A DNA stretch of 64,000 nt from Betaproteobacteria bacterium (GTDB taxonomy: Bacteria > Pseudomonadota > Gammaproteobacteria > Burkholderiales > SG8-39). Position 1 is the first letter of the stretch. Each line of letters opens with the position of its first letter. The notes beneath the pieces are model-generated. The model searched no databases and was not told where the DNA came from. It was given only the letters and a program-made list of their open reading frames with translations. Below are positions 1 through 64,000 of the stretch, piece after piece. The position numbers and the translations under genes were made by a program. The DNA lies in assembly GCA_004297625.1 (NCBI GenBank), contig SCTY01000028.1:8848-72847 (forward strand). The letters are read 5' to 3'.

Positions 1-248
1 TGGATGTCGCGGTCGTTGGCGCGGCACAGGCCGCAGACGGTCGAGTCCTTCACCGCGTTGGCGATCGCGCGCACCGCCTCGAAGTCGCCGTTCGAGGACG
101 CGGGGAAGCCCGCCTCGATGACATCCACGCGCATGCGCTCCAGCGCCCGCGCGATGCGCAGCTTCTCGTCCTTGGTCATGGACGCGCCGGGGCTCTGCTC
201 GCCGTCGCGCATCGTGGTGTCGAAAATGATCAGTTTCTGCTTGCTCAT
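1..248 (-). CDS. leuA: 2-isopropylmalate synthase, 5' part only (gene continues past the left edge)
   Basis: Own minus-strand translation from ATG at 246-248 gives [52 protein letters not shown]..., a classic LeuA N-terminus. It is absent from the ORF track because no stop lies in the window. Confidence 0.85.
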
Positions 249-308
249 GGAGTTATCCCTTGGCCTGGGTCAGGCCAGCTCAGCTTCTCGGATTGTGGGC
301 AGGAGTAT

Positions 309-392
309 TTAGCGCGCGGGGCGCAGCAGCAGGCCGCCCAGCGCGAGGAGCGCCAGGGGAAGGAGACCGCAAAGAAGCTTGGCCTGTTGCAC
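309..392 (-). other. 27-codon leucine-rich mini-ORF in the leuA 5' region (candidate leader peptide, speculative)
   Basis: GTG..TAA ORF MQQAKLLCGLLPLALLALGGLLLRPAR has 11 Leu of 27, three of them CTT codons. A hairpin tggcctg-ggt-caggcca at 261-277 lies between it and the leuA ATG. Confidence 0.2.
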
Positions 393-420
393 CGGCCGAC
401 TATAGCTTTACTCTAGGAAC

Positions 421-687
421 ATGACAAGAGAAGCGCTGAAGCGGGTCGAAGCCGGCCTGCCCGGGAGCTGGTATCGCGACCCGGCCCACTACCAGCGCGA
501 GCTCGACTCTGCGCTATGGGAGATCACCAACCGCCAGGACGCGCGCAACTGCGAATGGCAGCAGCAGGGACTGCAGTCGCGGGAATTCGTGCATGGCGTG
601 TACGTTCCGCAGGAGTTCGACGCACACCGCTTCGCGCAGTGGGTGCGCGAAGGTCTCGCCGCTAACGCGTCAGGAGCCAGCCGATGA
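421..687 (+). pseudogene. Internally deleted remnant of a Rieske-type ring-hydroxylating oxygenase alpha subunit
   Basis: The 88-aa ORF joins a typical N-terminus (LPGSWYRDPAHYQRELD) directly to a typical C-terminal tail (LWEITNRQDARNCEWQQQGLQSREF...PQEFDAHRFAQWV). The Rieske and catalytic core are missing. Confidence 0.45.
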
Positions 688-817
688 AGCCGAGCGCGGC
701 GAGCAGCCCGATGACCGCGCCGAGGACGCGCGAAGCGGTGCGCGCCGGCTGCTGCTCAGACTCGCTTTCCGTCTGCAGCGGCTGAAAACGCGGATAGCTT
801 CGTCCGATGCGGCCCAT
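662..817 (-). CDS. Possible 51-aa small membrane protein
   Basis: Own translation is MGRIGRSYPRFQPLQTESESEQQPARTASRVLGAVIGLLAALGFIGWLLTR. It has one C-terminal TM helix, a purine-rich GGGAGGGGAG run upstream and high GC3. It is below the ORF-track size cut-off. Confidence 0.25.
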   Translation of the reverse strand: MGRIGRSYPRFQPLQTESESEQQPARTASRVLGAVIGLLAALGFIGWLLTR

Positions 818-884
818 GGCCGCATCATCTCCCCTCCCGCGCGAACGGAGAAGGAATAAGGAAGTTGCTTGAAAGATTTTTACA

Positions 885-1670
885 CTACTCTTCGGGCAGC
901 ACCGGCCGCGCGCGGTGGCCCATTCCCCACATGACGTAGCCCGAGATGCCGTAAGACATGAAGAGCGCCCAGAGCACGAGGGACGGGCGCCAGGCCACCA
1001 CGGAGATGCCGATGACGCAGGCGAGGATTACCCAGAGCGGCACGCGCTTCTTCCAGTTCACTTCCTTGAAGCTCCAGAAGGGGACGTTCGACACCATCGT
1101 GATGCCGGCGAACACCGCCACCACCCACACCAGCCCCGCCGCCCAGCCGGTGGGCCGGAACTCGAAGTCGACGAGGACCCAGATGAGCCCGGTGAGCACC
1201 GCGGCGCCCGAGGGGCTCGGTAATCCCTGGAAGTAGCGCTTGTCGACCACCGCGATGTTGGCGTTGAACCGTGCAAGGCGAATCCCGGCCCCCGCGCAGT
1301 AAATGAAGGCGCCGATCCAGCCGAGCGTTCCGAGGTCCTTGAGCACCCAGATGTAGGACACGAGCGCCGGCGCCGCGCCGAAGGCCACCATGTCGGCGAT
1401 GCTGTCGAACTGCGCGCCGAACTCGCTCTGCGTGTTGGTCCAGCGCGCGACGCGCCCGTCCATGCCGTCGAGCACCATGGCGACGAAGATCGCGATCGCG
1501 CCGGTCTCGAAGCGCCCGTTCATCGCCTGCACGATGGCGAAGAACCCGCAGAAGAGCACTCCCGTGGTGAACAGGTTGGGCAGCAGGTAGATGCCGCGGC
1601 GGCGCAGGCCGCCGAGCCGCCCAGGCGGGGCGGCTACTTCCGGCTCGAACTCGGGGTCGTCGTCAGCCAT
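885..1670 (-). CDS. pssA: CDP-diacylglycerol--serine O-phosphatidyltransferase
   Basis: The 261-aa product starts at [10 protein letters not shown] and carries the CDP-alcohol phosphatidyltransferase motif (DGMDGRVAR...FDSIADMV) plus multiple TM helices. The track ORF 885..2204 is an over-extension. Confidence 0.9.
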
Positions 1671-2302
1671 GCGAGCACGCTTTCCGCTGCAAAAACCTTT
1701 TCTCCGATCGCCGCCTTCACCTGCGCATCGATCGGCAGATACACGTCGACGCGTGAGCCGAAGCGGATGAAGCCGAAGCGCTGGCCCCGGGTCAGCTCGG
1801 CGCCTGCGCCAACATAGCACAGGATGCGCCGCGCGATCAGCCCGGCGACCTGCACGCAGGTGATGTCCGCGCCCTCTCGCGTGCGCAGCCAGATCGCGTT
1901 GCGCTCGTTGGAAAGCGACGCCTTGTCGAGCGCCGCGTTGACGAACGCGCCCGGGAAGTACCAGCGCTCCTTGACAACGCCGTCCACGGGAGAGCGGTTG
2001 GAATGCACGTTGAACACGTTCATGAACACCGAGACCTTCAGCGCCTGGCGCCGCAGGTACGGGTCCTCGGAGCGGCTCACTTCCACGATCCGCCCGTCCG
2101 CCGGCGCGACCACCGCGCGCGGATCGTCGGGCACCTCGCGCGCCGGATCCCTGAAGAACTGCAGGATGAACAGCGTGACGAGCCACAGCGGAAGCGACCA
2201 CCAACCGAAGAAATATGCGGTCAGGAACGAAACCCCGACTGCAATGGCGAGGAAAAGCCAGCCCTCGCGCGCGATCAGCGGGTGCGGCCAGGGCGCCTTC
2301 AC
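1634..2302 (-). CDS. psd: Phosphatidylserine decarboxylase (short Asd-type proenzyme)
   Basis: 222 aa with an N-terminal TM segment and an FGSRVD self-cleavage-type motif. It is adjacent to and overlaps pssA. Confidence 0.9.
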
Positions 2303-2305
2303 GCG

Positions 2306-3995
<1,690 letters not shown>

Positions 3996-3999
<4 letters not shown>

Positions 4000-5708
4000 A
4001 GCTCTTCGGAGAGGATCATTTCCGTCATCCCCTTGCCGCCGGGGATCATCGGATAGACGTTTTCCGTCTGGTCGGTGATGAAGTCGAGGAACACGAGCTC
4101 TTTCTTGCTGGCAAAGGCCTCGCGCAGCGCCGGCTCCACGTCGGCGGGCTTCTCGATCAGCACGCCGCGATGCCCGTAGCCCTCGGCGAGCTTCACGAAG
4201 TCGGGCAGCGCGTTCATGTAGGACTCGGAATAGCGGTTGCCGTGGAAGAACTCCTGCCACTGCCGCACCATGCCCATGTACCGGTTGTTGAGGTTCACGA
4301 TCTTGATGGGCAGGCGGTACTGCTTGCAGGTGGAGAGCTCCTGCAGGCACATCTGGATCGAGGATTCGCCGGTCACGCAGGCGACCGTCGCGCCGGGATT
4401 CGCGAGCTGCACTCCCATGGCGGCGGGCAAGCCGAATCCCATCGTCCCGAGGCCGCCCGAATTGATCCAGCGCCGCGGCTGGTTGAACTTGTAGAACTGC
4501 GCCGCCCACATCTGGTGCTGGCCGACATCGGACGTGACGAACGCCTCGCCCTTCGTGACCTCGTAGAGCTTCTCCAGCACGAACTGCGGCTTGATGATCT
4601 TCGAATTGCGGTCGTAGCGCAGGCAATCCTTCGCGCGCCACTCGTCGATCTGCTTCCACCACGCCTGAAGATCGTTCTTCGGCGCGCCTTGCAACAGCTT
4701 GTGGAGATCTTCCAGCACGTCGGGAATGTTGCCGACGATGGGCACGTCGACCTTTACGCGCTTGGAGATCGACGACGGGTCGATGTCGATATGGATGATC
4801 TTGCGCGGATTCTGCGCGAAGTGCGCCGGATTGCCGATGACGCGGTCGTCGAAGCGCGCGCCGATGGCGAGCAGCACGTCGCAGTGCTGCATGGCCATGT
4901 TGGCCTCGTAGGTGCCGTGCATGCCGGGCATGCCGAGGAATTGCGGATCGGTGCCCGGATAGCCGCCGAGGCCCATCAGCGTATTCGTGCAGGGGAAGCC
5001 CAGGAGCTTCACGAGCTCGCGAAGCTGGGGCGCGGCATTCGAAAGCACCACGCCGCCGCCGGTGTAGACCATCGGGCGCTCGGCTTCGCGCAGCAGTTGC
5101 ACCGCTTTCTTGATCTGCCCGGCGTGCCCCTTGCGCACCGGGTTGTAGGAGCGCATCGACACGCTGTCCGGGTAGTGGAACTCGGTGACAGCGGCCGTCA
5201 CGTCTTTCGGAATGTCGAGCACTACGGGCCCAGGCCGGCCGGTAGTGGCGATATGAAACGCCTTCTTGATGGCCGAGGCGAGGTCCTTCACGTCTTTCAC
5301 CAGCATGTTGTGCTTCACGATCGGACGCGTAATGCCCACCGCGTCGCACTCCTGAAAGGCGTCGAGGCCGATCGCGTGGGTAGGCACTTGCCCGGTGAGC
5401 ACGACCATGGGAATCGAATCCATGTACGCCGTCGCGATGCCGGTGACCGCGTTCGTCACGCCCGGGCCGGAGGTCACGAGACATACGCCGACCTTGTTCG
5501 AGGAGCGCGAGTAACCGTCGGCCGCGTGCGCCGCGCCCTGCTCGTGGCGCACCAGCACGTGGCGCACCTTGTCCTGCTTGAAAAGCTCGTCGTAGATGAA
5601 GAGAACCGCGCCGCCGGGATAGCCGAACACGTACTCGACCCCCTCCTCCTGGAGGCAGCGCACCACGATTTCGGCGCCGGTGAGCCGGCTGGTCTTGACT
5701 CGGTCCAT
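3996..5708 (-). CDS. ilvI: Acetolactate synthase large (catalytic) subunit
   Basis: ThDP enzyme: MDRVKTSRLTGAEIVVRCLQEEGVEYVFGYPGGAVL...GGLGTMGFGLPAAMG. ATG at 5708 is preferred over the TTG at 5747 used by the track. Confidence 0.95.
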
Positions 5709-5757
5709 AGTCCCCAGAGGAAAAAGCGGCGGAAAAGCTTTGAACAATAATGGCTTG

Positions 5758-6414
5758 GTGCGGTGCGGTCAAGCCGCGCGGCCGGTCGCCGCAGAGCGTT
5801 TTTGGTACCATCGGACGCAAACAAACACCGCTCCGGCAGAGGGTCACCTGGCATCCCGCAGCGAACTCTCGACGTTCCTGCAGGGCATCGAGCGACGGGC
5901 GTTCAAACAAGCGGTTTTCGCGGTCCGCGAAGAAGAAGCGGCGCTCGACATCGTGCAGGACGCGATGCTGCGGCTCGCCGAGAAATACGGCGATCGGCCG
6001 GTTGCGGAGCTGCCGCTGCTCTTCCACCGCATCATGCAGAACGCGATCCGCGACTGGTTTCGGCGGCAGAAGGTGCGCTCGCTATGGACGACGCTGCTTT
6101 CCTCCCTGTCGCCGGGGCGCGAGGACGACGACCACGACCCTTTGGAAACCTTGGAGGCTGGCGCCGACTCGAATGCGGAGGAGGCGCCTGCCAGCGCTTT
6201 GGAGCGGGCTCAAGTGCTTGAAATCATTGAGCAAGAGCTCGCACGGTTGCCGCAGCGTCAACGGCAGGCTTTCATCATGCGTTATTGGGAGGAATTGGAC
6301 GTCGCCGAAACCGCCCGGGTCATGGGCTGCTCGGAGGGCAGCGTGAAAACGCATTGCTCCCGGGCGGCGCATACTTTGGCGGCTGCGCTTAAGACGCGCG
6401 GCATAACGCTGTGA
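5758..6414 (+). CDS. ECF-type RNA polymerase sigma-70 family factor
   Basis: Sigma2/sigma4 regions are present (ALDIVQDAMLRLAEKY...RQRQAFIMRYWEELDVAETARVMGCSEGSVKTHCSRA). The start is uncertain: GTG 5758, or CTG 5848 preceded by AGAGGG. Confidence 0.85.
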   Translation: MRCGQAARPVAAERFWYHRTQTNTAPAEGHLASRSELSTFLQGIERRAFKQAVFAVREEEAALDIVQDAMLRLAEKYGDRPVAELPLLFHRIMQNAIRDWFRRQKVRSLWTTLLSSLSPGREDDDHDPLETLEAGADSNAEEAPASALERAQVLEIIEQELARLPQRQRQAFIMRYWEELDVAETARVMGCSEGSVKTHCSRAAHTLAAALKTRGITL

Positions 6415-6435
6415 GGGGCAACGTCCGCTAACACG

Positions 6436-6816
6436 ATGAACGAGATGCAATTCGGAAACAAGGTCCGCCAGGTCCTCAACCAGGGACTGCGAGTCGACGC
6501 GAGCATCGCGCAGCGGCTGAAAGCCGCCCGCGAGTCGGCGCTCGCCCGCCAGCGCCCGGAGCCGGCGCCCGCCCTCGCCTGGGCGGACAACATCGTCGGA
6601 CGCTTCGGCGGGTGGAGGGGATTGGTGCTGTACGTGATCGTGCCGCTCGCCTTCCTGCTCATCGGCGGTGCGGGCGCGTACACCTGGCAGCAGAACCGCA
6701 TCATCGCCGAGCTCGAGGAGATCGATACGCAGTTGCTTACCGACGATCTGCCGATCGACGCGTACCTCGATCGCGGATTCCAGAACTGGCTGAAAAAGCG
6801 CGCCGCGGAGCAGTGA
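6436..6816 (+). CDS. DUF3619-family membrane protein (probable ECF-sigma partner)
   Basis: 126 aa with a single TM helix. It sits in the conserved position after this ECF sigma type. Confidence 0.7.
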   Translation: MNEMQFGNKVRQVLNQGLRVDASIAQRLKAARESALARQRPEPAPALAWADNIVGRFGGWRGLVLYVIVPLAFLLIGGAGAYTWQQNRIIAELEEIDTQLLTDDLPIDAYLDRGFQNWLKKRAAEQ

Positions 6817-7286
6817 TGGTGCGCGCGGCGCTCTTCGTCCTGGCGCTGTGCGTCGCGGCAGTCGCGGGAGCCCAGCAAGTCCCCGCAAAACCGGCGCCCG
6901 CCAAGCCGGCGGTTACGGCCAAAGCGCAGAAGCGGCCGGCATGGGCCGAGCTCACCGCGGACCAGCAGATGATCCTCGCTCCCCTGAAATCCGACTGGGA
7001 CAGCCTTACGCCGGAGCGCCGGCGCAAGTGGATCGGCATCGCCAACCGCTATCCCGGCATGAGCGCGAAGGAGCAGGAGCGCGTGCAGCGGCGCATGCAG
7101 GCGTGGGCGAAGCTCACCCCCGAGCAACGCCGCATCGCTCGCGAGAACTACAAGCGCATCGCCAAGCAGCGTGCCGAACAACGGCAGCAGCTAGCCGAGC
7201 GCTGGGCGGAGTACCAGGCATTGCCGCCTCACGAGCGCTGGAGCCACGTGCCGCCTCCGGGCAACCCGCCTAGAAACCTGAAATAG
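6816..7286 (+). CDS. DUF3106-family secreted protein
   Basis: ATGA overlap with the upstream gene. It has a signal peptide (MVRAALFVLALCVAAVAGAQQ) and repeated W-x-x-L-(T/S)-P-E-(Q/R)-R motifs. Confidence 0.7.
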   Translation: MVRAALFVLALCVAAVAGAQQVPAKPAPAKPAVTAKAQKRPAWAELTADQQMILAPLKSDWDSLTPERRRKWIGIANRYPGMSAKEQERVQRRMQAWAKLTPEQRRIARENYKRIAKQRAEQRQQLAERWAEYQALPPHERWSHVPPPGNPPRNLK

Positions 7287-7290
7287 CGTC

Positions 7291-7683
7291 GTGCCGACCG
7301 CCGGCCTGCCGCGCCGCCTCGCGGCCATGGCTTACGAGGCCGTGCTGCTTTTCGCCGTGGGGTTCTTCGCGGCGTGGGTCTTCTTTTTTGCGAGCGGCGG
7401 CGTCCAGGCCACGACCGGCTGGCAGCGCCATCTGCTGCAGCTTTTCATTGCCCTCGTGTTCGCCGGCTACTTCCTGTGGAGCTGGCTGCGCGGCGGCCAG
7501 ACGCTCGCCATGAAGACCTGGCGCGTACGCCTCGTGAACGTGACGCCCGGCAAAGCGCTCCTGCGCTTCGCGCTCGCGCTGATCCTCGTGCCTGCCGGCA
7601 TTGCCATCGTCTGGGCGCTGTTCGACCGCGACCGGCAGTTCCTGCACGATCGGCTTGCCGGCACGCGGCTCGTGTCCGCGTAG
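7291..7683 (+). CDS. RDD-family membrane protein
   Basis: 130 aa with hydrophobic helices and a C-terminal DRxxQFLHDRLAGT motif typical of RDD domains. Confidence 0.75.
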   Translation: MPTAGLPRRLAAMAYEAVLLFAVGFFAAWVFFFASGGVQATTGWQRHLLQLFIALVFAGYFLWSWLRGGQTLAMKTWRVRLVNVTPGKALLRFALALILVPAGIAIVWALFDRDRQFLHDRLAGTRLVSA

Positions 7684-7695
7684 GAGCTGCCTCTT

Positions 7696-7716
7696 AAATG
7701 GGGTCTGTCCCCATTT
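7696..7716. terminator. Bidirectional stem-loop between convergent RDD gene and lptG
   Basis: aaatgggg-tctgt-ccccattt forms an 8-bp stem. It is flanked by T-rich sequence on the plus side and A/T-rich sequence on the minus side. Confidence 0.55.
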
Positions 7717-8803
7717 ATCTTCTTTCCACCCACCACATCATCAGCACGGCCGCCGCAAGAAAGGCGGCGCTCGGGACCACCGCGGCGGAGAACGGCGGCC
7801 AGTTCTGCAGCAGGCCGATGTGCGAAAAAAGGCTGTTCAGCATGTGGAAGAAGATGCCCAGCATGATGCCGAGGAATACCTTCACGCCGACCGCGCCGGC
7901 GCGCGCCGACATGTATGCGAAAGGCAGCGCGAGCGCCATCATCACCAGCGCCGCGAGCGGATAAAGCAGCTTCTTCCAGAACGCGATTTCGTAGCGCTCG
8001 GTCTTCTGCCGGTTGCCGGCGAGGTGCTGGGTGTACTTGTGCAGCGCCCAGGCCGACATGTGCTCGGGGCGCACGATGAGCGCATCGAGCATCTCGGGAT
8101 TCACTGCCGAGCGCCATTCCTCCTCGGGCATGCGCGTGGTGCGCGGACCGTCGCGCGTGAACTCGGTCTGGACCACGTCCACCAGCCGCCAGCGCCCGCC
8201 GCTTTCGTATTCGGCGCGCTGCGCTGCAGTCATGCGCCGCAGGCGGTAATCGGCATCGAAGTCGAAGATGCGCACCCCTGAGAGCGAGTTCGCCTGGCGC
8301 GCCTCGCGGACGTTGATGAAGGCGCCCTCGTCCTTGAACCACAGCCCGGACTGCAAATCCTGCCCGATGAGCGAGCTCATCGCGCGCAGCTTCACCTTCT
8401 GCGCCTGCTCCTCCGCATTCGGGGCCAGCCATTCGCCGATGACGAAGGTGAACACGACGAACGCCAGGCCGATCTTGGCGAGCGCGAGCGCTGCGCGGCC
8501 CGGCGAGAGCCCCGAGCCGCGCATCACCGTGTACTCCGAGTTGCTGGCGAGGTGCGCGAGCACGTACAAGGTGCCGATGAGCACTGCCACCGGGAACAGC
8601 TCGTAGGCGTTCGTCGGCATGGAAAGCAGCACGAACGTGAACACCTGGCGCAGGTTGTAGTCGCCCGTGCCGAGATCGGCGAGCTCCTTGATCAGGTCGA
8701 AAAACGCGAACAGCGAGAGGAAGCCGAGCAGCACGAAGCCGACGGTGGCGTAGATCTGGCGCGCGAAGTAGCGCTCGAGCGTCGGAATTTGCCTTAGCGC
8801 CAT
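7715..8803 (-). CDS. lptG: LPS export ABC permease LptG
   Basis: 362 aa of the YjgP/YjgQ permease family, paired with lptF. Confidence 0.9.
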   Translation of the reverse strand: MALRQIPTLERYFARQIYATVGFVLLGFLSLFAFFDLIKELADLGTGDYNLRQVFTFVLLSMPTNAYELFPVAVLIGTLYVLAHLASNSEYTVMRGSGLSPGRAALALAKIGLAFVVFTFVIGEWLAPNAEEQAQKVKLRAMSSLIGQDLQSGLWFKDEGAFINVREARQANSLSGVRIFDFDADYRLRRMTAAQRAEYESGGRWRLVDVVQTEFTRDGPRTTRMPEEEWRSAVNPEMLDALIVRPEHMSAWALHKYTQHLAGNRQKTERYEIAFWKKLLYPLAALVMMALALPFAYMSARAGAVGVKVFLGIMLGIFFHMLNSLFSHIGLLQNWPPFSAAVVPSAAFLAAAVLMMWWVERR

Positions 8804-8813
8804 GCGCGCAGCC

Positions 8814-9890
8814 TCATCGGCCGATGCGCAGGCGTATCAGCTGCATGCGGCGGGCGAACATCACGACGAGCAGCACCACCATGCCGGCATGCACCAGCCA
8901 CCAGCCGACGCCGAAATCGAGGCGCCCCTGCACGACCTTCGCCTGGCTCACGCTGAGCAGGTTCGAGTACACGATGTAGGTGAAGAGCGCGAACAGCAGG
9001 TTGACCGAGCGTCCCGCGCGCGGATTGACGAAGCTCATCGGGATGGCGAGCAGCACGAGCACGATGGCCGAGATCGGCACGCCGATGCGCCATAAGAGCT
9101 CGCCGAGGTTGGCGTTGCTCGGATCCATGATCAGCGCCCAGGTCGGCAGATTCTTTTGCGTCGGCGGCGGCGCCGCGCTTTCCTTGGTCTCGATGCGCGC
9201 GGCGTAGCGCTCGAACTCCATCACGCGGTACTCCTCGTCGCCGGGCGAGCCCTCGTAGCGCCTGCCCTGCTCCAGCACGATGAAGTGGTCGCCGTTCGGC
9301 GCCGTTTCCGTGCGCCCGGTGCGGCTCATGATGACGCCGCTTTTCTGCTGCTGCACCGAGCTCACGAATACGTTCTGCACGGCGGAGGAGTCGCCGGAGA
9401 TCGACTCCACGAAGAACACGCGATCCTTGCTCGAGGTCTCGCCGAACACGCCGGGACTGACGCGCGAGACGTCGTCGCGCGCTTCGAGACGCGAGCTGAA
9501 CTGCTCGGCCATCTCCGCCGCCCACGGCGCGATGAACAAGGACAGCGCCGAGATCACCGCGATGAGCGGCAGCGCGAACAGCATCACGGGCTTGAGCCAC
9601 GCGGTGAGCGAAAGCCCCGAGCCGAACCAGATCACCATCTCGGAATCGCGCCAGCTGCGCGTGAGCGTGAGCAGCACCGAGATGAACATCGTGAGCGACA
9701 GCAGCACGGGCAGCGCATTGAGCGCGAAGAAGCCGAGGAACGCGACGACCGCGTCGGACGGAATCTTGCCGCCCGCTGCCTGGCCGAGCAGGCGGATGAG
9801 CCGCGTGGTGAGCGCGATGGCGAACAGCGTCATGAACACCGCGCCCGCGAGGCCGGCGAATTCCCTGAGGAGCGCCCGGTGGAAGATCAT
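8814..9890 (-). CDS. lptF: LPS export ABC permease LptF
   Basis: 358 aa of the YjgP/YjgQ family, divergent from pepA as in many proteobacteria. Confidence 0.9.
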   Translation of the reverse strand: MIFHRALLREFAGLAGAVFMTLFAIALTTRLIRLLGQAAGGKIPSDAVVAFLGFFALNALPVLLSLTMFISVLLTLTRSWRDSEMVIWFGSGLSLTAWLKPVMLFALPLIAVISALSLFIAPWAAEMAEQFSSRLEARDDVSRVSPGVFGETSSKDRVFFVESISGDSSAVQNVFVSSVQQQKSGVIMSRTGRTETAPNGDHFIVLEQGRRYEGSPGDEEYRVMEFERYAARIETKESAAPPPTQKNLPTWALIMDPSNANLGELLWRIGVPISAIVLVLLAIPMSFVNPRAGRSVNLLFALFTYIVYSNLLSVSQAKVVQGRLDFGVGWWLVHAGMVVLLVVMFARRMQLIRLRIGR

Positions 9891-9904
9891 GCGATACTTT
9901 CGCC

Positions 9905-11383
9905 ATGGAATTTAGCATAAAGGCTCTCTCTCCCGAGGCGGCAAAAACAGGCTGCGTGGTGCTCGGGTTTCATTCGGGAAAGGAGCTCACGCCGGCGGCG
10001 AAGCGAGTCGACCAGGCGGCGCGCGGCGCGCTGCGCAAGGCGCTCGGAGACGTGTCGGGCAAGACCGGCTCGACGCTGCTGCTGCGCGGATTGCCCGGGG
10101 TGGCCGCCGAGCGCGTGCTGCTCGTCGGCTTGGGCGAGCGCAAGGAGTTCGGCGAGAACGCCTATCGCGATGCCGTGCGCGCCGCCGCCAACGCGCTGCG
10201 CGAGCTGGGCGCAAAGGACGCGGCGCTGTTCCTCGTGGACACGAAGGTCGGCACGCGGCCGGTAAGCTGGAACCTGCGCCACGCGGTTCTCGGCACGCGC
10301 GAAGCGTTCTATCGCTTCGAGCAGCTCAAGACGCGGAAAAAAACGAGCGCGCCGGCGCTCTCGCACGTCGTGCTTCCGCTGAGCCCGAGCGCGCAGCTTG
10401 CGAGCGCGCTCGCCGAAGCGCGCGCTACCGCCGACGGCGCGGCGCTCGCGCGCACCCTCGGCAACCTGCCGGCGAACATCTGCACGCCCGGCTATCTCGC
10501 CGACGAGGCGAAAAAGCTCGCGCGCCAGTACAAGCTCCAGGTCGAGGTCCTCGAGCGCCGCGACATGGAAAAGCTCGGCATGGGCGCGCTGCTGTCGGTG
10601 GCGCGCGCGTCGCACCAGCCGCCCAAGCTCATCGTCCTGCGCTATTCGGGCGGCGCGAAAGGCCGCAGGCCGCTCGCGCTGGTCGGCAAAGGCATCACCT
10701 TCGACACGGGCGGCATCTCGCTCAAGCCCGCCGGTGAGATGGACGAGATGAAGTTCGACATGTCGGGAGCAGCGAGCGTTCTCGGCGCCCTGCACGCCCT
10801 TGCGGGCATGCGCGCGCCGGTGAACGTGGTCGGCGTCATCCCGACGTGCGAGAACATGCCGGGCGGATCGGCGTCCCGCCCGGGCGACGTGGTAACGACT
10901 CTTTCCGGCCAGACGGTGGAGATACTCAATACCGACGCCGAAGGGCGCCTGATCCTGTGCGATGCGCTCACCTACGCGGCGCGCTTCCAGCCCGAAGCGG
11001 TGCTCGACATCGCCACGCTCACCGGGGCCTGCGTCGTCGCTCTCGGGCACGTCGCCACCGGGCTTTTCGCCAACGACCAGAAGCTCGCGGACGAGGTACG
11101 CGCCGCCGCCGACGAGGCGTGGGACCGCGTCTGGCAGATGCCGCTCTGGGAGGACTACCAGGAGCAGCTGCGCTCGAACTTCGCCGATTTCGCGAACATC
11201 GGCGGCCGCCCCGCGGGCAGCATTACCGCGGCGTGCTTTCTTGCCCGCTTCGCGCGCGAGATGCGCTGGGCGCACCTCGACATCGCGGGCACCGCCTGGA
11301 AAAGCGGCCGTGAAAAGGGCTCCACCGGAAGACCCGTGCCGCTGCTGGTGCGCTTCGCGTTGCGACATGCAGGCAGGAAGTGA
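9905..11383 (+). CDS. pepA: Leucyl aminopeptidase (M17)
   Basis: 492 aa with the NTDAEGRLILCDAL signature. Confidence 0.95.
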   Translation: MEFSIKALSPEAAKTGCVVLGFHSGKELTPAAKRVDQAARGALRKALGDVSGKTGSTLLLRGLPGVAAERVLLVGLGERKEFGENAYRDAVRAAANALRELGAKDAALFLVDTKVGTRPVSWNLRHAVLGTREAFYRFEQLKTRKKTSAPALSHVVLPLSPSAQLASALAEARATADGAALARTLGNLPANICTPGYLADEAKKLARQYKLQVEVLERRDMEKLGMGALLSVARASHQPPKLIVLRYSGGAKGRRPLALVGKGITFDTGGISLKPAGEMDEMKFDMSGAASVLGALHALAGMRAPVNVVGVIPTCENMPGGSASRPGDVVTTLSGQTVEILNTDAEGRLILCDALTYAARFQPEAVLDIATLTGACVVALGHVATGLFANDQKLADEVRAAADEAWDRVWQMPLWEDYQEQLRSNFADFANIGGRPAGSITAACFLARFAREMRWAHLDIAGTAWKSGREKGSTGRPVPLLVRFALRHAGRK

Positions 11384-11814
11384 CGAGCATTGACTTCTAT
11401 TTCAACGCCGAAGACCGCCTGCAGGTAGCGTGCCGCCTCGCCGGCAAGGCCCTAGCCCAGCGCAAGCGAATGCTCATCTACGCACCCGAAGCCGAAATCG
11501 CGAGCCGCGTCGACCGGATGCTCTGGACCTGGCCGGCGATCGGCTTCGTGCCGCACTGCGCGGCGCACGACCCGCTTGCCGCCGACACGCCGGTCCTCAT
11601 AGCGTCGGATCCGCAAACCTCGCCCGACTGCGAGGTGCTGCTCAACCTCGGCGCGGAGTGCCCGCCGCATTTCGAGCGTTTCGAGCGCCTGCTGGAAGTG
11701 GTGTCCGGCGAGGAGTCCGAGCGCCAGGCGGGGCGCAGCCGCTACCGTTTCTACCTCGAGCGCGGGTACGAGATCGCGAATCACGACCTCGGCAAGGAGC
11801 AAACCGGTGAGTGA
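11380..11814 (+). CDS. holC: DNA polymerase III chi subunit
   Basis: 144 aa, ...IDFYFNAEDRLQVACRLAGKA..., in the conserved pepA-holC-valS context. Confidence 0.85.
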   Translation: MTSIDFYFNAEDRLQVACRLAGKALAQRKRMLIYAPEAEIASRVDRMLWTWPAIGFVPHCAAHDPLAADTPVLIASDPQTSPDCEVLLNLGAECPPHFERFERLLEVVSGEESERQAGRSRYRFYLERGYEIANHDLGKEQTGE

Positions 11815-12133
11815 CGCGGCACGCCCGGAGCACGACGCGCTGGTGCCGGTGCTCACCGAAATCGTCGAGGACGAGGCCGGCACGCGCTCGCCCGCGGTCA
11901 GCGCCGCCGCGCTGGAAGCGCTGGCGCGCGAGCTGGAACGCGCCGTGCTTGAGCGTCTCGGACCCGAGGTGGATCGCGTGATCGAGGAGCGCCTGGCGCG
12001 CACGCTGTCCAAAGTGCTCGGGCTGGCGCTCGACACGGTGCGCGCGGAGCTCACGGTGAGCGTCACCCAGATGGTGCGCGAGGCGGTCGCCGCCTCGGTC
12101 GCGCACGCGCTCGCTCTTCCCCCGAAGGACTGA
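11807..12133 (+). CDS. Hypothetical protein
   Basis: 108-aa ORF with coding-like GC3. It overlaps the holC stop by 8 nt and ends 2 nt before valS. Confidence 0.55.
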
Positions 12134-12134
12134 A

Positions 12135-14906
12135 GTGCTCGACAAGAGCTTCAACCCGGCCGCGATCGAGCAGGCCTGGTACCAGCGATGGGAGTCGGCC
12201 GGCCACTTCGCCGACAAGGGCCATCAGCAGCCGGCGTACTGCATCCAGCTGCCCCCGCCGAACGTCACCGGCACGCTGCACATGGGTCACGCGTTCCAGC
12301 AGACGCTGATGGACGCGCTCGTCCGTTACCACCGCATGCGCGGCTTCAACACCAACTGGGTCGTCGGCACGGACCACGCCGGCATCGCCACGCAAATCGT
12401 CGTCGAGCGCCAGCTCGAGGAAGAAGGCAAAAGCCGCCACGACCTCGGGCGCGAGAAATTCGTCGAGCGCGTGTGGCAGTGGAAGCAGCGATCGGGAGCG
12501 ACGATCACGCGGCAGATGCGCCGGCTCGGCACCTCGGCAAACTGGAGCTATGCCGACACCGAGAAGCAGAAAGCCGGCTACTTCACCATGGACGCGCACA
12601 TGTCGCGCGCCGTGGTGGAAGTATTCGTCCAGCTGTTCGAGCAAGGGCTGATCTACCGCGGCAAGCGCCTCGTCAACTGGGACCCGGTGCTCGGCACCGC
12701 GGTATCGGACCTCGAGGTCGATATCGAAGAAGAGGACGGCAAAATCTGGGAGATCCGCTATCCGTTCGAGGACGGCGGCGGCGCGCTCGTCGTCGCGACG
12801 ACGCGGCCGGAAACCATGCTCGGCGACCTCGCCGTTGCCGTTCACCCGGATGATGCGCGCTACAAACCTCTCGTCGGAAAGCGCACGCGGCTACCGCTTA
12901 CGGGCCGCACGATCCCGGTGATCGCCGACGAATACGTGGATCCGGCGTTCGGCACCGGATGCGTGAAGATCACGCCGGGCCACGACTTCAACGACTACCA
13001 GGTCGGCAAGCGCCACGGCCTCGAGCCGATCAGCATTCTTACGCTCGACGCACGCCTGAACGACCAGGCGCCCGCGCAATACCGGGGACTCGAGCGCTTC
13101 GAGGCCCGCAAACGAATCATCGAGGACCTGAAGAAGCAGAATCTCCTCGTTTCGGAGAAACCGTACAAGCTGCGCGTGCCGCGCTCGGGGCGCACCGGCG
13201 TCATCGTCGAGCCGATGCTCACCGATCAATGGTTCGTAAGCATGGAAAGCCTGGCGCGCGACGGGCTCGAGGTGGTGGCGCGCGGCGAGGTCAAGTTCTT
13301 TCCCGAGCACTGGACCGTCACCTACAACCAGTGGCTCGAGAACATCCAGGACTGGTGCATCTCGCGCCAGCTATGGTGGGGTCACCAGATTCCCGCGTGG
13401 TACGACGACCGCGGGAAAGTTTTTGTAGGCAGAACCGAAGAAGAAGTAAGACGAAAACATGGCATCCGTTCTCCTCTGAGGCGCGATCCGGACGTGCTCG
13501 ACACCTGGTTCTCCTCGGCGCTCGTGCCCTTCTCTTCGCTCGGCTGGCCGGAGAAGACGCAGGACCTGGAAACGTTCCTGCCCTCCTCCGTGCTCGTCAC
13601 GGGGTTCGACATCATCTTCTTCTGGGTGGCGCGCATGGTCATGATGACGCGCCACTTCACCGGCAAGGTGCCCTTTCGCCACGTGTACATCAACGCCATC
13701 GTGCGCGATGCCGAGGGCGAGAAGATGTCGAAGTCGAAGGGCAACACGCTGGATCCGCTCGACCTCATCGACGGCATCACTTTCGACAATCTGCTGAAGA
13801 AGTCCACGGTGGGGCTGCTGAGAGCCGAGCACCGGCAAAAAATAGAAGCCTACGTGCGCGCGCATTTTTCGAAGGGCATCCCGGCATTCGGCGCCGACGC
13901 GCTGCGCTTCACCTTCGCCTCGCTCGCGAGCTTCTCGCGCACGCTCAACTTCGACCTCAGCCGCTGCGAAGGCTACCGCAACTTCTGCAACAAGCTCTGG
14001 AACGCGACCCGCTTCGTCCTCATGAACACCGAGGGAAAGGATTGCGGGCGCGACGAGAAGCTGCCCGTGAAGCTCGGCTTCATCGACCGCTGGATCGTGA
14101 GCCGCCTGCAGCGCGTGGAAGCGGAAGTCGAGCAGGGGTTCGCGGAGTACCGCTTCGACAACGTGGCGAACGCGATCTACCGGTTCGTATGGGACGAGTA
14201 CTGCGACTGGTACGTGGAGCTCGCGAAGCTCCAGCTGCAAAGCGAGGATCCCGAGGTGCAAAGGGGCACCCGACGCACCCTGGTACGGGTGCTCGAAACC
14301 GCCTTGCGGCTCGCGCATCCGATCATCCCGTTCATCACCGAGGAGCTCTGGCAGAAGGTCGCGCCGCTCGCCGCAAAGCGGGGCGACACGGTGATGCTGC
14401 AGCCGTACCCGAAATCGCAGCCGGAAAAGCTCGACGAGTCGGCCGAACGCGACATGGCCGTGCTCAAGGAATGGACGGTGGCGGCGCGCAACCTGCGGGC
14501 CGAGGCAAAGATCGCTCCCGCCGAGAAGGTGCTGCTGCTCAGAACGGGCGATCCCGCGCTTTCGGATCCGGCGAGCGCCGCAAGCGCGATTTCGGCGCTT
14601 GCCCGCCTGAGCGGCTTCGAAAAGCGCGCACAGCTGCCCGATTCAACAGCGCCCGTGGCGGTCGTCGGGGACGCGCGCATCATGCTCTACAAGGAAGTCG
14701 ATCCCGCCGCGGAGCGCGAGCGCCTGAGCAAGGAATCGGCGCGCCTCGAAAGCGAGATCGGCAAGGCCAAAGCGAAGCTCGGCAACGCGTCGTTCGTCGA
14801 GCGGGCGCCGGCGAAGGTGGTGGAGCAGGAGCGCGAGCGCCTCGCCAGCTTCCAGACCACGCTCACCAAGGTTAGGGAGCAGCTCGAGAAGCTCGCCTCG
14901 CAGTGA
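12135..14906 (+). CDS. valS: Valine--tRNA ligase
   Basis: 923 aa with the HMGH and KMSKS motifs and a C-terminal coiled coil. Confidence 0.97.
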
Positions 14907-16147
14907 GGCTCGCGCACGGCCTGCGGGCGCTGCGGCACCGCAATTTCCGCCTGTTCTTCGCCGGCCAGGGCGTATCGCAGATCGGCACCTGGCTGCAGCT
15001 CATCGCGACGAGCTGGCTCGTATACCGCCTGTCGGGCTCTGCTTTCCTGCTGGGACTCGCCGCCTTCGCGATGCAGATTCCGTTCCTCGTCCTCGCTCCG
15101 CTCGCCGGCGTGTTCGTCGACCGGCTCGATCGGCGCCGGGTCCTGCTCGTGACCAATAGCGTGGCCGCCGCGCAGGCAACGGCCATGTTTTCCGTCGTAG
15201 CGCTCGGCGTGGTGCAGCCGTGGCACCTCGTCGCCGGCAACCTGGTGCTCGGTATCGTCAATGCGTGCGACTCTCCCGCACGCCAGGCGCTGCTCATCCA
15301 GCTGGTCGGAGGGCGCGCCGATCTGCCGAGCGCAATCGCGCTCAATTCGATCATGATGAACATGGCGCGCTTCGTCGGACCGATGCTGGGCGGGGCGCTG
15401 ATCGCCACGCTCGGCGAGCGCTGGGGCTTCGCCGCGAACGCCGCGTCGTATTTCGCCATGCTGCTCGCGCTGTCACGCATACCGAGCGTCGCCAGCGTTT
15501 TCGTGCCGGCCGAGCAAGGCCTGCTGCGCCAGCTCGCGGCCGGCGTGCGCTATGCGTTCGGCTTTCTGCCGGCGCGCAGCGCCCTGCTGCTGCTCGCAGC
15601 GACCAGCGTCACCGCGGGGTCCTATGCCGCGCAGATGCCCTGGTTCGCGCGCGAGGCGTTCGACGGCGACTCGCGCACGCTTGGCTGGCTGATCTCTTCG
15701 GCCGGTCTCGGCGCCGTGACCGGCATGTTCTATCTCGCCATGCGCCCGGGAATCCGCGGGCTCTTCAGGCTCCTCGCATGGACCGCGGCGACGACCAGCG
15801 CAGCGCTTTCGGTGTTTTCCCTGTCGACGTCGCTGTGGGTCGCGCTGCCCGCGCTTTACATCATCGGGCTGGGGCTCATGCTGACCGCCGCGTCCACGAA
15901 CACGCTGCTGCAAAGCATCGTGCCCGACGAGCTGCGCGGACGCGTCGCTTCGCTTTACATCATGTCGTTCATCGGCATGACGCCGCTCGGCGCGCTAGCG
16001 ACGGGCTGGGTCGCCGAGCGCGCGGGACCGCCGCATACCCTCGCCGTGTGCGGACTGCTCGGCATCGCGGCCGCGGCGCTGTACCGCACGCGGCTGCACG
16101 CCATCCGCCGCGAGATTCGTCCGCTCTACGAGAAGCTGGGCGCGTAG
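14903..16147 (+). CDS. MFS transporter (EntS/MFS_3-like)
   Basis: 414 aa with about 12 TM segments, beginning [34 protein letters not shown] overlap with the valS stop. Confidence 0.85.
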
Positions 16148-16620
16148 GCGAGCGCTTTTTCCGGCTCGCTCGGCCACGAGTAATCGAACTCCCAGCCGTG
16201 CTGCGCCTCGAGACGCAGCCGGAACGCTTCCTCCAGCGCCGCCGAGGGCGTTTCCAGGCACTGCGCCGGAAAATGCAGCAGGAAGCTCGACGCGACCACG
16301 GCGCATTCGCCGATTGCCCTTACGGTGCTGTCGGCGATCCTGCGCCCGTGCAGCCAGATCGCCTCGCCTTCGAGATAGGCCGCGAGGCCGAATTGGCGAT
16401 ACGTCGCGATGGCGGGCGCGAGACCCCACGACAACCAGCGCGCGGCACGGCCCGGCGCGAGCTTGCGCGGCGCAATCAGCGCGAAGAGATACTGCGTTTG
16501 CGACTGCGCCCACAGCAGCACAGGCGGCGCGCCGGCGACTTGCGCGGCGGCGAGCCGCGCCGCCACCGCCTCGAAGTCGTAAGACTCGGTTGCGCCGAGC
16601 CGGATCCAGCGCGCTTTCAT
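16126..16620 (-). CDS. Hypothetical protein (product unassigned)
   Basis: 164 aa from ATG at 16620 with coding-like GC3. Only a vague resemblance to the BPL/LplA fold, which I do not rely on. Confidence 0.45.
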   Translation of the reverse strand: MKARWIRLGATESYDFEAVAARLAAAQVAGAPPVLLWAQSQTQYLFALIAPRKLAPGRAARWLSWGLAPAIATYRQFGLAAYLEGEAIWLHGRRIADSTVRAIGECAVVASSFLLHFPAQCLETPSAALEEAFRLRLEAQHGWEFDYSWPSEPEKALAYAPSFS

Positions 16621-16646
16621 GCGACCGATTATTTCACAATCCGCGA

Positions 16647-17132
16647 CTAAAGCTCGATGTCTTCGCGGATCGCTTCGATGCCCGCTTCGGCGCAGGCGTC
16701 GTCCTCGCGTCCGCCGGGCGCGCCCGACACGCCGATCGCGCCAAGCAGCGAGCCGCCCGCTTCGATCATCTTGCCGCCGCCGACGGCAGCGACGCCGGGA
16801 CGGTTGCGAACGCCGCTCTGCGCGCTGCCCGGCTGAGTCGCGGCGGCGAGCTCGCTCGTATTGGTGCGAAAGCTCACCGCGGTGTAGGCCTTGGCAGTTG
16901 CCATGTCGGGCGTGTGCGGACCGGCGAAGCGATCCCGCAGCAAGACTTGCACCACGCCCATGCGGTCGACGACCGCGACGGTTGCCTGGTAGCCCGCATC
17001 GCGGCATTTCTTGAGCGCGGCCTGGGCCGCCTTGAGCGCGGTTTCGGGAGTAAGCACGCGAACCGCAAAGGTCGCCTGAGCGCCCGCGCAGGCAGACAGC
17101 ATGAGCAACGTGACAAAAGCCGCAAGCCTCAT
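16647..17132 (-). CDS. GlcG/HbpS-like (DUF336) haem-binding family protein, probable lipoprotein
   Basis: 161 aa with a signal peptide and an LSAC lipobox. It has the GGGxxI...GAIGVSG motif typical of DUF336. Confidence 0.8.
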   Translation of the reverse strand: MRLAAFVTLLMLSACAGAQATFAVRVLTPETALKAAQAALKKCRDAGYQATVAVVDRMGVVQVLLRDRFAGPHTPDMATAKAYTAVSFRTNTSELAAATQPGSAQSGVRNRPGVAAVGGGKMIEAGGSLLGAIGVSGAPGGREDDACAEAGIEAIREDIEL

Positions 17133-17158
17133 TTGTTCACAGTATAAGATGTGGGCCG

Positions 17159-18094
17159 ATGGAGTCCTGGCTCGCCACGGTCACGCAGCTCTCCACCGAG
17201 GATCCGGCCGCGCGCATGCGCGTGCTGCGCACCCTGGAGTCGCTCGGTGCCGCAGTCATGCGCGAGGGCGTCTACCTGCTTCCCGACACGCCGGCGAACC
17301 GCGAATCGCTGCATGCGCTCATCGAGTACGTGGGCAAGGGCGCCGGAGCCGCGCAGGTGCTGCACGTGACGCCGGCTTCGCCCGCGCAGGACGAAGCGTT
17401 CAAGCGGCTGTTCGACCGCTCCGCTCGTTACGACGACCTGACCAAGACCGTGGAGAGCTTGAGCATAGGCTACGGGAAGGCGGATCCGAGCGCCATTTCC
17501 CGCGTGCTGCATAAGCAGCGCCGCGATTTGAACGCCATCGCGGCGCTGGATTTCTTCCCGACGCCCGCGCGCAGCCGCGCGCAACAGGCGATCGCGACAG
17601 CGGAAGCGGCGGTCAAGAAACTGCTTTACGCGCAGTCGCAGACCGACATCGCGCCGAGCGAGAGCCTGCAGCGGCGCACCTGGGCAACGCGCAAGCCGCT
17701 GTGGGCCGACCGGCTGGCAAGCGCCTGGCTGCTGCGCCGCTTCGTCGACCCGGAAGCCACGATCGTCTGGCTCGAAAAAGGCCAGGAGCCGCCCGAAGGA
17801 GCGCTCGGCTTCGGCTTCGACGGCGCGCATTTCCCGAACAGCGAGGCGCGCGTCAGTTTCGAGGAGATGCTCGCGCAGCTCAAGCTGGCCGACAACGCCG
17901 CGCTCGTGAAGATCGGGAGCATGGTGCACTTCCTCGAAGTGGGCGGCACGCCCGTTCCGGAAGCCGCGGGGGTCCAGACGCTGCTCCAGGGCGCATCGCG
18001 CCGCGCGCGCACCCCGGACGAGCTCCTCGCCGAAGCCGAAAAGACCTTCGATCTCCTCTACGAGGCGTACTTCGAGCCGGCGAAGCGCGGCTAG
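17159..18094 (+). CDS. ChrB-domain protein
   Basis: 311 aa. The C-terminal half (WATRKPLWADRLASAWLLRRFVDPEATIVWL...) matches the Chrome_Resist/ChrB family. No chrA lies nearby. Confidence 0.7.
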   Translation: MESWLATVTQLSTEDPAARMRVLRTLESLGAAVMREGVYLLPDTPANRESLHALIEYVGKGAGAAQVLHVTPASPAQDEAFKRLFDRSARYDDLTKTVESLSIGYGKADPSAISRVLHKQRRDLNAIAALDFFPTPARSRAQQAIATAEAAVKKLLYAQSQTDIAPSESLQRRTWATRKPLWADRLASAWLLRRFVDPEATIVWLEKGQEPPEGALGFGFDGAHFPNSEARVSFEEMLAQLKLADNAALVKIGSMVHFLEVGGTPVPEAAGVQTLLQGASRRARTPDELLAEAEKTFDLLYEAYFEPAKRG

Positions 18095-19521
18095 CGCTTG
18101 GCTTCCTGCGACTGCAGCGTGCGCAGCTCCTTGAGCCGCGCGTCCACCACCGAGAGCTGGTAGAAATCGCCGTCGCCGGCGCTGCGCGCGAGCTGCAGCT
18201 GCTCGATCGCCGCCGGGAGGCTGCCTTGCAAAGCGTAATACTCGGCCTGCGCCTGGTGCTGGAGCAGCCGCTTGCCCAGCGCTGCATACGATCTCGACTG
18301 CAGCTCGCGAAGCCGCGGGTCGCTCGGATAGGAGCGCACCGCGTCCACGAGCGCTGCGGCAGCGTCGGCCTCCCGTCCCGAATCGAGCAGCGCGCCGACA
18401 TGCGCGTACAGCAGCGGCCGCGAGTGCGGGTAGTGCGCGCGCGCCTGGGCGAGCAGCTTTTCGGCGCCCGAGCTGTCGCCGAGCGCCTGCTTTACGCGGG
18501 CGGCGAGCGTTTCGATCATGGGGTCCGCTGCGCCGCTCGCGCGCAGCCGCGCGAGCTCCGCGTCGGCTTCCTTGGCGCGCCGGACGCGCAGCAGCGCGCT
18601 TACCAGACCGTAGCGCGCGGCCGCCTCGCTGGCGTAGCGCTTCTCGGCAACCGAGCTCTGGAAGTGCGCTACCGCGTCGTCCGCGTCGCCGCCCTCGGCG
18701 CGCAGCTTCGCCCGCACGAGGTAGAACTCCAGGCTGTCGAGATGCTGCTTGTACGGCAGCGACGCGACTTTGTTCTGCATGTCCGCGATGCGCTCGGTGG
18801 TCAGCGGGTGCGTACGCATATAGCCCGGGACCACGCTGTCGTCGCTCACGCGCTGGGTGCGCTGCATCTTCTCGAAAAACGCCGCCATCGCGCGCGCGTC
18901 GAAACCCGCGGCGGCGAGTGCCTCCAGGCCGACGCGGTCGGCTTCGCGCTCGAAATCCCGGGAGTACGAAAGCTGGGTGGATACGGCGCCCGCCTGGGCG
19001 GCGGCGGCCGCACCGGAAGCGAGATCGGGTCGCGAGCGTCCGAACAGGATCGCCGCCGCGATCGCTGCCATGACGGGCAGCTGCATCCGCTGCTCCTGCC
19101 CGAGCATGCGCGCGATGTGCCGCTGCGTGACGTGCCCCATTTCGTGCGCCAGCACTGAAGCGAGCTCGGATTCGTTGTCGGCCGTGGCGATCAGGCCGGT
19201 ATTCACGCCGATGAAGCCGCCGGGCAACGAGAACGCGTTGATCGACGAGTCGCGCACGGCGAAGAACTCGAAATCCTGGCGCGTGCCGGGCATGGCGCGG
19301 GCGATGCGCGCCCCGATCACCCCGAGGTACGCGGAGATCTCCGGGTCGTCGATGAACGACGGATCGCGCCGCATGTCGCGCATGATGCTTTCGCCCAGGC
19401 GCCGCTCCATCTGCGGCGAGAGCACGGCCTCCGCGCTGCCGCCGAGATCGGGCAGCGCCTGCGCCCAGGCGCGCGGCGCAGCCGCGATGGCGGCTGCAGC
19501 AAGAATCGCAAGCACTCGCAT
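18091..19521 (-). CDS. M48-family periplasmic metalloprotease with TPR domain (BepA/YfgC-like)
   Basis: Signal peptide [25 protein letters not shown] zinc motif and C-terminal TPR repeats. The track ORF is over-extended to 19788. Confidence 0.9.
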
Positions 19522-19554
19522 ATGTTTATGATAACGCCCCGCATGGGCCGAAAA

Positions 19555-20043
19555 ATGACACGCGCGCTCAGCCACTTCGATGCGCAAGGCGCGGCGCACA
19601 TGGTGGACGTGGGCGCGAAGGACAGCACGCACCGGATTGCCATCGCCTCGGGGCGCATCCACATGAGCCCGGCGACGTTCCGCCTGGTGGCGGCCGGCCG
19701 CGCGAAAAAGGGCGACGTGCTCGGCGTGGCGCGCATTGCCGCGATCCAGGCCGCCAAGCGCACGCCGGAGCTGATTCCGCTCGCGCACCCGCTGCCCATC
19801 ACGCGGGTCGCGGTGGATTTCGAGCTGCAGGCGAAGACTTCGTGCATCGCGATCCGGACGCAGGTGGAATGCCGCGGCCAGACCGGCGTGGAAATGGAGG
19901 CCCTCACCGCGGCGGCCGTCGGCCTGCTCACGATCTACGACATGGTGAAGGCGGTGGACCGCGGCATGCGGCTCACCGAGCTGCGCCTTGAGGAAAAACG
20001 CGGCGGCAAATCGGGCACGTACGCGCGCAGGCGCGGCAAATGA
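19555..20043 (+). CDS. moaC: Cyclic pyranopterin monophosphate synthase
   Basis: [29 protein letters not shown]...[18 protein letters not shown]. The start is uncertain (ATG at 19522, 19543 or 19555). Confidence 0.9.
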
Positions 20044-21899
20044 GGCAAGTGCGCGTCATCGACACCGGCATCCGCGCCGGCACGCAGAACGTGGCGTTCG
20101 ACCAGGCGCTCATCGAGGCGCGCAACGCCGGCCGCGTGCCGGAGACGGTGCGCTTCCTGAAGTTTCGCCCGTCGGCGCTTGTCGGCCTGCACCAGATACT
20201 CAGCCATGAAGTCCGGCTCGAGTACTGCCGCGCCCACGGGATCGAGGTGGGACGGCGCATCACCGGCGGCGGCGGGCTGTACCTCGACGGCGGCCAGATC
20301 GGCTGGGAGCTCGCCCTCGAGCGCCGCGCCATGGGCGCGGGCCTCGCCTCGATCGCGGCCCGGATCTGCACCGCGGCCGCGGCGGGCTTGCGACGGCTCG
20401 GCGTTCCGGCCGAGTTCCGCCCGCGCAACGACATCGAAGTACACGGCCGCAAGGTGAGCGGCACGGGCGGGCTGGTCGATGGGGAGACGCTCTTTTTCCA
20501 GGGGACGCTGCTCATCGATTTCGACCCGACGCGCATGATCGAAGCGCTGCGCGTGCCGGTCGAGAAGCTGGCGAAGCGCGACCTGGAGGACGCCCGCCGC
20601 CGCGTCACTTCGCTGCGCGAGGTTCTCGGCCGCGTGCCACCGCTCGCCGAGATCCAAAACGCGCTTCTGGAGGGATTCCGCGAGCATCTCGGGCTCGAGC
20701 CCCGATGGGGCGAGGCCACCGAGTACGAGGAGCGCCTCGCGCGCCGGCTGCACGAAGAGGAGTTCGGCACGGACGAATTCATCCGCCTGCTCGACGCGCC
20801 GGCCGACCCCGCGGAGCTGGTGTCGGCATCCCTGGTGCGCCGCGGCGGCACGCTGCGCGCCGACATCCGGCTGGAAGGCCCTGGCCGCGGCCGAATCCGC
20901 GAGGCGCTCATCACCGGCGACTTCTTTGTCAGCCCGCCGCGGGTAGTGTTCGATCTCGAGGCCGCGCTGCGCGGGGTGGCGGTCGCGCAAGCCGGCGCGG
21001 CGGTGGAAGCCTTTTTCGCGCGCAGCGGCGGCGAGCTCGTCGGCTTGAGCCCGCTCGACTTCCGCGAGGTCGTCGAGACCGCCTTAAATCAAATTATCTT
21101 GAATGTAGGCGGGCACGCGTTGCGCGGCCATTGGCGCGGTCCCGCGCCGCAAAGCGCGCCGACGCTCGTTTTCCTGCACGATGCGCTGGGCAGCGTGCGC
21201 CTGTGGCGCGATTTTCCCGACCAGCTCGTGCGCGCCACGGGTTGCGGCGCGCTCGTCTACGATCGCTGGGGCTCGGGCGACTCCGAGCCGCTTGTTCCGC
21301 CTTATTCAAAAAAGTATCTGGCTGAAGAAGCCCTGAAAGCGCTGCCCGAAGTGCTCGACCAAACGGGCGTACGCGAAGCGATCCTCGTCGGCCAATCCGA
21401 CGGCGCGTCCATTGCGCTCGCGCACGCCGGAGCGTTCCCCGAGCGCGTGCGCGGCGTGATCGCGCTCTCGCCGCACCTGTGGCGAGAAGAGAAAACGCTC
21501 GCCGCGATCCGTGACCAGATCGAGGATTTCGAGCACGGCGACCTCAAGGCGCGTCTGCGCCGCCATCACGGCTCGGCCACCGAAGCGCTGTTCGCGCGGC
21601 TGGTGAAGGTATGGACCGCCGAAGGCCCCGGCGCAGGCTGGGGCCTGGAAGAGCATGTCGCGAAACTGCGCTGCCCGGTGCTCGCGATTCAAGGCGAAGA
21701 CGACGAGTTCTTCTCGGTGGCGCAACTCGAGGCGCTGGGGCGACTGATTCCAGGGCGCCTGGAAACGCTGCGCATTCCGGGCAGCGCGCACTACCCGCTG
21801 CATCAGGCGCGCAACGAGGTGCTCGCCGCCTCGATCCGCTTCATCCGCGCCGCTACGGCTTCAGATAGGCATAGCCCTCGCGCTGCTGCAGGCGGGTGA
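20040..21899 (+). CDS. Lipoate--protein ligase (LplA-like, sLpl(AB)-type) fused to a C-terminal alpha/beta-hydrolase
   Basis: 619 aa. The N-terminal ~345 aa is a BPL/LplA catalytic plus C-terminal domain (GRKVSGTGG). The C-terminal ~270 aa is a hydrolase with a GQSDG nucleophile elbow, a GEDDEF Asp and a SAHYPLH His. ATGA overlap with moaC. Confidence 0.85.
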
Positions 21900-22281
21900 C
21901 CTCGGCCACGCCTGAGGGCACGTAGGTGACGTACTCGATGAACTGGTCCTTGCTCAGCTTGCGGTTGCGCAGCGTGATCTGGCAGACGTCGAACTGCACG
22001 CCGCGCATCTTGAGCTGCTCGACCAGGTCCTCGTACTTGTTGCCGTTCTTATCCTTGACGCCTTTCATGAGGAAGTCGACCCCGCGCGCATGGGAAACCA
22101 CCACGATCTTGGCGTCGGGGTTGACCTCGAGATGATTGCCGATGTTGCGCAGGCCGTTGGACGCCTGCTCGAGACCGTCGCTGAAGTGATAGACCACCTT
22201 GTCCTGCTTCTCGCCGATCGCGGCACATCCCGCCGCCGCCAGCGCTACCGCGCAAGCCATTGCCCAATTCTTGATCTTCAC
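21853..22281 (-). CDS. DsrE/DsrF-like family protein (COG1416-type), probable lipoprotein
   Basis: 142 aa from a GTG start with signal peptide plus AAAGC lipobox. GTGA overlap with the yeeE stop. It is a paralogue of the ORF at 40033. Confidence 0.75.
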   Translation of the reverse strand: MKIKNWAMACAVALAAAGCAAIGEKQDKVVYHFSDGLEQASNGLRNIGNHLEVNPDAKIVVVSHARGVDFLMKGVKDKNGNKYEDLVEQLKMRGVQFDVCQITLRNRKLSKDQFIEYVTYVPSGVAEVTRLQQREGYAYLKP

Positions 22282-23402
22282 ACCGCCTCCTCGCGGGAAA
22301 GCCGCCAGTATTGGTACTTCATTGTAACGGCGGAGCCGGCGACGATCGCGAGGAAGGTGATGATCGAGCCGAGCGCGAGCGTCGAGAAACCCGAGATCGC
22401 CTGGCCGATGGTGCAGCCGAGGGCCGTGATGCCGCCAAAACCCATGAGCAGCCCGCCGACGACGTGGTTGGCGGTGTCCTCGGCATCGCGGAATCCTTCC
22501 CAGCGGAAGCTGCGCGTGGCGAGCGCGTAGGCGGCGGAACCGGCGATCACGCCGAGGGCGGAGGCGATGCCGTAGGTGACGATCTTCGAGCGGTCGGTCC
22601 ACAGCATCAGGTATTCGAGCGTGTAGGCCATCGGGGAGACGAAGGAAAAGGATTCCATGCGCCCGGTGTTCGTCGCGACGAACGCTTCCTGGAGCGTGTT
22701 CGGGTCCTCGGCGACATAGCCAACGACGCCGCTCACGTACCAGCCGCCAACGACGACCAGGCCGGTGACCACGCCGCCCAGCGTGTAGTCGAAGCTCGAG
22801 CGAAAATCCCTGCTCGAGTAGATGAATACGAGGAGCGCCCCGCCAATCGCCGCCGCGAGGATGCCGGTCCAGGCCGCCTTGGACAAGCCCATCCACGCCG
22901 AAAACAGCGAAGGCAGGTCCTGCCCCGTCGGCAGCGTGATCGAGGCTTTCTCCAGCACGCCGACGCGAAACGCGCCGAACAGGCCGCGCAGCGTCATGTA
23001 AGCCGCAATGCCGAGGAAGACGTAGACGATGAGCGACTTGAGGTTGCCCGCGCCGACGCGGATCAGCGTCTTCGAGCCGCAGCCCGAGCCGAGCGTCATG
23101 CCCACCCCGAAGAGGAAGCCGCCGACGAGATACGAAAGCCAGGTGAAGTTCGCGCCGGTGTAAATCGACTTGGAGAGGTCCACGAACCCGCCGAGCTGCA
23201 GCGCGCTCGAGCCCAGCAGCGCGACCGCCATGGCGAGCAGCCACATGCGCAGCCGGCGGGTGTCGCTCATGTTGACCCAGTCCGACACCGCGCCCATGGT
23301 GCAGAAGTTCGTCTTGTTGCCGATGGCGCCGAAGACGAAGGCGAGCACGAAAGCGCCGCCGGTCACGTACGGCACGAGCTGCGCGGGATTTGTTTCGCTC
23401 AT
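22278..23402 (-). CDS. YeeE/YedE-family sulfur-compound (thiosulfate-type) transporter
   Basis: 374 aa, polytopic, with duplicated Sulf_transp halves carrying conserved Cys (FCTMGA, SGCGSK, LGCTIGQ). Confidence 0.9.
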   Translation of the reverse strand: MSETNPAQLVPYVTGGAFVLAFVFGAIGNKTNFCTMGAVSDWVNMSDTRRLRMWLLAMAVALLGSSALQLGGFVDLSKSIYTGANFTWLSYLVGGFLFGVGMTLGSGCGSKTLIRVGAGNLKSLIVYVFLGIAAYMTLRGLFGAFRVGVLEKASITLPTGQDLPSLFSAWMGLSKAAWTGILAAAIGGALLVFIYSSRDFRSSFDYTLGGVVTGLVVVGGWYVSGVVGYVAEDPNTLQEAFVATNTGRMESFSFVSPMAYTLEYLMLWTDRSKIVTYGIASALGVIAGSAAYALATRSFRWEGFRDAEDTANHVVGGLLMGFGGITALGCTIGQAISGFSTLALGSIITFLAIVAGSAVTMKYQYWRLSREEAV

Positions 23403-23426
23403 GGTTGCGAACTATACAATTGCCGC

Positions 23427-23789
23427 ATGCGCTTGCTGCAAGACCTGGAGCGCCTCGCGGGGGCCGAAGAAAGCCTGTTTCGCGCGCAGCTCCTGCGCGA
23501 GGATGTTGCGCGCCTGCGCAAGCTCGAGGGGCTCGCGCGCGCGGCGCCCGACCTCGAAACGTTCATCGGGAGCGGCATGCGCGTCGGCTGGACGCAGGGT
23601 GACGCCCGCACCTCGGAGCTTCGCGAGCCGTTGGAAGCGCTGCTGCAAGCGGTTTATGCGTTCGAGCGCGGCGCGCACGGCCCGGAACAGGAAGCGCGCA
23701 TCGTGGACTGCTGGAACGCTTTGCATCGCGTGCGCATGGAGCGCTTGCTAGGCTGCCTGTCGACTCCGGCTCCGCGGCCTGCCGGCTAG
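23427..23789 (+). CDS. Hypothetical protein
   Basis: 120 aa with coding-like GC3 and no recognisable domain. It is divergent from yeeE by only 24 bp and overlaps the regulator's 3' end. Confidence 0.35.
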   Translation: MRLLQDLERLAGAEESLFRAQLLREDVARLRKLEGLARAAPDLETFIGSGMRVGWTQGDARTSELREPLEALLQAVYAFERGAHGPEQEARIVDCWNALHRVRMERLLGCLSTPAPRPAG

Positions 23790-24125
23790 GGCGCCTGCCG
23801 CGCCTTCCCGGCAGAAAACCTCGTAGAGCGTTTGCATCACGGCCGCGGCTTCCGCGCTCGCCAGAAGATAGAACACGTTCTGCCCGGCGCGGCGCGCCTT
23901 GACTACCTGCTCGCGGCGCAGCACCGCGAGATGCTGCGACAGCGCCGATTGGCTCAAGCCCACCGCGCGCTCCAGCTGACCGACCGATTTTTCGCCGTCG
24001 GCGAGCTGGCAAAGAACGAGCAGCCGCGACGGATTCGCCATCGCCTTGAGAAAGCGCGTCACCGTGCTCGCCCGGGCTTCGAGCTCCTCGGGCTTCATGC
24101 CCGCAAGGCGGCTCAAGTGGCGCAT
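23748..24125 (-). CDS. ArsR/SmtB-family, BigR/sHdrR-like (probable sulfane-sulfur-responsive) repressor
   Basis: Winged HTH (SVGQLERAVGLSQSALSQHLAVLRREQVV) with two Cys, one in LLVLCQL and one in the C-terminal LYEVFCRE. The start is either 24125 or 24098. Confidence 0.85.
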   Translation of the reverse strand: MRHLSRLAGMKPEELEARASTVTRFLKAMANPSRLLVLCQLADGEKSVGQLERAVGLSQSALSQHLAVLRREQVVKARRAGQNVFYLLASAEAAAVMQTLYEVFCREGAAGALAGRPRSRSRQAA

Positions 24126-24562
24126 CCGCACCCGGCGAAGCCGTCGGCGGCCATCTTCGCTTCGTATTTGGCCGCCACCTGCGCGCCCGGAGTGAGCGTC
24201 GCCTTGACCGCGGTCCAGTCCTGCGGCTTGAGGATCACCAGCCAGCCGGCGCCGTAGGGATCCTCGTTCGCGAGGGACGGCTTGCCGACGAGCGCCTCGT
24301 TCACTTCCGCGACCGAGCCCCCGGCCGCGGACTTGGCCGGCCCGACCCACTTGCCGGACTCGACGGTCGCGCAGGACTTGCCCGCGTCGACCGAGCGCCC
24401 GACTTTCTTCGGCGTGAAGGCGACGAGCTGTCCGGCCATCGCGGTCGCGACCGTGGTCATGCCGATCTTCACGTTGCCGTCCGCAAGCTCCTGAAACCAG
24501 ATGTGGTTGTCCACGTCGTAGAGCAGCTCGTCCGGCAAGTGGCAGCCGCGCACGTTAGCCAT
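24113..24562 (-). CDS. lbpA: GcvH-like lipoate-binding protein LbpA
   Basis: 149 aa with a glycine-cleavage-H fold and the lipoyl-lysine motif TVESGKWVGP. No gcvT or gcvP lies nearby, and it sits directly downstream of the shdr genes. Confidence 0.9.
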   Translation of the reverse strand: MANVRGCHLPDELLYDVDNHIWFQELADGNVKIGMTTVATAMAGQLVAFTPKKVGRSVDAGKSCATVESGKWVGPAKSAAGGSVAEVNEALVGKPSLANEDPYGAGWLVILKPQDWTAVKATLTPGAQVAAKYEAKMAADGFAGCGCAT

Positions 24563-24926
24563 GGTTCGCGCCTTCGGGGATTTTTGCGGGCGCCGATTCT
24601 AGGCGCAGCGCCCGCGAGGAGCAACAGAATTCCCCGAGCCCATTGACTTCCAGCTTGCCGCGCACGAAGAGCTCGAGATGCCGCACGAGCATCTGCATCA
24701 TCGCCTGCGTACGCTCGTCTTTTGAGCTTTCCAAAAGATTGTAGTGATACGCGATCTCACGGCAGGTCTCCCGGCAGGCGTTGAAGCTCGGCACGCCGCG
24801 CGCGCCCTGGCGATGCAGCGCGAGCAGGCGGAAACCTTCGCTCGTCTCGCTCGTCGGGACCTCGCCGCGCGCCTTGATCCACTGCTCGAGCGCCCGCTCT
24901 GCGGCGGCCAGCAGTTCTTCCCTCAT
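24555..24926 (-). CDS. Hypothetical 123-aa four-cysteine protein
   Basis: ATGA overlap with the shdrB2 stop and an 8-nt overlap with the lbpA start. Cys residues lie in NACRETCRE and EFCCSS. Confidence 0.6.
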   Translation of the reverse strand: MREELLAAAERALEQWIKARGEVPTSETSEGFRLLALHRQGARGVPSFNACRETCREIAYHYNLLESSKDERTQAMMQMLVRHLELFVRGKLEVNGLGEFCCSSRALRLESAPAKIPEGANHG

Positions 24927-25840
24927 AGGATTTTTTTCAAGACTTCCATTCCATCGGAGACGTTCTCGTGCACGCCGAGCTTGCGCGGCGCCACGCCGAG
25001 CGCGATGCCGAGGAGCTGCGTGAAATAGAGCATCTTCACCGTGGTCTTCTCGCCGAGCACCTTCTCCGCGCGCACCTGGTGCATCTCCAGGCCCGAATGG
25101 CACGTCGGGCATTCGGTCGCGATCACGTCCGCGCCCGCCGCCTCGGCCGCGCGTAGGATGTTGAGCACGAGCTGAGTCGACGTATCGCTGTCGGAGAGCG
25201 TGTGCGCGCCCCCGCAGCAAGCGGTCTTCAGCGGGAAGTCGACGTTCTGCGCGCCCGCCGCGGCGAGCAGATCGTCCATGAAGTGCGGCTGCAGCGTCGA
25301 CTCGCTGCCCGGACCCTTGTCCTTCTCCGGAAAAATGTGCCGCGGCCGCGTGTACATGCAGCCGTAGTAATTGGCGACCTTGAGCCCCTTAAGAGAGTTC
25401 TTCAGCCGGCGCTTGAGCTCCTCTTCGCCGACGCCGTCCTTGATCCAGTCGAGGGCGTGGATCGTCTCCACCTGCCCGGCCTGGTAGGTTTCGTGGCCGG
25501 CTTTTTCCGAGATGCGCGCTACGGTTTCGCGCGACGAGGCGTCGTGCTCGAGGTCGTACTCGGCCTTTTTCAGGTTGTGGTAGCAGCCGTTGCACGGCGC
25601 CATGACCACTTTCGCATGCATCTCGTTCGCCGCGATCGACATGACGCGCGAGGAAAGATAGGTCTGCACCTTCGGGTCGATGTTCTTCACCTCCATCGCC
25701 CCGCAGCAGTTCCAGTCCTTGACTTCGTCGAGCTTGAGGCCGAGCGCGCTTCCGACCGCCTTGGTGGACTCGTTGTACGCATGGCCCGTGCCTTCGAGCG
25801 CGCAGCCCGGGTAGTACGCCACTCGTTGATATTTACTCAA
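24923..25840 (-). CDS. shdrB2: sHdrB2 (heterodisulfide-reductase B-like, two CCG domains)
   Basis: YYPGCALEG...NCCGAME...ACCGGAH...CPTCH. Start is TTG 25840 or GTG 25822, overlapping the shdrC2 stop. Confidence 0.9.
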   Translation of the reverse strand: MSKYQRVAYYPGCALEGTGHAYNESTKAVGSALGLKLDEVKDWNCCGAMEVKNIDPKVQTYLSSRVMSIAANEMHAKVVMAPCNGCYHNLKKAEYDLEHDASSRETVARISEKAGHETYQAGQVETIHALDWIKDGVGEEELKRRLKNSLKGLKVANYYGCMYTRPRHIFPEKDKGPGSESTLQPHFMDDLLAAAGAQNVDFPLKTACCGGAHTLSDSDTSTQLVLNILRAAEAAGADVIATECPTCHSGLEMHQVRAEKVLGEKTTVKMLYFTQLLGIALGVAPRKLGVHENVSDGMEVLKKIL

Positions 25841-26561
25841 GATTAAGAGCCTTTCGTTGCCGGGTTTCCTGCTCGTGGACGTACTCGGTGAGCGCCGCGC
25901 GCGCTTTGCTCCACTTCCGGGTTCTGGGACGAAACACCGCGGCAAGCGCCATCGCGATGCCCTGCTTGAACGGCAGCCGGCGCGCGACGCGCTTCGCCAT
26001 CTCGACGAGCCAGTCCTGCATGAGCGGCTGCCCGGTGCGCGCGAAGAAGCCGCGGATGGTGCGGCCTTCCTCGATCTTGCCGGTGGCGATCACCTGCTCG
26101 GCGAACACCTCGTCGAAGATCGTCGACTTGGATTTCGGCGTGTGGCCCTTGAGCTGCAGCCAGTGCGCGGTCGCCTTCATCACCCCTTCCGGGAACACGT
26201 CGCGCGGGCAGGCGTAGGTGCACTTGTTGCACGACACGCACTGCCAGATGATGTCCTTGTCGCGCAGCAGCTCGGATTCCATGCCCATGCGGATGAGATA
26301 GATCCAGAAGCGCGGGTTGAAGTCCGGGTTGACCGCGTTCACCGTGCAGGCGTTGGTGCACGAGCCGCATTGCCAGCAGCGGTGGATGTGCTCGCCGCCG
26401 GGCAGCGCGGCGATCTCGTCCTGCAGCGCCTCGTTGTAGTCCGTGACGACGCGCGACTGGATGAAGGTGCTCCAGTGCCCGGAGACGTCGACCCCGTCGA
26501 TCACGAGCTTGTCGTGCGTCTTCAGGTTCTCCGGCCGGATCAGCGACTTCTCGTGGATCAT
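25833..26561 (-). CDS. shdrC2: sHdrC2 (HdrC-like, two 4Fe-4S motifs)
   Basis: 242 aa with the motifs CWQCGSCTNAC and CVSCNKCTYACP. Confidence 0.9.
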   Translation of the reverse strand: MIHEKSLIRPENLKTHDKLVIDGVDVSGHWSTFIQSRVVTDYNEALQDEIAALPGGEHIHRCWQCGSCTNACTVNAVNPDFNPRFWIYLIRMGMESELLRDKDIIWQCVSCNKCTYACPRDVFPEGVMKATAHWLQLKGHTPKSKSTIFDEVFAEQVIATGKIEEGRTIRGFFARTGQPLMQDWLVEMAKRVARRLPFKQGIAMALAAVFRPRTRKWSKARAALTEYVHEQETRQRKALNLE

Positions 26562-27361
26562 TCGATAACCTCTGCGCGGCCGTCCACGCTCTTCAGGCGC
26601 GTGCGGCCCCGGTCGTCGACTCCCTCGAGCCCGAGAATGCGCCGCGTATGCTCCATGGGATCCATTGGCGAGGAGAAGTCCACACGCAGGTACGAGCCGG
26701 CGCGCTCGCCGATATAGCCGGCATAGACCTGCGCGGCGAGGACGTCGACATAGAAGAGCGTGTCGCGGTAAACGCCGTTCGCGGCGAGATACTGAGCGAG
26801 CTCTTCGCGCAGCACGAGGAAGGCGGCGTAGCCATCCGGCACATCGAGCCTGAGGTGGTCGACCTCTTCGCCGTGCCAGATTTCGCGCAGCACGCCGGTG
26901 TTCGCTTCAGCGTCCCAGACCCAGCGCGTCATCAGCGGATAGCGCTCGGGATCGGCGAAGTGCAGCAGCTCGGCGGCGAGGTCGCGCACCCAGCGATGCT
27001 CGCGGTCCTGCGGAAAGGCGGCGCAGAATTCCGCCATGCGCGCGTCTGCCGTGGAAGCGTCTTCGCTGCCTTGGAACAGGTGCGCCACCCGCCGGGCAAG
27101 CGCGTCGTACCTCTCGGGAAGCAGATACGGCCCGATGCGCCGGCGCACCGTCGCCATGTGCGCGCAAAGCGTCTTGAATTTCTTGAGATCGGGTTGCGCG
27201 CCGCGCGCATCGCGGAACATCGCCGACTTCACCCGCAGCGCCTCGATGTAGGCCTCGACGCCGCCCTGCTCCTCGGAGCGCGCGACCAGGGTCTCGAGCG
27301 CGAGGGAGAGCTTCGGCCCGGAAAGCTCGAGCCGCGGCCGTTGCAGTGCCGTCAGTTGCAT
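26558..27361 (-). CDS. shdrH: sHdrH (conserved hypothetical protein of shdr clusters)
   Basis: 267 aa from MQLTALQRPRLEL. It occupies the conserved 'hyp' position between shdrA and shdrC2. ATGA-type overlap with shdrC2. Confidence 0.75.
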   Translation of the reverse strand: MQLTALQRPRLELSGPKLSLALETLVARSEEQGGVEAYIEALRVKSAMFRDARGAQPDLKKFKTLCAHMATVRRRIGPYLLPERYDALARRVAHLFQGSEDASTADARMAEFCAAFPQDREHRWVRDLAAELLHFADPERYPLMTRWVWDAEANTGVLREIWHGEEVDHLRLDVPDGYAAFLVLREELAQYLAANGVYRDTLFYVDVLAAQVYAGYIGERAGSYLRVDFSSPMDPMEHTRRILGLEGVDDRGRTRLKSVDGRAEVIE

Positions 27362-27363
27362 CG

Positions 27364-28410
27364 TTACGCCGCGACCGCGGTCCTTTGGCTCAGCAGCGCG
27401 AACGCGGCCATCGCCGCGGCCTTGCCCTGCGCGATCGAGTCGTCGATGGTCTCCGGGCCCGTCGCCGCGCCGGCGACGAACACCCCCGGCCGCGACGTCT
27501 CGCCGAGCGAGCCGTAGGAATTGCCCTTGCCGATGTGCCCGTGCTCCTGCAGCTGCACGCCGAACACGGCCGCGATGGACTTGTTCTCGACGTTGGGATC
27601 CATGCCGATCGCATGCACCACCATGTCGAATGGAATGGTGATCGGCCGCTTCACCAGCGTGTCCTCGCCCTTGACGATCAGCTTGTGGCCGTCGGAGGTC
27701 ACCTCGGCGATGCGCGCCTTGATGTACTTCACCTTGAACTCCTCCTGGCTCCTCCAGTAGTAGGCCTCGTTGAGGCCGTAGGTGCGGATGTCCATGTAGT
27801 AGATGTACACGTGGCAGTCGGGCAGCTCCTCGCGGATCTCCATAGCGATGTTGCACGACACCGTGCAGCAGATCTTCGAGCACCATTCGCGGCCGATCTG
27901 CCGGTCGCGCGAGCCGACGCAGAGCAGGATCGCCACGCGCTGCGGCTTACGGCCGTCGGAGGGGCAGCGGATGCCTTTGCCCGTCGAGATCATCTGCTCG
28001 ACCTGCGTGGTGGTGACCACGTCCGGGAAGGTGCCGAAGCCCCACTCGGGCTTGTTCACCGAGTCGAAGTGCGTGAAGCCCGTGGTGAGGATCGCGGCGC
28101 CGGCTTCCAGGGTCGAGCCGTCGGAGAGCCTTGCCGTGAAATTCCCGGGTTCGCCGTTGAACTGCTCGACACGGCAATTGCGCTTCAGGGCGATCGAAGA
28201 GCTCTGCTCGACCCGCTTGACCATGCCGCCGATGGCGTCCTTCGCCCATTCTCCGGAAGGCACGAGCTTCGCGTAGCCGGAGAGGATCGGCGCGCCGCCG
28301 AGGCGCGGCTCCTTCTCGACGAGGAGGGAGCGCTGGCCTATGCTGGCCAGCGCGTGCGCGGCGGCGAGGCCCGCGGGCCCGCCGCCGACGATGAGAATCG
28401 GTTTAGTCAT
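27364..28410 (-). CDS. shdrA: sHdrA (HdrA-like FAD/FeS flavoprotein)
   Basis: MTKPILIVGGGPAGLAAAHAL (FAD fold) and CVGSRDRQIGREWCSKICC (HdrA-type cluster motif). The ATG at 28410 is preferred because the track start lies inside the repeat element. Confidence 0.9.
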   Translation of the reverse strand: MTKPILIVGGGPAGLAAAHALASIGQRSLLVEKEPRLGGAPILSGYAKLVPSGEWAKDAIGGMVKRVEQSSSIALKRNCRVEQFNGEPGNFTARLSDGSTLEAGAAILTTGFTHFDSVNKPEWGFGTFPDVVTTTQVEQMISTGKGIRCPSDGRKPQRVAILLCVGSRDRQIGREWCSKICCTVSCNIAMEIREELPDCHVYIYYMDIRTYGLNEAYYWRSQEEFKVKYIKARIAEVTSDGHKLIVKGEDTLVKRPITIPFDMVVHAIGMDPNVENKSIAAVFGVQLQEHGHIGKGNSYGSLGETSRPGVFVAGAATGPETIDDSIAQGKAAAMAAFALLSQRTAVAA

Positions 28411-28424
28411 GGGTGTTCTCTGCC

Positions 28425-28531
28425 GACCCCCTGTTAAGGGGGTCATGAGCCGAAGGCGAATGGGGGGTTGAATTTTGCGAAAAGCGAACCCCCCGCTCGC
28501 GTCGCTCGCTTCCCCCCTTGACAGGGGGGCG
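28425..28531 (-). repeat. ~107-bp three-hairpin intergenic repeat element, copy A (shdrB1-shdrA spacer)
   Basis: Hairpins are GACCCCC-tgttaa-GGGGGTC, gcgaatggggggtt...aaccccccgctcgc and CCCCCC-ttgaca-GGGGGG. Its reverse complement aligns along its full length with 49265-49374. Confidence 0.85.
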
Positions 28532-28542
28532 GCCAGAAATCG

Positions 28543-29880
28543 TCATCGTGCCGCCTTAATCGGGATGTAGCCCGGCCCCGACGTGAGCATGCGGCGCGGG
28601 TCGTAGAGGTTTTCCTGCTTGCCCGCCTTGATCTCTTCGAGATAGGCGACGAACTCGGCCTTCTTCGCTTCCCAGTCGATGCCGAGCTTTTCCATCAGGG
28701 TTTCGGTCGGCGAGGCGTGCCAGTGCGACTGCACGATCTTGTACGGATGCGCGCCGCACGCGAGCGCGGCGAACTGGCAGTCGGCGAGGATCGGCAGCTC
28801 GTAGCCCTTGCCGGCCGCTTTTCCGATCCACTGGTTCTTGTCGAGCGTGGTGATGCAGCCGGTATCGTGGCCGATCATCACGTCGGCGTGCGCTTCCTCG
28901 ACCGCCACCTTGACCTTGCGGTCGATGGCGAAGGAGCGCGTGAACTCGCGCTCGGAGATGATATGGCGGAAGCCGAAGCCGCAGCAGTCGTACCAGGTCG
29001 AATAGTCGATCACCTGCGCGCCGAGCGCCTGCATGATGCTGGTCGAGTTGGCGAGGCGGTTGCCGCCGTTGATGCTGTCGTCGTAGATCGCGTCCTCGGG
29101 CACCATCTTGTAGACATGGCACGCCGGATGGATGGTCGCGCGAATGCCGCTGCAGTCGATCTGGCGCATCTCGGCGATTCGATTGCGCATGACGTGCAGC
29201 CACTCCGAGTAGTGCACCACTTCCTCGGGGATGAGGAGCTTGCCGTCCACCAGGCGCCCGAGCTTTCCAAGGATCGTGCGCACGCGTTCGCGCAGCTTGG
29301 CCGAGCGCAGCAAATACGCCCGCACCTCCTTGTAGTTGCCGAACGAGGTGCCGCAATGCACGAGCGGGTAGTAGTACGACTCCGGCAACCCCTGCGCCTT
29401 GGCCGATACGTAGGCCTGGTGAAAGTTGCGCAGGAACACCGCGGCGAGGCTTTCCAGGTTGCCGATGCCCGAGCCGTGGTAGTTCCAGGCGGTGCACGAG
29501 GTCTGGTCGGTCTCGTCGAGGTACTCGACGTTCATCTTGTTCATGAGCCACAGCAGCGACGCCGGGTAGCCCGGAATGTTGCCGCACTGGCCGCAGGACT
29601 TGTGGTGCCAGAGGCGCTGCGTCGGGATCTTCTTGTCCCAGCCGTAGAGCGTCTTCACCGTCACCGGGTCGTGCTGCTCGGAGATGCGGTGCACGACGAT
29701 CTCGCCGTCCTTCTCGAGATCCCACATGATGTCGCGCACGTCCTCGACGCGATCCTTCTGCGTGAGCATCGAGCGCTTGTCGATCTTCAGCTCGACCCAG
29801 GAGGTCGCGATCTTCGCCTCCACCGGCGAGAGGTTCGAATCGCGCCACTCGGGTCCGTGGCCGGTGAATCGTTCATTCAT
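28543..29880 (-). CDS. shdrB1: sHdrB1 (HdrB-like, CCG domains)
   Basis: 445 aa, ...WHHKSCGQCGN...YDCCGFGFRH... Confidence 0.9.
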   Translation of the reverse strand: MNERFTGHGPEWRDSNLSPVEAKIATSWVELKIDKRSMLTQKDRVEDVRDIMWDLEKDGEIVVHRISEQHDPVTVKTLYGWDKKIPTQRLWHHKSCGQCGNIPGYPASLLWLMNKMNVEYLDETDQTSCTAWNYHGSGIGNLESLAAVFLRNFHQAYVSAKAQGLPESYYYPLVHCGTSFGNYKEVRAYLLRSAKLRERVRTILGKLGRLVDGKLLIPEEVVHYSEWLHVMRNRIAEMRQIDCSGIRATIHPACHVYKMVPEDAIYDDSINGGNRLANSTSIMQALGAQVIDYSTWYDCCGFGFRHIISEREFTRSFAIDRKVKVAVEEAHADVMIGHDTGCITTLDKNQWIGKAAGKGYELPILADCQFAALACGAHPYKIVQSHWHASPTETLMEKLGIDWEAKKAEFVAYLEEIKAGKQENLYDPRRMLTSGPGYIPIKAAR

Positions 29881-30631
29881 CTTTGTCCTCCTCCTGATCG
29901 GCGAGGAAGTCCTTCCAGTCCTCGCGCTTCTCGTCCATGATGTCGCTGATCACGTCGTAGAGGTTTTCGTCGATGCCTTCGAGCTGCTTCAGCACCCCGG
30001 TCATTTCCCAGATGGTGTAGAGCTCGACCGAAGTCTTGAGGTTCACTTCCCAGGCGGTCGCGGTGGTGTTCAGCGTCGGCATCGGGATCGCCTTGCGCAG
30101 GAGCTTGAGCGGCGCGTCCACCTTGGAGATGTTCGGCCCCCAGTCGGCGAAGTGATCCTTGTTGATCATGTCCGGGGAGAGCTGGTTGCCGGTCGAGATC
30201 AGCTTCAGCATCACGCGCGAGAACGGTCTCAGGACGTCCTTCGCCGATTTCATCTGGTGCTTGATCGCCGTCTCGCGCATCAGCATCACCAGGCCGCCGG
30301 GCGAGTTGCCGAACGGGCAGCGCGCCGCGCAGGTGTAGCACTGCGCGCAGGCCCAGATCTTCTCCTGCATCGCGTCGTAGATGCCCTCGAGGTTCTCGGT
30401 CCAGAGGAGCTGGACGATCTCGCGCGGGCTGAAGTCGTAGTAGTGCGCCGCCGGGCAGGTGGCGGTGCAGATCCCGCAGTTCAGGCACCCGTTCAGCTCG
30501 TGGTCGAAGCGCAGGTCCGACTGGATGTCGGCGAAGATCTCCTCGAGCTTCGTACGCGCCACCGGCGCGTTGTCGCGCACGGGATCGCCGATGTGCTTCT
30601 GGACGCGGGTCCCTTCTGCAGCGTGCGACAT
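29873..30631 (-). CDS. shdrC1: sHdrC1 (HdrC-like, two 4Fe-4S motifs)
   Basis: From MSHAAEGTRV, with the motifs CLNCGICTATCP and CAQCYTCAARCP. It overlaps the dsrE3-like stop by 1 nt. Confidence 0.9.
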   Translation of the reverse strand: MSHAAEGTRVQKHIGDPVRDNAPVARTKLEEIFADIQSDLRFDHELNGCLNCGICTATCPAAHYYDFSPREIVQLLWTENLEGIYDAMQEKIWACAQCYTCAARCPFGNSPGGLVMLMRETAIKHQMKSAKDVLRPFSRVMLKLISTGNQLSPDMINKDHFADWGPNISKVDAPLKLLRKAIPMPTLNTTATAWEVNLKTSVELYTIWEMTGVLKQLEGIDENLYDVISDIMDEKREDWKDFLADQEEDKDE

Positions 30632-31008
30632 CAGTACGTCATCACCTTGCAGTCTTCTTCCATCACCTCTTCGATGAGGTGCGCGCCGCCGACCACGCCC
30701 TCGCACTCGGGGATGAGGTCGCCCTGCGTCATGTTGAAAAGGTCGAGGTTCGGCGAGCAGCAGTAGAACTTGACGCCCGCCTCGTGCGCTTCCTTGATGA
30801 AGTCGTACACCGACTTGGGCGAGCCCTCCTTGACGAAGAGCTTCTCGGCGACGCCTTTCTTCATCAGGCGCCCGGCGGTCGCGGTGCAGATGACCTCGAC
30901 CTCGTAATCCATGGCGGCCGCGACCGACGCTTGAAAGATCGGCGCGCCCAGCTCCTCGCCGTTGCGCGGGTCGGTGTTGGCCATGACGATGACCAGCTTC
31001 TTAGACAT
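30631..31008 (-). CDS. dsrE3: DsrE3-type sulfurtransferase (DsrE family)
   Basis: 125 aa, MSKKLVIVMANTDP...KFYCCSPNL. First gene of the shdr operon, preceded by a GAGGAGG RBS. Confidence 0.85.
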   Translation of the reverse strand: MSKKLVIVMANTDPRNGEELGAPIFQASVAAAMDYEVEVICTATAGRLMKKGVAEKLFVKEGSPKSVYDFIKEAHEAGVKFYCCSPNLDLFNMTQGDLIPECEGVVGGAHLIEEVMEEDCKVMTY

Positions 31009-31025
31009 CGCTTAGTTCCTCCTCG

Positions 31026-31069
31026 GAATATGCTCAGAATATATTAGAAAAATCTAAAACTCAAATCCA
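31026..31069 (-). promoter_or_regulatory. Putative promoter/operator of the dsrE3-shdr operon
   Basis: This is the only AT-rich spacer in the cluster. On the transcribed strand it reads TGGATT-17 nt-TAATAT, with the inverted repeat TTAGA-N4-TCTAA inside the spacer and a GAATAT direct repeat downstream. Confidence 0.35.
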
Positions 31070-31107
31070 CTCATTGTCGCGCCCGCTCATGCTGCATCGC
31101 AACGAAA

Positions 31108-31806
31108 TTAGACGGAAACGTTGATCCAGCCGGTGAGCTGGACGAGCCCGGTCATGATCGGCACCAGCGCATCTTCGATGTCGCGCTGGACGGCTCTCAG
31201 TCGCGCGAGTCCTGTTGCCACCTCCTGCGGCGCTTCTTCGAACTCCATGATGAGATCCTCGACCATCGCGACCTTCAGGCCCGGATGGCCGGCAAATCCG
31301 AACGCGCGGGCGCCGACTTGCCAGAGCGCTGCGCGGCCCTTCTCGTCGCGCGCGAGGATTTCGGCGTGCGCCGGCGGCACCGGCCAGTCGCGCATGTAGA
31401 TGGCGAGCGGATATTCGGGCGGCAGGTAGCCGCTCAAAGCCTTTTCGCTGACTCTTGCGGCTTTTCCTACCGAAAACTCGAGAGCCGAAGGTTCGGAGCG
31501 GCCGCCGGCGGCGATGGCGAGGATCTGCGCGCCGAGCCCGACGCCGACGATCGGCAGCTCTTTCTCAAGGCATTTCGTCGCGAGCAGAATCTCCTGTGAA
31601 AGCGTAGGCACGTCGCGCGTGCCGGCGCTGCCCCAAGGGCCGCCGCCGAGAAGGATCAGCCCGTCGCCGAGCGCGTCGGGCTTGGGCAACGGCGTCTTGC
31701 CGGCGAACGGGCGGCAGTAGCGAAAGCGCATGCCCCGGCCCTCGAGGTGATCCTCGATGAGCCCGAGGTACTCCGCCGAAGTGTGCTGAACGACCTGAAT
31801 AGTCAC
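31108..31806 (-). CDS. Class-I glutamine-amidotransferase-like protein lacking the catalytic Cys
   Basis: 232 aa with a GATase1 fold. The nucleophile elbow reads GVGLGAQ instead of G-x-C-x-G-x-Q, and the HPE position reads GHPG. Confidence 0.8.
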   Translation of the reverse strand: MTIQVVQHTSAEYLGLIEDHLEGRGMRFRYCRPFAGKTPLPKPDALGDGLILLGGGPWGSAGTRDVPTLSQEILLATKCLEKELPIVGVGLGAQILAIAAGGRSEPSALEFSVGKAARVSEKALSGYLPPEYPLAIYMRDWPVPPAHAEILARDEKGRAALWQVGARAFGFAGHPGLKVAMVEDLIMEFEEAPQEVATGLARLRAVQRDIEDALVPIMTGLVQLTGWINVSV

Positions 31807-31823
31807 GTCGAGCCAGCGAGCCT

Positions 31824-33032
31824 TTAGTCCTTTTCCACGATGCGCAGCTGGCGGCGGATCTTGCGCAGGTCGTGGCCGTTCGGCGGGAACGGGTAACTCG
31901 CGATGTTCGAGGGCGGCGAATCGCCGTATGGCCGGTCGCAGGCCGACACGTCGTCGCGGAACTTGCCGGGGCAGCCGGAAGTGCGGAAGGCCACGCCTTC
32001 CCCGATGATTTTTTCCAATTCATCTTTTGCAACACCAAAATCGACGACGCGCCCGTTACCGTCGAACTTCATGCGCTCCGCGCGGCCGCCCTTGTAATCG
32101 ATGAGATAGCGCCCGAGCTGCACCCGGCGCCACTGGTCGCGCGGCGTCGCGGGCAGGTGGTCCATGAGCGAGCCGTTCTCGGGGAAGAAGCAGAACATGT
32201 GGCTGTGGCCGCCGAGGTCGACGAGCTTCTGCACCAGCACCAGGACGTCGCGCTCGGTCTCTCCCATGCCGACGATGATGTGCGCGCCGAATTTCTGCGG
32301 CCCGAAAACGTCGCGCGCGTCCATGAGGATTTCCCAGTATTTCGCCCACGAGTGCGGCGAGCGCACGCCCTTGCCGCGCGTACGCTCGAAGATCTCCGGC
32401 GTCGCGGCGTCGAGCGCCACGGTGAAGATATCGGCGCCGAGATCCTTCAGCCGCTTCACGTCTGCGCGCGTCATCGTGGTCGGATTGGACAGGATCGACA
32501 CCGGAATGGTCTTGGGATCGATGCGGTCGGTCCACTGCTTGAGCACCGTGCGCGTGTCCTCGTCGGAGCGCGGATGCGTGATCATCGAGATGCACATGCG
32601 GTGGAACGGGCTCTTCGCCGGATCGCGCGCGACGATGTCGATCGTCCTCTGGAGCGGCACGGCCGGCCAGTCGACACGAATGAAGTTGCGATCGGCGTAA
32701 TCGCGCTCGGCTTCACGATGGCGTGCGAGCCCGCAGTACGCGCAGTTTGCGCGGCAGCCCTCCGGATAGGTGAGCAGCAGATTGAGGCAGCGCGTGCACG
32801 CCGTACGGTGCATCCGGCCGTTCATGATGCCGAGCGTGATCCCAGCCGCCGTCGACATCTGCACGTACTGCGGCGAGCGCATGTTCGGCGTGAGGATGTT
32901 GTAGTTCGGCATGTACACGCCCTGCGGCGCGATGTCGTTCGCCTTGACGCGCGCGCCGTTCTTCAGCTCGACGGGAATGACCCCGGGCGCCCGCGGCGCC
33001 ATGGATTTGACCGGATGTTCGAAGCAGCTCAT
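31824..33032 (-). CDS. Radical-SAM protein, LipS1/LipS2-type lipoyl synthase component
   Basis: 402 aa from MSCFEHPV with the CRANCAYCG (CxxxCxxC) motif, in a shdr-lbpA lipoate-assembly context. S1 versus S2 is not assigned. Confidence 0.85.
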   Translation of the reverse strand: MSCFEHPVKSMAPRAPGVIPVELKNGARVKANDIAPQGVYMPNYNILTPNMRSPQYVQMSTAAGITLGIMNGRMHRTACTRCLNLLLTYPEGCRANCAYCGLARHREAERDYADRNFIRVDWPAVPLQRTIDIVARDPAKSPFHRMCISMITHPRSDEDTRTVLKQWTDRIDPKTIPVSILSNPTTMTRADVKRLKDLGADIFTVALDAATPEIFERTRGKGVRSPHSWAKYWEILMDARDVFGPQKFGAHIIVGMGETERDVLVLVQKLVDLGGHSHMFCFFPENGSLMDHLPATPRDQWRRVQLGRYLIDYKGGRAERMKFDGNGRVVDFGVAKDELEKIIGEGVAFRTSGCPGKFRDDVSACDRPYGDSPPSNIASYPFPPNGHDLRKIRRQLRIVEKD

Positions 33033-33043
33033 GTCGTTTAACC

Positions 33044-34063
33044 TTACGTCCAATACTCCGGGTAGGCGATCCAGCCGCGGCGCAGCGCGGCCTTTCCATG
33101 ATTGGAGCCGAGAAGCTCGCGCCGGCGGCGCATTGCGCGCTCCAGCGCCGCGCGATACACGTCCTCCAGCTCTTCTACGTAATCGGCTATTGCCCCGGTC
33201 GCAGCCGCCTGGCCCGCGAGCCTTCCCGAATGCACGGCGGCCGCGATGCCCGCGCCGGTGACCGGATTCGCGAGCCCGGCCGCGTCTCCCGCCAGCAACA
33301 CGACAGTCTTTTCCAAAGCCCCGTACGGCTCGAGCATGCCGCCTACCGGGATCGCGCCGCCAGTCAGGCGGACGATCTTCGCGCCGACGCGTCCTTCCTC
33401 GACCAGCTTCGAATGCAGCCGGGCGATGATCGGCTTGAGGCGCGCCTTGTGCCGCGGAACGACGCCGGCGCCGAGGTTCGCCACGTCGCCCTTCGGAAAC
33501 AGCCAGCCGTAGCCGCCGGGAATGCCGCGCGAAAGGAAGATATCGGTGGCGTGATACGGCTCGAGCAGGCCTACGGTGATCTGCCGCGTCTCGACGAGCT
33601 CGCTGTTCACGGCTCCGATCGCCTTGCCGGCGCGCGAGCGCGGGCCGTCGGCGCCGACGATGACGGGTGCGCTAAGTCGCCTGCCTGCGGCTTCGACGAT
33701 TCCCTCCCGGGAAATTTTTCTCACGTAGGAAGAAAAGCGCACCTGCGCGCCGGCGCGGCGTGCTGCTTCCACGAGCGCCGCGTCGAATGCGGCGCGGTCG
33801 AGCATGTGCCCCGGAAAATCCGGCTTTACGTCCGGCGCGTCATCCTCGACGAAGGTCGCCATCGCATCGATGCGCTGCCGGACGCTGCCGGAGAGCTCGG
33901 CGCCGATCATCGCAGGGACGAGCTCCGCGCACTGCACCGGCTTTCCGGGCTCGTGCTTGCGGTCGAGCGCGATCACCTTGCACCCTCGGCGCGCGGCTTC
34001 GGCCGCCGCGCTCGCGCCGGCGGGGCCCAGGCCAAGGACGATCACATCGGCCGTTTCCATCAC
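33044..34063 (-). CDS. Geranylgeranyl-reductase-like FAD-dependent oxidoreductase (LipT-like)
   Basis: 339 aa with the dinucleotide fold DVIVLGLGPAGASAAAEAARRG. It lies between the two radical-SAM genes and has a 4-nt overlap with the upstream gene. Confidence 0.85.
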   Translation of the reverse strand: MMETADVIVLGLGPAGASAAAEAARRGCKVIALDRKHEPGKPVQCAELVPAMIGAELSGSVRQRIDAMATFVEDDAPDVKPDFPGHMLDRAAFDAALVEAARRAGAQVRFSSYVRKISREGIVEAAGRRLSAPVIVGADGPRSRAGKAIGAVNSELVETRQITVGLLEPYHATDIFLSRGIPGGYGWLFPKGDVANLGAGVVPRHKARLKPIIARLHSKLVEEGRVGAKIVRLTGGAIPVGGMLEPYGALEKTVVLLAGDAAGLANPVTGAGIAAAVHSGRLAGQAAATGAIADYVEELEDVYRAALERAMRRRRELLGSNHGKAALRRGWIAYPEYWT

Positions 34064-35097
34064 AGCTTCATTTCAACGCGCGGATGAAGCTTGATCGTGC
34101 GGCCGGCCTTCATCGAGCAGCACGCATGCTCCTGCGCGGCCGGGCGGCCGATCGCGTGCGCCACGCCGAGCGCGCCGTCCGCCGGGAAAGCGATGCCGTC
34201 GAGGCCCGCCATCACGGCGTAGGCGTCGGTCACGCGCCGATGCATGCCGGGCGGGCGAGCGCAGCCCAGCAGCACCTGCCGCTCGGCGATTCTTGTTCTT
34301 GTCTCGATAAAAATGCGTCCGACGTCCGTCGTACTCGGCGTCGCAAAGGTGCCGGGCTTCGCGTAGAAGGGCATGATGACGACCAGCACGAGCGAATGAA
34401 TGCGCTGCCGGCTCACGATGTCGAGCGCCGCCGGCTCGCCGAGGATGCGCCCGTAGTGCAGGCCGATCACGATGTGCGGCACGACTTCCATCGGCGTGGC
34501 GCAAAGCGCGGCAAGCGTCGACTCGAAGTCGTCCACCGCGCGCTCGAGGTGATAGACCTCGCGAATGGTCTCCTGCGCACCGATCACGTCCATCATGGCG
34601 GTGTCGACGCCCGCGTCCGCCATGCTGCGCGCGCGCGGCGCATCGAGGAGCGCCGAGTGGATCGCCACCTTGAGGCCCGGATGGTCGCGCTTGAGGCGCT
34701 CGATCACCGGGTAGTAGCGCTCGTAGCGGATCTCGTTGCGGCGTGTCGATCCGCCGGAGAGCAGGAAACCCTGCAGCTCCTGCGTCGCGATCATCTCGCG
34801 CACTTTGCGCTCGAGCGTCTCCGGGCTCGTCGCCGGGATCATGGGCTCGAGGATCTTCGCCTGGCAGTGATCGCACATCAGCGCGCAGCCGCCCGCGGTG
34901 ACCGAGAACGCCGGGAAGCTGTTCTTGCCGCAGCCCTCGAGATCGCAGCTCGAATAGGCCTTGAAGGTGGGCGTCGAGAAGCGGATCGGCCGTCCTGCCA
35001 CGCGCGGTGCGGCGCGCTCGAACTCCCGGACGAGCTCCGGGTCGAGCGGCGCGTCCTCGAGCGCCTCGACGGCGGACAACTTTTCAAACCAGCTCAT
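34060..35097 (-). CDS. Radical-SAM protein, LipS1/LipS2-type lipoyl synthase component
   Basis: 345 aa from MSWFEKLSAV with the CALMCDHCQ (CxxxCxxC) motif. Confidence 0.85.
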   Translation of the reverse strand: MSWFEKLSAVEALEDAPLDPELVREFERAAPRVAGRPIRFSTPTFKAYSSCDLEGCGKNSFPAFSVTAGGCALMCDHCQAKILEPMIPATSPETLERKVREMIATQELQGFLLSGGSTRRNEIRYERYYPVIERLKRDHPGLKVAIHSALLDAPRARSMADAGVDTAMMDVIGAQETIREVYHLERAVDDFESTLAALCATPMEVVPHIVIGLHYGRILGEPAALDIVSRQRIHSLVLVVIMPFYAKPGTFATPSTTDVGRIFIETRTRIAERQVLLGCARPPGMHRRVTDAYAVMAGLDGIAFPADGALGVAHAIGRPAAQEHACCSMKAGRTIKLHPRVEMKL

Positions 35098-36166
35098 GGA
35101 TCTCCTTGCGCACCGGCCCCGGGCGCGGCGCGTCGGCGAGCGACGCGCGCCATTCGGGGAGCACGTCCTCCTCGTCGATGAGCTCGCATGCCAGCGGCGC
35201 GAGCACCGCCCTCGCTTCGTCGGGAAGGCTCGCGGGAATGACACGGCCGGACAACCGGCCCCACAGCCCGGACCAGTAGCGCGCGACCGTCCAGGGGTTG
35301 TAGCCGCCGCCGCCGAGAACCACTGCCACGGGCGCGGCCGCGGCAAGGCGCTCGGTCACCGACCAAAGGGCCACGTTCGAGAGCTGCATCGAGGAAAGCG
35401 GGTCGCCGGCGAGCGCGTCCGCGCCGCAAGTGATGACGACAGCCTCGGGCGCCACGCGTCGCGCGAGCGGCAGGACGATTTTCTCTGTTAAAAAATCGAG
35501 CTCGGAATCATTGAACGCGCGCGGTACCGGCAGATTGCGCGCGCGTCCGGCGCCGATATCCGACGCCGCACCCGTGTACGGCCAGCGGCCCGCCTCGTGG
35601 AGGGACACCGTGTGCACGCGCTCGTCGTTCTCGAACGCGTCCTGCACGGCATCGCCGTGATGCGCATCGAGGTCCACGTAGAGCAGGCGCTCGATGCCGC
35701 CGCCGAGCAGCGTGAGCATCGCGAACACCGGATCGTTGAAGTAGCAGAAGCCGCTCGCGCGGTCGGGGCGTCCATGGTGCGTGCCGCCGGCGGGATGAAA
35801 CGCCATGCGTCCTGCGAGCGCCAGCTCCGCCGCGCGGATCGAGCCGCCCACGCTCGTCGATGCGCGCTCGAAGACGCCGGGGAAAAGCGGGTTTTCCATG
35901 GTGCCGAGGCCGTAGCGCTGTCTTGCTTCGTAGGACACGCTTCCCGTTTCCGAGGCTGTGCGCAACGCTCTCACATAGTGCGGAGCGTGGAACGCCGTGA
36001 GTTGCTCCTCGCTTGCGCACGGGCTTACGGCGAACTCGCCTTCGCCGAACCAGCCGAGTGCCCGGCAAAGGTCGGTCGCGGTCTCCACGCGCGGTATCGC
36101 GAGCGGGTGGTGGCTGCCGTACGCGGCCTGCCGGTAGAGGTCGTGGCCGACGAACACCGGCGGCAT
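35084..36166 (-). CDS. Zn-dependent histone-deacetylase-family (AcuC/HDAC class I-like) deacylase
   Basis: 360 aa with an intact catalytic set: GGTHHG, DLDAHHGD, GADALAGD and GGGGY. Its stop overlaps the lipS start by 14 nt. Confidence 0.9.
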   Translation of the reverse strand: MPPVFVGHDLYRQAAYGSHHPLAIPRVETATDLCRALGWFGEGEFAVSPCASEEQLTAFHAPHYVRALRTASETGSVSYEARQRYGLGTMENPLFPGVFERASTSVGGSIRAAELALAGRMAFHPAGGTHHGRPDRASGFCYFNDPVFAMLTLLGGGIERLLYVDLDAHHGDAVQDAFENDERVHTVSLHEAGRWPYTGAASDIGAGRARNLPVPRAFNDSELDFLTEKIVLPLARRVAPEAVVITCGADALAGDPLSSMQLSNVALWSVTERLAAAAPVAVVLGGGGYNPWTVARYWSGLWGRLSGRVIPASLPDEARAVLAPLACELIDEEDVLPEWRASLADAPRPGPVRKEIHELV

Positions 36167-36178
36167 TTTTCCGGGAAG

Positions 36179-36406
36179 CTACTTGCGCTTCATGTAGAAC
36201 GTGAACTCCTTCTGCGCCTCGCTGTGCGAAAGGAGCTCATTGCCGGTCTGCTTGGAGAATGCCTGGAAATCTTTCACCGAGCCCGGGTCGGTCGCCACGA
36301 TCTTCAGCACCTGGCCGGCCTGCATATCGTTGAGCGCCTTTTTTGCGCGCAGGATGGGAAGCGGGCAGTTGAGGCCGCGGGCGTCGAGTTCTTTATCGAA
36401 GTTCAT
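36179..36406 (-). CDS. tusA: Sulfur carrier protein TusA
   Basis: 75 aa, MNFDKELDARGLNCPLPILRAKKAL, with the CPxP active-site motif. Confidence 0.92.
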   Translation of the reverse strand: MNFDKELDARGLNCPLPILRAKKALNDMQAGQVLKIVATDPGSVKDFQAFSKQTGNELLSHSEAQKEFTFYMKRK

Positions 36407-36440
36407 AAGGAAATACTAGTATGGGGGTCCATGGAAGTCA

Positions 36441-36716
36441 TCAGCCGAACCGCGCCAGCAGCTCGGCCACCTTGGCTGCGTGCTCCGTACGTCCCTGGCG
36501 CCCCGGAGCGGGCTCCTCGCGGATCATGCACGACACCATCTCGTAGAACGCGCGGTCGAGCGCCCTGCGCGCCGCGGCAAGCTGCTGCGCGATGCTCTCG
36601 CAAGGGTGGTCTTCCGCGATCATCCGCCGTACCGCGTGCACCTGGCCCTCGATGCGCGCCAGGCGCGCATCCATCGCCTTCTTGGCCTCGGGGTCGTGCA
36701 TCCGTGGGTCGTTCAT
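36441..36716 (-). CDS. CsoR/RcnR/CstR-family (DUF156) transcriptional repressor
   Basis: 91 aa, ...RLARIEGQVHAVRRMIAEDHPCESIAQQLAAARRAL...MVSCMI. Two Cys residues and no obvious Cu-type C-H-C triad. Confidence 0.85.
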   Translation of the reverse strand: MNDPRMHDPEAKKAMDARLARIEGQVHAVRRMIAEDHPCESIAQQLAAARRALDRAFYEMVSCMIREEPAPGRQGRTEHAAKVAELLARFG

Positions 36717-36726
36717 GGCGGCGCAC

Positions 36727-36744
36727 TATACACCACCGGGTATA
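36727..36744. promoter_or_regulatory. Candidate CsoR-family operator 1
   Basis: TATAC-accaccgg-GTATA inverted repeat in the 145-bp divergent spacer. Confidence 0.35.
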
Positions 36745-36820
36745 CAAAACGCTTTTTCTCTCATGATGCGTTGCCGCATAAGCGAAATAGCACGGTCCCA
36801 TCAGAGGAATTTTTTCACGC

Positions 36821-36837
36821 ATACTCCCCTCCTGTAT
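36821..36837. promoter_or_regulatory. Candidate CsoR-family operator 2
   Basis: ATAC-tcccctcct-GTAT inverted repeat with the same half-sites as operator 1, 25 nt upstream of the 36862 start. Confidence 0.35.
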
Positions 36838-36861
36838 TAACCTCAGCCGCGAAAGGGAATC

Positions 36862-37467
36862 ATGGCCACTACCACAGACCTCCAGTCGCTCGATCAATTG
36901 ATCGAACAACGCCTCGACGCGCTGCTGCCGAAGAAGCTCGCCGAGCTGCGCGAGAAGCAGACGCCCTCGCTGACGATCATTGCCACCAAAGGCACGCTCG
37001 ACTGGGCGTATCCCCCGTTCATTCTTTCGAGCACCGCAGCGGCGCTCGGCTGGAACGTGTCGGTGTTCTTCACGTTCTATGGATTGAACCTCCTGAAGAA
37101 GGACATCAGCGACCTCAAGGTGAGCCCGCTCGGCAACCCGGGCATGCCGATGAAGATGCCTTTCGGTCCCGAGTGGTTCAAGAGCATCAACTGGAACATC
37201 CCGAACGCGGTGCAGAGCATCGTGCCCGGCTTCGAGACGCTCGCCACCGCGCTCATGAAGCAGACCATCCACAACAAGGGCGTCGCCGGCGTGGAAGAGC
37301 TGCGCACCGCGTGCGTCGAAGGCGGCGTGAACCTGATCGGCTGCCAGATGACCGTCGATCTCTTCGGCTTCACGCGCGACGATTTCATTCCGGAAGTGAA
37401 GGAGTATTGCGGCGCCGCCACGTTCCTGCCGATGGCGCGCGACGCCGACGTGAGCCTATTCATCTGA
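36862..37467 (+). CDS. DsrE/DsrF/DsrH-like (DsrE_2) family protein
   Basis: 201 aa, ...LTIIATKGTLDWAYPPFILSSTAAALGWNVSVFFTFYGL...GVNLIGCQMT. Divergent from the CsoR-like gene. Confidence 0.75.
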   Translation: MATTTDLQSLDQLIEQRLDALLPKKLAELREKQTPSLTIIATKGTLDWAYPPFILSSTAAALGWNVSVFFTFYGLNLLKKDISDLKVSPLGNPGMPMKMPFGPEWFKSINWNIPNAVQSIVPGFETLATALMKQTIHNKGVAGVEELRTACVEGGVNLIGCQMTVDLFGFTRDDFIPEVKEYCGAATFLPMARDADVSLFI

Positions 37468-37494
37468 TCTAGACCGAAACCAAAGGAGGGGGAA

Positions 37495-38823
37495 ATGAGG
37501 AAGACACTGGTGGCCGCGGCCACCGCGGCGGCGCTCGTGCCCGCCATCGCAACGGCGACCGACGGCTATTTTTCGCACGGCTACGGCATGAAGTCGAAAG
37601 GCCGCGGCGGCGCCTCGACCGCCATGGCGACCGATAGCTTCGGCGGCGCAGTCAACCCGGCCACCATGGTATGGGCCGGCGACCGCCTCGATGTCGGCAT
37701 CGACTGGTTCAGCCCGAAGCGCAAAGCCGAGCGCACCGACAGCGCGGCCGGGATGAACGGTAGTGCGGACAGCGGCAGCGAGAACTTCCTCGTCCCGGAG
37801 TTCGGCTACAACAAGATGCTGAATCCGAGCATGTCGCTCGGCGTCACGGTCTACGGCAACGGCGGCATGAACACCGACTATCCCGGGGACCAGATCGCCG
37901 CCGGAAACCCGGTGTGCGCGGGCTTCAATCCCGGCTCCACCGGCCCTTACAACCTGCTGTGCGGCGACGGCAAGCTGGGGGTTGACCTCATGCAGCTCAT
38001 CGTCGCGCCGACCTTCGCCATGAAAGCGCTCGGCGGCAACCACTCGTTCGGCATCTCGCCGCTCCTCGGCTACCAGCGCTTCAAGGCCGATGGCCTGCAG
38101 GGCTTCCAGGGCTACACGCCCAACCCGGCGACCTTCGCCACCGACAACCACCTCACCAACCGCGGCTATGACACCTCGACCGGCTACGGTCTGCGTTTCG
38201 GCTGGATGGGCAAGGTGACCCCGACGGTGGCTCTCGGCGCGGCGTACTCGACGAAGATGAACATGAAGAAGTTCGACAAGTACCGCGACCTCTTCGCCGA
38301 CCAGGGCGACTTCGACATTCCGGAGAACTGGAACCTCGGCGTCGCGTTCAACGCCACGCCGCGCGTCACGATCGCCGCCGATTACCAGCGCATCAACTAC
38401 AGCGGAATCAATTCCGTCGGCAATCCCAGCACCAATGGCGGGCTCACGACGGTCGGCACGCTGGGCTGCAGCACCTGCCGGGGATTCGGATGGCAGGACG
38501 TGAACGTGATCAAGATCGGCGTCGAGTACCAGTACACCTCGGCGCTCACGCTGCGCGCGGGCTACAACCATAGCGACAACCCGATCCAGTCGCGCGACGT
38601 GACGTTCAACATCCTCGCGCCGGGCGTGGTGCAGGATCACCTTACCGCGGGCTTCACCTACGCGCTGAGCCAGTCGTCCGAGATCACGATGGCGTACATG
38701 CACGCGTTCAACAAATCGGTGACCGGCGCGAGCCTGTTCAACAACTGGGTCCCGGGCGCGGGCAACGAGAAGATCCAGATGCACGAGGACTCGCTCGGCA
38801 TCGCGTTCGGCTGGAAGTTCTAA
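37495..38823 (+). CDS. FadL/OmpP1/TodX-family outer-membrane channel for hydrophobic compounds
   Basis: 442 aa with a signal peptide, an aromatic-rich beta-barrel pattern, the NPA/NPS hatch region near the N-terminus and a C-terminal ...GIAFGWKF. Confidence 0.85.
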   Translation: MRKTLVAAATAAALVPAIATATDGYFSHGYGMKSKGRGGASTAMATDSFGGAVNPATMVWAGDRLDVGIDWFSPKRKAERTDSAAGMNGSADSGSENFLVPEFGYNKMLNPSMSLGVTVYGNGGMNTDYPGDQIAAGNPVCAGFNPGSTGPYNLLCGDGKLGVDLMQLIVAPTFAMKALGGNHSFGISPLLGYQRFKADGLQGFQGYTPNPATFATDNHLTNRGYDTSTGYGLRFGWMGKVTPTVALGAAYSTKMNMKKFDKYRDLFADQGDFDIPENWNLGVAFNATPRVTIAADYQRINYSGINSVGNPSTNGGLTTVGTLGCSTCRGFGWQDVNVIKIGVEYQYTSALTLRAGYNHSDNPIQSRDVTFNILAPGVVQDHLTAGFTYALSQSSEITMAYMHAFNKSVTGASLFNNWVPGAGNEKIQMHEDSLGIAFGWKF

Positions 38824-38912
38824 GGCTCAGGCCACCGGCACGGACTTGCCGAACTGCTCGGCGAGCAGGCTCTCGCCCTGGTCGAGGACGAAGTAGCGGA
38901 ACGACTCGGCCG

Positions 38913-39478
38913 CAGGCGATCCTGCAGGCCGCCAACGAGTGCGACAGCCCCGGTCATCCTGCAGACCTCGGCGGGCGCGCGCAAGTACGCCGGCGAGCCC
39001 TTCCTCAGGCACCTCGTCGCCGCCGCGGTCGAGTCGTACCCGCATATTCCGGTGTGCGTCCACCAGGACCACGGCGCGAGCCCCGCGGTGTGCCAGGCAT
39101 CGATCCGCTCGGGCTTCACGAGCGTAATGATGGACGGATCGCTGAAGGAAGACATGAAGACGCCGGCGCCTTACGAGTACAACGTGCAGGTGACGCGCCG
39201 CGTCGCCGAACTGGCGCACGCGGTCGGCGTTTCGGTCGAAGGCGAGCTCGGCTGCCTCGGCTCTCTGGAGAGCGGCGAGGCGGGCGAGGAGGACGGCGTC
39301 GGCGCGCAAGCTCGCCCGCCAGCCGACCGGCGAGGTGCTGGCGATCGACCGCATCCGCGCGATCCTGCAGGGCATCCGCAACGGGGACGCGAGCGCTTCG
39401 AGCAGTTCGGCTGCGCCGGCCGCGCCGCGCGCATCCGTCCGGCGCCGCTAGAGATGCTTGCCCGCCGCTACGCCGTTC
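38913..39478 (+). pseudogene. Decayed class-II fructose-bisphosphate aldolase (CbbA/Fba-type)
   Basis: Homology runs [13 protein letters not shown] (frame 3), then a +1 shift near 38951. Frame 1 then reads [21 protein letters not shown]...HQDHGASP...SVMMDGS...GEEDGVGA, followed by a deletion. Frame 2 reads [23 protein letters not shown], followed by a deletion. Frame 1 then reads [29 protein letters not shown]. The N-terminal ~30 aa are absent. Confidence 0.8.
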
Positions 39479-39873
39479 AGGCCCCGGCGCATCATGGGAA
39501 TGACGACGTCGTCGAACGCCTCGTTCCACGCTTTCTCGGCCGCAGGGGTCCATTGCGCGCCGAGCTGAGGCGCCAGCACCTCCAGGAACACCTCCTTGAA
39601 GTTGCCGAGATCGTGCCCGTCGAGCGCGAACGGCTTGTGCGCCGCGCCGAGCTTGCGCAGGCGAGGCGCGATGTCGGTGCGATCGTCGGCGAGATCGGCC
39701 AGCAGCGCCGCGGTGAACAGCATCTTTTCGATATCGGCAACCTGCAGCTTGCGCGGAAAGAGCTTGCGATAGCCCGGGAAGCGCTCGAAAAACCGCTGGT
39801 AGAACTCCTCGACGAATTGCTCCCGGCGATCGCCGAGCAGTTGCCATGTTTCTTCTATGAGCTCGGTATTCAT
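39448..39873 (-). CDS. Single-domain globin (sensor/protoglobin-like family)
   Basis: 141 aa, [33 protein letters not shown]...[13 protein letters not shown]. It has a B10-type Tyr and a proximal His. Confidence 0.8.
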
Positions 39874-39958
39874 TGAACAGTCCCTGGAGTGCGCGTCTGC
39901 GCTCATTTTCCCCCGGGTATTCCGAGGCGGGTTTTGATCTGGGTCATACGGCAATCTG

Positions 39959-39976
39959 ATGTTTCCATCGAAACAT
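39959..39976. promoter_or_regulatory. Palindrome in the globin/dsrE-like divergent spacer
   Basis: ATGTTTC-catc-GAAACAT with perfect 7-bp arms. Confidence 0.25.
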
Positions 39977-40032
39977 TGGTTTGACAGATGGCGCGGGCCG
40001 GCCATGATGGCGTTCTTTCCTGAGGAGGAAGC

Positions 40033-40494
40033 ATGAAACCGTCTAGCGCAATTTCGAGGCTCGCGTCGGCTCTTCTGCTGGCTGCAGCCGCCGTCCTGGC
40101 CCCGGTCATGTCGCATGCGCAAGCGACCGCGCAGGGCACGCAGAAAGCCGACCGCTACAAGGTCGTGCTGCAGGTGAGCGACAACGATCCCGCGAAATGG
40201 AACCTCGCGCTCAACAACGCGCGCAACATCCAGCAGGACCTGGGCAAGGGCAATGTCGACGTGGAGATCGTCGCCTACGGTCCCGGCCTCGGGATGCTGA
40301 AAATGGAGTCCAAGGTGGCCGACCGCCTGGCGCAGGCGCTTGACAATAACGTCGCGCTGCTCGCGTGCGAGAACACCATGCGCAACACCAAAGTGCAGAA
40401 GTCCGACATGTACGGTGGCATCGGCTACGTCGATGCGGGCGTGGTCCACATCATGAAACGCCAGCGCGAGGGCTGGGCCTACGTCCGCCCGTAA
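40033..40494 (+). CDS. Periplasmic DsrE/DsrF-like family protein (COG1416-type)
   Basis: 153 aa with a Sec signal (..APVMSHA-QA). It is a paralogue of 21853-22281. Confidence 0.75.
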   Translation: MKPSSAISRLASALLLAAAAVLAPVMSHAQATAQGTQKADRYKVVLQVSDNDPAKWNLALNNARNIQQDLGKGNVDVEIVAYGPGLGMLKMESKVADRLAQALDNNVALLACENTMRNTKVQKSDMYGGIGYVDAGVVHIMKRQREGWAYVRP

Positions 40495-40851
40495 GGCGCT
40501 CTTGCGCGCAGCCTTAGCCGCCGCGAGATCGCGATCCTTTCCGATCCGAACTGCCCGTTCTGCCGCCGCTTCGAGCGCGATCTGGCGACGCTCGACGACC
40601 TGACCGTTCATATCTTCGTGTATCCGGTGATCAGCCCGGAGTCGGTGCGCCAGGCAACAGCGGTGTGGTGCTCGAGCGACCGGCTCAGCGCATGGAACGA
40701 CCTGACGCAGCGGCGTGTCGAGCCGGCGGCAAAGCGCGACTGCGATGCCCCCGTCGCGGAGCTCGTGGCCCTGCCCTCGGGCGAGATGCATTCGGGGGCG
40801 ATGAAGATAACCGACCTCGTGCCGCTGCTCGATGCGGCCGGCAGGAAATAG
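40495..40851 (+). pseudogene. N-terminally truncated DsbC/DsbG-type thiol:disulfide interchange protein fragment
   Basis: In-frame directly after the stop at 40492-40494: ...REIAILSDPNCPFCRRFERDL...AVWCSSDRLSAWNDL...RDCDAPV. It has no start codon, signal peptide or dimerisation domain, and the C-terminal part is diverged. Confidence 0.55.
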
Positions 40852-40856
40852 GTGCG

Positions 40857-41279
40857 CTAGCGCAGGCCGAGCGCCTCGCGCGCAATGCCGTCGAGCAGCC
40901 TCTCGACTTCCCTGAGCGCCGCCTTCGAGGCCGTTGAGCCGTCAGGACGCCACGGCCGCCGGTAGGCGACGTGGACCGTCCCCGGCTGCTGCGCGGTGGC
41001 GTACACGACCATGCTGTACGGGCAGAAGGCGACGTTGGCCGGATCCGCCTCCATCGTCCTGCGCGAAAGCGCCGCGCTGCAAAACAGGAATGCCTGCGCG
41101 TCCGCATAGAGCTTGCGCGAGGAGCCGACGTCTTTGCCCGTGCGCTCGAGCATGCGGTTGACGAACGACTCATGGTCGACCACCAGACCCCTGCCCTCGA
41201 TGGCGAGCTTGAGGTCGTCGCGCACGTCTTCGAACTTCGCGGCCTTCGAGTAGGTCACGATGGGATGCGGATCCGCCAT
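40857..41279 (-). CDS. DUF302-domain protein
   Basis: 140 aa from MADPHPIVTYSKA, ...LFCSAALSRRTMEADPANVAFCPYSMVVYA... Only the 3' end of track ORF 40857..42851 is real. Confidence 0.8.
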   Translation of the reverse strand: MADPHPIVTYSKAAKFEDVRDDLKLAIEGRGLVVDHESFVNRMLERTGKDVGSSRKLYADAQAFLFCSAALSRRTMEADPANVAFCPYSMVVYATAQQPGTVHVAYRRPWRPDGSTASKAALREVERLLDGIAREALGLR

Positions 41280-41293
41280 GGCGGGCTCCCTGA

Positions 41294-42190
41294 TCAAGCA
41301 ATCGCCTGATAGTAGAGGTTCTGCGGGTGCCTTGCTTCGGCGAAGAAGTACCAGCGCTCTGCAAGCAAGCCGGCGAACTGCAAGAGGAAGGCGGGGATTG
41401 GGAAGCCCGACACGAGAAACAACGCCGGCAGTGGAAAGACGAGCGCGAGGAACGCCCAACGCGCCGCGCGTACCACTTCGCGCGGCCGGCCATGGAAGAA
41501 CTCGCGCGTATTGAACGAGCCGCCCATGGCGCCTTGCGCGATCTGCGCGATGCGCGGGTGCTTGACGCCGATCGCCGTGGCGGGAGTCGACTTGGGACGA
41601 AGGCGCGCATTGCGCGCGAGCGCGGCGAGCCGCGCAAGGTAGGCAAGCGCGCCCGCGGCGAGCGCCGCGGCAGCGTACGCCGGCGCGAGCGGCGGATGCA
41701 GCCATGCCGCCATGGCCGCGGCGGCCGTAAGGCCCGAAGCGCATCCGAGTAGCGTGTAGTTGAGCGGCGTAAGAGGTGTGTGCCACTCCTGCAGGAACTT
41801 GAGGCAGGCGTAAATCATCCCCGTGCACACGAACAACGCGATCGCCAGCATCACTGCCACAACGTTGAACCAGAGAGTTTTCATCTGAAGCCAGTGTGCG
41901 ACAGCCCATGCGAATACGGCGGCCATGAACAGCGGCAGAACGATCACCTCGCGGGAGAGCCAAGACGTACGCCACATCGCCGCCGAGCGCCACGCGCGCT
42001 CGGGATGGCCGAGGTGAAAGAAGGAGGCGACAAGCCCGCCGGCAAGCAGCACCAGCGAAACCGCCGCGCCGGCCACGAAAAAGCGTGCCGGCGCTTCGCC
42101 GAACGCGTCGGCCGCGGCCAGAGCGAGGTACAAGCCCTGCCCGGCGCCGATGAGCGTCGTAAGAAGAATCACCGACCAGGCGGGACGCAC
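41294..42190 (-). CDS. soeC: DmsC/NrfD-type membrane anchor, SoeC-like
   Basis: 298 aa with about 8 TM helices, downstream of the FeS and Mo subunits. Confidence 0.75.
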   Translation of the reverse strand: MRPAWSVILLTTLIGAGQGLYLALAAADAFGEAPARFFVAGAAVSLVLLAGGLVASFFHLGHPERAWRSAAMWRTSWLSREVIVLPLFMAAVFAWAVAHWLQMKTLWFNVVAVMLAIALFVCTGMIYACLKFLQEWHTPLTPLNYTLLGCASGLTAAAAMAAWLHPPLAPAYAAAALAAGALAYLARLAALARNARLRPKSTPATAIGVKHPRIAQIAQGAMGGSFNTREFFHGRPREVVRAARWAFLALVFPLPALFLVSGFPIPAFLLQFAGLLAERWYFFAEARHPQNLYYQAIA

Positions 42191-42193
42191 GGC

Positions 42194-42925
42194 TTACCAG
42201 CTCGTCACGTCGTCGAGCGCCGGCTCGCCGGCCGCGGGCCGCGGCAGCTTGCCGTCCACCTTGAGCGGGTTGTCTTCGCGCTGCAGCTCGTCGGGATGCA
42301 GCTTGATCGAAGTCTTGCGCCGCGGCAGGTAGTGGTTCGCCGGCTGCGTACCCCATTCGGGCATGAGCGCGTAGCCGCCCTGCTCGCGGATGGCGCGCGC
42401 GGCTTGCGAATCCGGGTCGTGGATATCGCCGAAAATGCGCGCGCTCGTCGGGCAGGCGAGCACGCAGGCGGGCTTGCGCTCGGCCTCGGGGAGCTTCCCG
42501 TCGTAGATGCGGTCGACGCACAACGTGCACTTCTTCATCACCTTCTGCTGCTCGTCGAGCTCGCGCGCGCCGTACGGGCAGGCCCACGAGCAGTACTTGC
42601 AGCCGATGCACTTGTCGTAATCGACGAGCACGATGCCGTCCTCGGCGCGCTTGTAGCTCGCGCCGGTCGGGCATACCGGCACGCACGGCGGTTCCTCGCA
42701 ATGCAGGCACGATTTCGGGAAATGCACCGTCTCGGTCTTGGGAAATTCGCCGACCTCGTAGGTCTGCACGCGGTTGAAGAACGTGCCGCTCGGCTCGGCG
42801 CCGTAGGGATTGGCGTCGGAGAGCGGACCGGCCTCGCCCGAGTGGTTCCACTGCTTGCAGCTGGTGACGCAGGCGTGGCAGCCCACGCAGACGTTGAGGT
42901 CGATCACCAAAGCGAGCTGTGTCAT
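42194..42925 (-). CDS. soeB: 4Fe-4S ferredoxin subunit (DmsB/PsrB-type), SoeB-like
   Basis: 243 aa from MTQLALVIDLNVCVGCHACVTSC with four Cys clusters. ATGA overlap with soeA. Confidence 0.85.
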   Translation of the reverse strand: MTQLALVIDLNVCVGCHACVTSCKQWNHSGEAGPLSDANPYGAEPSGTFFNRVQTYEVGEFPKTETVHFPKSCLHCEEPPCVPVCPTGASYKRAEDGIVLVDYDKCIGCKYCSWACPYGARELDEQQKVMKKCTLCVDRIYDGKLPEAERKPACVLACPTSARIFGDIHDPDSQAARAIREQGGYALMPEWGTQPANHYLPRRKTSIKLHPDELQREDNPLKVDGKLPRPAAGEPALDDVTSW

Positions 42926-45714
42926 GCCGAAACCTTTGTCAGCGTCCGGAATTGCGGCCACGCGCCCGCTTCCTCGGCGGCATAGATGCGCACGCGCACG
43001 TCGTACCAGCCCGCCTGGCCCGTAACCGGATCCGAGTTGGAGATTCGGCCGGGAAGCTCGTCCGTGATCAGGTGATTCAAGAGAAAGCCTTTGCGGGCCT
43101 CGTTGGCGTCGGGTGCGAGCGCCCATGCGCCCGGCTGCTTGCCGATCGCGTTCCAGGTCCATACGGTGCCCGGCTCCACCGCTTCGCTATGGCGGCCCAT
43201 GCAACGCACGCGGCCCCAGGGCGACTCGACCCATAGCCAGGCGCCGTCCTCGATGCCGCTCGCGCGTGCGGTGCGCGGGTTGATGAAAAGGTAGTTGTGC
43301 GTGTGGATCTGGCGCAGCCACGCGTTCTGCGAGTCCCACGAGTGGTACATCGCCATAGGCCGCTGCGTGATGGCCGTGAGCGGATAGCGCTCGAGGTCGG
43401 TCAGCTGGTGTTCCAAAGGGGAAAAATAAAAAGGCAGCGGGTCGAAATAGGTCTCTATGCGCTTCGCCAGGCGCTCGGGCGGGCGCCGGCCCGGCCATTT
43501 GCCTTGCGCGGCGAGCCGGAAACGCTGCAGCACCTCGGAATACAGATGCACGAGGATCGGCTCGCCCCAGCGGCGCAGGCGCACGCGCTGCGCCCATTCC
43601 ATGTAGCCGCGGTTCCAATTGCGCATGTAGCGATACGACGGCGGCAGCTCGTGCTTGAAGACGCAGTTGTTCTCCGCGTAGCGCGCCCATTGCTCCGGGT
43701 TCGGCTCGCCCCGCAGCGCTTTTTTGCCGTCGGTGCCGCGCCACCCGGCGAGAAAGCCGATCCCCGAGCCCGGCTCGGTCTCGTGCCGGACGATGAAGTC
43801 GGGATAATCCCTGTACTTTCTCGAGCCATCCTTGTTGGTGAAGGCGGGTAACTGCAAACGCCCGCCGAGCTCGATCAGCACTTCCTGGAACGGCTTGCAT
43901 TCGCCCAGCGGCGGCACCACCGGCACGCGTACCGAGTCCATGGGGCCGTCGAACTCCGAGATCGGCCGGTCGAGGAGCGACATGACATCGTGGCGCTCGA
44001 GGTACGTGGTGTCCGGCAGCACGAGGTCCGCGAATGCCGTCATCTCGGACTGAAACGCGTCGCACACCGCCACGAAAGGGATCTTGTATTCGCCGTCGGC
44101 GCCGCGGTCGTTCAGCATGCGCCGCACCTCCACGGTGTTCATCGTGGAGTTCCACGCCATGTTCGCCATGAAGATCATCAGCGTGTCGATCGGGTAAGGA
44201 TCGCCGCGCCAGGCGTTGGTGATGACGGTGTGCATGAGGCCATGCACCGAGAGCGGGTACTCCCAGGAGAAACCCTTGTCGACGCGCACCGGCTCGCCTT
44301 GCGCGTCGACGAAAAGGTCTTCGGGCGACCCGGGCCAGCCGAGCGCCAGGCCGCCAAGCGGCGTGTTCGGCTGCACGCCCTCGGGGCCGGTCGGCGTCTT
44401 TGCCGAAGGCGGGATGGCGCGCGGAAACGGCGCCTTGTGGCGAAAACCGCCCGGCCGGTCGATGGTGCCGAGCAGGCTCATCAGGATCGCGAGCGTGCGC
44501 ACGGTGTGGAAGCCGTTCGAGTGCGCCGCGAGACCGCGCATCGCGTGGAAGGCGACCGGATTGCCGGTCACCGTCTGGTGCTCGTTGCCCCAGCAGTCCG
44601 TCCAGGCGATCGGCAGCTCGATTTTCTCGTCTCGCGCCGTCACGCCCATCTCGTGCGCCAGGCGCCGGATGGTGGCCGCCGGGATGCCCGTAATCGGCTC
44701 GGCCCATTCGGGGGTGAGATCGCGCACGCGCTCGGCGAGCAGCTGGAACGCCGGCTGTACCCGTGTGCCGTCGGCGAGCCGGAAATCGCCGAACAGGCTC
44801 GGATCGGCCTGCGGCGTGTGGCTGAGGACCGGCCTGCCGGAATGGCGGTCCCACCACAGCTTATTTTGCGGTTGAGCCGGATTTTCGGGTTCCGCATCCT
44901 CTTCGTCGGTCGCGAGCAGGCCATGGCTCGGGGAGTGCGGATCGGCGATCACGAGGTGGCCGCCGTTCGTGTAGCGCGCCACGAACTCGCGGTCGTAGAG
45001 GCCCTGCGCGATGAGCTCGTGGACGAGCGCAAGCAGCAGCGCGCCGTCGGTGCCCGGGCGGATGGGCACCCACTCATCGGCGATTGCCGAGTAACCGGTG
45101 CGTACAGGGTTGACCGAGACGAAGCGTCCGCCCGCGCGTTTGAAACGCGAGATGGCGATCTTGAGCGGATTGGAGTGGTGGTCCTCGGCGGTGCCCAGCA
45201 TGACGAAAAGCTTCGCGCGCTCGAGGTCCGGCCCGCCGAACTCCCAGAACGAGCCGCCGATCGTGTAAATCATGCCGGCGGCCATGTTCACCGAGCAGAA
45301 GCCGCCGTGCGCGGCGTAATTCGGAGTGCCGAACTGGCGCGCGAAAAGACCGGTGAGCGCCTGCATCTGGTCGCGCCCGGTGAACAAGGCGAACTTCTTC
45401 GGGTCGTTCGACCTTATCGCCTTCAACCGGTTTTCGAGGATTGAAAAAGCTTGTTCCCAGGAAATCGGCTGGAACTCGCCCGCGCCCCTTTCGCTGCCCG
45501 GTTTTCGAAGCAATGGACGTGTCAGGCGTGCCGGCGAGAGCTGCTTCATGAGGCCGCTCGCGCCTTTGGCGCAGATCACGCCCTTGTTGAGCGGATGCTC
45601 GGGGTTGCCCTCGATGTAGCGCACGACGGCGCGCCCGTCTTTCTCATCCACGTGCACGCGGATGCCGCAGCGGCACGCGCACATGTAGCAGGTGGTCGTC
45701 TTGATCTCGGTCAA
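42922..45714 (-). CDS. soeA: Molybdopterin (bis-MGD) oxidoreductase catalytic subunit without Tat signal, SoeA-like sulfite dehydrogenase
   Basis: 930 aa. The N-terminus MTEIKTTTCYMCACRCGIRV puts the CxxCxxxC FeS motif at residue 9, so there is no twin-arginine leader and the enzyme faces the cytoplasm. TTG start. Confidence 0.8.
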   Translation of the reverse strand: MTEIKTTTCYMCACRCGIRVHVDEKDGRAVVRYIEGNPEHPLNKGVICAKGASGLMKQLSPARLTRPLLRKPGSERGAGEFQPISWEQAFSILENRLKAIRSNDPKKFALFTGRDQMQALTGLFARQFGTPNYAAHGGFCSVNMAAGMIYTIGGSFWEFGGPDLERAKLFVMLGTAEDHHSNPLKIAISRFKRAGGRFVSVNPVRTGYSAIADEWVPIRPGTDGALLLALVHELIAQGLYDREFVARYTNGGHLVIADPHSPSHGLLATDEEDAEPENPAQPQNKLWWDRHSGRPVLSHTPQADPSLFGDFRLADGTRVQPAFQLLAERVRDLTPEWAEPITGIPAATIRRLAHEMGVTARDEKIELPIAWTDCWGNEHQTVTGNPVAFHAMRGLAAHSNGFHTVRTLAILMSLLGTIDRPGGFRHKAPFPRAIPPSAKTPTGPEGVQPNTPLGGLALGWPGSPEDLFVDAQGEPVRVDKGFSWEYPLSVHGLMHTVITNAWRGDPYPIDTLMIFMANMAWNSTMNTVEVRRMLNDRGADGEYKIPFVAVCDAFQSEMTAFADLVLPDTTYLERHDVMSLLDRPISEFDGPMDSVRVPVVPPLGECKPFQEVLIELGGRLQLPAFTNKDGSRKYRDYPDFIVRHETEPGSGIGFLAGWRGTDGKKALRGEPNPEQWARYAENNCVFKHELPPSYRYMRNWNRGYMEWAQRVRLRRWGEPILVHLYSEVLQRFRLAAQGKWPGRRPPERLAKRIETYFDPLPFYFSPLEHQLTDLERYPLTAITQRPMAMYHSWDSQNAWLRQIHTHNYLFINPRTARASGIEDGAWLWVESPWGRVRCMGRHSEAVEPGTVWTWNAIGKQPGAWALAPDANEARKGFLLNHLITDELPGRISNSDPVTGQAGWYDVRVRIYAAEEAGAWPQFRTLTKVSA

Positions 45715-45795
45715 GCGCGCAATTGTCCGTACCGCGCGCTCGCGCGGCCAACGAGTTAATCTGATTTCTCCATAAGAGGCGGCGATTCACGCGCT

Positions 45796-45809
45796 CTATG
45801 CCGGCATAG
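45796..45809. promoter_or_regulatory. Perfect 14-bp palindrome in the soeA/qmoA divergent spacer
   Basis: CTATGCCGGCATAG, flanked by the imperfect outer repeats gcgattc...gaatcg. Confidence 0.4.
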
Positions 45810-45854
45810 CGAATCGTTGCCGGCGCGCAGCGCCGCCCCGAATAAAATCGAGCC

Positions 45855-47084
45855 ATGCGCGACATCGCAACGAGCCAGACGATCCTGGTGGTCGGCGGGG
45901 GCGTGAGCGGCATGACCGCTGCGCTCGAAGCCGCGGAATGCGGCAAGCAGGTGCTCCTCGTGGAGAAATCGCCGACGCTCGGCGGCCGCACCGCGCTTCT
46001 CTACCGCTACTTCCCGAAGCTCTGCCATCCGACGTGCGGGCTGGAAATCAACCTGCGCCGCCTGAAGGGCAACCGCAATGTGCGCGTGATGACGATGGCG
46101 GAGGTCGTCAGGGTCGAAGGCCGCCGCGGCGATTACAGCGTCACGCTGCGCGTCGCGCCGCGCTTCGTGAACGAAAACTGCACGGCCTGCGGCGCCTGCG
46201 CCGAGGCGGTGGGCGCCGAAATTCCGAATCCCTGGAACTACAACCTCAACCGCATGAAGGCGGCGTACCTGCCCCATGCCATGGCTTACCCGCAGCGCTA
46301 CGTGCTCGATGCGTCGATCGCCGGCACGCCGGACGCCGAGAAGGCAAGAACGGCGTGCAAGTACGGCGCCATCGATCTCGAAATGAAGGAGCAGACGCTC
46401 ACGGTGAGCGCCGGCGCGGTCGTGTGGGCGACGGGCTGGAAGCCGTATGACGCGGCCAAGATCCAGCCCTACGGCTATGGGCGCTACGCGAACGTGATTA
46501 CCAGCGTGGAATTCGAGCGCCTGGCCGATCCGCACGGCCCGACCGGCGGGCGCATCGTGCGGCCCTCCGACGGCAAGGAGGCGAAGAACATCGCCTTCAT
46601 CCAGTGCGCGGGATCGCGCGACGAGAACCATCTGCGCCACTGCTCGCGCATCTGCTGCATGGCCTCGCTCAAGCACACGCAGTTCGTGCGCGAGGCCTAC
46701 GGCGAGGCGGCGCGCTCGACGATCTACTACATCGACATCCGCGCCATCGACCGCTTCGAGGACTTCTACCGCAAGGTGCGCGCCGACCGCACCGTGAAGT
46801 TCGTGAAGTCCAAGCCGGCGCGCATCGCGGAGGACCGGGCCAGCGGCGATGTCGTGCTGCACGGTGTCGATACCGAGGGCTATCACCGCTACGCTGCGCA
46901 GCACGATCTCGCGGTGCTTGCGATCGGCATGGAGACCGCCGTGCCGCTGCCGCAGGACGCCGAAGTGTTCCCCGCGGGCTGCGCCGCCGACGCGCTCGAT
47001 GTCAACCGCTCGGTGCAAAGCTCGACCGCCGCCGCGCTGCGCGCGATCCAGGTCGTCAACCGCGCGGCCCGGGCCGAATCATGA
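45855..47084 (+). CDS. qmoA: QmoA (HdrA-like flavoprotein)
   Basis: 409 aa, ILVVGGGVSGMTAALEAAECG...CAGSRDENHLRHCSRICC. Confidence 0.85.
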   Translation: MRDIATSQTILVVGGGVSGMTAALEAAECGKQVLLVEKSPTLGGRTALLYRYFPKLCHPTCGLEINLRRLKGNRNVRVMTMAEVVRVEGRRGDYSVTLRVAPRFVNENCTACGACAEAVGAEIPNPWNYNLNRMKAAYLPHAMAYPQRYVLDASIAGTPDAEKARTACKYGAIDLEMKEQTLTVSAGAVVWATGWKPYDAAKIQPYGYGRYANVITSVEFERLADPHGPTGGRIVRPSDGKEAKNIAFIQCAGSRDENHLRHCSRICCMASLKHTQFVREAYGEAARSTIYYIDIRAIDRFEDFYRKVRADRTVKFVKSKPARIAEDRASGDVVLHGVDTEGYHRYAAQHDLAVLAIGMETAVPLPQDAEVFPAGCAADALDVNRSVQSSTAAALRAIQVVNRAARAES

Positions 47085-49246
47085 AGACCGCGGCCTATCT
47101 CTGCGGCGGCTGCGGCATCGCCGAGCAGCTCGACACCGCACGCCTTGCCGCGATCGCCGAGCGCGAGGGCAAGGTGGATCTCGTGCGCGAGCATCCGTTC
47201 CTTTGCTCGGCCGAAGGGGTGCAGGCGATCCGCGAGGGCATCGACAAAGACGGCGCCACCCACGTGATGCTCGCCGCCTGCTCGCGGCGCGCGAAAACGG
47301 AGGCCTTTTACTTCCCCGACGTCGCGGTGGCGCGCGCCAACTTGCGCGAAGGCGTGGTCTGGATCCAGGAGAAGGGAGAAGCGGCGCAAGAGATGGCCGA
47401 CGACTACGTGCGCATGGCGTGCGCGGAACTGAAGCGCATGCAGGTGCCGAAAGCCGGCCCCGACACCGGGAAGAGCAAGCGGGTGCTCGTGGTCGGCGGC
47501 GGCATTTCGGGACTGACGGCGGCGCTCGAGGCGGCCGAGGCCGGCTACGAGGCGCTCATCGTCGAGAAGGAAGCGGCGCTCGGCGGCTGGGCTGCGCGCC
47601 TGCACCGCCGCATTCCGGAGCGCGCGCCTTTCAAAGATCCCGCGGAAACGGGCGTGCCGGCGCTTGTCGATGCCGTAACTCGAAATTCAAGAATTAAACT
47701 GCAATTGGGAACCACGGTTGCGCAAACCGCGGGCGCGCCCGGGCGCTTTCGCGTCACGCTGTCCAACGGGCGAACCGAAGAGGTCGGCGCCATCGTGCAG
47801 GCGAGCGGCTTCTCGCTCTACGACGCCGCGCGCCTCGCCGAGTTCTCCTACGGAAAGTCGCCCGACATCGTGGACCAGGCGGGGCTTGAGGCATTGGCGA
47901 AAAAATCGATCCCGATTCGTCGCCCGTCGGACAACAAGGAAGTCAAGCAGGTGGTTTTCGTGCAGTGCGCGGGGCAGCGCGACGACTCGGGCAAGCACCT
48001 GCCCTACTGCTCGGGCCACTGCTGCGCCACCTCGATGAAGCAGGCGATGTACTTCAAGGACGCGAATCCGGCCGTCGACACGGTGGTGATCTACACCGAC
48101 CTGCGCGTGCCGGGGAACGGAGAAGACTTCTACCGCTCTGCGCAGGCGAAGGGCGTCACCTTCACCAAGGGCAAGGTGTCGGCTGTCGAGGCCGACGGCG
48201 CGGTGAAGTTCAGGGACCTGATCCTTGATGAGGACACTCAAATTAAAGCCGACTTGGTGGTGCTCGCGACCGGGCAGGTGCCCAATTCCGGCGTCAACAT
48301 CGACAACCCCGACGAGCCGGACGCGAACGGCGCGAAGCCGATCTCGATCCTGAACCTCGAGTACCGGCAGGGAAGCGACCTGCCGCGGCTCGCGCACGGA
48401 TTCTCCGACTCGCACTTCATCTGCTTCCCGTACGAGACGCGCCGCACCGGCATCTACACCGCCGGGCCGGTGCGCCGGCCGATGGACATCGCGCAGGCGG
48501 TGGAGGACGCGACCGGCGCCGCGCTGAAGGCGATCCAGGCGACCGAGAACGCGGCGCTCGGGCGCGCGGCGCATCCGCGCTCCGGCGACCTCTCGTTCCC
48601 GCTGGTGCGTCTCGACGGTTGCACGCAGTGCAAGCGCTGCACCGTGGAATGCCCGTTCGGCGCCATCGACGAGGACGAGAAGCGCTACCCCGTCTTCAAC
48701 GAGAGCCGCTGCCGGCGCTGCAGCACGTGCATGGGCGCCTGCCCGGTGCGCGTGATCTCCTTCGAGAACTACTCGGTGGACTCCGTCGGCGCGCAGATCA
48801 AGGCGGTCGGGATCCCCGACGAGACCGAGGAGAAGCCGCGCATCCTCATCCTCGCGTGCGAGAACGACGCCTATCCGGCGCTCGACATGGCCGGGCTGCA
48901 GCGCGTCAAGTACTCGGCCGCGGTGCGCGTGATACCGGTGCGCTGCCTCGGCTCGGTGAACCAGGTCTGGGTGACCGACGCCCTGAATGCCGGCTACGAC
49001 GGCATCATGCTGCTGGGCTGCAAGCACGGCGACGACTACCAGTGCCACTTCGTGCGCGGCTCGGCGCTCGCGGCCGAGCGCATGAGCAAGATCGACGATA
49101 CGCTGAAGCAGCTCGCGCTCGAGAACGAGCGCGTCATCACCTGCGAGGCCGCGATCACCGACATCGCGAGGCTGCCGCGCCTGATCGACGAGTACGCGCA
49201 GACCATCGAGCGCATCGGCCTTTCGCCGCTCAAGGGGTTCGCATGA
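47081..49246 (+). CDS. qmoB: QmoB (HdrA-like flavoprotein with ferredoxin and MvhD-like C-terminal domains)
   Basis: 721 aa, VLVVGGGISGLTAALEAAEAG...CAGQRDDSGKHLPYCSGHCC...CTQCKRCTVECP...CRRCSTCMGACP...ILILACENDAYPALD. ATGA overlap with qmoA. Confidence 0.85.
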   Translation: MKTAAYLCGGCGIAEQLDTARLAAIAEREGKVDLVREHPFLCSAEGVQAIREGIDKDGATHVMLAACSRRAKTEAFYFPDVAVARANLREGVVWIQEKGEAAQEMADDYVRMACAELKRMQVPKAGPDTGKSKRVLVVGGGISGLTAALEAAEAGYEALIVEKEAALGGWAARLHRRIPERAPFKDPAETGVPALVDAVTRNSRIKLQLGTTVAQTAGAPGRFRVTLSNGRTEEVGAIVQASGFSLYDAARLAEFSYGKSPDIVDQAGLEALAKKSIPIRRPSDNKEVKQVVFVQCAGQRDDSGKHLPYCSGHCCATSMKQAMYFKDANPAVDTVVIYTDLRVPGNGEDFYRSAQAKGVTFTKGKVSAVEADGAVKFRDLILDEDTQIKADLVVLATGQVPNSGVNIDNPDEPDANGAKPISILNLEYRQGSDLPRLAHGFSDSHFICFPYETRRTGIYTAGPVRRPMDIAQAVEDATGAALKAIQATENAALGRAAHPRSGDLSFPLVRLDGCTQCKRCTVECPFGAIDEDEKRYPVFNESRCRRCSTCMGACPVRVISFENYSVDSVGAQIKAVGIPDETEEKPRILILACENDAYPALDMAGLQRVKYSAAVRVIPVRCLGSVNQVWVTDALNAGYDGIMLLGCKHGDDYQCHFVRGSALAAERMSKIDDTLKQLALENERVITCEAAITDIARLPRLIDEYAQTIERIGLSPLKGFA

Positions 49247-49264
49247 TGCTGACAGCAGGCCGTT

Positions 49265-49374
49265 GCCCCCCTGACAAGGGGGGAGCGAGCGTTTTCTGCG
49301 AGCGGGGGGTTTGCATTTCGCGAAAACCAACCCCCCGTTCGCCTTCGGCTCACGCCCCCCTTGACAGGGGGGCG
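49265..49374 (+). repeat. ~110-bp three-hairpin intergenic repeat element, copy B (qmoB-hdrC spacer)
   Basis: Hairpins are CCCCCC-tgacaa-GGGGGG, gcgagcggggggtt...aaccccccgttcgc and CGCCCCCC-ttgaca-GGGGGGCG. It has the same orientation relative to transcription as copy A. Confidence 0.85.
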
Positions 49375-49391
49375 GCAGCGCAGGTGTATCC

Positions 49392-49991
49392 ATGAGCGCC
49401 TACCAGGGCGACTTCCTCAAGGAAGTCGAGGCCCGCGTCGAGGAAGGCGAATGGGTGAAGATGTGCATGCAGTGCGGCGTGTGCGCCGGCTCGTGCCCCT
49501 TCGGCCCGCACTGGGAGCATTCGCCGCAGAAGATCTTCATGATGATCCGCGCGGGCAAGCGCGAGGAGGTGCTCACCTCGGATGCGATGTGGATGTGCAC
49601 CTCCTGCTACAACTGCGTGGTGCGCTGCCCGCGCAAGCTGCCGATCACGCAGATCATGCATGGGCTCGCGACCTATGCCCATCGCCTGGGCCTCGCGCCG
49701 AAAATGCAGCCGACGCGGCGCTTCTCGGTCACGTTCTGGAGCAACCTCACCCGCACCGGGCGCGTGAACGAGTTGAAGCTCGTCCTCCAGGTCTATTTCC
49801 GCAACGGGTTCGCCGCAGGCCTCAAGGAGTTCTGGAACATGCGGCGCGTCGGGCTGCGGCTGCTCGCCGCGAAGCGCATGAACCCGTTCGAGCTCGTCTT
49901 TCCGCACCGCTGCAAGGACGCGAAGGGCATCCAGCGCATGCTCGCGAAAGCCTGCGAGATCGAGAACCGCAAGCGAGGATTCAGCCAATGA
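49392..49991 (+). CDS. hdrC: HdrC-like iron-sulfur protein (replaces QmoC)
   Basis: 199 aa with the motifs CMQCGVCAGSCP and CTSCYNCVVRCP. Confidence 0.85.
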   Translation: MSAYQGDFLKEVEARVEEGEWVKMCMQCGVCAGSCPFGPHWEHSPQKIFMMIRAGKREEVLTSDAMWMCTSCYNCVVRCPRKLPITQIMHGLATYAHRLGLAPKMQPTRRFSVTFWSNLTRTGRVNELKLVLQVYFRNGFAAGLKEFWNMRRVGLRLLAAKRMNPFELVFPHRCKDAKGIQRMLAKACEIENRKRGFSQ

Positions 49992-50902
49992 AGAAGGAAT
50001 ACGCGTTCTACCCCGGTTGCTCCTCGCAACTGCGCGGTTCGGCGTCGAACTACCTCACCAGCGTCAACAGCATGTGCCAGACGCTCGAGGTGAAGATGAC
50101 GCCGATCCCGGACTGGAACTGCTGCGGCGCCTCGATCGGCTACGCCGGCTCGGGAGAGCTCGCGCGGCACGTGATGAACGCCCGCAATTTCGCGCTCTCG
50201 GAAAAGCACCTGCCCGGGCAGGACGTCGTCGCGACCTGCGCCGCGTGCTGGCTCGGCGCCAAGGAAACCAAGCAGAAGCTCGACGCGAGCCGCGCCTTGA
50301 TGGAGGATACCAACGAGGCGTTGAAGGAAGCGGGGCTGCGCTACGAGGCGAAGACCGAGGTGCGCCACATGGTCGAGGTCCTGATCGAGGACATCGGCTA
50401 CGAGGAGATCCGCAAGCACGTCGTGAAGCCCCTCGAGGGCATCAAGTTCGCCGGCTACGTCGGCTGCCAGACCAACCGGCCGTTCGGCATCGCCGGCGAG
50501 TCGTTCGAGAACCCGATGTACCTGGACAAGCTCGTCGAGACCGTCGGCGGCGAGGCGCTCGTCAAGTACGAGCAGAAAGTCGCCTGCTGCGGCGGCGCGC
50601 TGGCGTTTTCCGAGCCCGACAAGAGCCAGAAGCAGATCAAGGAGATCGTCGAGGCGGCGTACGACCAGGGCGCCGACATGATCGTCACGCCCTGCCCGCT
50701 GTGCCAGGCCAACGTCGAGATCTACCAGGCCGAGATCAACCGCAAGCAGGGCACCAAGCTCGACATGCCGGTGATGTACTACTCGCAACTCCTCGCGGTG
50801 GCTTACGGCGCGGCGCCGAAGCAGGCGGGGCTCGACGGCCACGTGATCCAGCCGAAGAAGCTGCAGGACATCGCCGTCAAGGTCGTGCCGGCCAGGAAGT
50901 AG
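49988..50902 (+). CDS. hdrB: HdrB-like protein (two CCG domains)
   Basis: 304 aa, YPGCSS...NCCGASIG...ACCGGALAF...CPLCQ. ATGA overlap with hdrC. Confidence 0.85.
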   Translation: MKKEYAFYPGCSSQLRGSASNYLTSVNSMCQTLEVKMTPIPDWNCCGASIGYAGSGELARHVMNARNFALSEKHLPGQDVVATCAACWLGAKETKQKLDASRALMEDTNEALKEAGLRYEAKTEVRHMVEVLIEDIGYEEIRKHVVKPLEGIKFAGYVGCQTNRPFGIAGESFENPMYLDKLVETVGGEALVKYEQKVACCGGALAFSEPDKSQKQIKEIVEAAYDQGADMIVTPCPLCQANVEIYQAEINRKQGTKLDMPVMYYSQLLAVAYGAAPKQAGLDGHVIQPKKLQDIAVKVVPARK

Positions 50903-51238
50903 CGCGCTTCAACCCGCCGCTATCAAGCGCGGAATGTGCTGGGGACAATTGAGATCCCAGGCGTCAATGCTGAACACGATGGCGAATTCCGCAGCGCGTG
51001 ATGGTTACGCGCGTTACGCATCGGACCTACTGAGTCTCCATCAGTGTGTGTTGTCTGCTTTACGCTCCGGCTCAGGATGTTATGAGGAGCTTGCTCGACC
51101 AGTAGGCACCGCGTAGGCGGCGCAGACGGAAATCCAAAGCGTGGTGCAATTGATTGCACCGGCACCCAGCTTATGGATGCCTACGTCCTGCCTGCGGTCG
51201 GCCGCTCTGCTCGGATAAACGGACGAACGTAAGAGAAA

Positions 51239-52405
51239 TCAAATAAGCGCCCTTCCTCGTAGGTCTTTCCTCCGATCCACAGAAATGCCAAGTTCCTGCA
51301 GCACCTCGTCCGTGTGCTCGCCGAGATCCGGAGGCGGCCGTAATTGCGCTTCACGCTCGCCATCGAAGCGTAACGGTCGCCGCATGCCCCTGACCTCGCC
51401 GTGGACACCATGCAGTGACTTAAACAGTAAATTGAGGTGGCGTACCTGCGGATCGTCAAAGAGCTCATTCACCCGGCGTTCAGGCGCAAACGGTACGTCG
51501 TTCGCTTCAAGTACTTGCATCCATTCGTCTCGATTACGCTTGCGGAATATTCCGGCCAGCTCCTTTGCGATGTCCTCATAGCGCGAGATCCGAGCCCTGC
51601 GATCCGGATATTTCTGAAGGAAGTCAGGCCGCTCAATTGCTTTTGCGAGCGATTCCCAGAACTTGTTCGGTGACGAAAGTTGAAGGCCTATTCGTTTGCC
51701 ATCCCTGCATTCAAGCAAATAAGCCTGGGAAGTCGCACCCCGGGAATACTGGGTGGGAGCTTGGCCGGTCGCGAGATATTGGCCGATTGGTTCAGCCCCA
51801 AAAGCCATGGTGGCTTCCAGCATGCTGGTGTCCACCCTTCGCCCAACACCACTCTTTTCGCGATCAAACAGCGCGGCGAGAATGCCCAGGCAGGCGAAGA
51901 GCCCCGTAAGTGCATCTGAAACGGCTGGTCCGGCGACTCTCGGATCGCTTCCGTCATGAAAGAGTGAGAGCCAGCCACTCAATGTCTGGCCAACATTGTC
52001 ATACGCCGGCCTGGATGCATAAGGGCCATCGAAACCGAATCCCGTAATGGAGCAGTACACGAGCCGCTGATTGACCCCATGGAGTCGATCGTAGTCGACC
52101 CCCAGTTTTTCTGACACGCCAGGCCGATTGTTGAGAATGACCACATCCGCGTTGCTGACCAGCTTGTGCAATATTTCGAGGCCTTCAGGCTTCGAATAAT
52201 CCAGCGCGAGGCTTCGCTTGTGCCGGTTATATGACTGGAAATGAGGGCTATAAAGTCCGCCCTCAAAGGAGCGGAACGGATCACCGGTCCCGGGACGCTC
52301 GACCTTGACAACGTCCGCGCCCAGCTCGGCCAACAACATCGCTGCATAAGGCGCAGTAATGAAATTCCCGAGGTCTATTACCCGAATGCTGTGGAGAACA
52401 TTCAT
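51239..52405 (-). CDS. Family-III (CaiB/BaiF) CoA-transferase
   Basis: 388 aa, IRVIDLGNFITAPYAAMLLAELGADVVKVERPGTGDP... Confidence 0.9.
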   Translation of the reverse strand: MNVLHSIRVIDLGNFITAPYAAMLLAELGADVVKVERPGTGDPFRSFEGGLYSPHFQSYNRHKRSLALDYSKPEGLEILHKLVSNADVVILNNRPGVSEKLGVDYDRLHGVNQRLVYCSITGFGFDGPYASRPAYDNVGQTLSGWLSLFHDGSDPRVAGPAVSDALTGLFACLGILAALFDREKSGVGRRVDTSMLEATMAFGAEPIGQYLATGQAPTQYSRGATSQAYLLECRDGKRIGLQLSSPNKFWESLAKAIERPDFLQKYPDRRARISRYEDIAKELAGIFRKRNRDEWMQVLEANDVPFAPERRVNELFDDPQVRHLNLLFKSLHGVHGEVRGMRRPLRFDGEREAQLRPPPDLGEHTDEVLQELGISVDRRKDLRGRALI

Positions 52406-52417
52406 GATTTTTCCTAT

Positions 52418-53884
52418 CTAATTGCCTTCCTTACCGGCAATAAGCACAGAACCCGCGCCTTTCCGCACGTAGACATATGCGGGCCTTTTCTGCCTGGTCA
52501 AACCGTTAATCAACCCCTGCAGGTCTCGCGTCCCGTCAGAGCTCCGGCTTTGTGACCGTTCTGCGCGCATGGTAATGACCTCCTCCTTGCCGGCGACATA
52601 ACGAAGCAAGAGCTCGTCGTCCGAGATGTTCGAATCGCCATATTGTTCGCGCATTTCCGCCAGCGTCGGCTGAGGAGGTTGCCAGCGCGCGAGTTCGTCA
52701 GCGCGAGATCGGCGAAGAATGACATCCTTGATGGTCGGATCTATGGCATCACTTTCCTCTTCACCCCAGTGACCTAGGGCGTACTGGATGATCTCATCAG
52801 TGACTGTCTTGTATCGCTCCCCGGCCACTACATTTATGGCTGCCTGAACGCCGACATACTGCGAGTACGGCGTCACCATGATGGGATAGCCAAGATCCTC
52901 TCTTACTCTGGCAGTCTCCTTCAGCACTTCGTCAAGCTTGTTACCCAAGCCAGCACTTGCCAGTTGATGCCTGAGATTTGAGATCATGCCGCCGGGAACT
53001 TGATGAATAAATTGCTCATGGTCGTATGGCGCAGGGACACCAAGAGGCAATCCCTCTTGAATCGCAACGGAAGTGAGATGCTTCTCGACTGCTTTAATTG
53101 CGTCTTCATCAACTGATGACGAGTAACCGAGCGCCCTCGCATTCTTGACAATGTTCAAGATTGAGGGATTGGACGATCCGTCGGCAAGCGGTGGAATCGC
53201 AGTATTTATGTGCCGTATACCAAGCTTGATGGCCTCGAGACAGCAAAGAGGTCCGAGGCCAGTATGGCAATGAGTATGGAATTCAAGCGGGATTCCGTTG
53301 ACGTTCTTGAGGACCACCGGGACCAGAGTCCGTGTTCTTTCTGGTGTAAGCAAACTGCCGGGATCCTTGATGCAAATTCGGACAACGTCGAGCTTTGCCG
53401 CTTCCCTGGCCTTCTCGGCGTAGTACTCATCCGTGTGCTTTGGGGAATACGTATATATAAGGTTCAGGATAGGTGCGATTCCAACTTTCCGCGCCTGCCC
53501 GACGAGATAGCGCCATCGAGCGACCGTATTGGATGGATCTGCGAGGCGCGCTTCGCGTATTCCATGAGCAGCAATCCTCTTCCACCAGATTTCATCAATG
53601 GAGAGTGGGGTAATCTGAAAAGCCGCCAGGTAGCGGCTTCGGATCATGCGAAGCGGCGTCTTCTTGACCCGTTCTCCTACGAGATCAATTCTTTCCCAGG
53701 AGTCCTCGCCTAGCTCACGGACTATTTTCTTATCGAAGTTTGTGGCAAGAATTTCTATCGCCACGAATCCGGCTTCATCCATGTAGCTTGCGACGGCCAA
53801 CATCATCTCCGTCCTCATCCCGGTTGCCCATAGACTCATCTGCCCATCGCGAAGCGTGGTATCGATGTACGTGATATCCGGCAT
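52418..53884 (-). CDS. Carboxyltransferase subunit of a biotin-dependent 2-oxoacid carboxylase/decarboxylase (PycB/OadA 5S-type), no BCCP domain
   Basis: 488 aa, ITYIDTTLRDGQMSLWATGM...LEFHTHCHTGLG (HMGL-like TIM barrel plus PYC_OADA). The C-terminus carries no biotinyl domain. Confidence 0.85.
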   Translation of the reverse strand: MPDITYIDTTLRDGQMSLWATGMRTEMMLAVASYMDEAGFVAIEILATNFDKKIVRELGEDSWERIDLVGERVKKTPLRMIRSRYLAAFQITPLSIDEIWWKRIAAHGIREARLADPSNTVARWRYLVGQARKVGIAPILNLIYTYSPKHTDEYYAEKAREAAKLDVVRICIKDPGSLLTPERTRTLVPVVLKNVNGIPLEFHTHCHTGLGPLCCLEAIKLGIRHINTAIPPLADGSSNPSILNIVKNARALGYSSSVDEDAIKAVEKHLTSVAIQEGLPLGVPAPYDHEQFIHQVPGGMISNLRHQLASAGLGNKLDEVLKETARVREDLGYPIMVTPYSQYVGVQAAINVVAGERYKTVTDEIIQYALGHWGEEESDAIDPTIKDVILRRSRADELARWQPPQPTLAEMREQYGDSNISDDELLLRYVAGKEEVITMRAERSQSRSSDGTRDLQGLINGLTRQKRPAYVYVRKGAGSVLIAGKEGN

Positions 53885-53932
53885 GGCGGTTATTGCGCAG
53901 CTCCTGTCAGGGCACCGTGTGCGTGATTCCGA

Positions 53933-55291
53933 TCAGCCCGCAGGCATTTCGGGCATCAGCGCCTCGACGAGTCTGGTGCTGACCCGGCCCGATTCAAACT
54001 CGGGATGCCCGACCACGAAACGCAGGAATTCCAGAGTTGTACCGACGCCGGCAACCACAAAGTGATCGAGCGCCCATCGCATCCGCTGGAGTGCTTCGCC
54101 TCGATCTGCTCCGTGGACGATCAGCTTTGCCAACAGTGAATCGTAGTGTGGAGGCACCGTATAGCCCGCATAACAGTGTGTATCCAGCCTGACGTGCGCC
54201 CCTTCCGGTGGCACCCAAGTGCCGATCCGGCCAGGACATGGACGAAAATTTTCTTTGGGTATTTCTGCGTTTATTCGGCACTCAATGGCGTGACCACTGA
54301 ACCTCACATCCGACTGCTTAAAGCGTAGGGCGTCGCCGCCCGCCACACGAATCTGTTCCTGAACCAGGTCGATCCCAGTGATCATTTCAGTGACCGGATG
54401 CTCGACTTGGATGCGTGTGTTCATTTCGAGAAAATGAAACGTTTTCGCATCCTGATCCAGAACAAATTCAACGGTTCCGGCATTCTCGTACTGCATTTCC
54501 CGGGCGAGCGTGACTCCGGCCTCGTGAATCCGTTCCCTAAGTCGTTCATCAATTCCGGGCGCTGGTGTCTCCTCGATAAGCTTCTGGTGTCGCCGCTGCA
54601 GTGAACAATCCCGCTCGCCCAGATGGATCACATTGCTGTATCGATCACCGAAAACCTGTACCTCGATGTGGCGTGCATTCGGGATAAATCGCTCGACGTA
54701 GAGCGAGTCGTCACCAAACGCTGCACGTGCCTCAGCAGCTGCCGATTCAAACGCTCGTTGCAGGTCTGCGGCGTTTGTAACCACCTTCATACCGCGGCCT
54801 CCTCCGCCTGCGGCCGCCTTGATCATTACAGGCAACCCAACCTTCTCGGCAATTGTCAAAGCGTGCTTGTACGAGAAGAACTTTTCCGACCCGGGAAGAA
54901 CGGGCAAGCCGTAACGATCGGCAAGTGTCCGGGCAAGGACCTTGTTGCCCATAACTCGGATCTGCTCGGGAGTCGGACCGATAAACGTAATACCTGCTGA
55001 GCGACACGCCTGAGCAAGCTCAGCGGACTCGGCGAGAAATCCATAACCCGGATGGATTGCATCTGATCCGGTGCCGAGAGCCGACGCGACGATGGCCTTG
55101 ATGTTCAGATAGCTGTCCGCCGCCCTTGCGGGGCCAATACACACAGTACGACCGGCCATCCTGCTCGGAAGGCTGTCGCGATCAGCCTCGGAAATCGCAA
55201 GTACCGTATCAATTCCAAGTGCCTGGCAGGCCGTAATGATTCGAACGGCAATTTCGCCCCGATTGGCAACAAGGACGCGCGATATGCTCAT
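53933..55291 (-). CDS. Biotin carboxylase subunit
   Basis: 452 aa with an ATP-grasp fold, MSISRVLVANRGEIAVRII...GGGGRGMKVV...EMNTRIQVEHPVTE. Confidence 0.92.
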   Translation of the reverse strand: MSISRVLVANRGEIAVRIITACQALGIDTVLAISEADRDSLPSRMAGRTVCIGPARAADSYLNIKAIVASALGTGSDAIHPGYGFLAESAELAQACRSAGITFIGPTPEQIRVMGNKVLARTLADRYGLPVLPGSEKFFSYKHALTIAEKVGLPVMIKAAAGGGGRGMKVVTNAADLQRAFESAAAEARAAFGDDSLYVERFIPNARHIEVQVFGDRYSNVIHLGERDCSLQRRHQKLIEETPAPGIDERLRERIHEAGVTLAREMQYENAGTVEFVLDQDAKTFHFLEMNTRIQVEHPVTEMITGIDLVQEQIRVAGGDALRFKQSDVRFSGHAIECRINAEIPKENFRPCPGRIGTWVPPEGAHVRLDTHCYAGYTVPPHYDSLLAKLIVHGADRGEALQRMRWALDHFVVAGVGTTLEFLRFVVGHPEFESGRVSTRLVEALMPEMPAG

Positions 55292-55319
55292 GTGGTTCGT
55301 TCGCCAGCTCGAGCCGCGC

Positions 55320-55823
55320 TCAGCGGCTTGGTCGCACTCTCATAAGAACGGCGCCATATTCAACGAACTGCTCATCCTTGGCGCAGATCTCCACAATCAC
55401 ACCACTTGCTGCGGCCGGAACCGCGGTGAATACCTTCATTACTTCAATGAGTCCAACTGTCGACTCGGCAGTCACCTCTGAGCCAACCGAGACAAAGGGG
55501 GGCGCCTTCGGCTCGGGTCTTGTATAGAAACGCCCGACCATGGGAGCCTTGACATCGAGGAGTCCATCTGCGGGCGCTTTCTCCTGCACGCCATGGGCTA
55601 TGCCGTCGGCCAAAGCGGGAGTCGACCCGCCTGTCTGCTCGGCAACATCAGCTTCGGGAGCTGCCACGTCCAATGTAGCTGGCATGGTTCCCTTGCCAAT
55701 GGTTACCTGCATCTGCCCGGCCCTGATCTGCAAAAAATCGAACGTCGAGCGATCGAGTATTTGAACCAGTCGGGCAATTTTCTGGATTTCCTCGTCGCTA
55801 AGCAGATCGCGTTGGTCGGTCAC
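55320..55823 (-). CDS. Stand-alone biotin carboxyl carrier protein
   Basis: The C-terminal biotinyl domain reads ...VGLIEVMKVFTAVPAAASGVIVEI. GTG 55823 with an AAGGGA RBS is preferred; the alternative is GTG 55886. Confidence 0.8.
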   Translation of the reverse strand: MTDQRDLLSDEEIQKIARLVQILDRSTFDFLQIRAGQMQVTIGKGTMPATLDVAAPEADVAEQTGGSTPALADGIAHGVQEKAPADGLLDVKAPMVGRFYTRPEPKAPPFVSVGSEVTAESTVGLIEVMKVFTAVPAAASGVIVEICAKDEQFVEYGAVLMRVRPSR

Positions 55824-55959
55824 TTTACGTTTCCCTTTGTGTCCGAGGAAACGACTTCCGTCTCCTCGTCGCTCCGCTGACTCCACTGCCCAGCGGGAGA
55901 ATCATTTCTCATAGCCGCTTCGCCGCTGACACGTTCCGTCCATTCGTTCGAGTTGAGCT

Positions 55960-57060
55960 CTAAATGGCGCGACCGCGCCAGGTATAGGGAAGCCGGGTCC
56001 CAATACCTTTTGCTTCGGCGGCCTCGATCATTCGAGCGCCAATGGCCGCGAACTGGATTCCCATTCCGGTGTTATTGAAGTGAAACGTTATGTCGTCAAA
56101 TGCACGTTGCGGCGGCGCCTTCCCGACAATCTGAGAGAGCTCCACAATCTGATCCATCGATACCTTACCGTTCTTTATAAGCGGGAGGATGTCGGGCTGC
56201 TCGTCCAGCTCAACTTGCACCTTGGAATTAACAACGACCAATGAAGAACGTGTAACGGTCTCCTCGTCAATCTCTTTTCTTTGATCCAGTCGGTCGCCGC
56301 CCGAGATTGATATCACGTGAGCGCCCGGCTTGATCCATTCCCCCTTCATCACGGGCTCTATTGCGTTGGTAGCAGCCACCACAACGTCTGCGCCGCGAAC
56401 CGCCTTCTCGCCGGTATCGACCGCTACAAACTCGACTCCGGGGGTTCGCTCCTGCTGCTGCTTGACGAATCGCGTGCGGTGCTCAGGATTCGGCGAATAA
56501 ATATTGATGCGTTCGAAGTTCCGCACACTCATCATCGCCGTGAGGTGCCAGCGAGCTTGCCAACCGGTACCCAGAAGTCCCATGGTTCTGCAATCTTTCC
56601 GTGCCATGTATCTCGCGCCCAGCGCACTCGTACAGGCAACGCGAATCGGATTGATGTAGAAGTCATGAATGATGCCGCGAAGGGTGCCGGTCTCCAGATC
56701 GAATACATGTACTAGCCCGACCAGAGTGCCAGGGAACTCCATTCGTCGTGTGCCGAACTGTGTGACGAACTTCACTTTGCCGGAGTTCACTCGTAGCGCA
56801 CCAGTGTTCGTTCCGGGGACGAGTCCTGCGTGGAGATTGAACCAGTGGTGCGTGTCTGGCTCGCCCAGCGGCACGAACAAGCGTTGACGCGGCATGTTCT
56901 GGGCGACACCCTCCCCGAGTTGCCGATATGCAATTTCGAGAGCATCTACATAGGAGGGAATATCGAGGATGGCCTTGGTGTCATCGTTGGTCAGGAGAAG
57001 AGGACCGTCCTTCATGGACATTTTTGTGTTACGGGCTTTGGCTGGCGAAGGTGAATTCAC
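55960..57060 (-). CDS. Ornithine cyclodeaminase/mu-crystallin-family NAD(P)-dependent enzyme
   Basis: 366 aa with the Rossmann motif GLLGTGWQARWHL. GTG start with a GGGGAGG RBS, and GTGA overlap with the upstream SBP gene. Confidence 0.85.
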   Translation of the reverse strand: MNSPSPAKARNTKMSMKDGPLLLTNDDTKAILDIPSYVDALEIAYRQLGEGVAQNMPRQRLFVPLGEPDTHHWFNLHAGLVPGTNTGALRVNSGKVKFVTQFGTRRMEFPGTLVGLVHVFDLETGTLRGIIHDFYINPIRVACTSALGARYMARKDCRTMGLLGTGWQARWHLTAMMSVRNFERINIYSPNPEHRTRFVKQQQERTPGVEFVAVDTGEKAVRGADVVVAATNAIEPVMKGEWIKPGAHVISISGGDRLDQRKEIDEETVTRSSLVVVNSKVQVELDEQPDILPLIKNGKVSMDQIVELSQIVGKAPPQRAFDDITFHFNNTGMGIQFAAIGARMIEAAEAKGIGTRLPYTWRGRAI

Positions 57061-58091
57061 GGAAGCCTCCCCGCAAACTGAAAGTCTGCGAACTCAGAAA
57101 CCGGAATGTCGCGCTTGAGAATGCCTATTCCACGGTACACCTTCAGATCGTTTTCCAGCCTTGAGGCGCTGATGCCAAATTCCTTTCCGTAACCCGATCG
57201 GATCGAGGACACAACCTTCAAGGCATTTTCTTCGTCGAGTTTCATATCCGGAGCGAGAAGCTCCGCAACTAGCTCGTCAGATGCTGAAGTTATGAAGTCG
57301 TGTCCCTTATGCGTGGCCTTGAGCACCTTCGCCAACACATCCTTCTTCTCACTTATTTGCTTTTCGGTTGTGAACATCGCCATGGAGGCAACTTCGCCGC
57401 CAAACCATTCCACTGAGGCTCCGGGCTTTCTTAGATCAACCAGCGGTTGGGCGATCCCGCGGTTAACCAGGACGTTCTGAATCGGTTGCCACACGACACC
57501 GGCCTCCGCTTCCTTGCGTTCGAACAGATTTATCCAGACGGGTGGCGCGTAATCTGTGATGTGGATGACCTTGACGTCCGAGCGGTAATCAAGACCTCCC
57601 TTTTGCAGCACGGCCATGCCGACGGCCCAGGCGGCGGCACCTGCTTGCGGAGTAATTACGCGCATACCTTTCAGATCGGAGATCTTCTTGATCTTTCCTA
57701 CGAGGTCCGAACGAATCATCACGGCGAAGCTCTCTGCGTTGTACCAGAGCCCGATCAGCTTGAAGGGCAGACCAGACTGGCGTGCAATTGCGCCTACAGG
57801 TACCGTAATAAGCGCAACGTCGATGTCTCCGGATGCGAGCGCATCGCGGGTTCTGGGCCCGCCTAAATAGATAAGCTGCGGATCCACGCCTTCGTCGCGG
57901 AAGTAGCCTTTGCGCACTGCCGCCCAGACGGGGCCGTTCAGCTCATAGGCCGGTACCGTCCCGATCTTTACCTTCTGTGCCTGTGCACTGGCTTCCAGCG
58001 GGATTAAAAGAACAAGGCCCGCAACTGCCGTTATGCATGCTGCGAGGCGCTTTTTCCAGGAAGCGGGATTCGCCGATTTTTCCTGTTTCAT
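57057..58091 (-). CDS. ABC transporter periplasmic substrate-binding protein (NMT1/THI5, NitT/TauT family)
   Basis: Start at MKQEKSANPAS with a GAGGAGG RBS and a signal peptide ending ..LEASAQAQ. Confidence 0.85.
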   Translation of the reverse strand: MKQEKSANPASWKKRLAACITAVAGLVLLIPLEASAQAQKVKIGTVPAYELNGPVWAAVRKGYFRDEGVDPQLIYLGGPRTRDALASGDIDVALITVPVGAIARQSGLPFKLIGLWYNAESFAVMIRSDLVGKIKKISDLKGMRVITPQAGAAAWAVGMAVLQKGGLDYRSDVKVIHITDYAPPVWINLFERKEAEAGVVWQPIQNVLVNRGIAQPLVDLRKPGASVEWFGGEVASMAMFTTEKQISEKKDVLAKVLKATHKGHDFITSASDELVAELLAPDMKLDEENALKVVSSIRSGYGKEFGISASRLENDLKVYRGIGILKRDIPVSEFADFQFAGRLP

Positions 58092-58221
58092 GATGCCTCC
58101 TCTGTGGATGAGAGCCGTATGGGACGGTGGCAAGAAGGTGCTCTCACTTCATCTCCTTGCGGTAATGCTGTTTGCCATCCTATGCACTATGAAAAAATCT
58201 CCGGCTTCCGTTCTAAGCGCG

Positions 58222-58998
58222 TCAGATTGACACCGCAGGCGGACGCCAGCGAAGCAACCGCTTCTCAACGCGCTGCGCCAGGCTTGTGAGCGTGACTCCA
58301 ACCACCATCAGCAGGACAAGAATCGCGTAGACCATGTCCGTCTGAAGCAAACCTTCTGAAACAAGCAGGCGATAGCCCAAGCCCTCCGTAGCGCCAGCAA
58401 ATTCGCCGACAATCGCCCCAAGAAGCGAAAACGCCACGCTCACACGAAGGGCAGCAAAGATCCATGACACGACTGATGGCACGACTACAATGCTGACGAT
58501 CTGTCCGCTCGAAGCCCCCAGCAATCGAATCGCGCGAATGTAATCAGGATCGATTGCCTTCACTCCCGCGTAGACGTTGTAGAACACGACAAAGAACACC
58601 GCCGACCAGCTCGCGAGGATCTTCGAGCTCATACCCAAACCGAACCAGATCACCAGAAGCGGAGCAAGTGCGGGCCGTGGTACTGCGTTTACCGCCTGAA
58701 AGAAAGGCTCAAATACCCGGTCGAGCAACCGGTAGCGCGCAAACAGGACTCCAATCAGAACACCGGTGATCGTTCCGGATACGAGTCCGGCGAAGGCCTC
58801 AACAAGCGTTACAACGAGATCAGTGAAGAGGACTACGTATTCGTGCTGGAATGCCCCAATGATCTTGAGAGGCGAACTGAAGTAGAGAGCTGTGGGACTG
58901 GTTGCCTTTATCCACCCGCCCGTCAACAACTCCCAGCCGATCAGAAATGCACCAAGCACTCCGAACCGCAGAAAGTGAATCGTGGCATTGTCTTTCAC
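58222..58998 (-). CDS. ABC transporter permease (NitT/TauT family)
   Basis: 258 aa of the BPD_transp_1 type. GTGA overlap with the ATPase stop. Confidence 0.9.
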   Translation of the reverse strand: MKDNATIHFLRFGVLGAFLIGWELLTGGWIKATSPTALYFSSPLKIIGAFQHEYVVLFTDLVVTLVEAFAGLVSGTITGVLIGVLFARYRLLDRVFEPFFQAVNAVPRPALAPLLVIWFGLGMSSKILASWSAVFFVVFYNVYAGVKAIDPDYIRAIRLLGASSGQIVSIVVVPSVVSWIFAALRVSVAFSLLGAIVGEFAGATEGLGYRLLVSEGLLQTDMVYAILVLLMVVGVTLTSLAQRVEKRLLRWRPPAVSI

Positions 58999-59825
58999 GC
59001 GATTCCTTTCGCTGCCGAATTCTTCAGCTGCGAGAGTTCGATATCACCTTTCAGCTCCTTCCAGATTTCCCGGTAGGCGTCCTGGAAGGCCGGAGCGACC
59101 CTTGCATCTATGACGGATCGCGGATGCGGGATATCAATGTCAAAAACCCTGTGAATCTTCGCCGGTCGTCGACTCATCAGGACAACGCGATTACCGAGCA
59201 GGATGCTTTCCTCTACATCATGCGTGACGAAGAGGATAGTTGTCTTGGCGGCATGCCAGAGGTCGATCAGCAACTGCTGAAGTGTCATTCGGGTCTGTGC
59301 ATCGAGCGCACCGAATGGCTCGTCCATGAGAACCACTTCAGGATTGCATGCGAGCGTTCGGATGATGTTCGCTCTTTGCCTCATGCCTCCCGACATGGCG
59401 AATGGATAGGATTTTTCGAATCCCGCAAGTCCTACCCGATGAATCCACGATTGGACCTGGGCTTCTCGCTCATGGGACGGCATACCCATGATTTCAAGCC
59501 CTACGCCAACATTGGCCTCGAGAGTTCTCCATGGAAGCAAGGTGTCTTTCTGAAGTACGTAACCCAGTCTATGGGCCGCGTTCGAACGCCAGGCGATATC
59601 GATGGTGCCCTCGAATTGGTCTGCCGCATGCTCCACGGTCTTGCTTACAAGGTTCATGAGCGTCGACTTTCCGCAACCGGATGGTCCGATTACGGTGACG
59701 AACTCGCCTTCCTTTATTGCGAGATCGATCCCGTCCAGCACCCGAACGGGGCCGGCTTCCGATGGGAAAGTCAGCCTCACCCTCTGAATCCGAATCTTGT
59801 CGGGTTGGCTCAAATTAGAGTTCAT
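58995..59825 (-). CDS. ABC transporter ATP-binding protein (NitT/TauT family)
   Basis: Walker A GPSGCGKST, signature MSGGMRQR and Walker B VVLMDEPFGALD. Confidence 0.9.
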   Translation of the reverse strand: MNSNLSQPDKIRIQRVRLTFPSEAGPVRVLDGIDLAIKEGEFVTVIGPSGCGKSTLMNLVSKTVEHAADQFEGTIDIAWRSNAAHRLGYVLQKDTLLPWRTLEANVGVGLEIMGMPSHEREAQVQSWIHRVGLAGFEKSYPFAMSGGMRQRANIIRTLACNPEVVLMDEPFGALDAQTRMTLQQLLIDLWHAAKTTILFVTHDVEESILLGNRVVLMSRRPAKIHRVFDIDIPHPRSVIDARVAPAFQDAYREIWKELKGDIELSQLKNSAAKGIA

Positions 59826-59858
59826 GAGGCAAAGCAAACGGCGCTGAGCAGGGATATT

Positions 59859-60758
59859 TCATGACGCGCGCTGAGCCTTGGGGACGCCGGACATGACTCG
59901 TTCGGTGCCGTTTGTGCCGCTCCGAGAGCCCGCTGATCTCAGAGCCGGCCGTCTACCGCCTGCAACTTCGGGTTTGCGCTTTGCACGCGGTTGTGCATGG
60001 TGGCCCAGCTCGGCCGATATCTGCCGGGCAGCGTCCATTACAAGTTGGGCGAGCTTCACGCGCGACGACTTCATTCGCGCCTTCAGACCCGCTACAGTGA
60101 GCGCTGCGACGACTGCACCAGACTGATCTCTGATTGCCGCAGCGATTCCCAGCGCGCCGACATAATTTTCCTCATCGCTTTCGGCAAACCCCTGCCTGCG
60201 AACCTTCAACAGTTCCTGATGAAATTCGGCTCGATCTGTAATGGAGGCGGCCGTACGACTCGGCAAGCCCGTATCGTCTAGGATCCGATCAACCTCTTCG
60301 TCGTCGAGTCCGGCAAGGATCGCCTTCCCGAGCGCTGAGGAATGGACGTAGGCCCGGACGCCGACGTTCTCATCAAACCGAATGCCGTGAGCGCCTCCGA
60401 CCTTGTGAATGATTACCACCCGGCCAACTTCACATACTCCTAGGTAGACGGCTTCGCCGGTCTTTTCAGCGAGTCGTCGAGCGATCGGGCTCGCTACATC
60501 CAGTAACGTGATATGGCTCAGAACCTCCGAACCCAGTGAAAGAATTTTCAGCCCGATGTAGTACTTAAGATCTTCCGGCGTTTGGCGCACCCAACCGCGC
60601 CGACACAGGGTGCCCAGAAGTCGGTGCGCCGTGCTTCTCTTCATTGCAAGGATCCGGGCGATCTCGCGCACCCCATGCGCTCCGGGGTTGCGCGCCAGCC
60701 ACTCGAGAAGGACCAACGCCCGCTCGACAATACGACTGGTTTGAGCCTCCTCCGGCAT
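59859..60758 (-). CDS. IclR-family transcriptional regulator
   Basis: N-terminal wHTH (VERALVLLEWLARNPGAHGVREIARILAMKRSTAHRLL) plus an IclR effector domain and a basic C-terminal tail. Confidence 0.9.
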   Translation of the reverse strand: MPEEAQTSRIVERALVLLEWLARNPGAHGVREIARILAMKRSTAHRLLGTLCRRGWVRQTPEDLKYYIGLKILSLGSEVLSHITLLDVASPIARRLAEKTGEAVYLGVCEVGRVVIIHKVGGAHGIRFDENVGVRAYVHSSALGKAILAGLDDEEVDRILDDTGLPSRTAASITDRAEFHQELLKVRRQGFAESDEENYVGALGIAAAIRDQSGAVVAALTVAGLKARMKSSRVKLAQLVMDAARQISAELGHHAQPRAKRKPEVAGGRRPALRSAGSRSGTNGTERVMSGVPKAQRAS

Positions 60759-60761
60759 CAA

Positions 60762-60780
60762 TTCGGGACGTTGTCCCGAA
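60762..60780. promoter_or_regulatory. Perfect inverted repeat abutting the iclR start codon
   Basis: TTCGGGAC-gtt-GTCCCGAA with 8-bp arms, 3 nt upstream of the ATG at 60758. Confidence 0.35.
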
Positions 60781-61100
60781 ATTCGTACGCTGTCAAGAGT
60801 CGCCGAAGAGAGACCGGGCTGGCGTCAATGCGGGGGCTCCGGGCTGTCTGGCCAGTCGATGGGACGACCGATGTGAACGCTCCAAGCGCCGCTGACAGGG
60901 GTGCCGCCCAACCTGAGGCACCGCCGATGCCTACGGTCCACCTACGGGCGTAAGCATGTCATGGCGGCGGCGTGTGATTTCCGCAGGTTGCGCAAGGGAC
61001 CTGCTAATGCTGCCTTAGTGCATAGGCTTAGTCGTAGCGTCGCTATTTATAAAAAAGGGCTTTCGGTGAACTAGGCGATGCGTGGCTTAACTGCTCGAGA

Positions 61101-61898
61101 CTATTTCTCGCGAACCACGCGGTTCGAAAGGATGCCGATCTTATCGTTTATAACTTCGACCAGATCACCAGGCTCGAGGGCAGGTAGCGTGGGGCCATCG
61201 CAGCCCAACCATATGACGTCGCCGGGCTGGAGTGTCAAGTATGCTGTCATGCGTGCAATGTAGTGCTGGAGGCTAAAGATCGCGCGCTTCGTCGTATACG
61301 ACGTGGCGATCTTACCATTGACTCGCACGGTAATGTTTTGATCCATGGGGTCCAGATCTGCGACGACCACGGGGCCCATGGGTTTGAACGTGTCAATGTT
61401 CTTCGCGCGCCATAGCGTGCGATCGCTTTTTTGGAAACTACGCTCGCTGAGATCGTTGCCCAACGTGTAGCCGGCGATGCAATCCAGCGCCTGCTCCTCG
61501 GTTAGGTGCTTAGCGCGCCTGCCCACGACGGCAACAAGTTCCCCTTCAAAGTGGACAGGCCCCGGAGCGTCCTTCGGAATGACGATATCGGCACCGCTAC
61601 CGATCAACGCGTTCGCGGAGCGGTAGCCGATGTCCGCCTGGGTCGGAGCTTTCAGGGACATGCCGAGGTACTGGTTTGCCCACTCGATGTGATCGCGAAA
61701 ATTGATACCTGCGGCGTAGAAGTTTGGCGGTGTAACGGGAGCCATGAGCTTCGCCGTCGCGAGCGGTACCCGCTCGCCGGTATGCTTGTGCGGTCCATAG
61801 GGCGCGCCATCAATGAGCGCTATTTCGTTGTCAATAACAATACCGAAGGAGGGTCCGCCATTTACATCCAGGCGGCACCATTTGATAGCTTCTTTCAT
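61101..61898 (-). CDS. Fumarylacetoacetate hydrolase (FAH)-family protein
   Basis: 265 aa, ...HFEGELVAVVGRRAKHL...GYTLGNDLSERSFQ...KNIDTFKPMGP... Confidence 0.9.
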   Translation of the reverse strand: MKEAIKWCRLDVNGGPSFGIVIDNEIALIDGAPYGPHKHTGERVPLATAKLMAPVTPPNFYAAGINFRDHIEWANQYLGMSLKAPTQADIGYRSANALIGSGADIVIPKDAPGPVHFEGELVAVVGRRAKHLTEEQALDCIAGYTLGNDLSERSFQKSDRTLWRAKNIDTFKPMGPVVVADLDPMDQNITVRVNGKIATSYTTKRAIFSLQHYIARMTAYLTLQPGDVIWLGCDGPTLPALEPGDLVEVINDKIGILSNRVVREK

Positions 61899-62052
61899 CT
61901 CTTACCCCGCCTTGCTGTGTGCGGATGCCAGTTTCCGCAATGACCATGCTATAGCCGTCGGGTGCCCATTCAGCAGTGTTCCGCCCCGACGTTGGCACTG
62001 GACCCCGAACGCCAACTCAAGCCAGCGCTAGAAGCCCGTAGCCGTTCGCAAC

Positions 62053-63210
62053 TCACGCCTGAACTGCTATTGCGTTCAGGCAGACTTGCGAAAGGCCCGG
62101 CAGCTCTGCACCGCCTACTACGACGGCAGGTAGCTCTTTGCTGAAGCGCGAACGAAGAATCTCTTTTAGCTGATTCATGCGATAGATGTCCGTCAGGTAG
62201 ACATCCAGTCGGGCTATCGATTGAAGATCGCAATTACAGGTATCTAGACGCTTCGCCAAGGTATTAAGCGCGTTCTGGACTTGCGCTTCAAAGTCGCCAG
62301 CAAGTGCAATGGCCGCCTTCCCATTATCACCATCGAGCGCACCCAAACATTCGCCCACAAACGCGAACCCGCCGGCGGATACAGCGAGAACACCGTTGCC
62401 GCCGCTCGCGTACACCTTTTTGACTTTCTGGCCAGGCGCAAGAGCGAGCGCAGTCACCTCAATTTCACCTCGCGCACCCAGCGGCAATCCTACGGTCGTA
62501 GCAGCAACAGCCGTGTCACCGACTATGGCCCGCCTCGCCGCGCGATCCTCGTCAGCTCGGCCGATCTCCCGCAGAAAGCAATCAATACGCAAGAGGCTTT
62601 CACTGGTCGCTCCACACTTTTTGAGGATCTCGCACATGACCTCGTAGCAAACCCGAGCCTGCGCTGACAGAGACTCTTGCGTTTCCTCCGCGACGGCTCG
62701 TCCTGACCTGGGATCGACCGTACCTCGAAGGCCAGAAAGAAATACGAAAGGTCCGCCCAATACAGCCGACGAGATATTGCCCATGCCGTACTCGGGACCC
62801 GTAACTAGCACCTTCTTCCTGTTTGCGTCACGCACGGCGACAACTGCAGTGGTGAGCATGTTAAGTCCCGCCATCTTCGCAGCGACTCCCGTGCTCGCCA
62901 GTGGTGCGGGCCTACCGAAGAACTTTCCCCGCACCGTCTGTCGACGCGGCAGCCAGTCCTGGCTACTGGTAAAGTGGTCAAGACGAACGACCGCATTCAT
63001 TTCCGCATTCGCCTTGCCTAATACAGCGGCCACCGCCCCGTATGAGTTTTCACATTGCGCCTCGGCAGCGCCAGCCAAGCCCGGCTCTATCTTTTGGGTT
63101 TTGAGATCTCGGATGCCGTCGTAACCTGAGGTAAAAAGTAAGGGCCCTGCCTCTACCACTCCAGCACCAATTGCTGGCCCTTCCTGGACCAGTACTCGCT
63201 TGCTTATCAT
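62053..63210 (-). CDS. Triple tandem RidA/YjgF/TdcF-like domain protein
   Basis: 385 aa, about 3 x 128. Each third repeats GP(L/F)xF(T/L)SG... and ..AQxxxxxxxxxxxLxxxxxxxxxxxRLDxx(T/L). None of the thirds has a PAR(S/T) motif. Confidence 0.8.
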   Translation of the reverse strand: MISKRVLVQEGPAIGAGVVEAGPLLFTSGYDGIRDLKTQKIEPGLAGAAEAQCENSYGAVAAVLGKANAEMNAVVRLDHFTSSQDWLPRRQTVRGKFFGRPAPLASTGVAAKMAGLNMLTTAVVAVRDANRKKVLVTGPEYGMGNISSAVLGGPFVFLSGLRGTVDPRSGRAVAEETQESLSAQARVCYEVMCEILKKCGATSESLLRIDCFLREIGRADEDRAARRAIVGDTAVAATTVGLPLGARGEIEVTALALAPGQKVKKVYASGGNGVLAVSAGGFAFVGECLGALDGDNGKAAIALAGDFEAQVQNALNTLAKRLDTCNCDLQSIARLDVYLTDIYRMNQLKEILRSRFSKELPAVVVGGAELPGLSQVCLNAIAVQA

Positions 63211-63228
63211 TGCCTTCCTCTCTACAGC

Positions 63229-63558
63229 TCAGGTCAATTCGGGTATCACTTCATAGATTTCCGCCTCGGGTTTCTTCACCCAGAGGTTTCCAGCGGCAGA
63301 GGCAACCTTTTTGCGAACGTCGCTCTCTGCCCACTTCTTCTGTGCTTCCTCGGTTTCCCAAACGGTAACCGTAGATATCTTTCGCGGGCTGCCTTCCGCT
63401 GTAAGCGTGAATCTGGTCACGAAGCCTTCGAAGGCACGCATATTGCGGCCGTTCGTGCATATCAGCGTCTCGGCTTCTGCTTGTTTTCCTGGTATCGCGT
63501 AATGATGTACGAGCGCCGCGATCATTCTCTTCTTCCCGTCCCTTCCAACGTTGTTCAT
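63229..63558 (-). CDS. Small ABM/Dabb-like (ferredoxin-fold) protein
   Basis: 109 aa from MNNVGRDGKK with an AAGGAAGG RBS. ...VTVWETEEAQKKWAESD... resembles antibiotic-biosynthesis-monooxygenase-like domains. Confidence 0.55.
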   Translation of the reverse strand: MNNVGRDGKKRMIAALVHHYAIPGKQAEAETLICTNGRNMRAFEGFVTRFTLTAEGSPRKISTVTVWETEEAQKKWAESDVRKKVASAAGNLWVKKPEAEIYEVIPELT

Positions 63559-63594
63559 TTCGCCTTCCTTTAGCGCACTGCAGTGGCAACACAA

Positions 63595-64000
63595 TTAGCA
63601 TTCATGACAGGCAACAAAATGACCCGGTCGGGTTTCGCGTCGCAGCGGCGCACTACGCAGACAGGTCGCATTGAATTGCGGGCAGCGGGGTGCAAAATTG
63701 CACCCGTCGTTTGCCTTCGAGGGAAGCGTTGCCTCGGCTGCACGATAGCTATGTTGAACTCCGGGTTGGCCTTTCCATCGCGGAAGGGCCGCGGCTCTGA
63801 GCAGCTGGGTATACGGGTGCAGCGGGCCTGACAGGACCGCGTCTGCCGGCCCTTCCTCAATTGCGCGACCCAGGTACATGACAGCGATGCGCTGGCAAAG
63901 GTACCGAACGCTGCTCAGGTCGTGAGAGATGAAAAGATATGCTAGCTGTTCATCTCTCTGCAGTTGCCTCAATAAATTGAGTACCTGAGCCCGTATCGAT
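63595..64000 (-). CDS. Oligopeptide/dipeptide-type ABC transporter ATP-binding protein, 3' part (gene continues past the right edge)
   Basis: ...SIRAQVLNLLRQLQRDEQLAYLFISHDLSSVRYLCQRIAVMYLGRAIEEGP...PLHPYTQLL...GCNFAPRCP. This is the DppD/F-type C-terminal extension. Confidence 0.85.
   Translation of the reverse strand, partial: SIRAQVLNLLRQLQRDEQLAYLFISHDLSSVRYLCQRIAVMYLGRAIEEGPADAVLSGPLHPYTQLLRAAALPRWKGQPGVQHSYRAAEATLPSKANDGCNFAPRCPQFNATCLRSAPLRRETRPGHFVACHEC

What the first reader, a model, noticed from the sequence alone, without database searches (positions are those of the whole stretch)
45855..50902. qmoAB-hdrCB (no qmoC, no membrane anchor) without aprBA/sat, paired head-to-head with soeABC
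QmoA (409 aa) and QmoB (721 aa, with ferredoxin and MvhD-like domains) are followed by soluble HdrC- and HdrB-like genes instead of the membrane haem-b/FeS protein QmoC. That variant is known mainly from some Gram-positive sulfate reducers. Qmo normally partners APS reductase, but no aprBA or sat lies within at least 5 kb on either side. Instead the operon is divergent from the direct sulfite dehydrogenase genes. Three explanations are open. The apr/sat genes may lie elsewhere. This Qmo-HdrCB complex may serve a different partner such as sHdr, Soe or a thiol/disulfide or persulfide carrier. It may also perform a flavin-based confurcation or bifurcation step in sulfur oxidation.
Basis: partly seen in the sequence, partly recalled or inferred. 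Interest (0 to 1): 0.6.

Follow-up and report, generated by a model that had tools for sequence, protein, structure and literature searches.

The report
Sulfur-oxidizer QmoAB-HdrCB electron-transfer operon
This is an ordinary copy of a soluble four-protein electron-transfer operon (QmoAB-HdrCB, also called HdrAACB) already catalogued in many sulfur-oxidizing bacteria; sitting away from the APS reductase genes is the usual situation, not an anomaly.

Summary
Four co-directional genes at 45855-50902 encode QmoA (409 aa), QmoB (721 aa, with ferredoxin and MvhD domains), HdrC (199 aa) and HdrB (304 aa). None has a membrane segment and there is no qmoC. They lie 140 bp head-to-head with soeABC-like genes. 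No aprA, aprB or sat match exists anywhere in the 64 kb window.

The interpretation overstates the oddity. This cassette is the known HdrAACB/QmoAB-HdrCB module of beta- and gammaproteobacterial sulfur oxidizers. More than 564 loci in species-representative genomes encode a relative, and all 80 examined keep the gene order. The literature treats it as the electron partner of lineage-II AprBA and reports it unlinked from aprBA in Thiobacillus denitrificans and strain Hiromi 1.

Of 51 relatives with at least 8 kb downstream, only 9 have aprA nearby. Of 57 with enough upstream DNA, 13 have soeA; five loci have both.

The genes are under purifying selection and every cofactor cysteine is invariant. 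The most likely reading is the ordinary APS-pathway module with aprBA and sat encoded elsewhere.

The window also holds a complete sHdr-LbpA cluster. It is therefore a mosaic sulfur-oxidation island.

The parts
45855..47084 (+). qmoA: HdrA-type FAD subunit, 409 aa, soluble
   Evidence: It matches the HdrA2 model over residues 3-362 (E 8e-102) and PDB 5odc_A residues 141-497 (E 2e-73). The HdrA signature cysteines C251/C263/C267/C268 and six further Cys are invariant in 74/74 homologues. dN/dS against L081 is 0.16.
47081..49246 (+). qmoB: second HdrA-type FAD subunit fused to a 2x[4Fe-4S] ferredoxin domain and an MvhD-like domain, 721 aa, soluble
   Evidence: Pfam hits are FlpD (residues 588-713, E 1e-37), Fer4_9 (514-558) and Pyr_redox_2. 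PDB matches are HdrA plus separate MvhD chains. Twenty-one of its 23 Cys are invariant in 80/80 homologues, and one more is kept in 78/80. Homologues at 72-90% identity are named QmoB by JGI.
49247..49391 (+). qmoB-hdrC intercistronic gap holding a ~115-nt palindromic, REP/MITE-like element
   Evidence: As RNA it folds at -91.5 kcal/mol (z = -6.6). A second copy (~87% identity), in the same orientation relative to transcription, lies between shdrB1 and shdrA at 28420-28535. It is present in L081 and L082. The other 80 loci have gaps of roughly 20-165 bp at this position (a few longer) and none matched the element. No Rfam match.
49392..49991 (+). hdrC: 2x[4Fe-4S] subunit, 199 aa, with no transmembrane or haem-b part
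   Evidence: It matches TIGR03290 HdrC (1.6e-24) and only positions 4-91 of the 360-position QmoC model. Its maximum 19-residue hydropathy is 0.73.
49988..50902 (+). hdrB: catalytic subunit with two CCG motifs, 304 aa
   Evidence: Pfam CCG hits twice. It matches TIGR03288 (3.8e-49) and full-length PDB HdrB chains. The ten motif Cys are invariant in 67/67 homologues.
45715..45854 (.). 140-bp divergent control region between soeA and qmoA
   Evidence: The region is only partly conserved in L081, where a 33-nt stretch containing the palindrome CTATGCCGGCATAG is absent. No sigma-70 consensus was found.
41294..45714 (-). soeCBA-like cytoplasmic sulfite:quinone dehydrogenase genes, transcribed divergently
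   Evidence: Domains are shown. SoeA starts MTEIKTTTCYMC with no twin-arginine signal. Homologues are named SoeA. The same divergent placement occurs in 13 related loci.

Best explanation
This is the sulfur-oxidizer form of the Qmo complex (QmoAB-HdrCB, also called HdrAACB). It is a soluble cytoplasmic flavin and iron-sulfur electron-transfer complex.

Shown here: QmoA and QmoB are two HdrA-type FAD subunits. QmoB adds a ferredoxin domain and an MvhD-like [2Fe-2S] domain. HdrC supplies two [4Fe-4S] clusters. HdrB supplies the two CCG-motif sites that in methanogen HdrB bind the non-cubane clusters acting on a disulfide/thiol couple. The genes are intact, translationally coupled in pairs and under purifying selection.

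Inferred: the complex accepts the two electrons released when APS reductase (lineage-II AprBA) oxidizes sulfite plus AMP to APS, probably through the MvhD-like domain. By analogy, MvhD links the hydrogenase to HdrA in methanogens. Because QmoC is missing, the electrons would not go directly to quinone. They would go through HdrCB to a disulfide or thiol carrier, possibly with flavin-based bifurcation or confurcation.

Also inferred: aprBA and sat are encoded elsewhere in this genome. The operon sits next to soeABC because both pathways dispose of the cytoplasmic sulfite made by the sHdr system encoded 15 kb upstream.
For: Architecture and cofactor motifs are intact, there is no membrane segment, and dN/dS is 0.10-0.36 against a 93%-identical relative.

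The four-gene order is kept in all 80 related loci wherever the contig allows. These come from Thiobacillus, Sulfuricella, Sideroxydans, Gallionellaceae, Rhodocyclaceae, Acidiferrobacteraceae and sponge symbionts.

sat-aprBA lies convergent about 1-7 kb downstream of hdrB in L011, L014, L018, L025, L038, L050, L059, L060, L067 and L070. Five of these also have the divergent soeABC.

A proton-pumping pyrophosphatase lies upstream in L009, L012, L015, L016, L017 and L019. This fits a PPi-consuming Sat step.

Literature: AprM or HdrAACB are named as the electron-transfer partners of AprBA (PMC5024460, PMC11294248). AprA clades track the presence of QmoAB-HdrBC (PMC10504309, supplementary discussion). 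An unlinked qmoAB-hdrBC is reported in strain Hiromi 1 and T. denitrificans (PMC4136832).
Against: No aprA, aprB or sat is present in 64 kb, nor within 10 kb in the three closest accessible relatives L081, L083 and L084. The rest of the genome could not be read.

No experiment on a sulfur-oxidizer QmoAB-HdrCB was found in the papers searched. Its coupling to Apr rests on co-occurrence, synteny and analogy with QmoABC of sulfate reducers (PMC3333476). The HdrB substrate is unknown.
Confidence: 0.72

Rival explanations
1. This lineage has lost or never had aprBA and sat. The complex would then work with another partner in the same island. One option is re-oxidizing or reducing the lipoate-binding protein or DsrE/TusA persulfide carriers of the sHdr system. 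Another is coupling SoeABC-linked sulfite oxidation to NAD(P)+ or ferredoxin reduction by flavin-based bifurcation.
For: No apr/sat is found in the window or within 10 kb in the nearest relatives. The window combines a complete sHdr-LbpA cluster, soeABC and this operon within 31 kb. DsrE-, CsoR- and thioredoxin-like genes recur near the cassette in L007, L049, L063, L064, L070, L076, L083 and L084. soeABC adjacency (13 loci) is at least as frequent as apr adjacency. Sulfuriferula genomes with sHdr and Soe lack both the apr genes and hdrAACB (PMC11294248).
Against: None of the 85 related loci has sHdr genes within about 9 kb, so the sHdr proximity is particular to this genome. It follows a synteny break at 38913. 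SoeABC is a self-sufficient quinone reductase with its own anchor. The published correlation is with AprBA clades (PMC10504309 supplement). In the literature found, sHdr-only organisms that lack apr also lack this cassette (Sulfuriferula, PMC11294248).
Confidence: 0.13
2. It is a general HdrABC-like thiol/disulfide oxidoreductase. It would maintain a cytoplasmic thiol pool or reduce ferredoxin, and would be recruited into sulfur islands without a dedicated link to sulfite oxidation.
For: The closest solved structures are methanogen HdrABC-MvhD bifurcating complexes. In 24 of 39 fully flanked loci neither soe nor apr is nearby. The most frequent upstream neighbours are a YfcE-like phosphodiesterase (40 loci) and a GvpN-like AAA ATPase (18 loci), which have no obvious sulfur role.
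Against: In the sample examined, the family comes overwhelmingly from lineages labelled as sulfur oxidizers. The only recurrent metabolic neighbours are sat-aprBA, soeABC, dsr genes and the pyrophosphatase.
Confidence: 0.12
3. It is a decaying remnant left after loss of the apr-sat arm.
For: The downstream flank is rearranged by a ~9.9 kb low-GC insertion.
Against: All four reading frames are intact. dN/dS is 0.10-0.36 and every cofactor cysteine is retained. The relative L081 lacks the insertion and also has no apr remnant.
Confidence: 0.03

Closest known systems
HdrAACB / QmoAB-HdrCB of sulfur-oxidizing Beta- and Gammaproteobacteria (Thiobacillus denitrificans, Sulfuricaulis limicola SCL_2520-2523, Sulfuritalea hydrogenivorans, strain Hiromi 1)
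   Same: It has the same four genes in the same order, the same domain architecture and no QmoC. QmoB is 66% identical to that of Thiobacillus thioparus DSM 505 (L036). Like these systems it is often unlinked from aprBA (PMC4136832).
   Different: Nothing essential differs. The local peculiarities are the immediate (140 bp) head-to-head junction with soeA, the palindromic element between qmoB and hdrC, and co-residence with an sHdr cluster.
QmoABC of sulfate reducers and Chlorobi (Desulfovibrio, Archaeoglobus, Chlorobaculum)
   Same: QmoA and QmoB have the same architecture. The presumed role is electron exchange with AprBA, for which a direct interaction was shown in Desulfovibrio (PMC3333476).
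   Different: QmoC is a membrane haem-b protein with an FeS domain. Here it is replaced by soluble HdrC and HdrB, so there is no quinone site. The physiological direction here is oxidative.
QmoAB-HdrBC / QmoAB-HdrD of Gram-positive sulfate reducers (Desulfotomaculum and relatives)
   Same: Both lack QmoC and have HdrBC-type subunits in its place (PMC3333476, PMC10504309).
   Different: Those organisms reduce sulfate. According to PMC10504309 their AprA and Qmo proteins form clades separate from the sulfur-oxidizer ones. No phylogeny was built here.
Methanogen HdrABC-MvhAGD (PDB 5ODC, 7BKB, 8RVU)
   Same: These are the best structural homologues for every subunit. The FAD, HdrA-signature cluster, MvhD [2Fe-2S] and HdrB CCG motifs are all conserved.
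   Different: HdrA is split and duplicated into QmoA and QmoB, and MvhD is fused to QmoB. No hydrogenase is present, and the substrate cannot be CoM-S-S-CoB.
sHdr (sulfur-oxidizing heterodisulfide-reductase-like complex, shdrC1B1AHC2B2)
   Same: It uses Hdr-type subunits and occurs in the same organism, in fact in this window at 24.9-31 kb.
   Different: It is a different paralogous system. sHdrA is a short FAD protein (PDB 6TJR-like), there are two HdrB/C pairs, it depends on LbpA, and it has no MvhD or ferredoxin fusion.

Membership tests
QmoAB-HdrCB (HdrAACB) of sulfur oxidizers | Gene order qmoA-qmoB-hdrC-hdrB with no qmoC | tested here: met
   Searches show this for the window. The same order is kept in all 80 related loci where the contig allows.
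QmoAB-HdrCB (HdrAACB) of sulfur oxidizers | QmoB architecture: N-terminal 4-Cys domain, FAD core with the HdrA signature cluster, a 2x[4Fe-4S] ferredoxin domain and a C-terminal MvhD-like domain. QmoA has the FAD core only. | tested here: met
   Pfam, NCBIfam and PDB matches support it, and the cysteines are invariant.
QmoAB-HdrCB (HdrAACB) of sulfur oxidizers | Soluble HdrC (2x[4Fe-4S]) and HdrB (two CCG motifs), with no transmembrane segment | tested here: met
QmoAB-HdrCB (HdrAACB) of sulfur oxidizers | Sequence relatedness to recognised members | tested here: met
   QmoB is 66-67% identical to the Thiobacillus loci L016, L036 and L037. Homologues at 72-90% identity are named QmoB by JGI. 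No formal tree with sulfate-reducer QmoB or archaeal HdrA outgroups was built.
QmoAB-HdrCB (HdrAACB) of sulfur oxidizers | Co-occurrence with lineage-II aprBA and sat in the same genome | not testable with these tools
   Both are absent from the 64 kb window. The source contig (380,326 bp, P0121 and P0241) is not in the contig index.
QmoAB-HdrCB (HdrAACB) of sulfur oxidizers | Physical or functional coupling to AprBA | not testable with these tools
   This needs biochemistry or genetics. The only support is synteny with sat-aprBA in 10 relatives.
Canonical QmoABC | QmoC subunit with a haem-b transmembrane domain | tested here: not met
   HdrC matches only positions 4-91 of the 360-position QmoC model. 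It has no hydrophobic segment and no further gene follows hdrB in the operon.
SoeABC (neighbouring operon) | A three-subunit Mo-bisPGD enzyme: large subunit without a Tat signal, a 4-cluster FeS subunit and an NrfD/DmsC-type anchor, with homologues annotated as SoeA | tested here: met
   No comparison with Allochromatium vinosum Alvin_2489-2491 was possible.

The most novel reading that the evidence does not exclude
This betaproteobacterial lineage (the window and GCA_040960765.1) may have no APS reductase or ATP sulfurylase at all. It would then keep QmoAB-HdrCB under purifying selection for an Apr-independent task in an sHdr-plus-Soe sulfur oxidizer. A candidate task is a flavin-based bifurcating link between a thiol/persulfide carrier (LbpA, DsrE or TusA) and NAD(P)+ or ferredoxin.
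Probability: 0.12. Interest if true: 0.6.

Novelty: new member of a known kind. Interest (0 to 1): 0.25.

Why it matters
As it stands, this mainly corrects an impression. The QmoC-less Qmo-Hdr cassette is a common, already named part of proteobacterial sulfur oxidation, and its distance from aprBA carries little information.

What remains open for the whole family is untested biochemistry: where the electrons from sulfite/APS go without a quinone-binding subunit, and what HdrB acts on.

The recurrent soeCBA / qmoAB-hdrCB / aprAB-sat supercluster seen in relatives suggests that the direct and indirect sulfite-oxidation routes are inherited, and probably regulated, together. This genome would become a useful test case only if a complete assembly showed that aprBA and sat are truly absent.

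Tried and rejected
1. I tried to locate the source genome in order to look for aprBA and sat. Exact look-ups of QmoB, HdrB, QmoA and the 100%-identical ValRS (P0121) all returned 'not on record'. A protein search with AprA was rejected. AprA is 86-93% identical across these lineages and only 120 hits are listed. The chance of recognising this genome's copy was judged to be a few per cent.

2. I tried to count qmo/apr co-occurrence from the per-genome table of PMC10504309. The stored rows are truncated, so counts would be unreliable.

3. I looked for a shared operator in the soeA-qmoA gap. The perfect palindrome CTATGCCGGCATAG is unique in the window and lies in a 33-nt stretch absent from L081, so it is not conserved. 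No sigma-70 consensus was found.

4. I considered whether the C6-TTGACA-G6 hairpins could be CsoR-type operators. The CsoR-DsrE2 intergenic region instead carries TATAC-N-GTATA-type palindromes. The hairpins are the arms of a 115-nt palindromic repeat, so a REP/MITE-like element is the simpler reading.

5. An Rfam scan of 45000-51500 gave only one sub-threshold chance match.

6. A greedy ORF caller failed in this 66% GC DNA. It was replaced by tblastn with window proteins and clustering of all ORFs.


Full report
**What is in the sequence**

The window is about 66% G+C up to 51 kb. Between 45855 and 50902 there are four co-directional genes on the plus strand:
- qmoA, 45855-47084, 409 aa.
- qmoB, 47081-49246, 721 aa, with an ATGA overlap onto qmoA.
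- hdrC, 49392-49991, 199 aa.
- hdrB, 49988-50902, 304 aa, with an ATGA overlap onto hdrC.

QmoA and QmoB match the FAD core of archaeal HdrA/HdrA2 (E 8e-102 and 5.5e-113). QmoB also has a 2x[4Fe-4S] ferredoxin domain and a C-terminal FlpD/MvhD domain (E 1e-37). HdrC matches the HdrC model and only the N-terminal FeS portion of the QmoC model (positions 4-91 of 360). HdrB has two CCG domains.

None of the four proteins has a hydrophobic stretch compatible with a membrane helix. The neighbouring SoeC, used as a control, has many.

The divergent operon at 41294-45714 on the minus strand encodes a Tat-less molybdopterin subunit, a four-cluster FeS subunit and a DmsC/NrfD-type anchor. Close homologues of the large subunit are annotated as SoeA.

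tblastn with AprA, AprB and Sat recovered from a related locus (identified) finds nothing in the entire window. The apr/sat-free zone is wider than stated.

**How common the cassette is**

The best 80 come from several groups:
- Thiobacillus, Sulfuricella, Sulfurimicrobium, Sideroxydans and Gallionellaceae.
- Rhodocyclaceae, Sulfuritalea and Burkholderiales.
- Acidiferrobacteraceae, Sulfurifustaceae, Thioploca and Marithrix.
- Sponge symbionts.

Wherever the contig is long enough, all 80 have qmoA-qmoB-hdrC-hdrB in this order, at 58-87% identity to the window proteins. The large protein collection holds 7989 relatives at E<=1e-20. Many of those at 72-90% identity are named QmoB.

Across 67-80 homologues every cofactor-binding cysteine is invariant:
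- The HdrA signature cluster in both QmoA and QmoB.
- The N-terminal four-Cys site of QmoB.
- The eight ferredoxin Cys and the four MvhD Cys of QmoB.
- The ten CCG-motif Cys of HdrB.

Against a 93%-identical relative (L081, GCA_040960765.1), dN/dS is 0.10-0.36 for all four genes and for soeABC. The operon is functional and conserved.

**What the literature says**

The cassette has a name. Watanabe et al. 2019 (PMC6397845) list 'HdrAACB/QmoABHdrCB' among the standard sulfur-oxidation proteins screened in 82 beta- and gammaproteobacterial sulfur oxidizers.

[quoted passage not shown] PMC11294248 pairs aprM with aprBA-I and hdrAACB with aprBA-II.

Neukirchen et al. [quoted passage not shown] They also write that AprA from sulfur oxidizers with QmoAB-HdrBC forms its own clade.

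[quoted passage not shown] It notes the same organisation in Thiobacillus denitrificans.

Separation from aprBA is a documented, normal state.

**Genomic context in relatives**

I clustered all ORFs of the 80 loci and annotated the recurrent neighbours. I then mapped them by tblastn.
- Of 51 loci with at least 8 kb downstream of hdrB, nine have aprA there. It is always convergent and sits with aprB and sat where the contig continues.
- Of 57 loci with at least 6 kb upstream, 13 have soeA. Twelve of these have it divergent from qmoA.
- Of 39 loci with both flanks, five have both, two have only apr, eight have only soe and 24 have neither. Fisher p is 0.03, uncorrected for phylogeny.
- A proton-pumping pyrophosphatase lies upstream in six loci labelled Thiobacillus, Sulfuricella, Sulfurimicrobium, Gammaproteobacteria or Proteobacteria. 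This fits a PPi-dependent Sat step.
- L084 has dsrLJOPN downstream.

The cassette therefore sits in sulfur-oxidation islands of variable composition. A soeCBA / qmoAB-hdrCB / aprAB-sat supercluster exists in loci labelled Rubrivivax, Rhodocyclaceae and Betaproteobacteria (L014, L018, L025, L038, L070). The window shows the soe and qmo-hdr parts of that layout.

The immediate 140-bp junction is particular to this lineage; L081 has 98 bp. Other loci have 0.8-3.4 kb of small genes in between.

**The flanks of the window**

Downstream of hdrB, G+C falls to about 0.55. The genes there are an unrelated catabolic set:
- A family III CoA-transferase.
- Carboxylase subunits.
- An ornithine-cyclodeaminase-like protein.
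- An ABC transporter.
- An IclR regulator.

L081 is collinear with the window from 38913 to 50992 and again from 60862 to 64000. It has only about 0.65 kb in between. The window therefore carries a ~9.9 kb insertion here, and there is no apr or sat remnant in either genome.

Upstream, collinearity ends at 38913, inside a truncated class-II aldolase gene. L081 has FBPase-PRK-FBA at that point. The window has a FadL-like porin, a DsrE2-like protein, a CsoR-family repressor and then a complete sHdr-LbpA cluster at 19.9-36 kb.

The sHdr proximity that might suggest a functional link is thus the product of a local rearrangement. None of the 85 related loci has sHdr genes within about 9 kb of the cassette.

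**Mechanism**

The nearest solved structures for every subunit are the methanogen HdrABC-MvhAGD complexes. QmoA corresponds to HdrA residues 141-497. QmoB corresponds to HdrA plus a fused MvhD.

The conserved motifs imply a chain of redox centres. It runs from an MvhD-like [2Fe-2S] entry point, through two flavins and several [4Fe-4S] clusters, to HdrC and the HdrB sites that act on a disulfide/thiol couple. That much is read from the sequence.

The most likely physiological role is inferred from synteny, the published AprA/Qmo co-variation and the demonstrated QmoABC-AprAB interaction in Desulfovibrio (PMC3333476). On this reading the complex takes the electrons from AprBA-catalysed sulfite oxidation to APS. 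Without QmoC, the acceptor is probably a cytoplasmic disulfide or a bifurcation partner rather than quinone. This last step is untested in any sulfur oxidizer, as far as the papers I read show.

I put 0.72 on this reading, with aprBA and sat elsewhere in the genome. I put about 0.13 on an Apr-independent role in a genome that lacks apr. About 0.12 goes to a general thiol/disulfide role, and about 0.03 to decay.

**What could not be settled**

Whether this genome has aprBA and sat remains open. The window comes from an NCBI MAG labelled 'Betaproteobacteria bacterium' with a 380,326-bp contig (100% matches P0121 and P0241). That contig is not in the retrievable index, and no further genome scan was available.

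**Verdict**

However, it is a further member of a well-known, widespread kind, in a typical context. Interest is low to moderate (0.25). It would rise only if a complete genome showed that apr and sat are absent.

Noticed in passing
window 49262-49378 (+) and 28420-28535 (element on the - strand); L081 12187-12303: A ~115-nt palindromic element with C6-TTGACA-G6 hairpin arms occurs twice in the window. Both copies lie inside sulfur operons (the qmoB-hdrC gap and the shdrB1-shdrA gap) and share the same orientation relative to transcription. They are ~87% identical. The core motif has 3 hits against 0 expected. As RNA the element folds at -91.5 kcal/mol (z = -6.6). There is no Rfam family. It is probably a REP/MITE-like repeat and might act as an intra-operon attenuator or stabiliser.
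   Followed up: partly
window 19992-36178: A complete sHdr-LbpA sulfur-oxidation cluster is present. It includes a lipoate-protein ligase (19992-21899 +), a YeeE/YedE-type sulfur transporter (22278-23411 -), LbpA (24113-24598 -) and shdrB2, C2, A, B1 and C1 (24923-31000 -). It also has a DsrE-like gene (30631-31011 -), a GATase-like gene, two radical-SAM genes, a geranylgeranyl-reductase-like FAD gene and a deacetylase-like gene. The organism is therefore an sHdr-plus-Soe type sulfur oxidizer.
   Followed up: partly
window 50992-60862: A ~9.9 kb insertion with lower G+C (0.55 against 0.66) is absent from the 93%-identical relative L081. It carries a family III CoA-transferase, carboxylase subunits, a biotin carrier, an ornithine-cyclodeaminase-like gene, an NMT1-type ABC transporter and an IclR regulator.
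   Followed up: partly
window 38824-39400; L081 1225-2265: The class-II fructose-bisphosphate aldolase gene looks truncated and internally deleted compared with L081. In L081 it follows FBPase and phosphoribulokinase (a cbb operon). Synteny with L081 starts only at window 38913, so the sHdr island abuts a broken Calvin-cycle operon.
   Followed up: partly
window 41294-50902 vs L081 4250-13822: Synonymous divergence is very uneven along the cluster. dS is 0.02-0.11 for soeB, soeA, qmoA, hdrC and hdrB, but 0.36 for soeC and qmoB. This suggests recombination between related lineages within the island.
   Followed up: no
window 36441-37467: A CsoR/CstR-family repressor is divergent from a DsrE2-like gene. 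The intergenic region carries TATAC-N-GTATA-type palindromes (36728-36745 and about 36822-36838), which are plausible operators of a persulfide-sensing regulator. DsrE2-like genes recur near soe and qmo in ten or more related loci, and a CsoR-like gene was seen near the cassette in L001 and L084.
   Followed up: no
L009, L012, L015, L016, L017, L019 (upstream of qmoA): A membrane proton- or sodium-translocating pyrophosphatase lies a few kb upstream of qmoA in loci labelled Thiobacillus, Sulfuricella, Sulfurimicrobium, Gammaproteobacteria or Proteobacteria. A YfcE-like phosphodiesterase lies directly upstream of qmoA in about 40 loci, and a GvpN-like AAA ATPase in about 18. None of these is present in the window.
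   Followed up: no

Follow-up and report, generated by a model that had tools for sequence, protein, structure and literature searches.

Gene content and organization of the locus

The window analysed here, a 64,000-nucleotide stretch of betaproteobacterial DNA, carries nine co-directional genes on the minus strand between positions 51239 and 60758. Their order is iclR, ABC ATPase, permease, binding protein, OCD, biotin carboxyl carrier protein (BCCP), biotin carboxylase (BC), carboxyltransferase (CT) and CoA-transferase. A preliminary description of this DNA had listed the same genes in the same order, with GTGA overlaps, and our ORF and Pfam analyses agree with it, every ORF lying where it had been placed. 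Two GTGA start/stop junctions are present, between the ATPase and permease genes (58995-58998) and between the binding protein and OCD genes (57057-57060); the remaining intergenic gaps measure 12-133 nt. Intrinsic terminators were predicted in none of the gaps of the cluster, predicted sites being at or below the shuffle expectation, and the sequence makes co-transcription of the nine genes likely.

The nine-gene unit has a GC content of 0.55 against 0.66 and thus forms a low-GC island, with a boundary to the high-GC host DNA at 50950..51240 (unstranded), where GC passes from about 0.65-0.68 to about 0.55. RNA folding at this boundary reaches a z-score of only -2.0, and a clear terminator was not found there. 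The loci L089 and L090, from a different metagenomic context and, in L089, with different flanks, repeat all nine genes in this order, with proteins 70-90% identical to those of the window; on this comparison of gene order, the arrangement is far beyond chance. The unit is a horizontally acquired, mobile catabolic module.

The IclR-family regulator (59859..60758, minus strand; Pfam HTH_IclR and IclR_C, 9e-41) has BhcR as its top NCBIfam match, at 177 bits far under the cut-off of 350, and is 79% identical to its L089 counterpart. Its start, as previously proposed, is the ATG at 60758, which is conserved in L089, while an upstream TTG at 60761 is not. The region upstream of iclR has diverged between the window and L089 except for conserved parts such as TTGACA, a -35-like hexamer (60791..60796, minus strand). 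Between this hexamer and the start codon, overlapping the iclR promoter, pattern matching located a perfect 8-3-8 palindrome, TTCGGGAC-N3-GTCCCGAA (60762..60780, unstranded), a candidate IclR operator with a single perfect match in the window and a near-identical form in L089 (TTCGGGACAACGTCCCAGA).

Three genes encode an importer: the ATPase of a NitT/TauT-family ABC transporter (58995..59837, minus strand; ABC_tran, 1e-27), a TauC/SsuC-like permease whose GTG start overlaps the ATPase stop (58222..58998, minus strand; BPD_transp_1, 6e-27) and a periplasmic NMT1/SsuA-like substrate-binding protein (57057..58133, minus strand; NMT1, 1.4e-17). The ATPase, whose top NCBIfam match is TauB (198 bits, under cut-off), shares 90% identity with its homologue in L089 and 57-68% with those in L093/L094. 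The binding protein scores 70 bits with SsuA_fam, under cut-off, and its translation has a signal-peptide-like N-terminus; its alignment to L089 begins at residue 14, and translation probably starts near 58091. The importer belongs to the NitT/TauT family and is nearest to TauB/TauC/SsuA-type systems in NCBIfam, but every equivalog cut-off is missed and the assignment holds at family level only.

The next gene, whose GTG start overlaps the stop of the binding protein gene, encodes a divergent NAD(P) enzyme of the OCD/mu-crystallin family (55960..57060, minus strand; OCD_Mu_crystall PF02423, 3e-38) with a Rossmann motif, GTGWQA, at residue 164. It scores 73-143 bits with the NCBIfam equivalogs for alanine dehydrogenase, Pyr2C reductase, BhcD, EutC and OCD, versus cut-offs of 266-500, and has just 122 relatives at E<=1e-30 among 5.8 billion proteins. 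The closest solved structure is Pyr2C reductase (6t3e, 1.5e-37).

The carboxylase and the CoA-transferase

The carboxylase is encoded as three separate components. The stand-alone BCCP (55320..55886, minus strand, start uncertain; Biotin_lipoyl, 2e-15) is nearest to AccB in NCBIfam (TIGR00531, 95 bits) and carries the biotinylation motif EVMKV at residues 148-152. The ATP-grasp BC (53933..55291, minus strand) matches Biotin_carb_N, CPSase_L_D2 and Biotin_carb_C with E-values down to 2e-74; it is nearest to AccC in NCBIfam, exceeds the PRK08591 subfamily cut-off (645 versus 597 bits) and has intact GGGGRG, HIEVQ and EMNTRIQVEH motifs.

The CT (52418..53884, minus strand) consists of an HMGL-like TIM barrel (PF00682) followed by a PYC_OADA domain (PF02436), the fold of PycB, OadA and 5S, and a biotinyl domain is absent according to Pfam. 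This upholds its earlier description as an HMGL-like, 5S-type rather than a crotonase-type enzyme. An AF2 model (pLDDT 82.6) superimposes with a TM-score of about 0.80 on 1rqb (5S), 2nx9 (OadA) and 5ks8 (PycB); of solved structures, 5ks8 (TM 0.81) is also the closest in sequence (E 1.8e-60). The metal ligands D13, H203 and H205 and the carbamyl-Lys K173 align to canonical positions and do not vary within the crown clade, and R12, R82, R113 and S302 are conserved. The substrate motif, however, is altered: where canonical enzymes have RDxHQS, the CT has RDGQMS, with His replaced by Gln and Gln by Met. Among 13 canonical representatives, HQ is found in 11 and the Gln in all 13; this Gln corresponds to the pyruvate-binding Gln552 of R. 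etli pyruvate carboxylase (PDB 4JX4-6, as summarised in PMC10653868).

All NCBIfam cut-offs are missed by the CT: 321 versus 402 bits for the PycB domain, 288 versus 734 for the PycB equivalog, 286 versus 756 for OadA and 193 versus 827 for 5S. Because these thresholds fail and RDGQMS replaces RDxHQS, we conclude from family scoring and motif comparison that this is no ordinary pyruvate carboxylase. The preliminary description had named a two-subunit enzyme of that kind, in a conserved housekeeping context, as a finding that would overturn its reading; the scores, the motif, a CT lacking BCCP and an island with different flanks in L089 all point the other way.

The last gene encodes a class III (CaiB/BaiF) CoA-transferase (51239..52405, minus strand; CoA_transf_3, 3e-102), which matches the full profile at 343 bits and has the motif VSDALTG with the catalytic Asp. 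Its closest solved structure is SUGCT, a C5-dicarboxylate transferase (7.5e-57). The top NCBIfam match, succinate-glutarate CoA-transferase, reaches 238 bits versus a cut-off of 750, and specific equivalogs are not reached. CaiB proteins adjoining family CTs with other motifs (QL, QQ, NT, PQ) are 42-51% identical to that of the window, and non-adjacent ones just 28-35%. With the biotinyl-Lys, the BC motifs, the CaiB Asp and the CT metal and carbamyl-Lys motifs present, all catalytic parts look functional.

Related loci

The combination of OCD, BCCP, CT and importer recurs elsewhere. L093, L094 and L095 carry OCD, BCCP, CT and an NMT1-ABC importer in shuffled order and with other regulators and, on unbroken contigs, BC and CaiB as well. 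The same four elements occur in L102 and L103, where the DNA covered includes neither CaiB nor BC; the stop of the CT gene and the start of the OCD gene adjoin each other in L103. In all, components of the unit are found in at least four more distant, shuffled arrangements, and the genes are therefore functionally coupled. Regulation is less constant: iclR heads the units of the window and L089, but relatives carry Crp-family regulators, and IclR control is not a fixed property.

Relatives also contain genes that may belong to later steps: DUF35 and thiolase in L006, L091 and L100, 3-hydroxyacyl-CoA dehydrogenase in L066, L101 and L102, and a citryl-CoA-lyase-like gene in L008, L066, L076 and L101. 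In L006, hydantoinase A/B genes lie beside the CT and CaiB genes. Every OCD-linked CT whose motif was checked (P0001, P0075, P0081 and P0087) has RDGQMS.

Comparison with known systems

The preliminary description matched this gene combination to no characterised pathway and remarked that the CT lacks its usual fused BCCP. Both points need revision: HpeCBA and AcvCDE are characterised analogues (PMC9618137; bioRxiv 10.1101/2022.04.28.489975), alongside the predicted XccABC, and a CT lacking BCCP is the norm for the whole Hpe/Acv/Xcc radiation and for transcarboxylase 5S. HpeCBA of Rhodococcus rhodochrous GD02 adds CO2 to 4-phospho-acetophenones and spends 1 ATP in doing so; CoA activation of the resulting beta-keto acid and its subsequent cleavage are roles proposed for HpeE/HpeF as CoA synthetase and beta-ketoacyl-CoA hydrolase (PMC9618137). 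AcvCDE of Sphingobium sp. SYK-6 behaves like HpeCBA, its product being converted via vanilloyl-CoA by VceA/VceB (bioRxiv 10.1101/2022.04.28.489975), and XccABC of Aromatoleum aromaticum EbN1 is a predicted three-component hydroxyphenylethanone carboxylase. The window shares with these systems a separate AccB-like BCCP, an AccC-like BC and a PycB-like CT of about 490 amino acids without BCCP (PMC9618137; bioRxiv 10.1101/2022.04.28.489975), location in a horizontally transferred catabolic cluster and, in the route proposed below, CoA activation of the product after carboxylation.

With HpeB, AcvE and XccA represented by plasmid homologues, Acv-like and Hpe-like CTs match that of the window at 272-327 bits, the Hpe-like alignment spanning the entire protein, versus 199-228 bits for canonical BCCP-fused CTs, whose alignments cover the N-terminal 375-424 residues only. 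A neighbour-joining tree, built without bootstrap, places it inside the BCCP-less radiation but in a different subclade from the Hpe and Acv CTs, to which it is just 37-39% identical. These comparisons suggest a placement in which the CT would share a radiation with HpeCBA, AcvCDE and XccABC while sitting in a distinct RDGQMS crown subclade. Its motif differs from RDGNQS (Acv-like) and RDGPQS (Hpe-like), and it keeps R82, R113 and K173, which are partly lost in those CTs. L098, L099 and L100 encode an aryl-ketone kinase (PEP-utilising or Tm-1-like) and a phosphatase. The window cluster lacks both and has instead the OCD enzyme and the ABC importer, and a CoA-transferase takes the place of the CoA ligase. 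Unlike that of Hpe, Acv and Xcc, the substrate is probably aliphatic and amino-acid-derived.

Likeness to PycA/PycB of Methylobacillus flagellatus (5ks8) extends to the CT fold, the metal and carbamyl-Lys chemistry and a BC that is a separate subunit. PycB, however, carries a fused BCCP where the window has a separate AccB-like protein, and its HQ, KDM, GGATFD and LRGQN become QM, KDP, A-TNFDKK and IRSRY; the context, too, is an island with its own regulator and importer rather than a housekeeping one. Transcarboxylase 5S + 1.3S of Propionibacterium (1rqb, TM 0.80) likewise combines a BCCP-less HMGL-like and PYC_OADA protein with a separate biotin carrier, but the window lacks the 12S acyl-CoA carboxyltransferase partner and has an ATP-dependent BC. 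CfiAB, the 2-oxoglutarate carboxylase of Hydrogenobacter, is biotin-dependent and applies a PycB-type CT to a 2-oxo acid other than pyruvate; CfiB carries a biotinyl domain, and CfiAB serves autotrophic CO2 fixation. We liken it to the window system, and set it apart, by description only. The hydantoinase-type, biotin-independent acetone and acetophenone carboxylases also use ATP to carboxylate a carbon beside a carbonyl, and the beta-keto acid is then activated with CoA and cleaved by thiolysis. This is the pathway logic proposed here, in non-homologous enzymes (contrasted in PMC9618137).

Proposed pathway and alternatives

The analysis shows which genes are present, that their catalytic motifs are intact and their linkage conserved, that they form an island and to which families their products belong; we read them as a catabolic module built around a three-component biotin-dependent carboxylase. 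In the route that we propose, the NitT/TauT-type system would import a small amino or imino acid, possibly sulfonated, and the OCD enzyme would use NAD(P)+ to oxidise its C-alpha-N bond, giving a 2-oxo acid or a cyclic 2-imino acid. BC would spend ATP to carboxylate BCCP-bound biotin, and the CT would move the CO2 onto the enolisable carbon beside the C=O or C=N, forming a beta-keto dicarboxylate. The CaiB-type transferase may then capture the labile dicarboxylate in CoA-thioester form, probably taking CoA from succinyl-CoA; enzymes encoded outside the cluster (a thiolase, a lyase or a 3-hydroxyacyl-CoA dehydrogenase) would finish the breakdown, and IclR would control the operon from the palindrome overlapping its own promoter. 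The class of substrate, the succession of the steps, the source of the CoA and the mode of control are all inferred. The similarity of CaiB to C5-dicarboxylate transferases and the thiolase, 3-hydroxyacyl-CoA dehydrogenase or citryl-CoA-lyase-like genes of relatives count in favour. On the other side, thiolase and lyase genes are absent from the window cluster, L089 and L093; carboxylation, CoA activation and thiolysis of a plain 2-oxo acid have no obvious advantage over oxidative decarboxylation; and some RDGQMS CTs (L006, L007, L011 and L091) have no OCD nearby. Taken as a whole, the full route could equally well prove right or wrong.

With both pyruvate-type arginines (R82, R113) retained in the CT, pyruvate itself may be a substrate, and the system could be a dedicated three-subunit pyruvate carboxylase: the OCD enzyme, as an alanine- or opine-type dehydrogenase, would release pyruvate, the carboxylase would form anaplerotic oxaloacetate, and CaiB would serve another step or be incidental. 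We consider this rather unlikely. The closest solved structures are PycB, OadA and 5S, the metal site and carbamyl-Lys are retained, the OCD family includes the archaeal alanine dehydrogenase (1omo, 1.2e-22), and sister clades with the canonical HQ motif adjoin the alanine dehydrogenase AlaDh_PNT in seven loci; but every OCD-linked CT checked has Met at the position of the pyruvate-binding Gln and Gln in place of the His before it, the NCBIfam models are missed by a wide margin, and linkage to CaiB survives rearrangements. The Gln-to-Met change, a hydrophobic replacement at a polar contact, would also fit the thioester end of a CoA ester, as expected if CaiB acted first on the imported acid or the OCD product and the CT then carboxylated the thioester-bearing oxo compound. 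CaiB does precede the carboxylase genes in L093, L008, L010, L053 and L066, and HMGL-like (DRE-TIM) relatives bind acyl-CoA. We know of no PycB/5S-type CT that uses a CoA ester, however. The CT keeps its carboxylate-binding Arg, and characterised relatives carboxylate free phosphorylated ketones and leave CoA activation until afterwards (PMC9618137), so that activation before carboxylation seems improbable.

The preliminary description had allowed carboxylation or the reverse decarboxylation. Comparative evidence favours its flow from uptake through an oxo acid and ATP-dependent carboxylation to CoA activation, and the reverse is unlikely, given the complete ATP-grasp BC that accompanies BCCP and CT in the window, L089 and L093. 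A decarboxylase or transcarboxylase, in which an oxaloacetate-like beta-keto acid would lose its CO2 to biotin on the CT with no CO2 fixation, is thus very improbable, even though OadA and 5S operate in this way and many CTs of the family have neither BC nor BCCP within 10 kb: the membrane subunits OadB/OadG and a 12S-type partner are absent from the window cluster, and biotin synthesis and carbonic anhydrase genes adjoin relatives, fitting high-flux carboxylation. Internal promoters could lie in the gaps of 73-133 nt that precede the binding-protein and BCCP genes, and transporter and carboxylase are separate transcription units in relatives. That the genes are simply adjacent, forming neither one functional unit nor one operon, is nevertheless extremely unlikely given the nine-gene synteny in another genomic context, the rearranged versions that keep the same components together, the start/stop overlaps and the lack of predicted intergenic terminators. 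Under the proposed route, the carboxylase is related to the bacterial ketone carboxylases that were described recently, and the compound on which it acts appears to come from an imported amino or imino acid.

Gene content and catalytic motifs of the cluster

Nine open reading frames, all on the minus strand, fill positions 51239-60758 of the window. Pfam and NCBIfam models assign them, from upstream to downstream, to an IclR regulator (59859-60758), a NitT/TauT-type ABC ATPase (58995-59837), a permease (58222-58998), an NMT1/SsuA-like binding protein (57057-58133), an OCD/mu-crystallin-family enzyme (55960-57060), an AccB-like biotin carrier (BCCP, 55320-55886), an AccC-like biotin carboxylase (BC, 53933-55291), a carboxyltransferase (CT, 52418-53884) with HMGL-like and PYC_OADA domains and no biotinyl domain, and a class III CoA-transferase (CaiB, 51239-52405). 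GTGA overlaps occur at two junctions and the remaining gaps measure 12-133 nt; no intergenic gap contains a terminator-like site, predicted sites being no more frequent than expected from shuffled sequences. A terminator sought after caiB by RNA folding reached a z-score of only -2.0. The preliminary description of nine genes, made by a model from the sequence alone, was thus accurate, its reading frames, domains and GTGA overlaps all being recovered.

Judged by their motifs, the catalytic signatures of the BCCP (EVMKV), the BC (GGGGRG, HIEVQ, EMNTRIQVEH) and CaiB (VSDALTG) are intact, and the metal ligands, carbamylated Lys and arginines that make up the CT site of pyruvate carboxylase are all retained in the CT. 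Conservation between the window and the metagenomic contig L089 extends over only about 45 nt upstream of iclR. This segment contains the hexamer TTGACA and, abutting the conserved iclR ATG at 60758, a perfect palindrome, TTCGGGAC-N3-GTCCCGAA (60762-60780). It resembles a promoter under autoregulation whose leader is very short or absent.

The carboxyltransferase and its family

The closest solved structure to the CT is the PycB subunit of a two-subunit pyruvate carboxylase (5ks8, E = 1.8e-60), and its AF2 model (pLDDT 82.6) superposes on the CT domains of 5S, OadA, PycB and PC with a TM-score of about 0.8. The CT misses all NCBIfam models for PycB, OadA and 5S by wide margins and carries RDGQMS at the position of the canonical RDxHQS motif, in which HQ is present in 11 of 13 canonical representatives and the Gln in all 13. 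On these sequence criteria the CT is none of the 5S, OadA, PycB or PC enzymes, and the cluster is not the ordinary pyruvate carboxylase that would have refuted the initial claim. The Gln of RDxHQS corresponds to Gln552 in pyruvate carboxylase from Rhizobium etli, a residue that binds pyruvate (PDB 4JX4-6; PMC10653868). Three further canonical motifs are altered: GGATFD to A-TNFDKK, LRGQN to IRSRY and KDM to KDP.

A search with the CT among 1.84 billion 50%-identity representatives returned 420 clusters at E<=1e-30. Full-length matches above about 232 bits are almost all 450-510 aa long and lack a BCCP, and canonical 600-670-aa forms (RDAHQS, IKDMA) first appear at about this score and below. 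In a neighbor-joining tree built without bootstrap, the window CT falls within this BCCP-less radiation, in a crown clade apart from the Hpe (PQ) and Acv (NQ) branches. Residues invariant in 13/13 canonical sequences vary across the radiation: R82 is retained in 44, R113 in 27 and the carbamyl-Lys in 46 of 73 BCCP-less sequences, and position 15 may be Q, P, H, N, S or A. Even close relatives differ in the RDGxxS motif (HQ 37, QL 12, QA 12, QQ 8, QM 6, NQ 5). Such variable substrate contacts are the pattern that alignments would be expected to show for a family with diversified substrates.

Hpe-like CTs (such as L100, 7950-9449) and, in total, 12 of the 73 BCCP-less representatives have a Glu in place of the carbamylated Lys (IEIEDAAG), so that in Hpe-like CTs an encoded carboxylate may serve as metal ligand instead of a carbamate. 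Two family members, P0060 (639 aa) and P0241 (674 aa), are fusions of the CT with an AccB-like BCCP in which the N-terminal region of AccB is also present, independent evidence that this CT type works with an AccB-type carrier.

Nearest known carboxylases

To our knowledge, the established substrates of biotin-dependent carboxylases are few, and the ketone-carboxylating branch was recognized only in 2022, for phosphorylated aryl ketones alone. A protein search of annotated plasmids located members of the BCCP-less radiation in cultured bacteria. Clusters in Pseudomonas putida YC-AE1 and Sphingobium yanoikuyae encode a Tm-1-like kinase, BCCP, BC, CT and a HAD phosphatase, an organization matching that of acvBCDEF; a Rhodococcus oxybenzonivorans cluster comprises PEP-utilizing kinase genes, BCCP, BC, CT, DUF35, thiolase and phosphatase. 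HpeCBA of R. rhodochrous GD02 carboxylates 4-phospho-acetophenone and 4-phospho-acetovanillone, converting one ATP to ADP, after which HpeD removes the phosphate; CoA thioesterification by HpeE and cleavage of the beta-ketoacyl-CoA by HpeF have been proposed (PMC9618137). AcvCDE of Sphingobium SYK-6, made up of an AccB-like BCCP, an AccC-like BC and a PycB-like CT, catalyzes the equivalent reaction (bioRxiv 10.1101/2022.04.28.489975), and XccABC of Aromatoleum is a predicted anaerobic counterpart. Expression of Hpe and Acv required Rhodococcus or Sphingobium hosts.

Using plasmid-borne homologues as stand-ins for the true sequences, the window CT aligns over its full length with an Hpe-like CT (stand-in for HpeB; 327 bits) and up to about residue 441-447 with Acv-like CTs (272-300 bits), against 199-228 bits, over the N-terminal 375-424 residues only, for eight canonical BCCP-fused representatives. 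By its architecture the cluster belongs with the three-component biotin-dependent carboxylases, whose PycB-like CT lacks a BCCP and whose product is then activated with CoA. The initial statement that it could not be matched to a characterized pathway therefore needs revision, such systems having been recognized since 2022. The window cluster nevertheless falls in another subclade than Hpe, Acv and Xcc and has another active-site motif; it lacks a kinase and a phosphatase, whose place is taken by an OCD-family enzyme, an ABC importer and a CoA-transferase. Its substrate is probably aliphatic and amino-acid-derived.

Conserved partners among relatives

Orthologues of the OCD enzyme (62-65% identity) are rare; wherever enough DNA is available, the same partners surround them in another arrangement. 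One locus (L093) reads NMT1-permease-ATPase-isochorismatase, OCD, a Crp regulator and CaiB-BCCP-BC-CT; a second (L094) has ATPase-permease, NMT1, IS elements, OCD-BCCP, a BC remnant, CaiB-CT and an integrase; a third (L095) has BioB, BC, OCD-BCCP, IS elements and CT-CaiB. L102 (5003-9147) and L103 (2996-8716) share a Crp regulator, BCCP-CT-OCD-NMT1-ATPase-permease (the stop of CT adjoining the start of OCD) and then genes for an SDR/epimerase, a 3-hydroxyacyl-CoA dehydrogenase, TauE/SafE and BioB; CaiB and BC were not found in the stretch seen. Every CT checked in these OCD-linked loci carries RDGQMS. That the set persists although gene order is reshuffled and regulators change argues that its genes work together.

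A second, divergent LysR-OCD-CaiB-TctC set adjoins the carboxylase cluster of L093 (14336-18475), its OCD and CaiB being 37% and 35% identical to those of the window; OCD and CaiB thus also pair without a carboxylase. In a complete genome (L096), an OCD paralogue of 42% identity lies in a context unrelated to carboxylases. Searches of the literature turned up no relevant work on OCD combined with biotin carboxylase and CoA-transferase, on DRE-TIM carboxyltransferases or on OCD together with CaiB.

We then considered the wider family through 88 loci around its CTs. BC and BCCP adjoin the CT in about a quarter of them; NMT1 binding proteins occur in 22, two Amidohydro_2 types in 20 and 14, CaiB homologues in about 11, AlaDh_PNT alanine dehydrogenase in seven, isochorismatase-family hydrolases in six to eight, and a 260-aa citrate-synthase-like (citryl-CoA-lyase-like) protein in four. 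CaiBs encoded next to CTs with various motifs share 42-51% identity with the window CaiB, as against 28-35% for non-adjacent ones, which suggests a CT-linked CaiB lineage that recognizes something shared by the products, in the simplest case the carboxyl group just added. Citryl-CoA-lyase-like genes (L008, L066, L076, L101), DUF35 with thiolase (L006, L091, L100) and 3-hydroxyacyl-CoA dehydrogenase (L066, L101, L102) indicate, at the level of gene annotation, that downstream beta-keto chemistry recurs among relatives. Biotin-synthesis genes (L095, L097, L102) and carbonic anhydrase (L097) fit a high-flux carboxylase.

Two further plasmid loci come from cultured strains, and the culturable Caballeronia sp. 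NK8 also carries a relative. On plasmid p2 of Burkholderia sp. THE68 (L097, 3064-19446), a family CT with the canonical HQ motif is accompanied by accB, accC, an acetoacetate-decarboxylase-family gene, an ActP-type acetate symporter, carbonic anhydrase and a full bioA-bioF-bioD-bioB set; it looks like a culturable system built for high-flux carboxylation. Among cultured strains, the nearest relative identified, with a 46% identical CT, is on a plasmid of Sulfitobacter faviae OXR-9 (L101, 1-10449), together with citryl-CoA-lyase-like, CaiB (42% identical), 3-hydroxyacyl-CoA dehydrogenase, isochorismatase, TRAP transporter, accB, accC and CT genes; L066 and L076 are modules of the same type. Tandem paralogous CT pairs (L011, L020, L042, L044, L047, L054, L058, L064, L067, L069, L073, L078, L091) often flank an Amidohydro_2 gene, and the RDGxxS motifs sometimes differ within a pair.

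Genomic island and flanking genes

At about 51.0-51.2 kb the GC content drops from 0.64-0.70 to 0.54-0.585, and it remains low over the rest of the window. The nine genes recur in identical order in metagenomic contigs L089/L090, at 70-90% protein identity; this copy also has low GC (0.52-0.57, flank 0.69-0.73), with SelA on one side and TctC on the other, neighbors that differ from those in the window. An intact low-GC copy in another setting marks the nine genes as a discrete, transferable unit. Beyond iclR, the island continues on the minus strand with genes for a FAH-family hydrolase (61101-61898), for a protein of 385 aa in which RidA/L-PSP domains are repeated (62053-63210) and for a protein with an ABM domain (63229-63594). 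All three are missing beside the unit in L089 and hence probably form separate cargo.

The window derives from a Betaproteobacteria MAG, and its CT is identical to database protein P0001, encoded on a 380-kb contig. A CT scan of a genome collection that excludes the source genome gave two relatives only (55-63% identity), and whole-cluster megablast against plasmids gave no match. IS elements riddle several module copies (L094, L095, L004/L005), a phage-type integrase adjoins one, and the BC of L094 is reduced to a 99-aa remnant; these copies are mobile and in places decaying. The high-GC host flank (24923-50952) encodes heterodisulfide-reductase-like proteins, including an HdrA/MvhD-like protein (46604-49246) and Fer4 and CCG proteins (49392-50902, 24923-25945, 28543-29880), along with a molybdopterin oxidoreductase (42922-45714), a globin-domain protein (39448-40791), a FadL/TodX outer-membrane channel (37495-38823) and a radical-SAM protein (31824-33053).

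Proposed pathway and alternatives

In the scheme we propose, the ABC system would bring in a small amino or imino acid, whose C-alpha-N bond would be oxidized by the OCD enzyme; the 2-oxo or cyclic 2-imino acid so formed would then be carboxylated by the CT on the neighboring carbon. The carboxylate-binding arginines, which the CT still has, fit a substrate bearing an alpha-carboxylate. CaiB, which is nearest to C5-dicarboxylate transferases, would convert the labile beta-keto dicarboxylate into a CoA ester, and general thiolases, lyases or dehydrogenases would complete the breakdown. Of this scheme, the analysis shows the gene set, motifs, linkage and family placement; how the steps follow one another, which CoA donor serves and what the substrate is, we infer. 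Taken whole, it has about an even chance of being right. Our more specific proposal, that the RDGQMS clade carboxylates a non-aromatic, amino-acid-derived and possibly sulfonated 2-oxo or cyclic 2-imino acid in a reaction not yet described, is made tentatively.

The same arginines, and the link to alanine dehydrogenase in HQ-motif sister clades, would also suit a dedicated pyruvate carboxylase supplied by an alanine-type dehydrogenase; the Gln-to-Met change in the CT and the conserved link to CaiB make this unlikely. It is still less probable that CoA activation precedes carboxylation: the gene order of some relatives fits such a sequence of steps, but we know of no PycB-type CT that acts on a CoA ester. 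With a complete BC, and with OadB/G or 12S partners absent, a decarboxylase or transcarboxylase role is very improbable, and chance adjacency of the nine genes, contradicted by their conserved synteny, can hardly be credited.

Regarding the substrate of the proposed import and carboxylation steps, the nearest solved relative of the OCD enzyme is Pyr2C reductase, followed by iminosuccinate reductase and archaeal alanine dehydrogenase. By NCBIfam, the transporter is closer to sulfonate than to nitrate importers, and a TauE/SafE gene of the sulfite-exporter family lies in the cluster of one relative only (L102/L103); a sulfonate could be the substrate, a lead for which TauE/SafE is a single case. 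The binding protein has as best solved relatives an uncharacterized Bordetella protein (1e-7) and ThiY (2e-4), and we rejected reading a substrate from it. SaoA/SaoP, the best NCBIfam names for the transporter, denote a selenoprotein-associated ABC system and are uninformative on the ligand. A CmpA-like bicarbonate importer was set aside, as the binding protein matches SsuA-type and not NrtA/CmpA-type models. Alanine, 2-aminobutyrate, proline or pipecolate via Pyr2C/Pip2C, cysteate, homocysteate and 4-aminopentanoate via levulinate are not discriminated by the data, and we assert none of them.

Implications

ATP-driven C-C carboxylases of defined specificity are wanted for CO2-fixing and lignin-upgrading pathways. 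The BCCP-less radiation, which accounts for some of the 420 clusters, is hypervariable at RDGxxS, R82/R84, R113 and even the carbamyl-Lys; if our reading of the RDGQMS clade is true, this radiation would be a largely unexplored toolbox of such enzymes for diverse ketones and oxo acids. The module, which has a distinct active-site signature and travels between genomes as an island, suggests that evolution has put the architecture of the ketone carboxylases to use in a catabolic context of quite another kind, alongside an amino/imino-acid dehydrogenase, an ABC importer and a CoA-transferase. Identifying its substrate would add a new carboxylation reaction and perhaps also, in soil Betaproteobacteria, a new route for a metabolite that contains nitrogen or sulfur.
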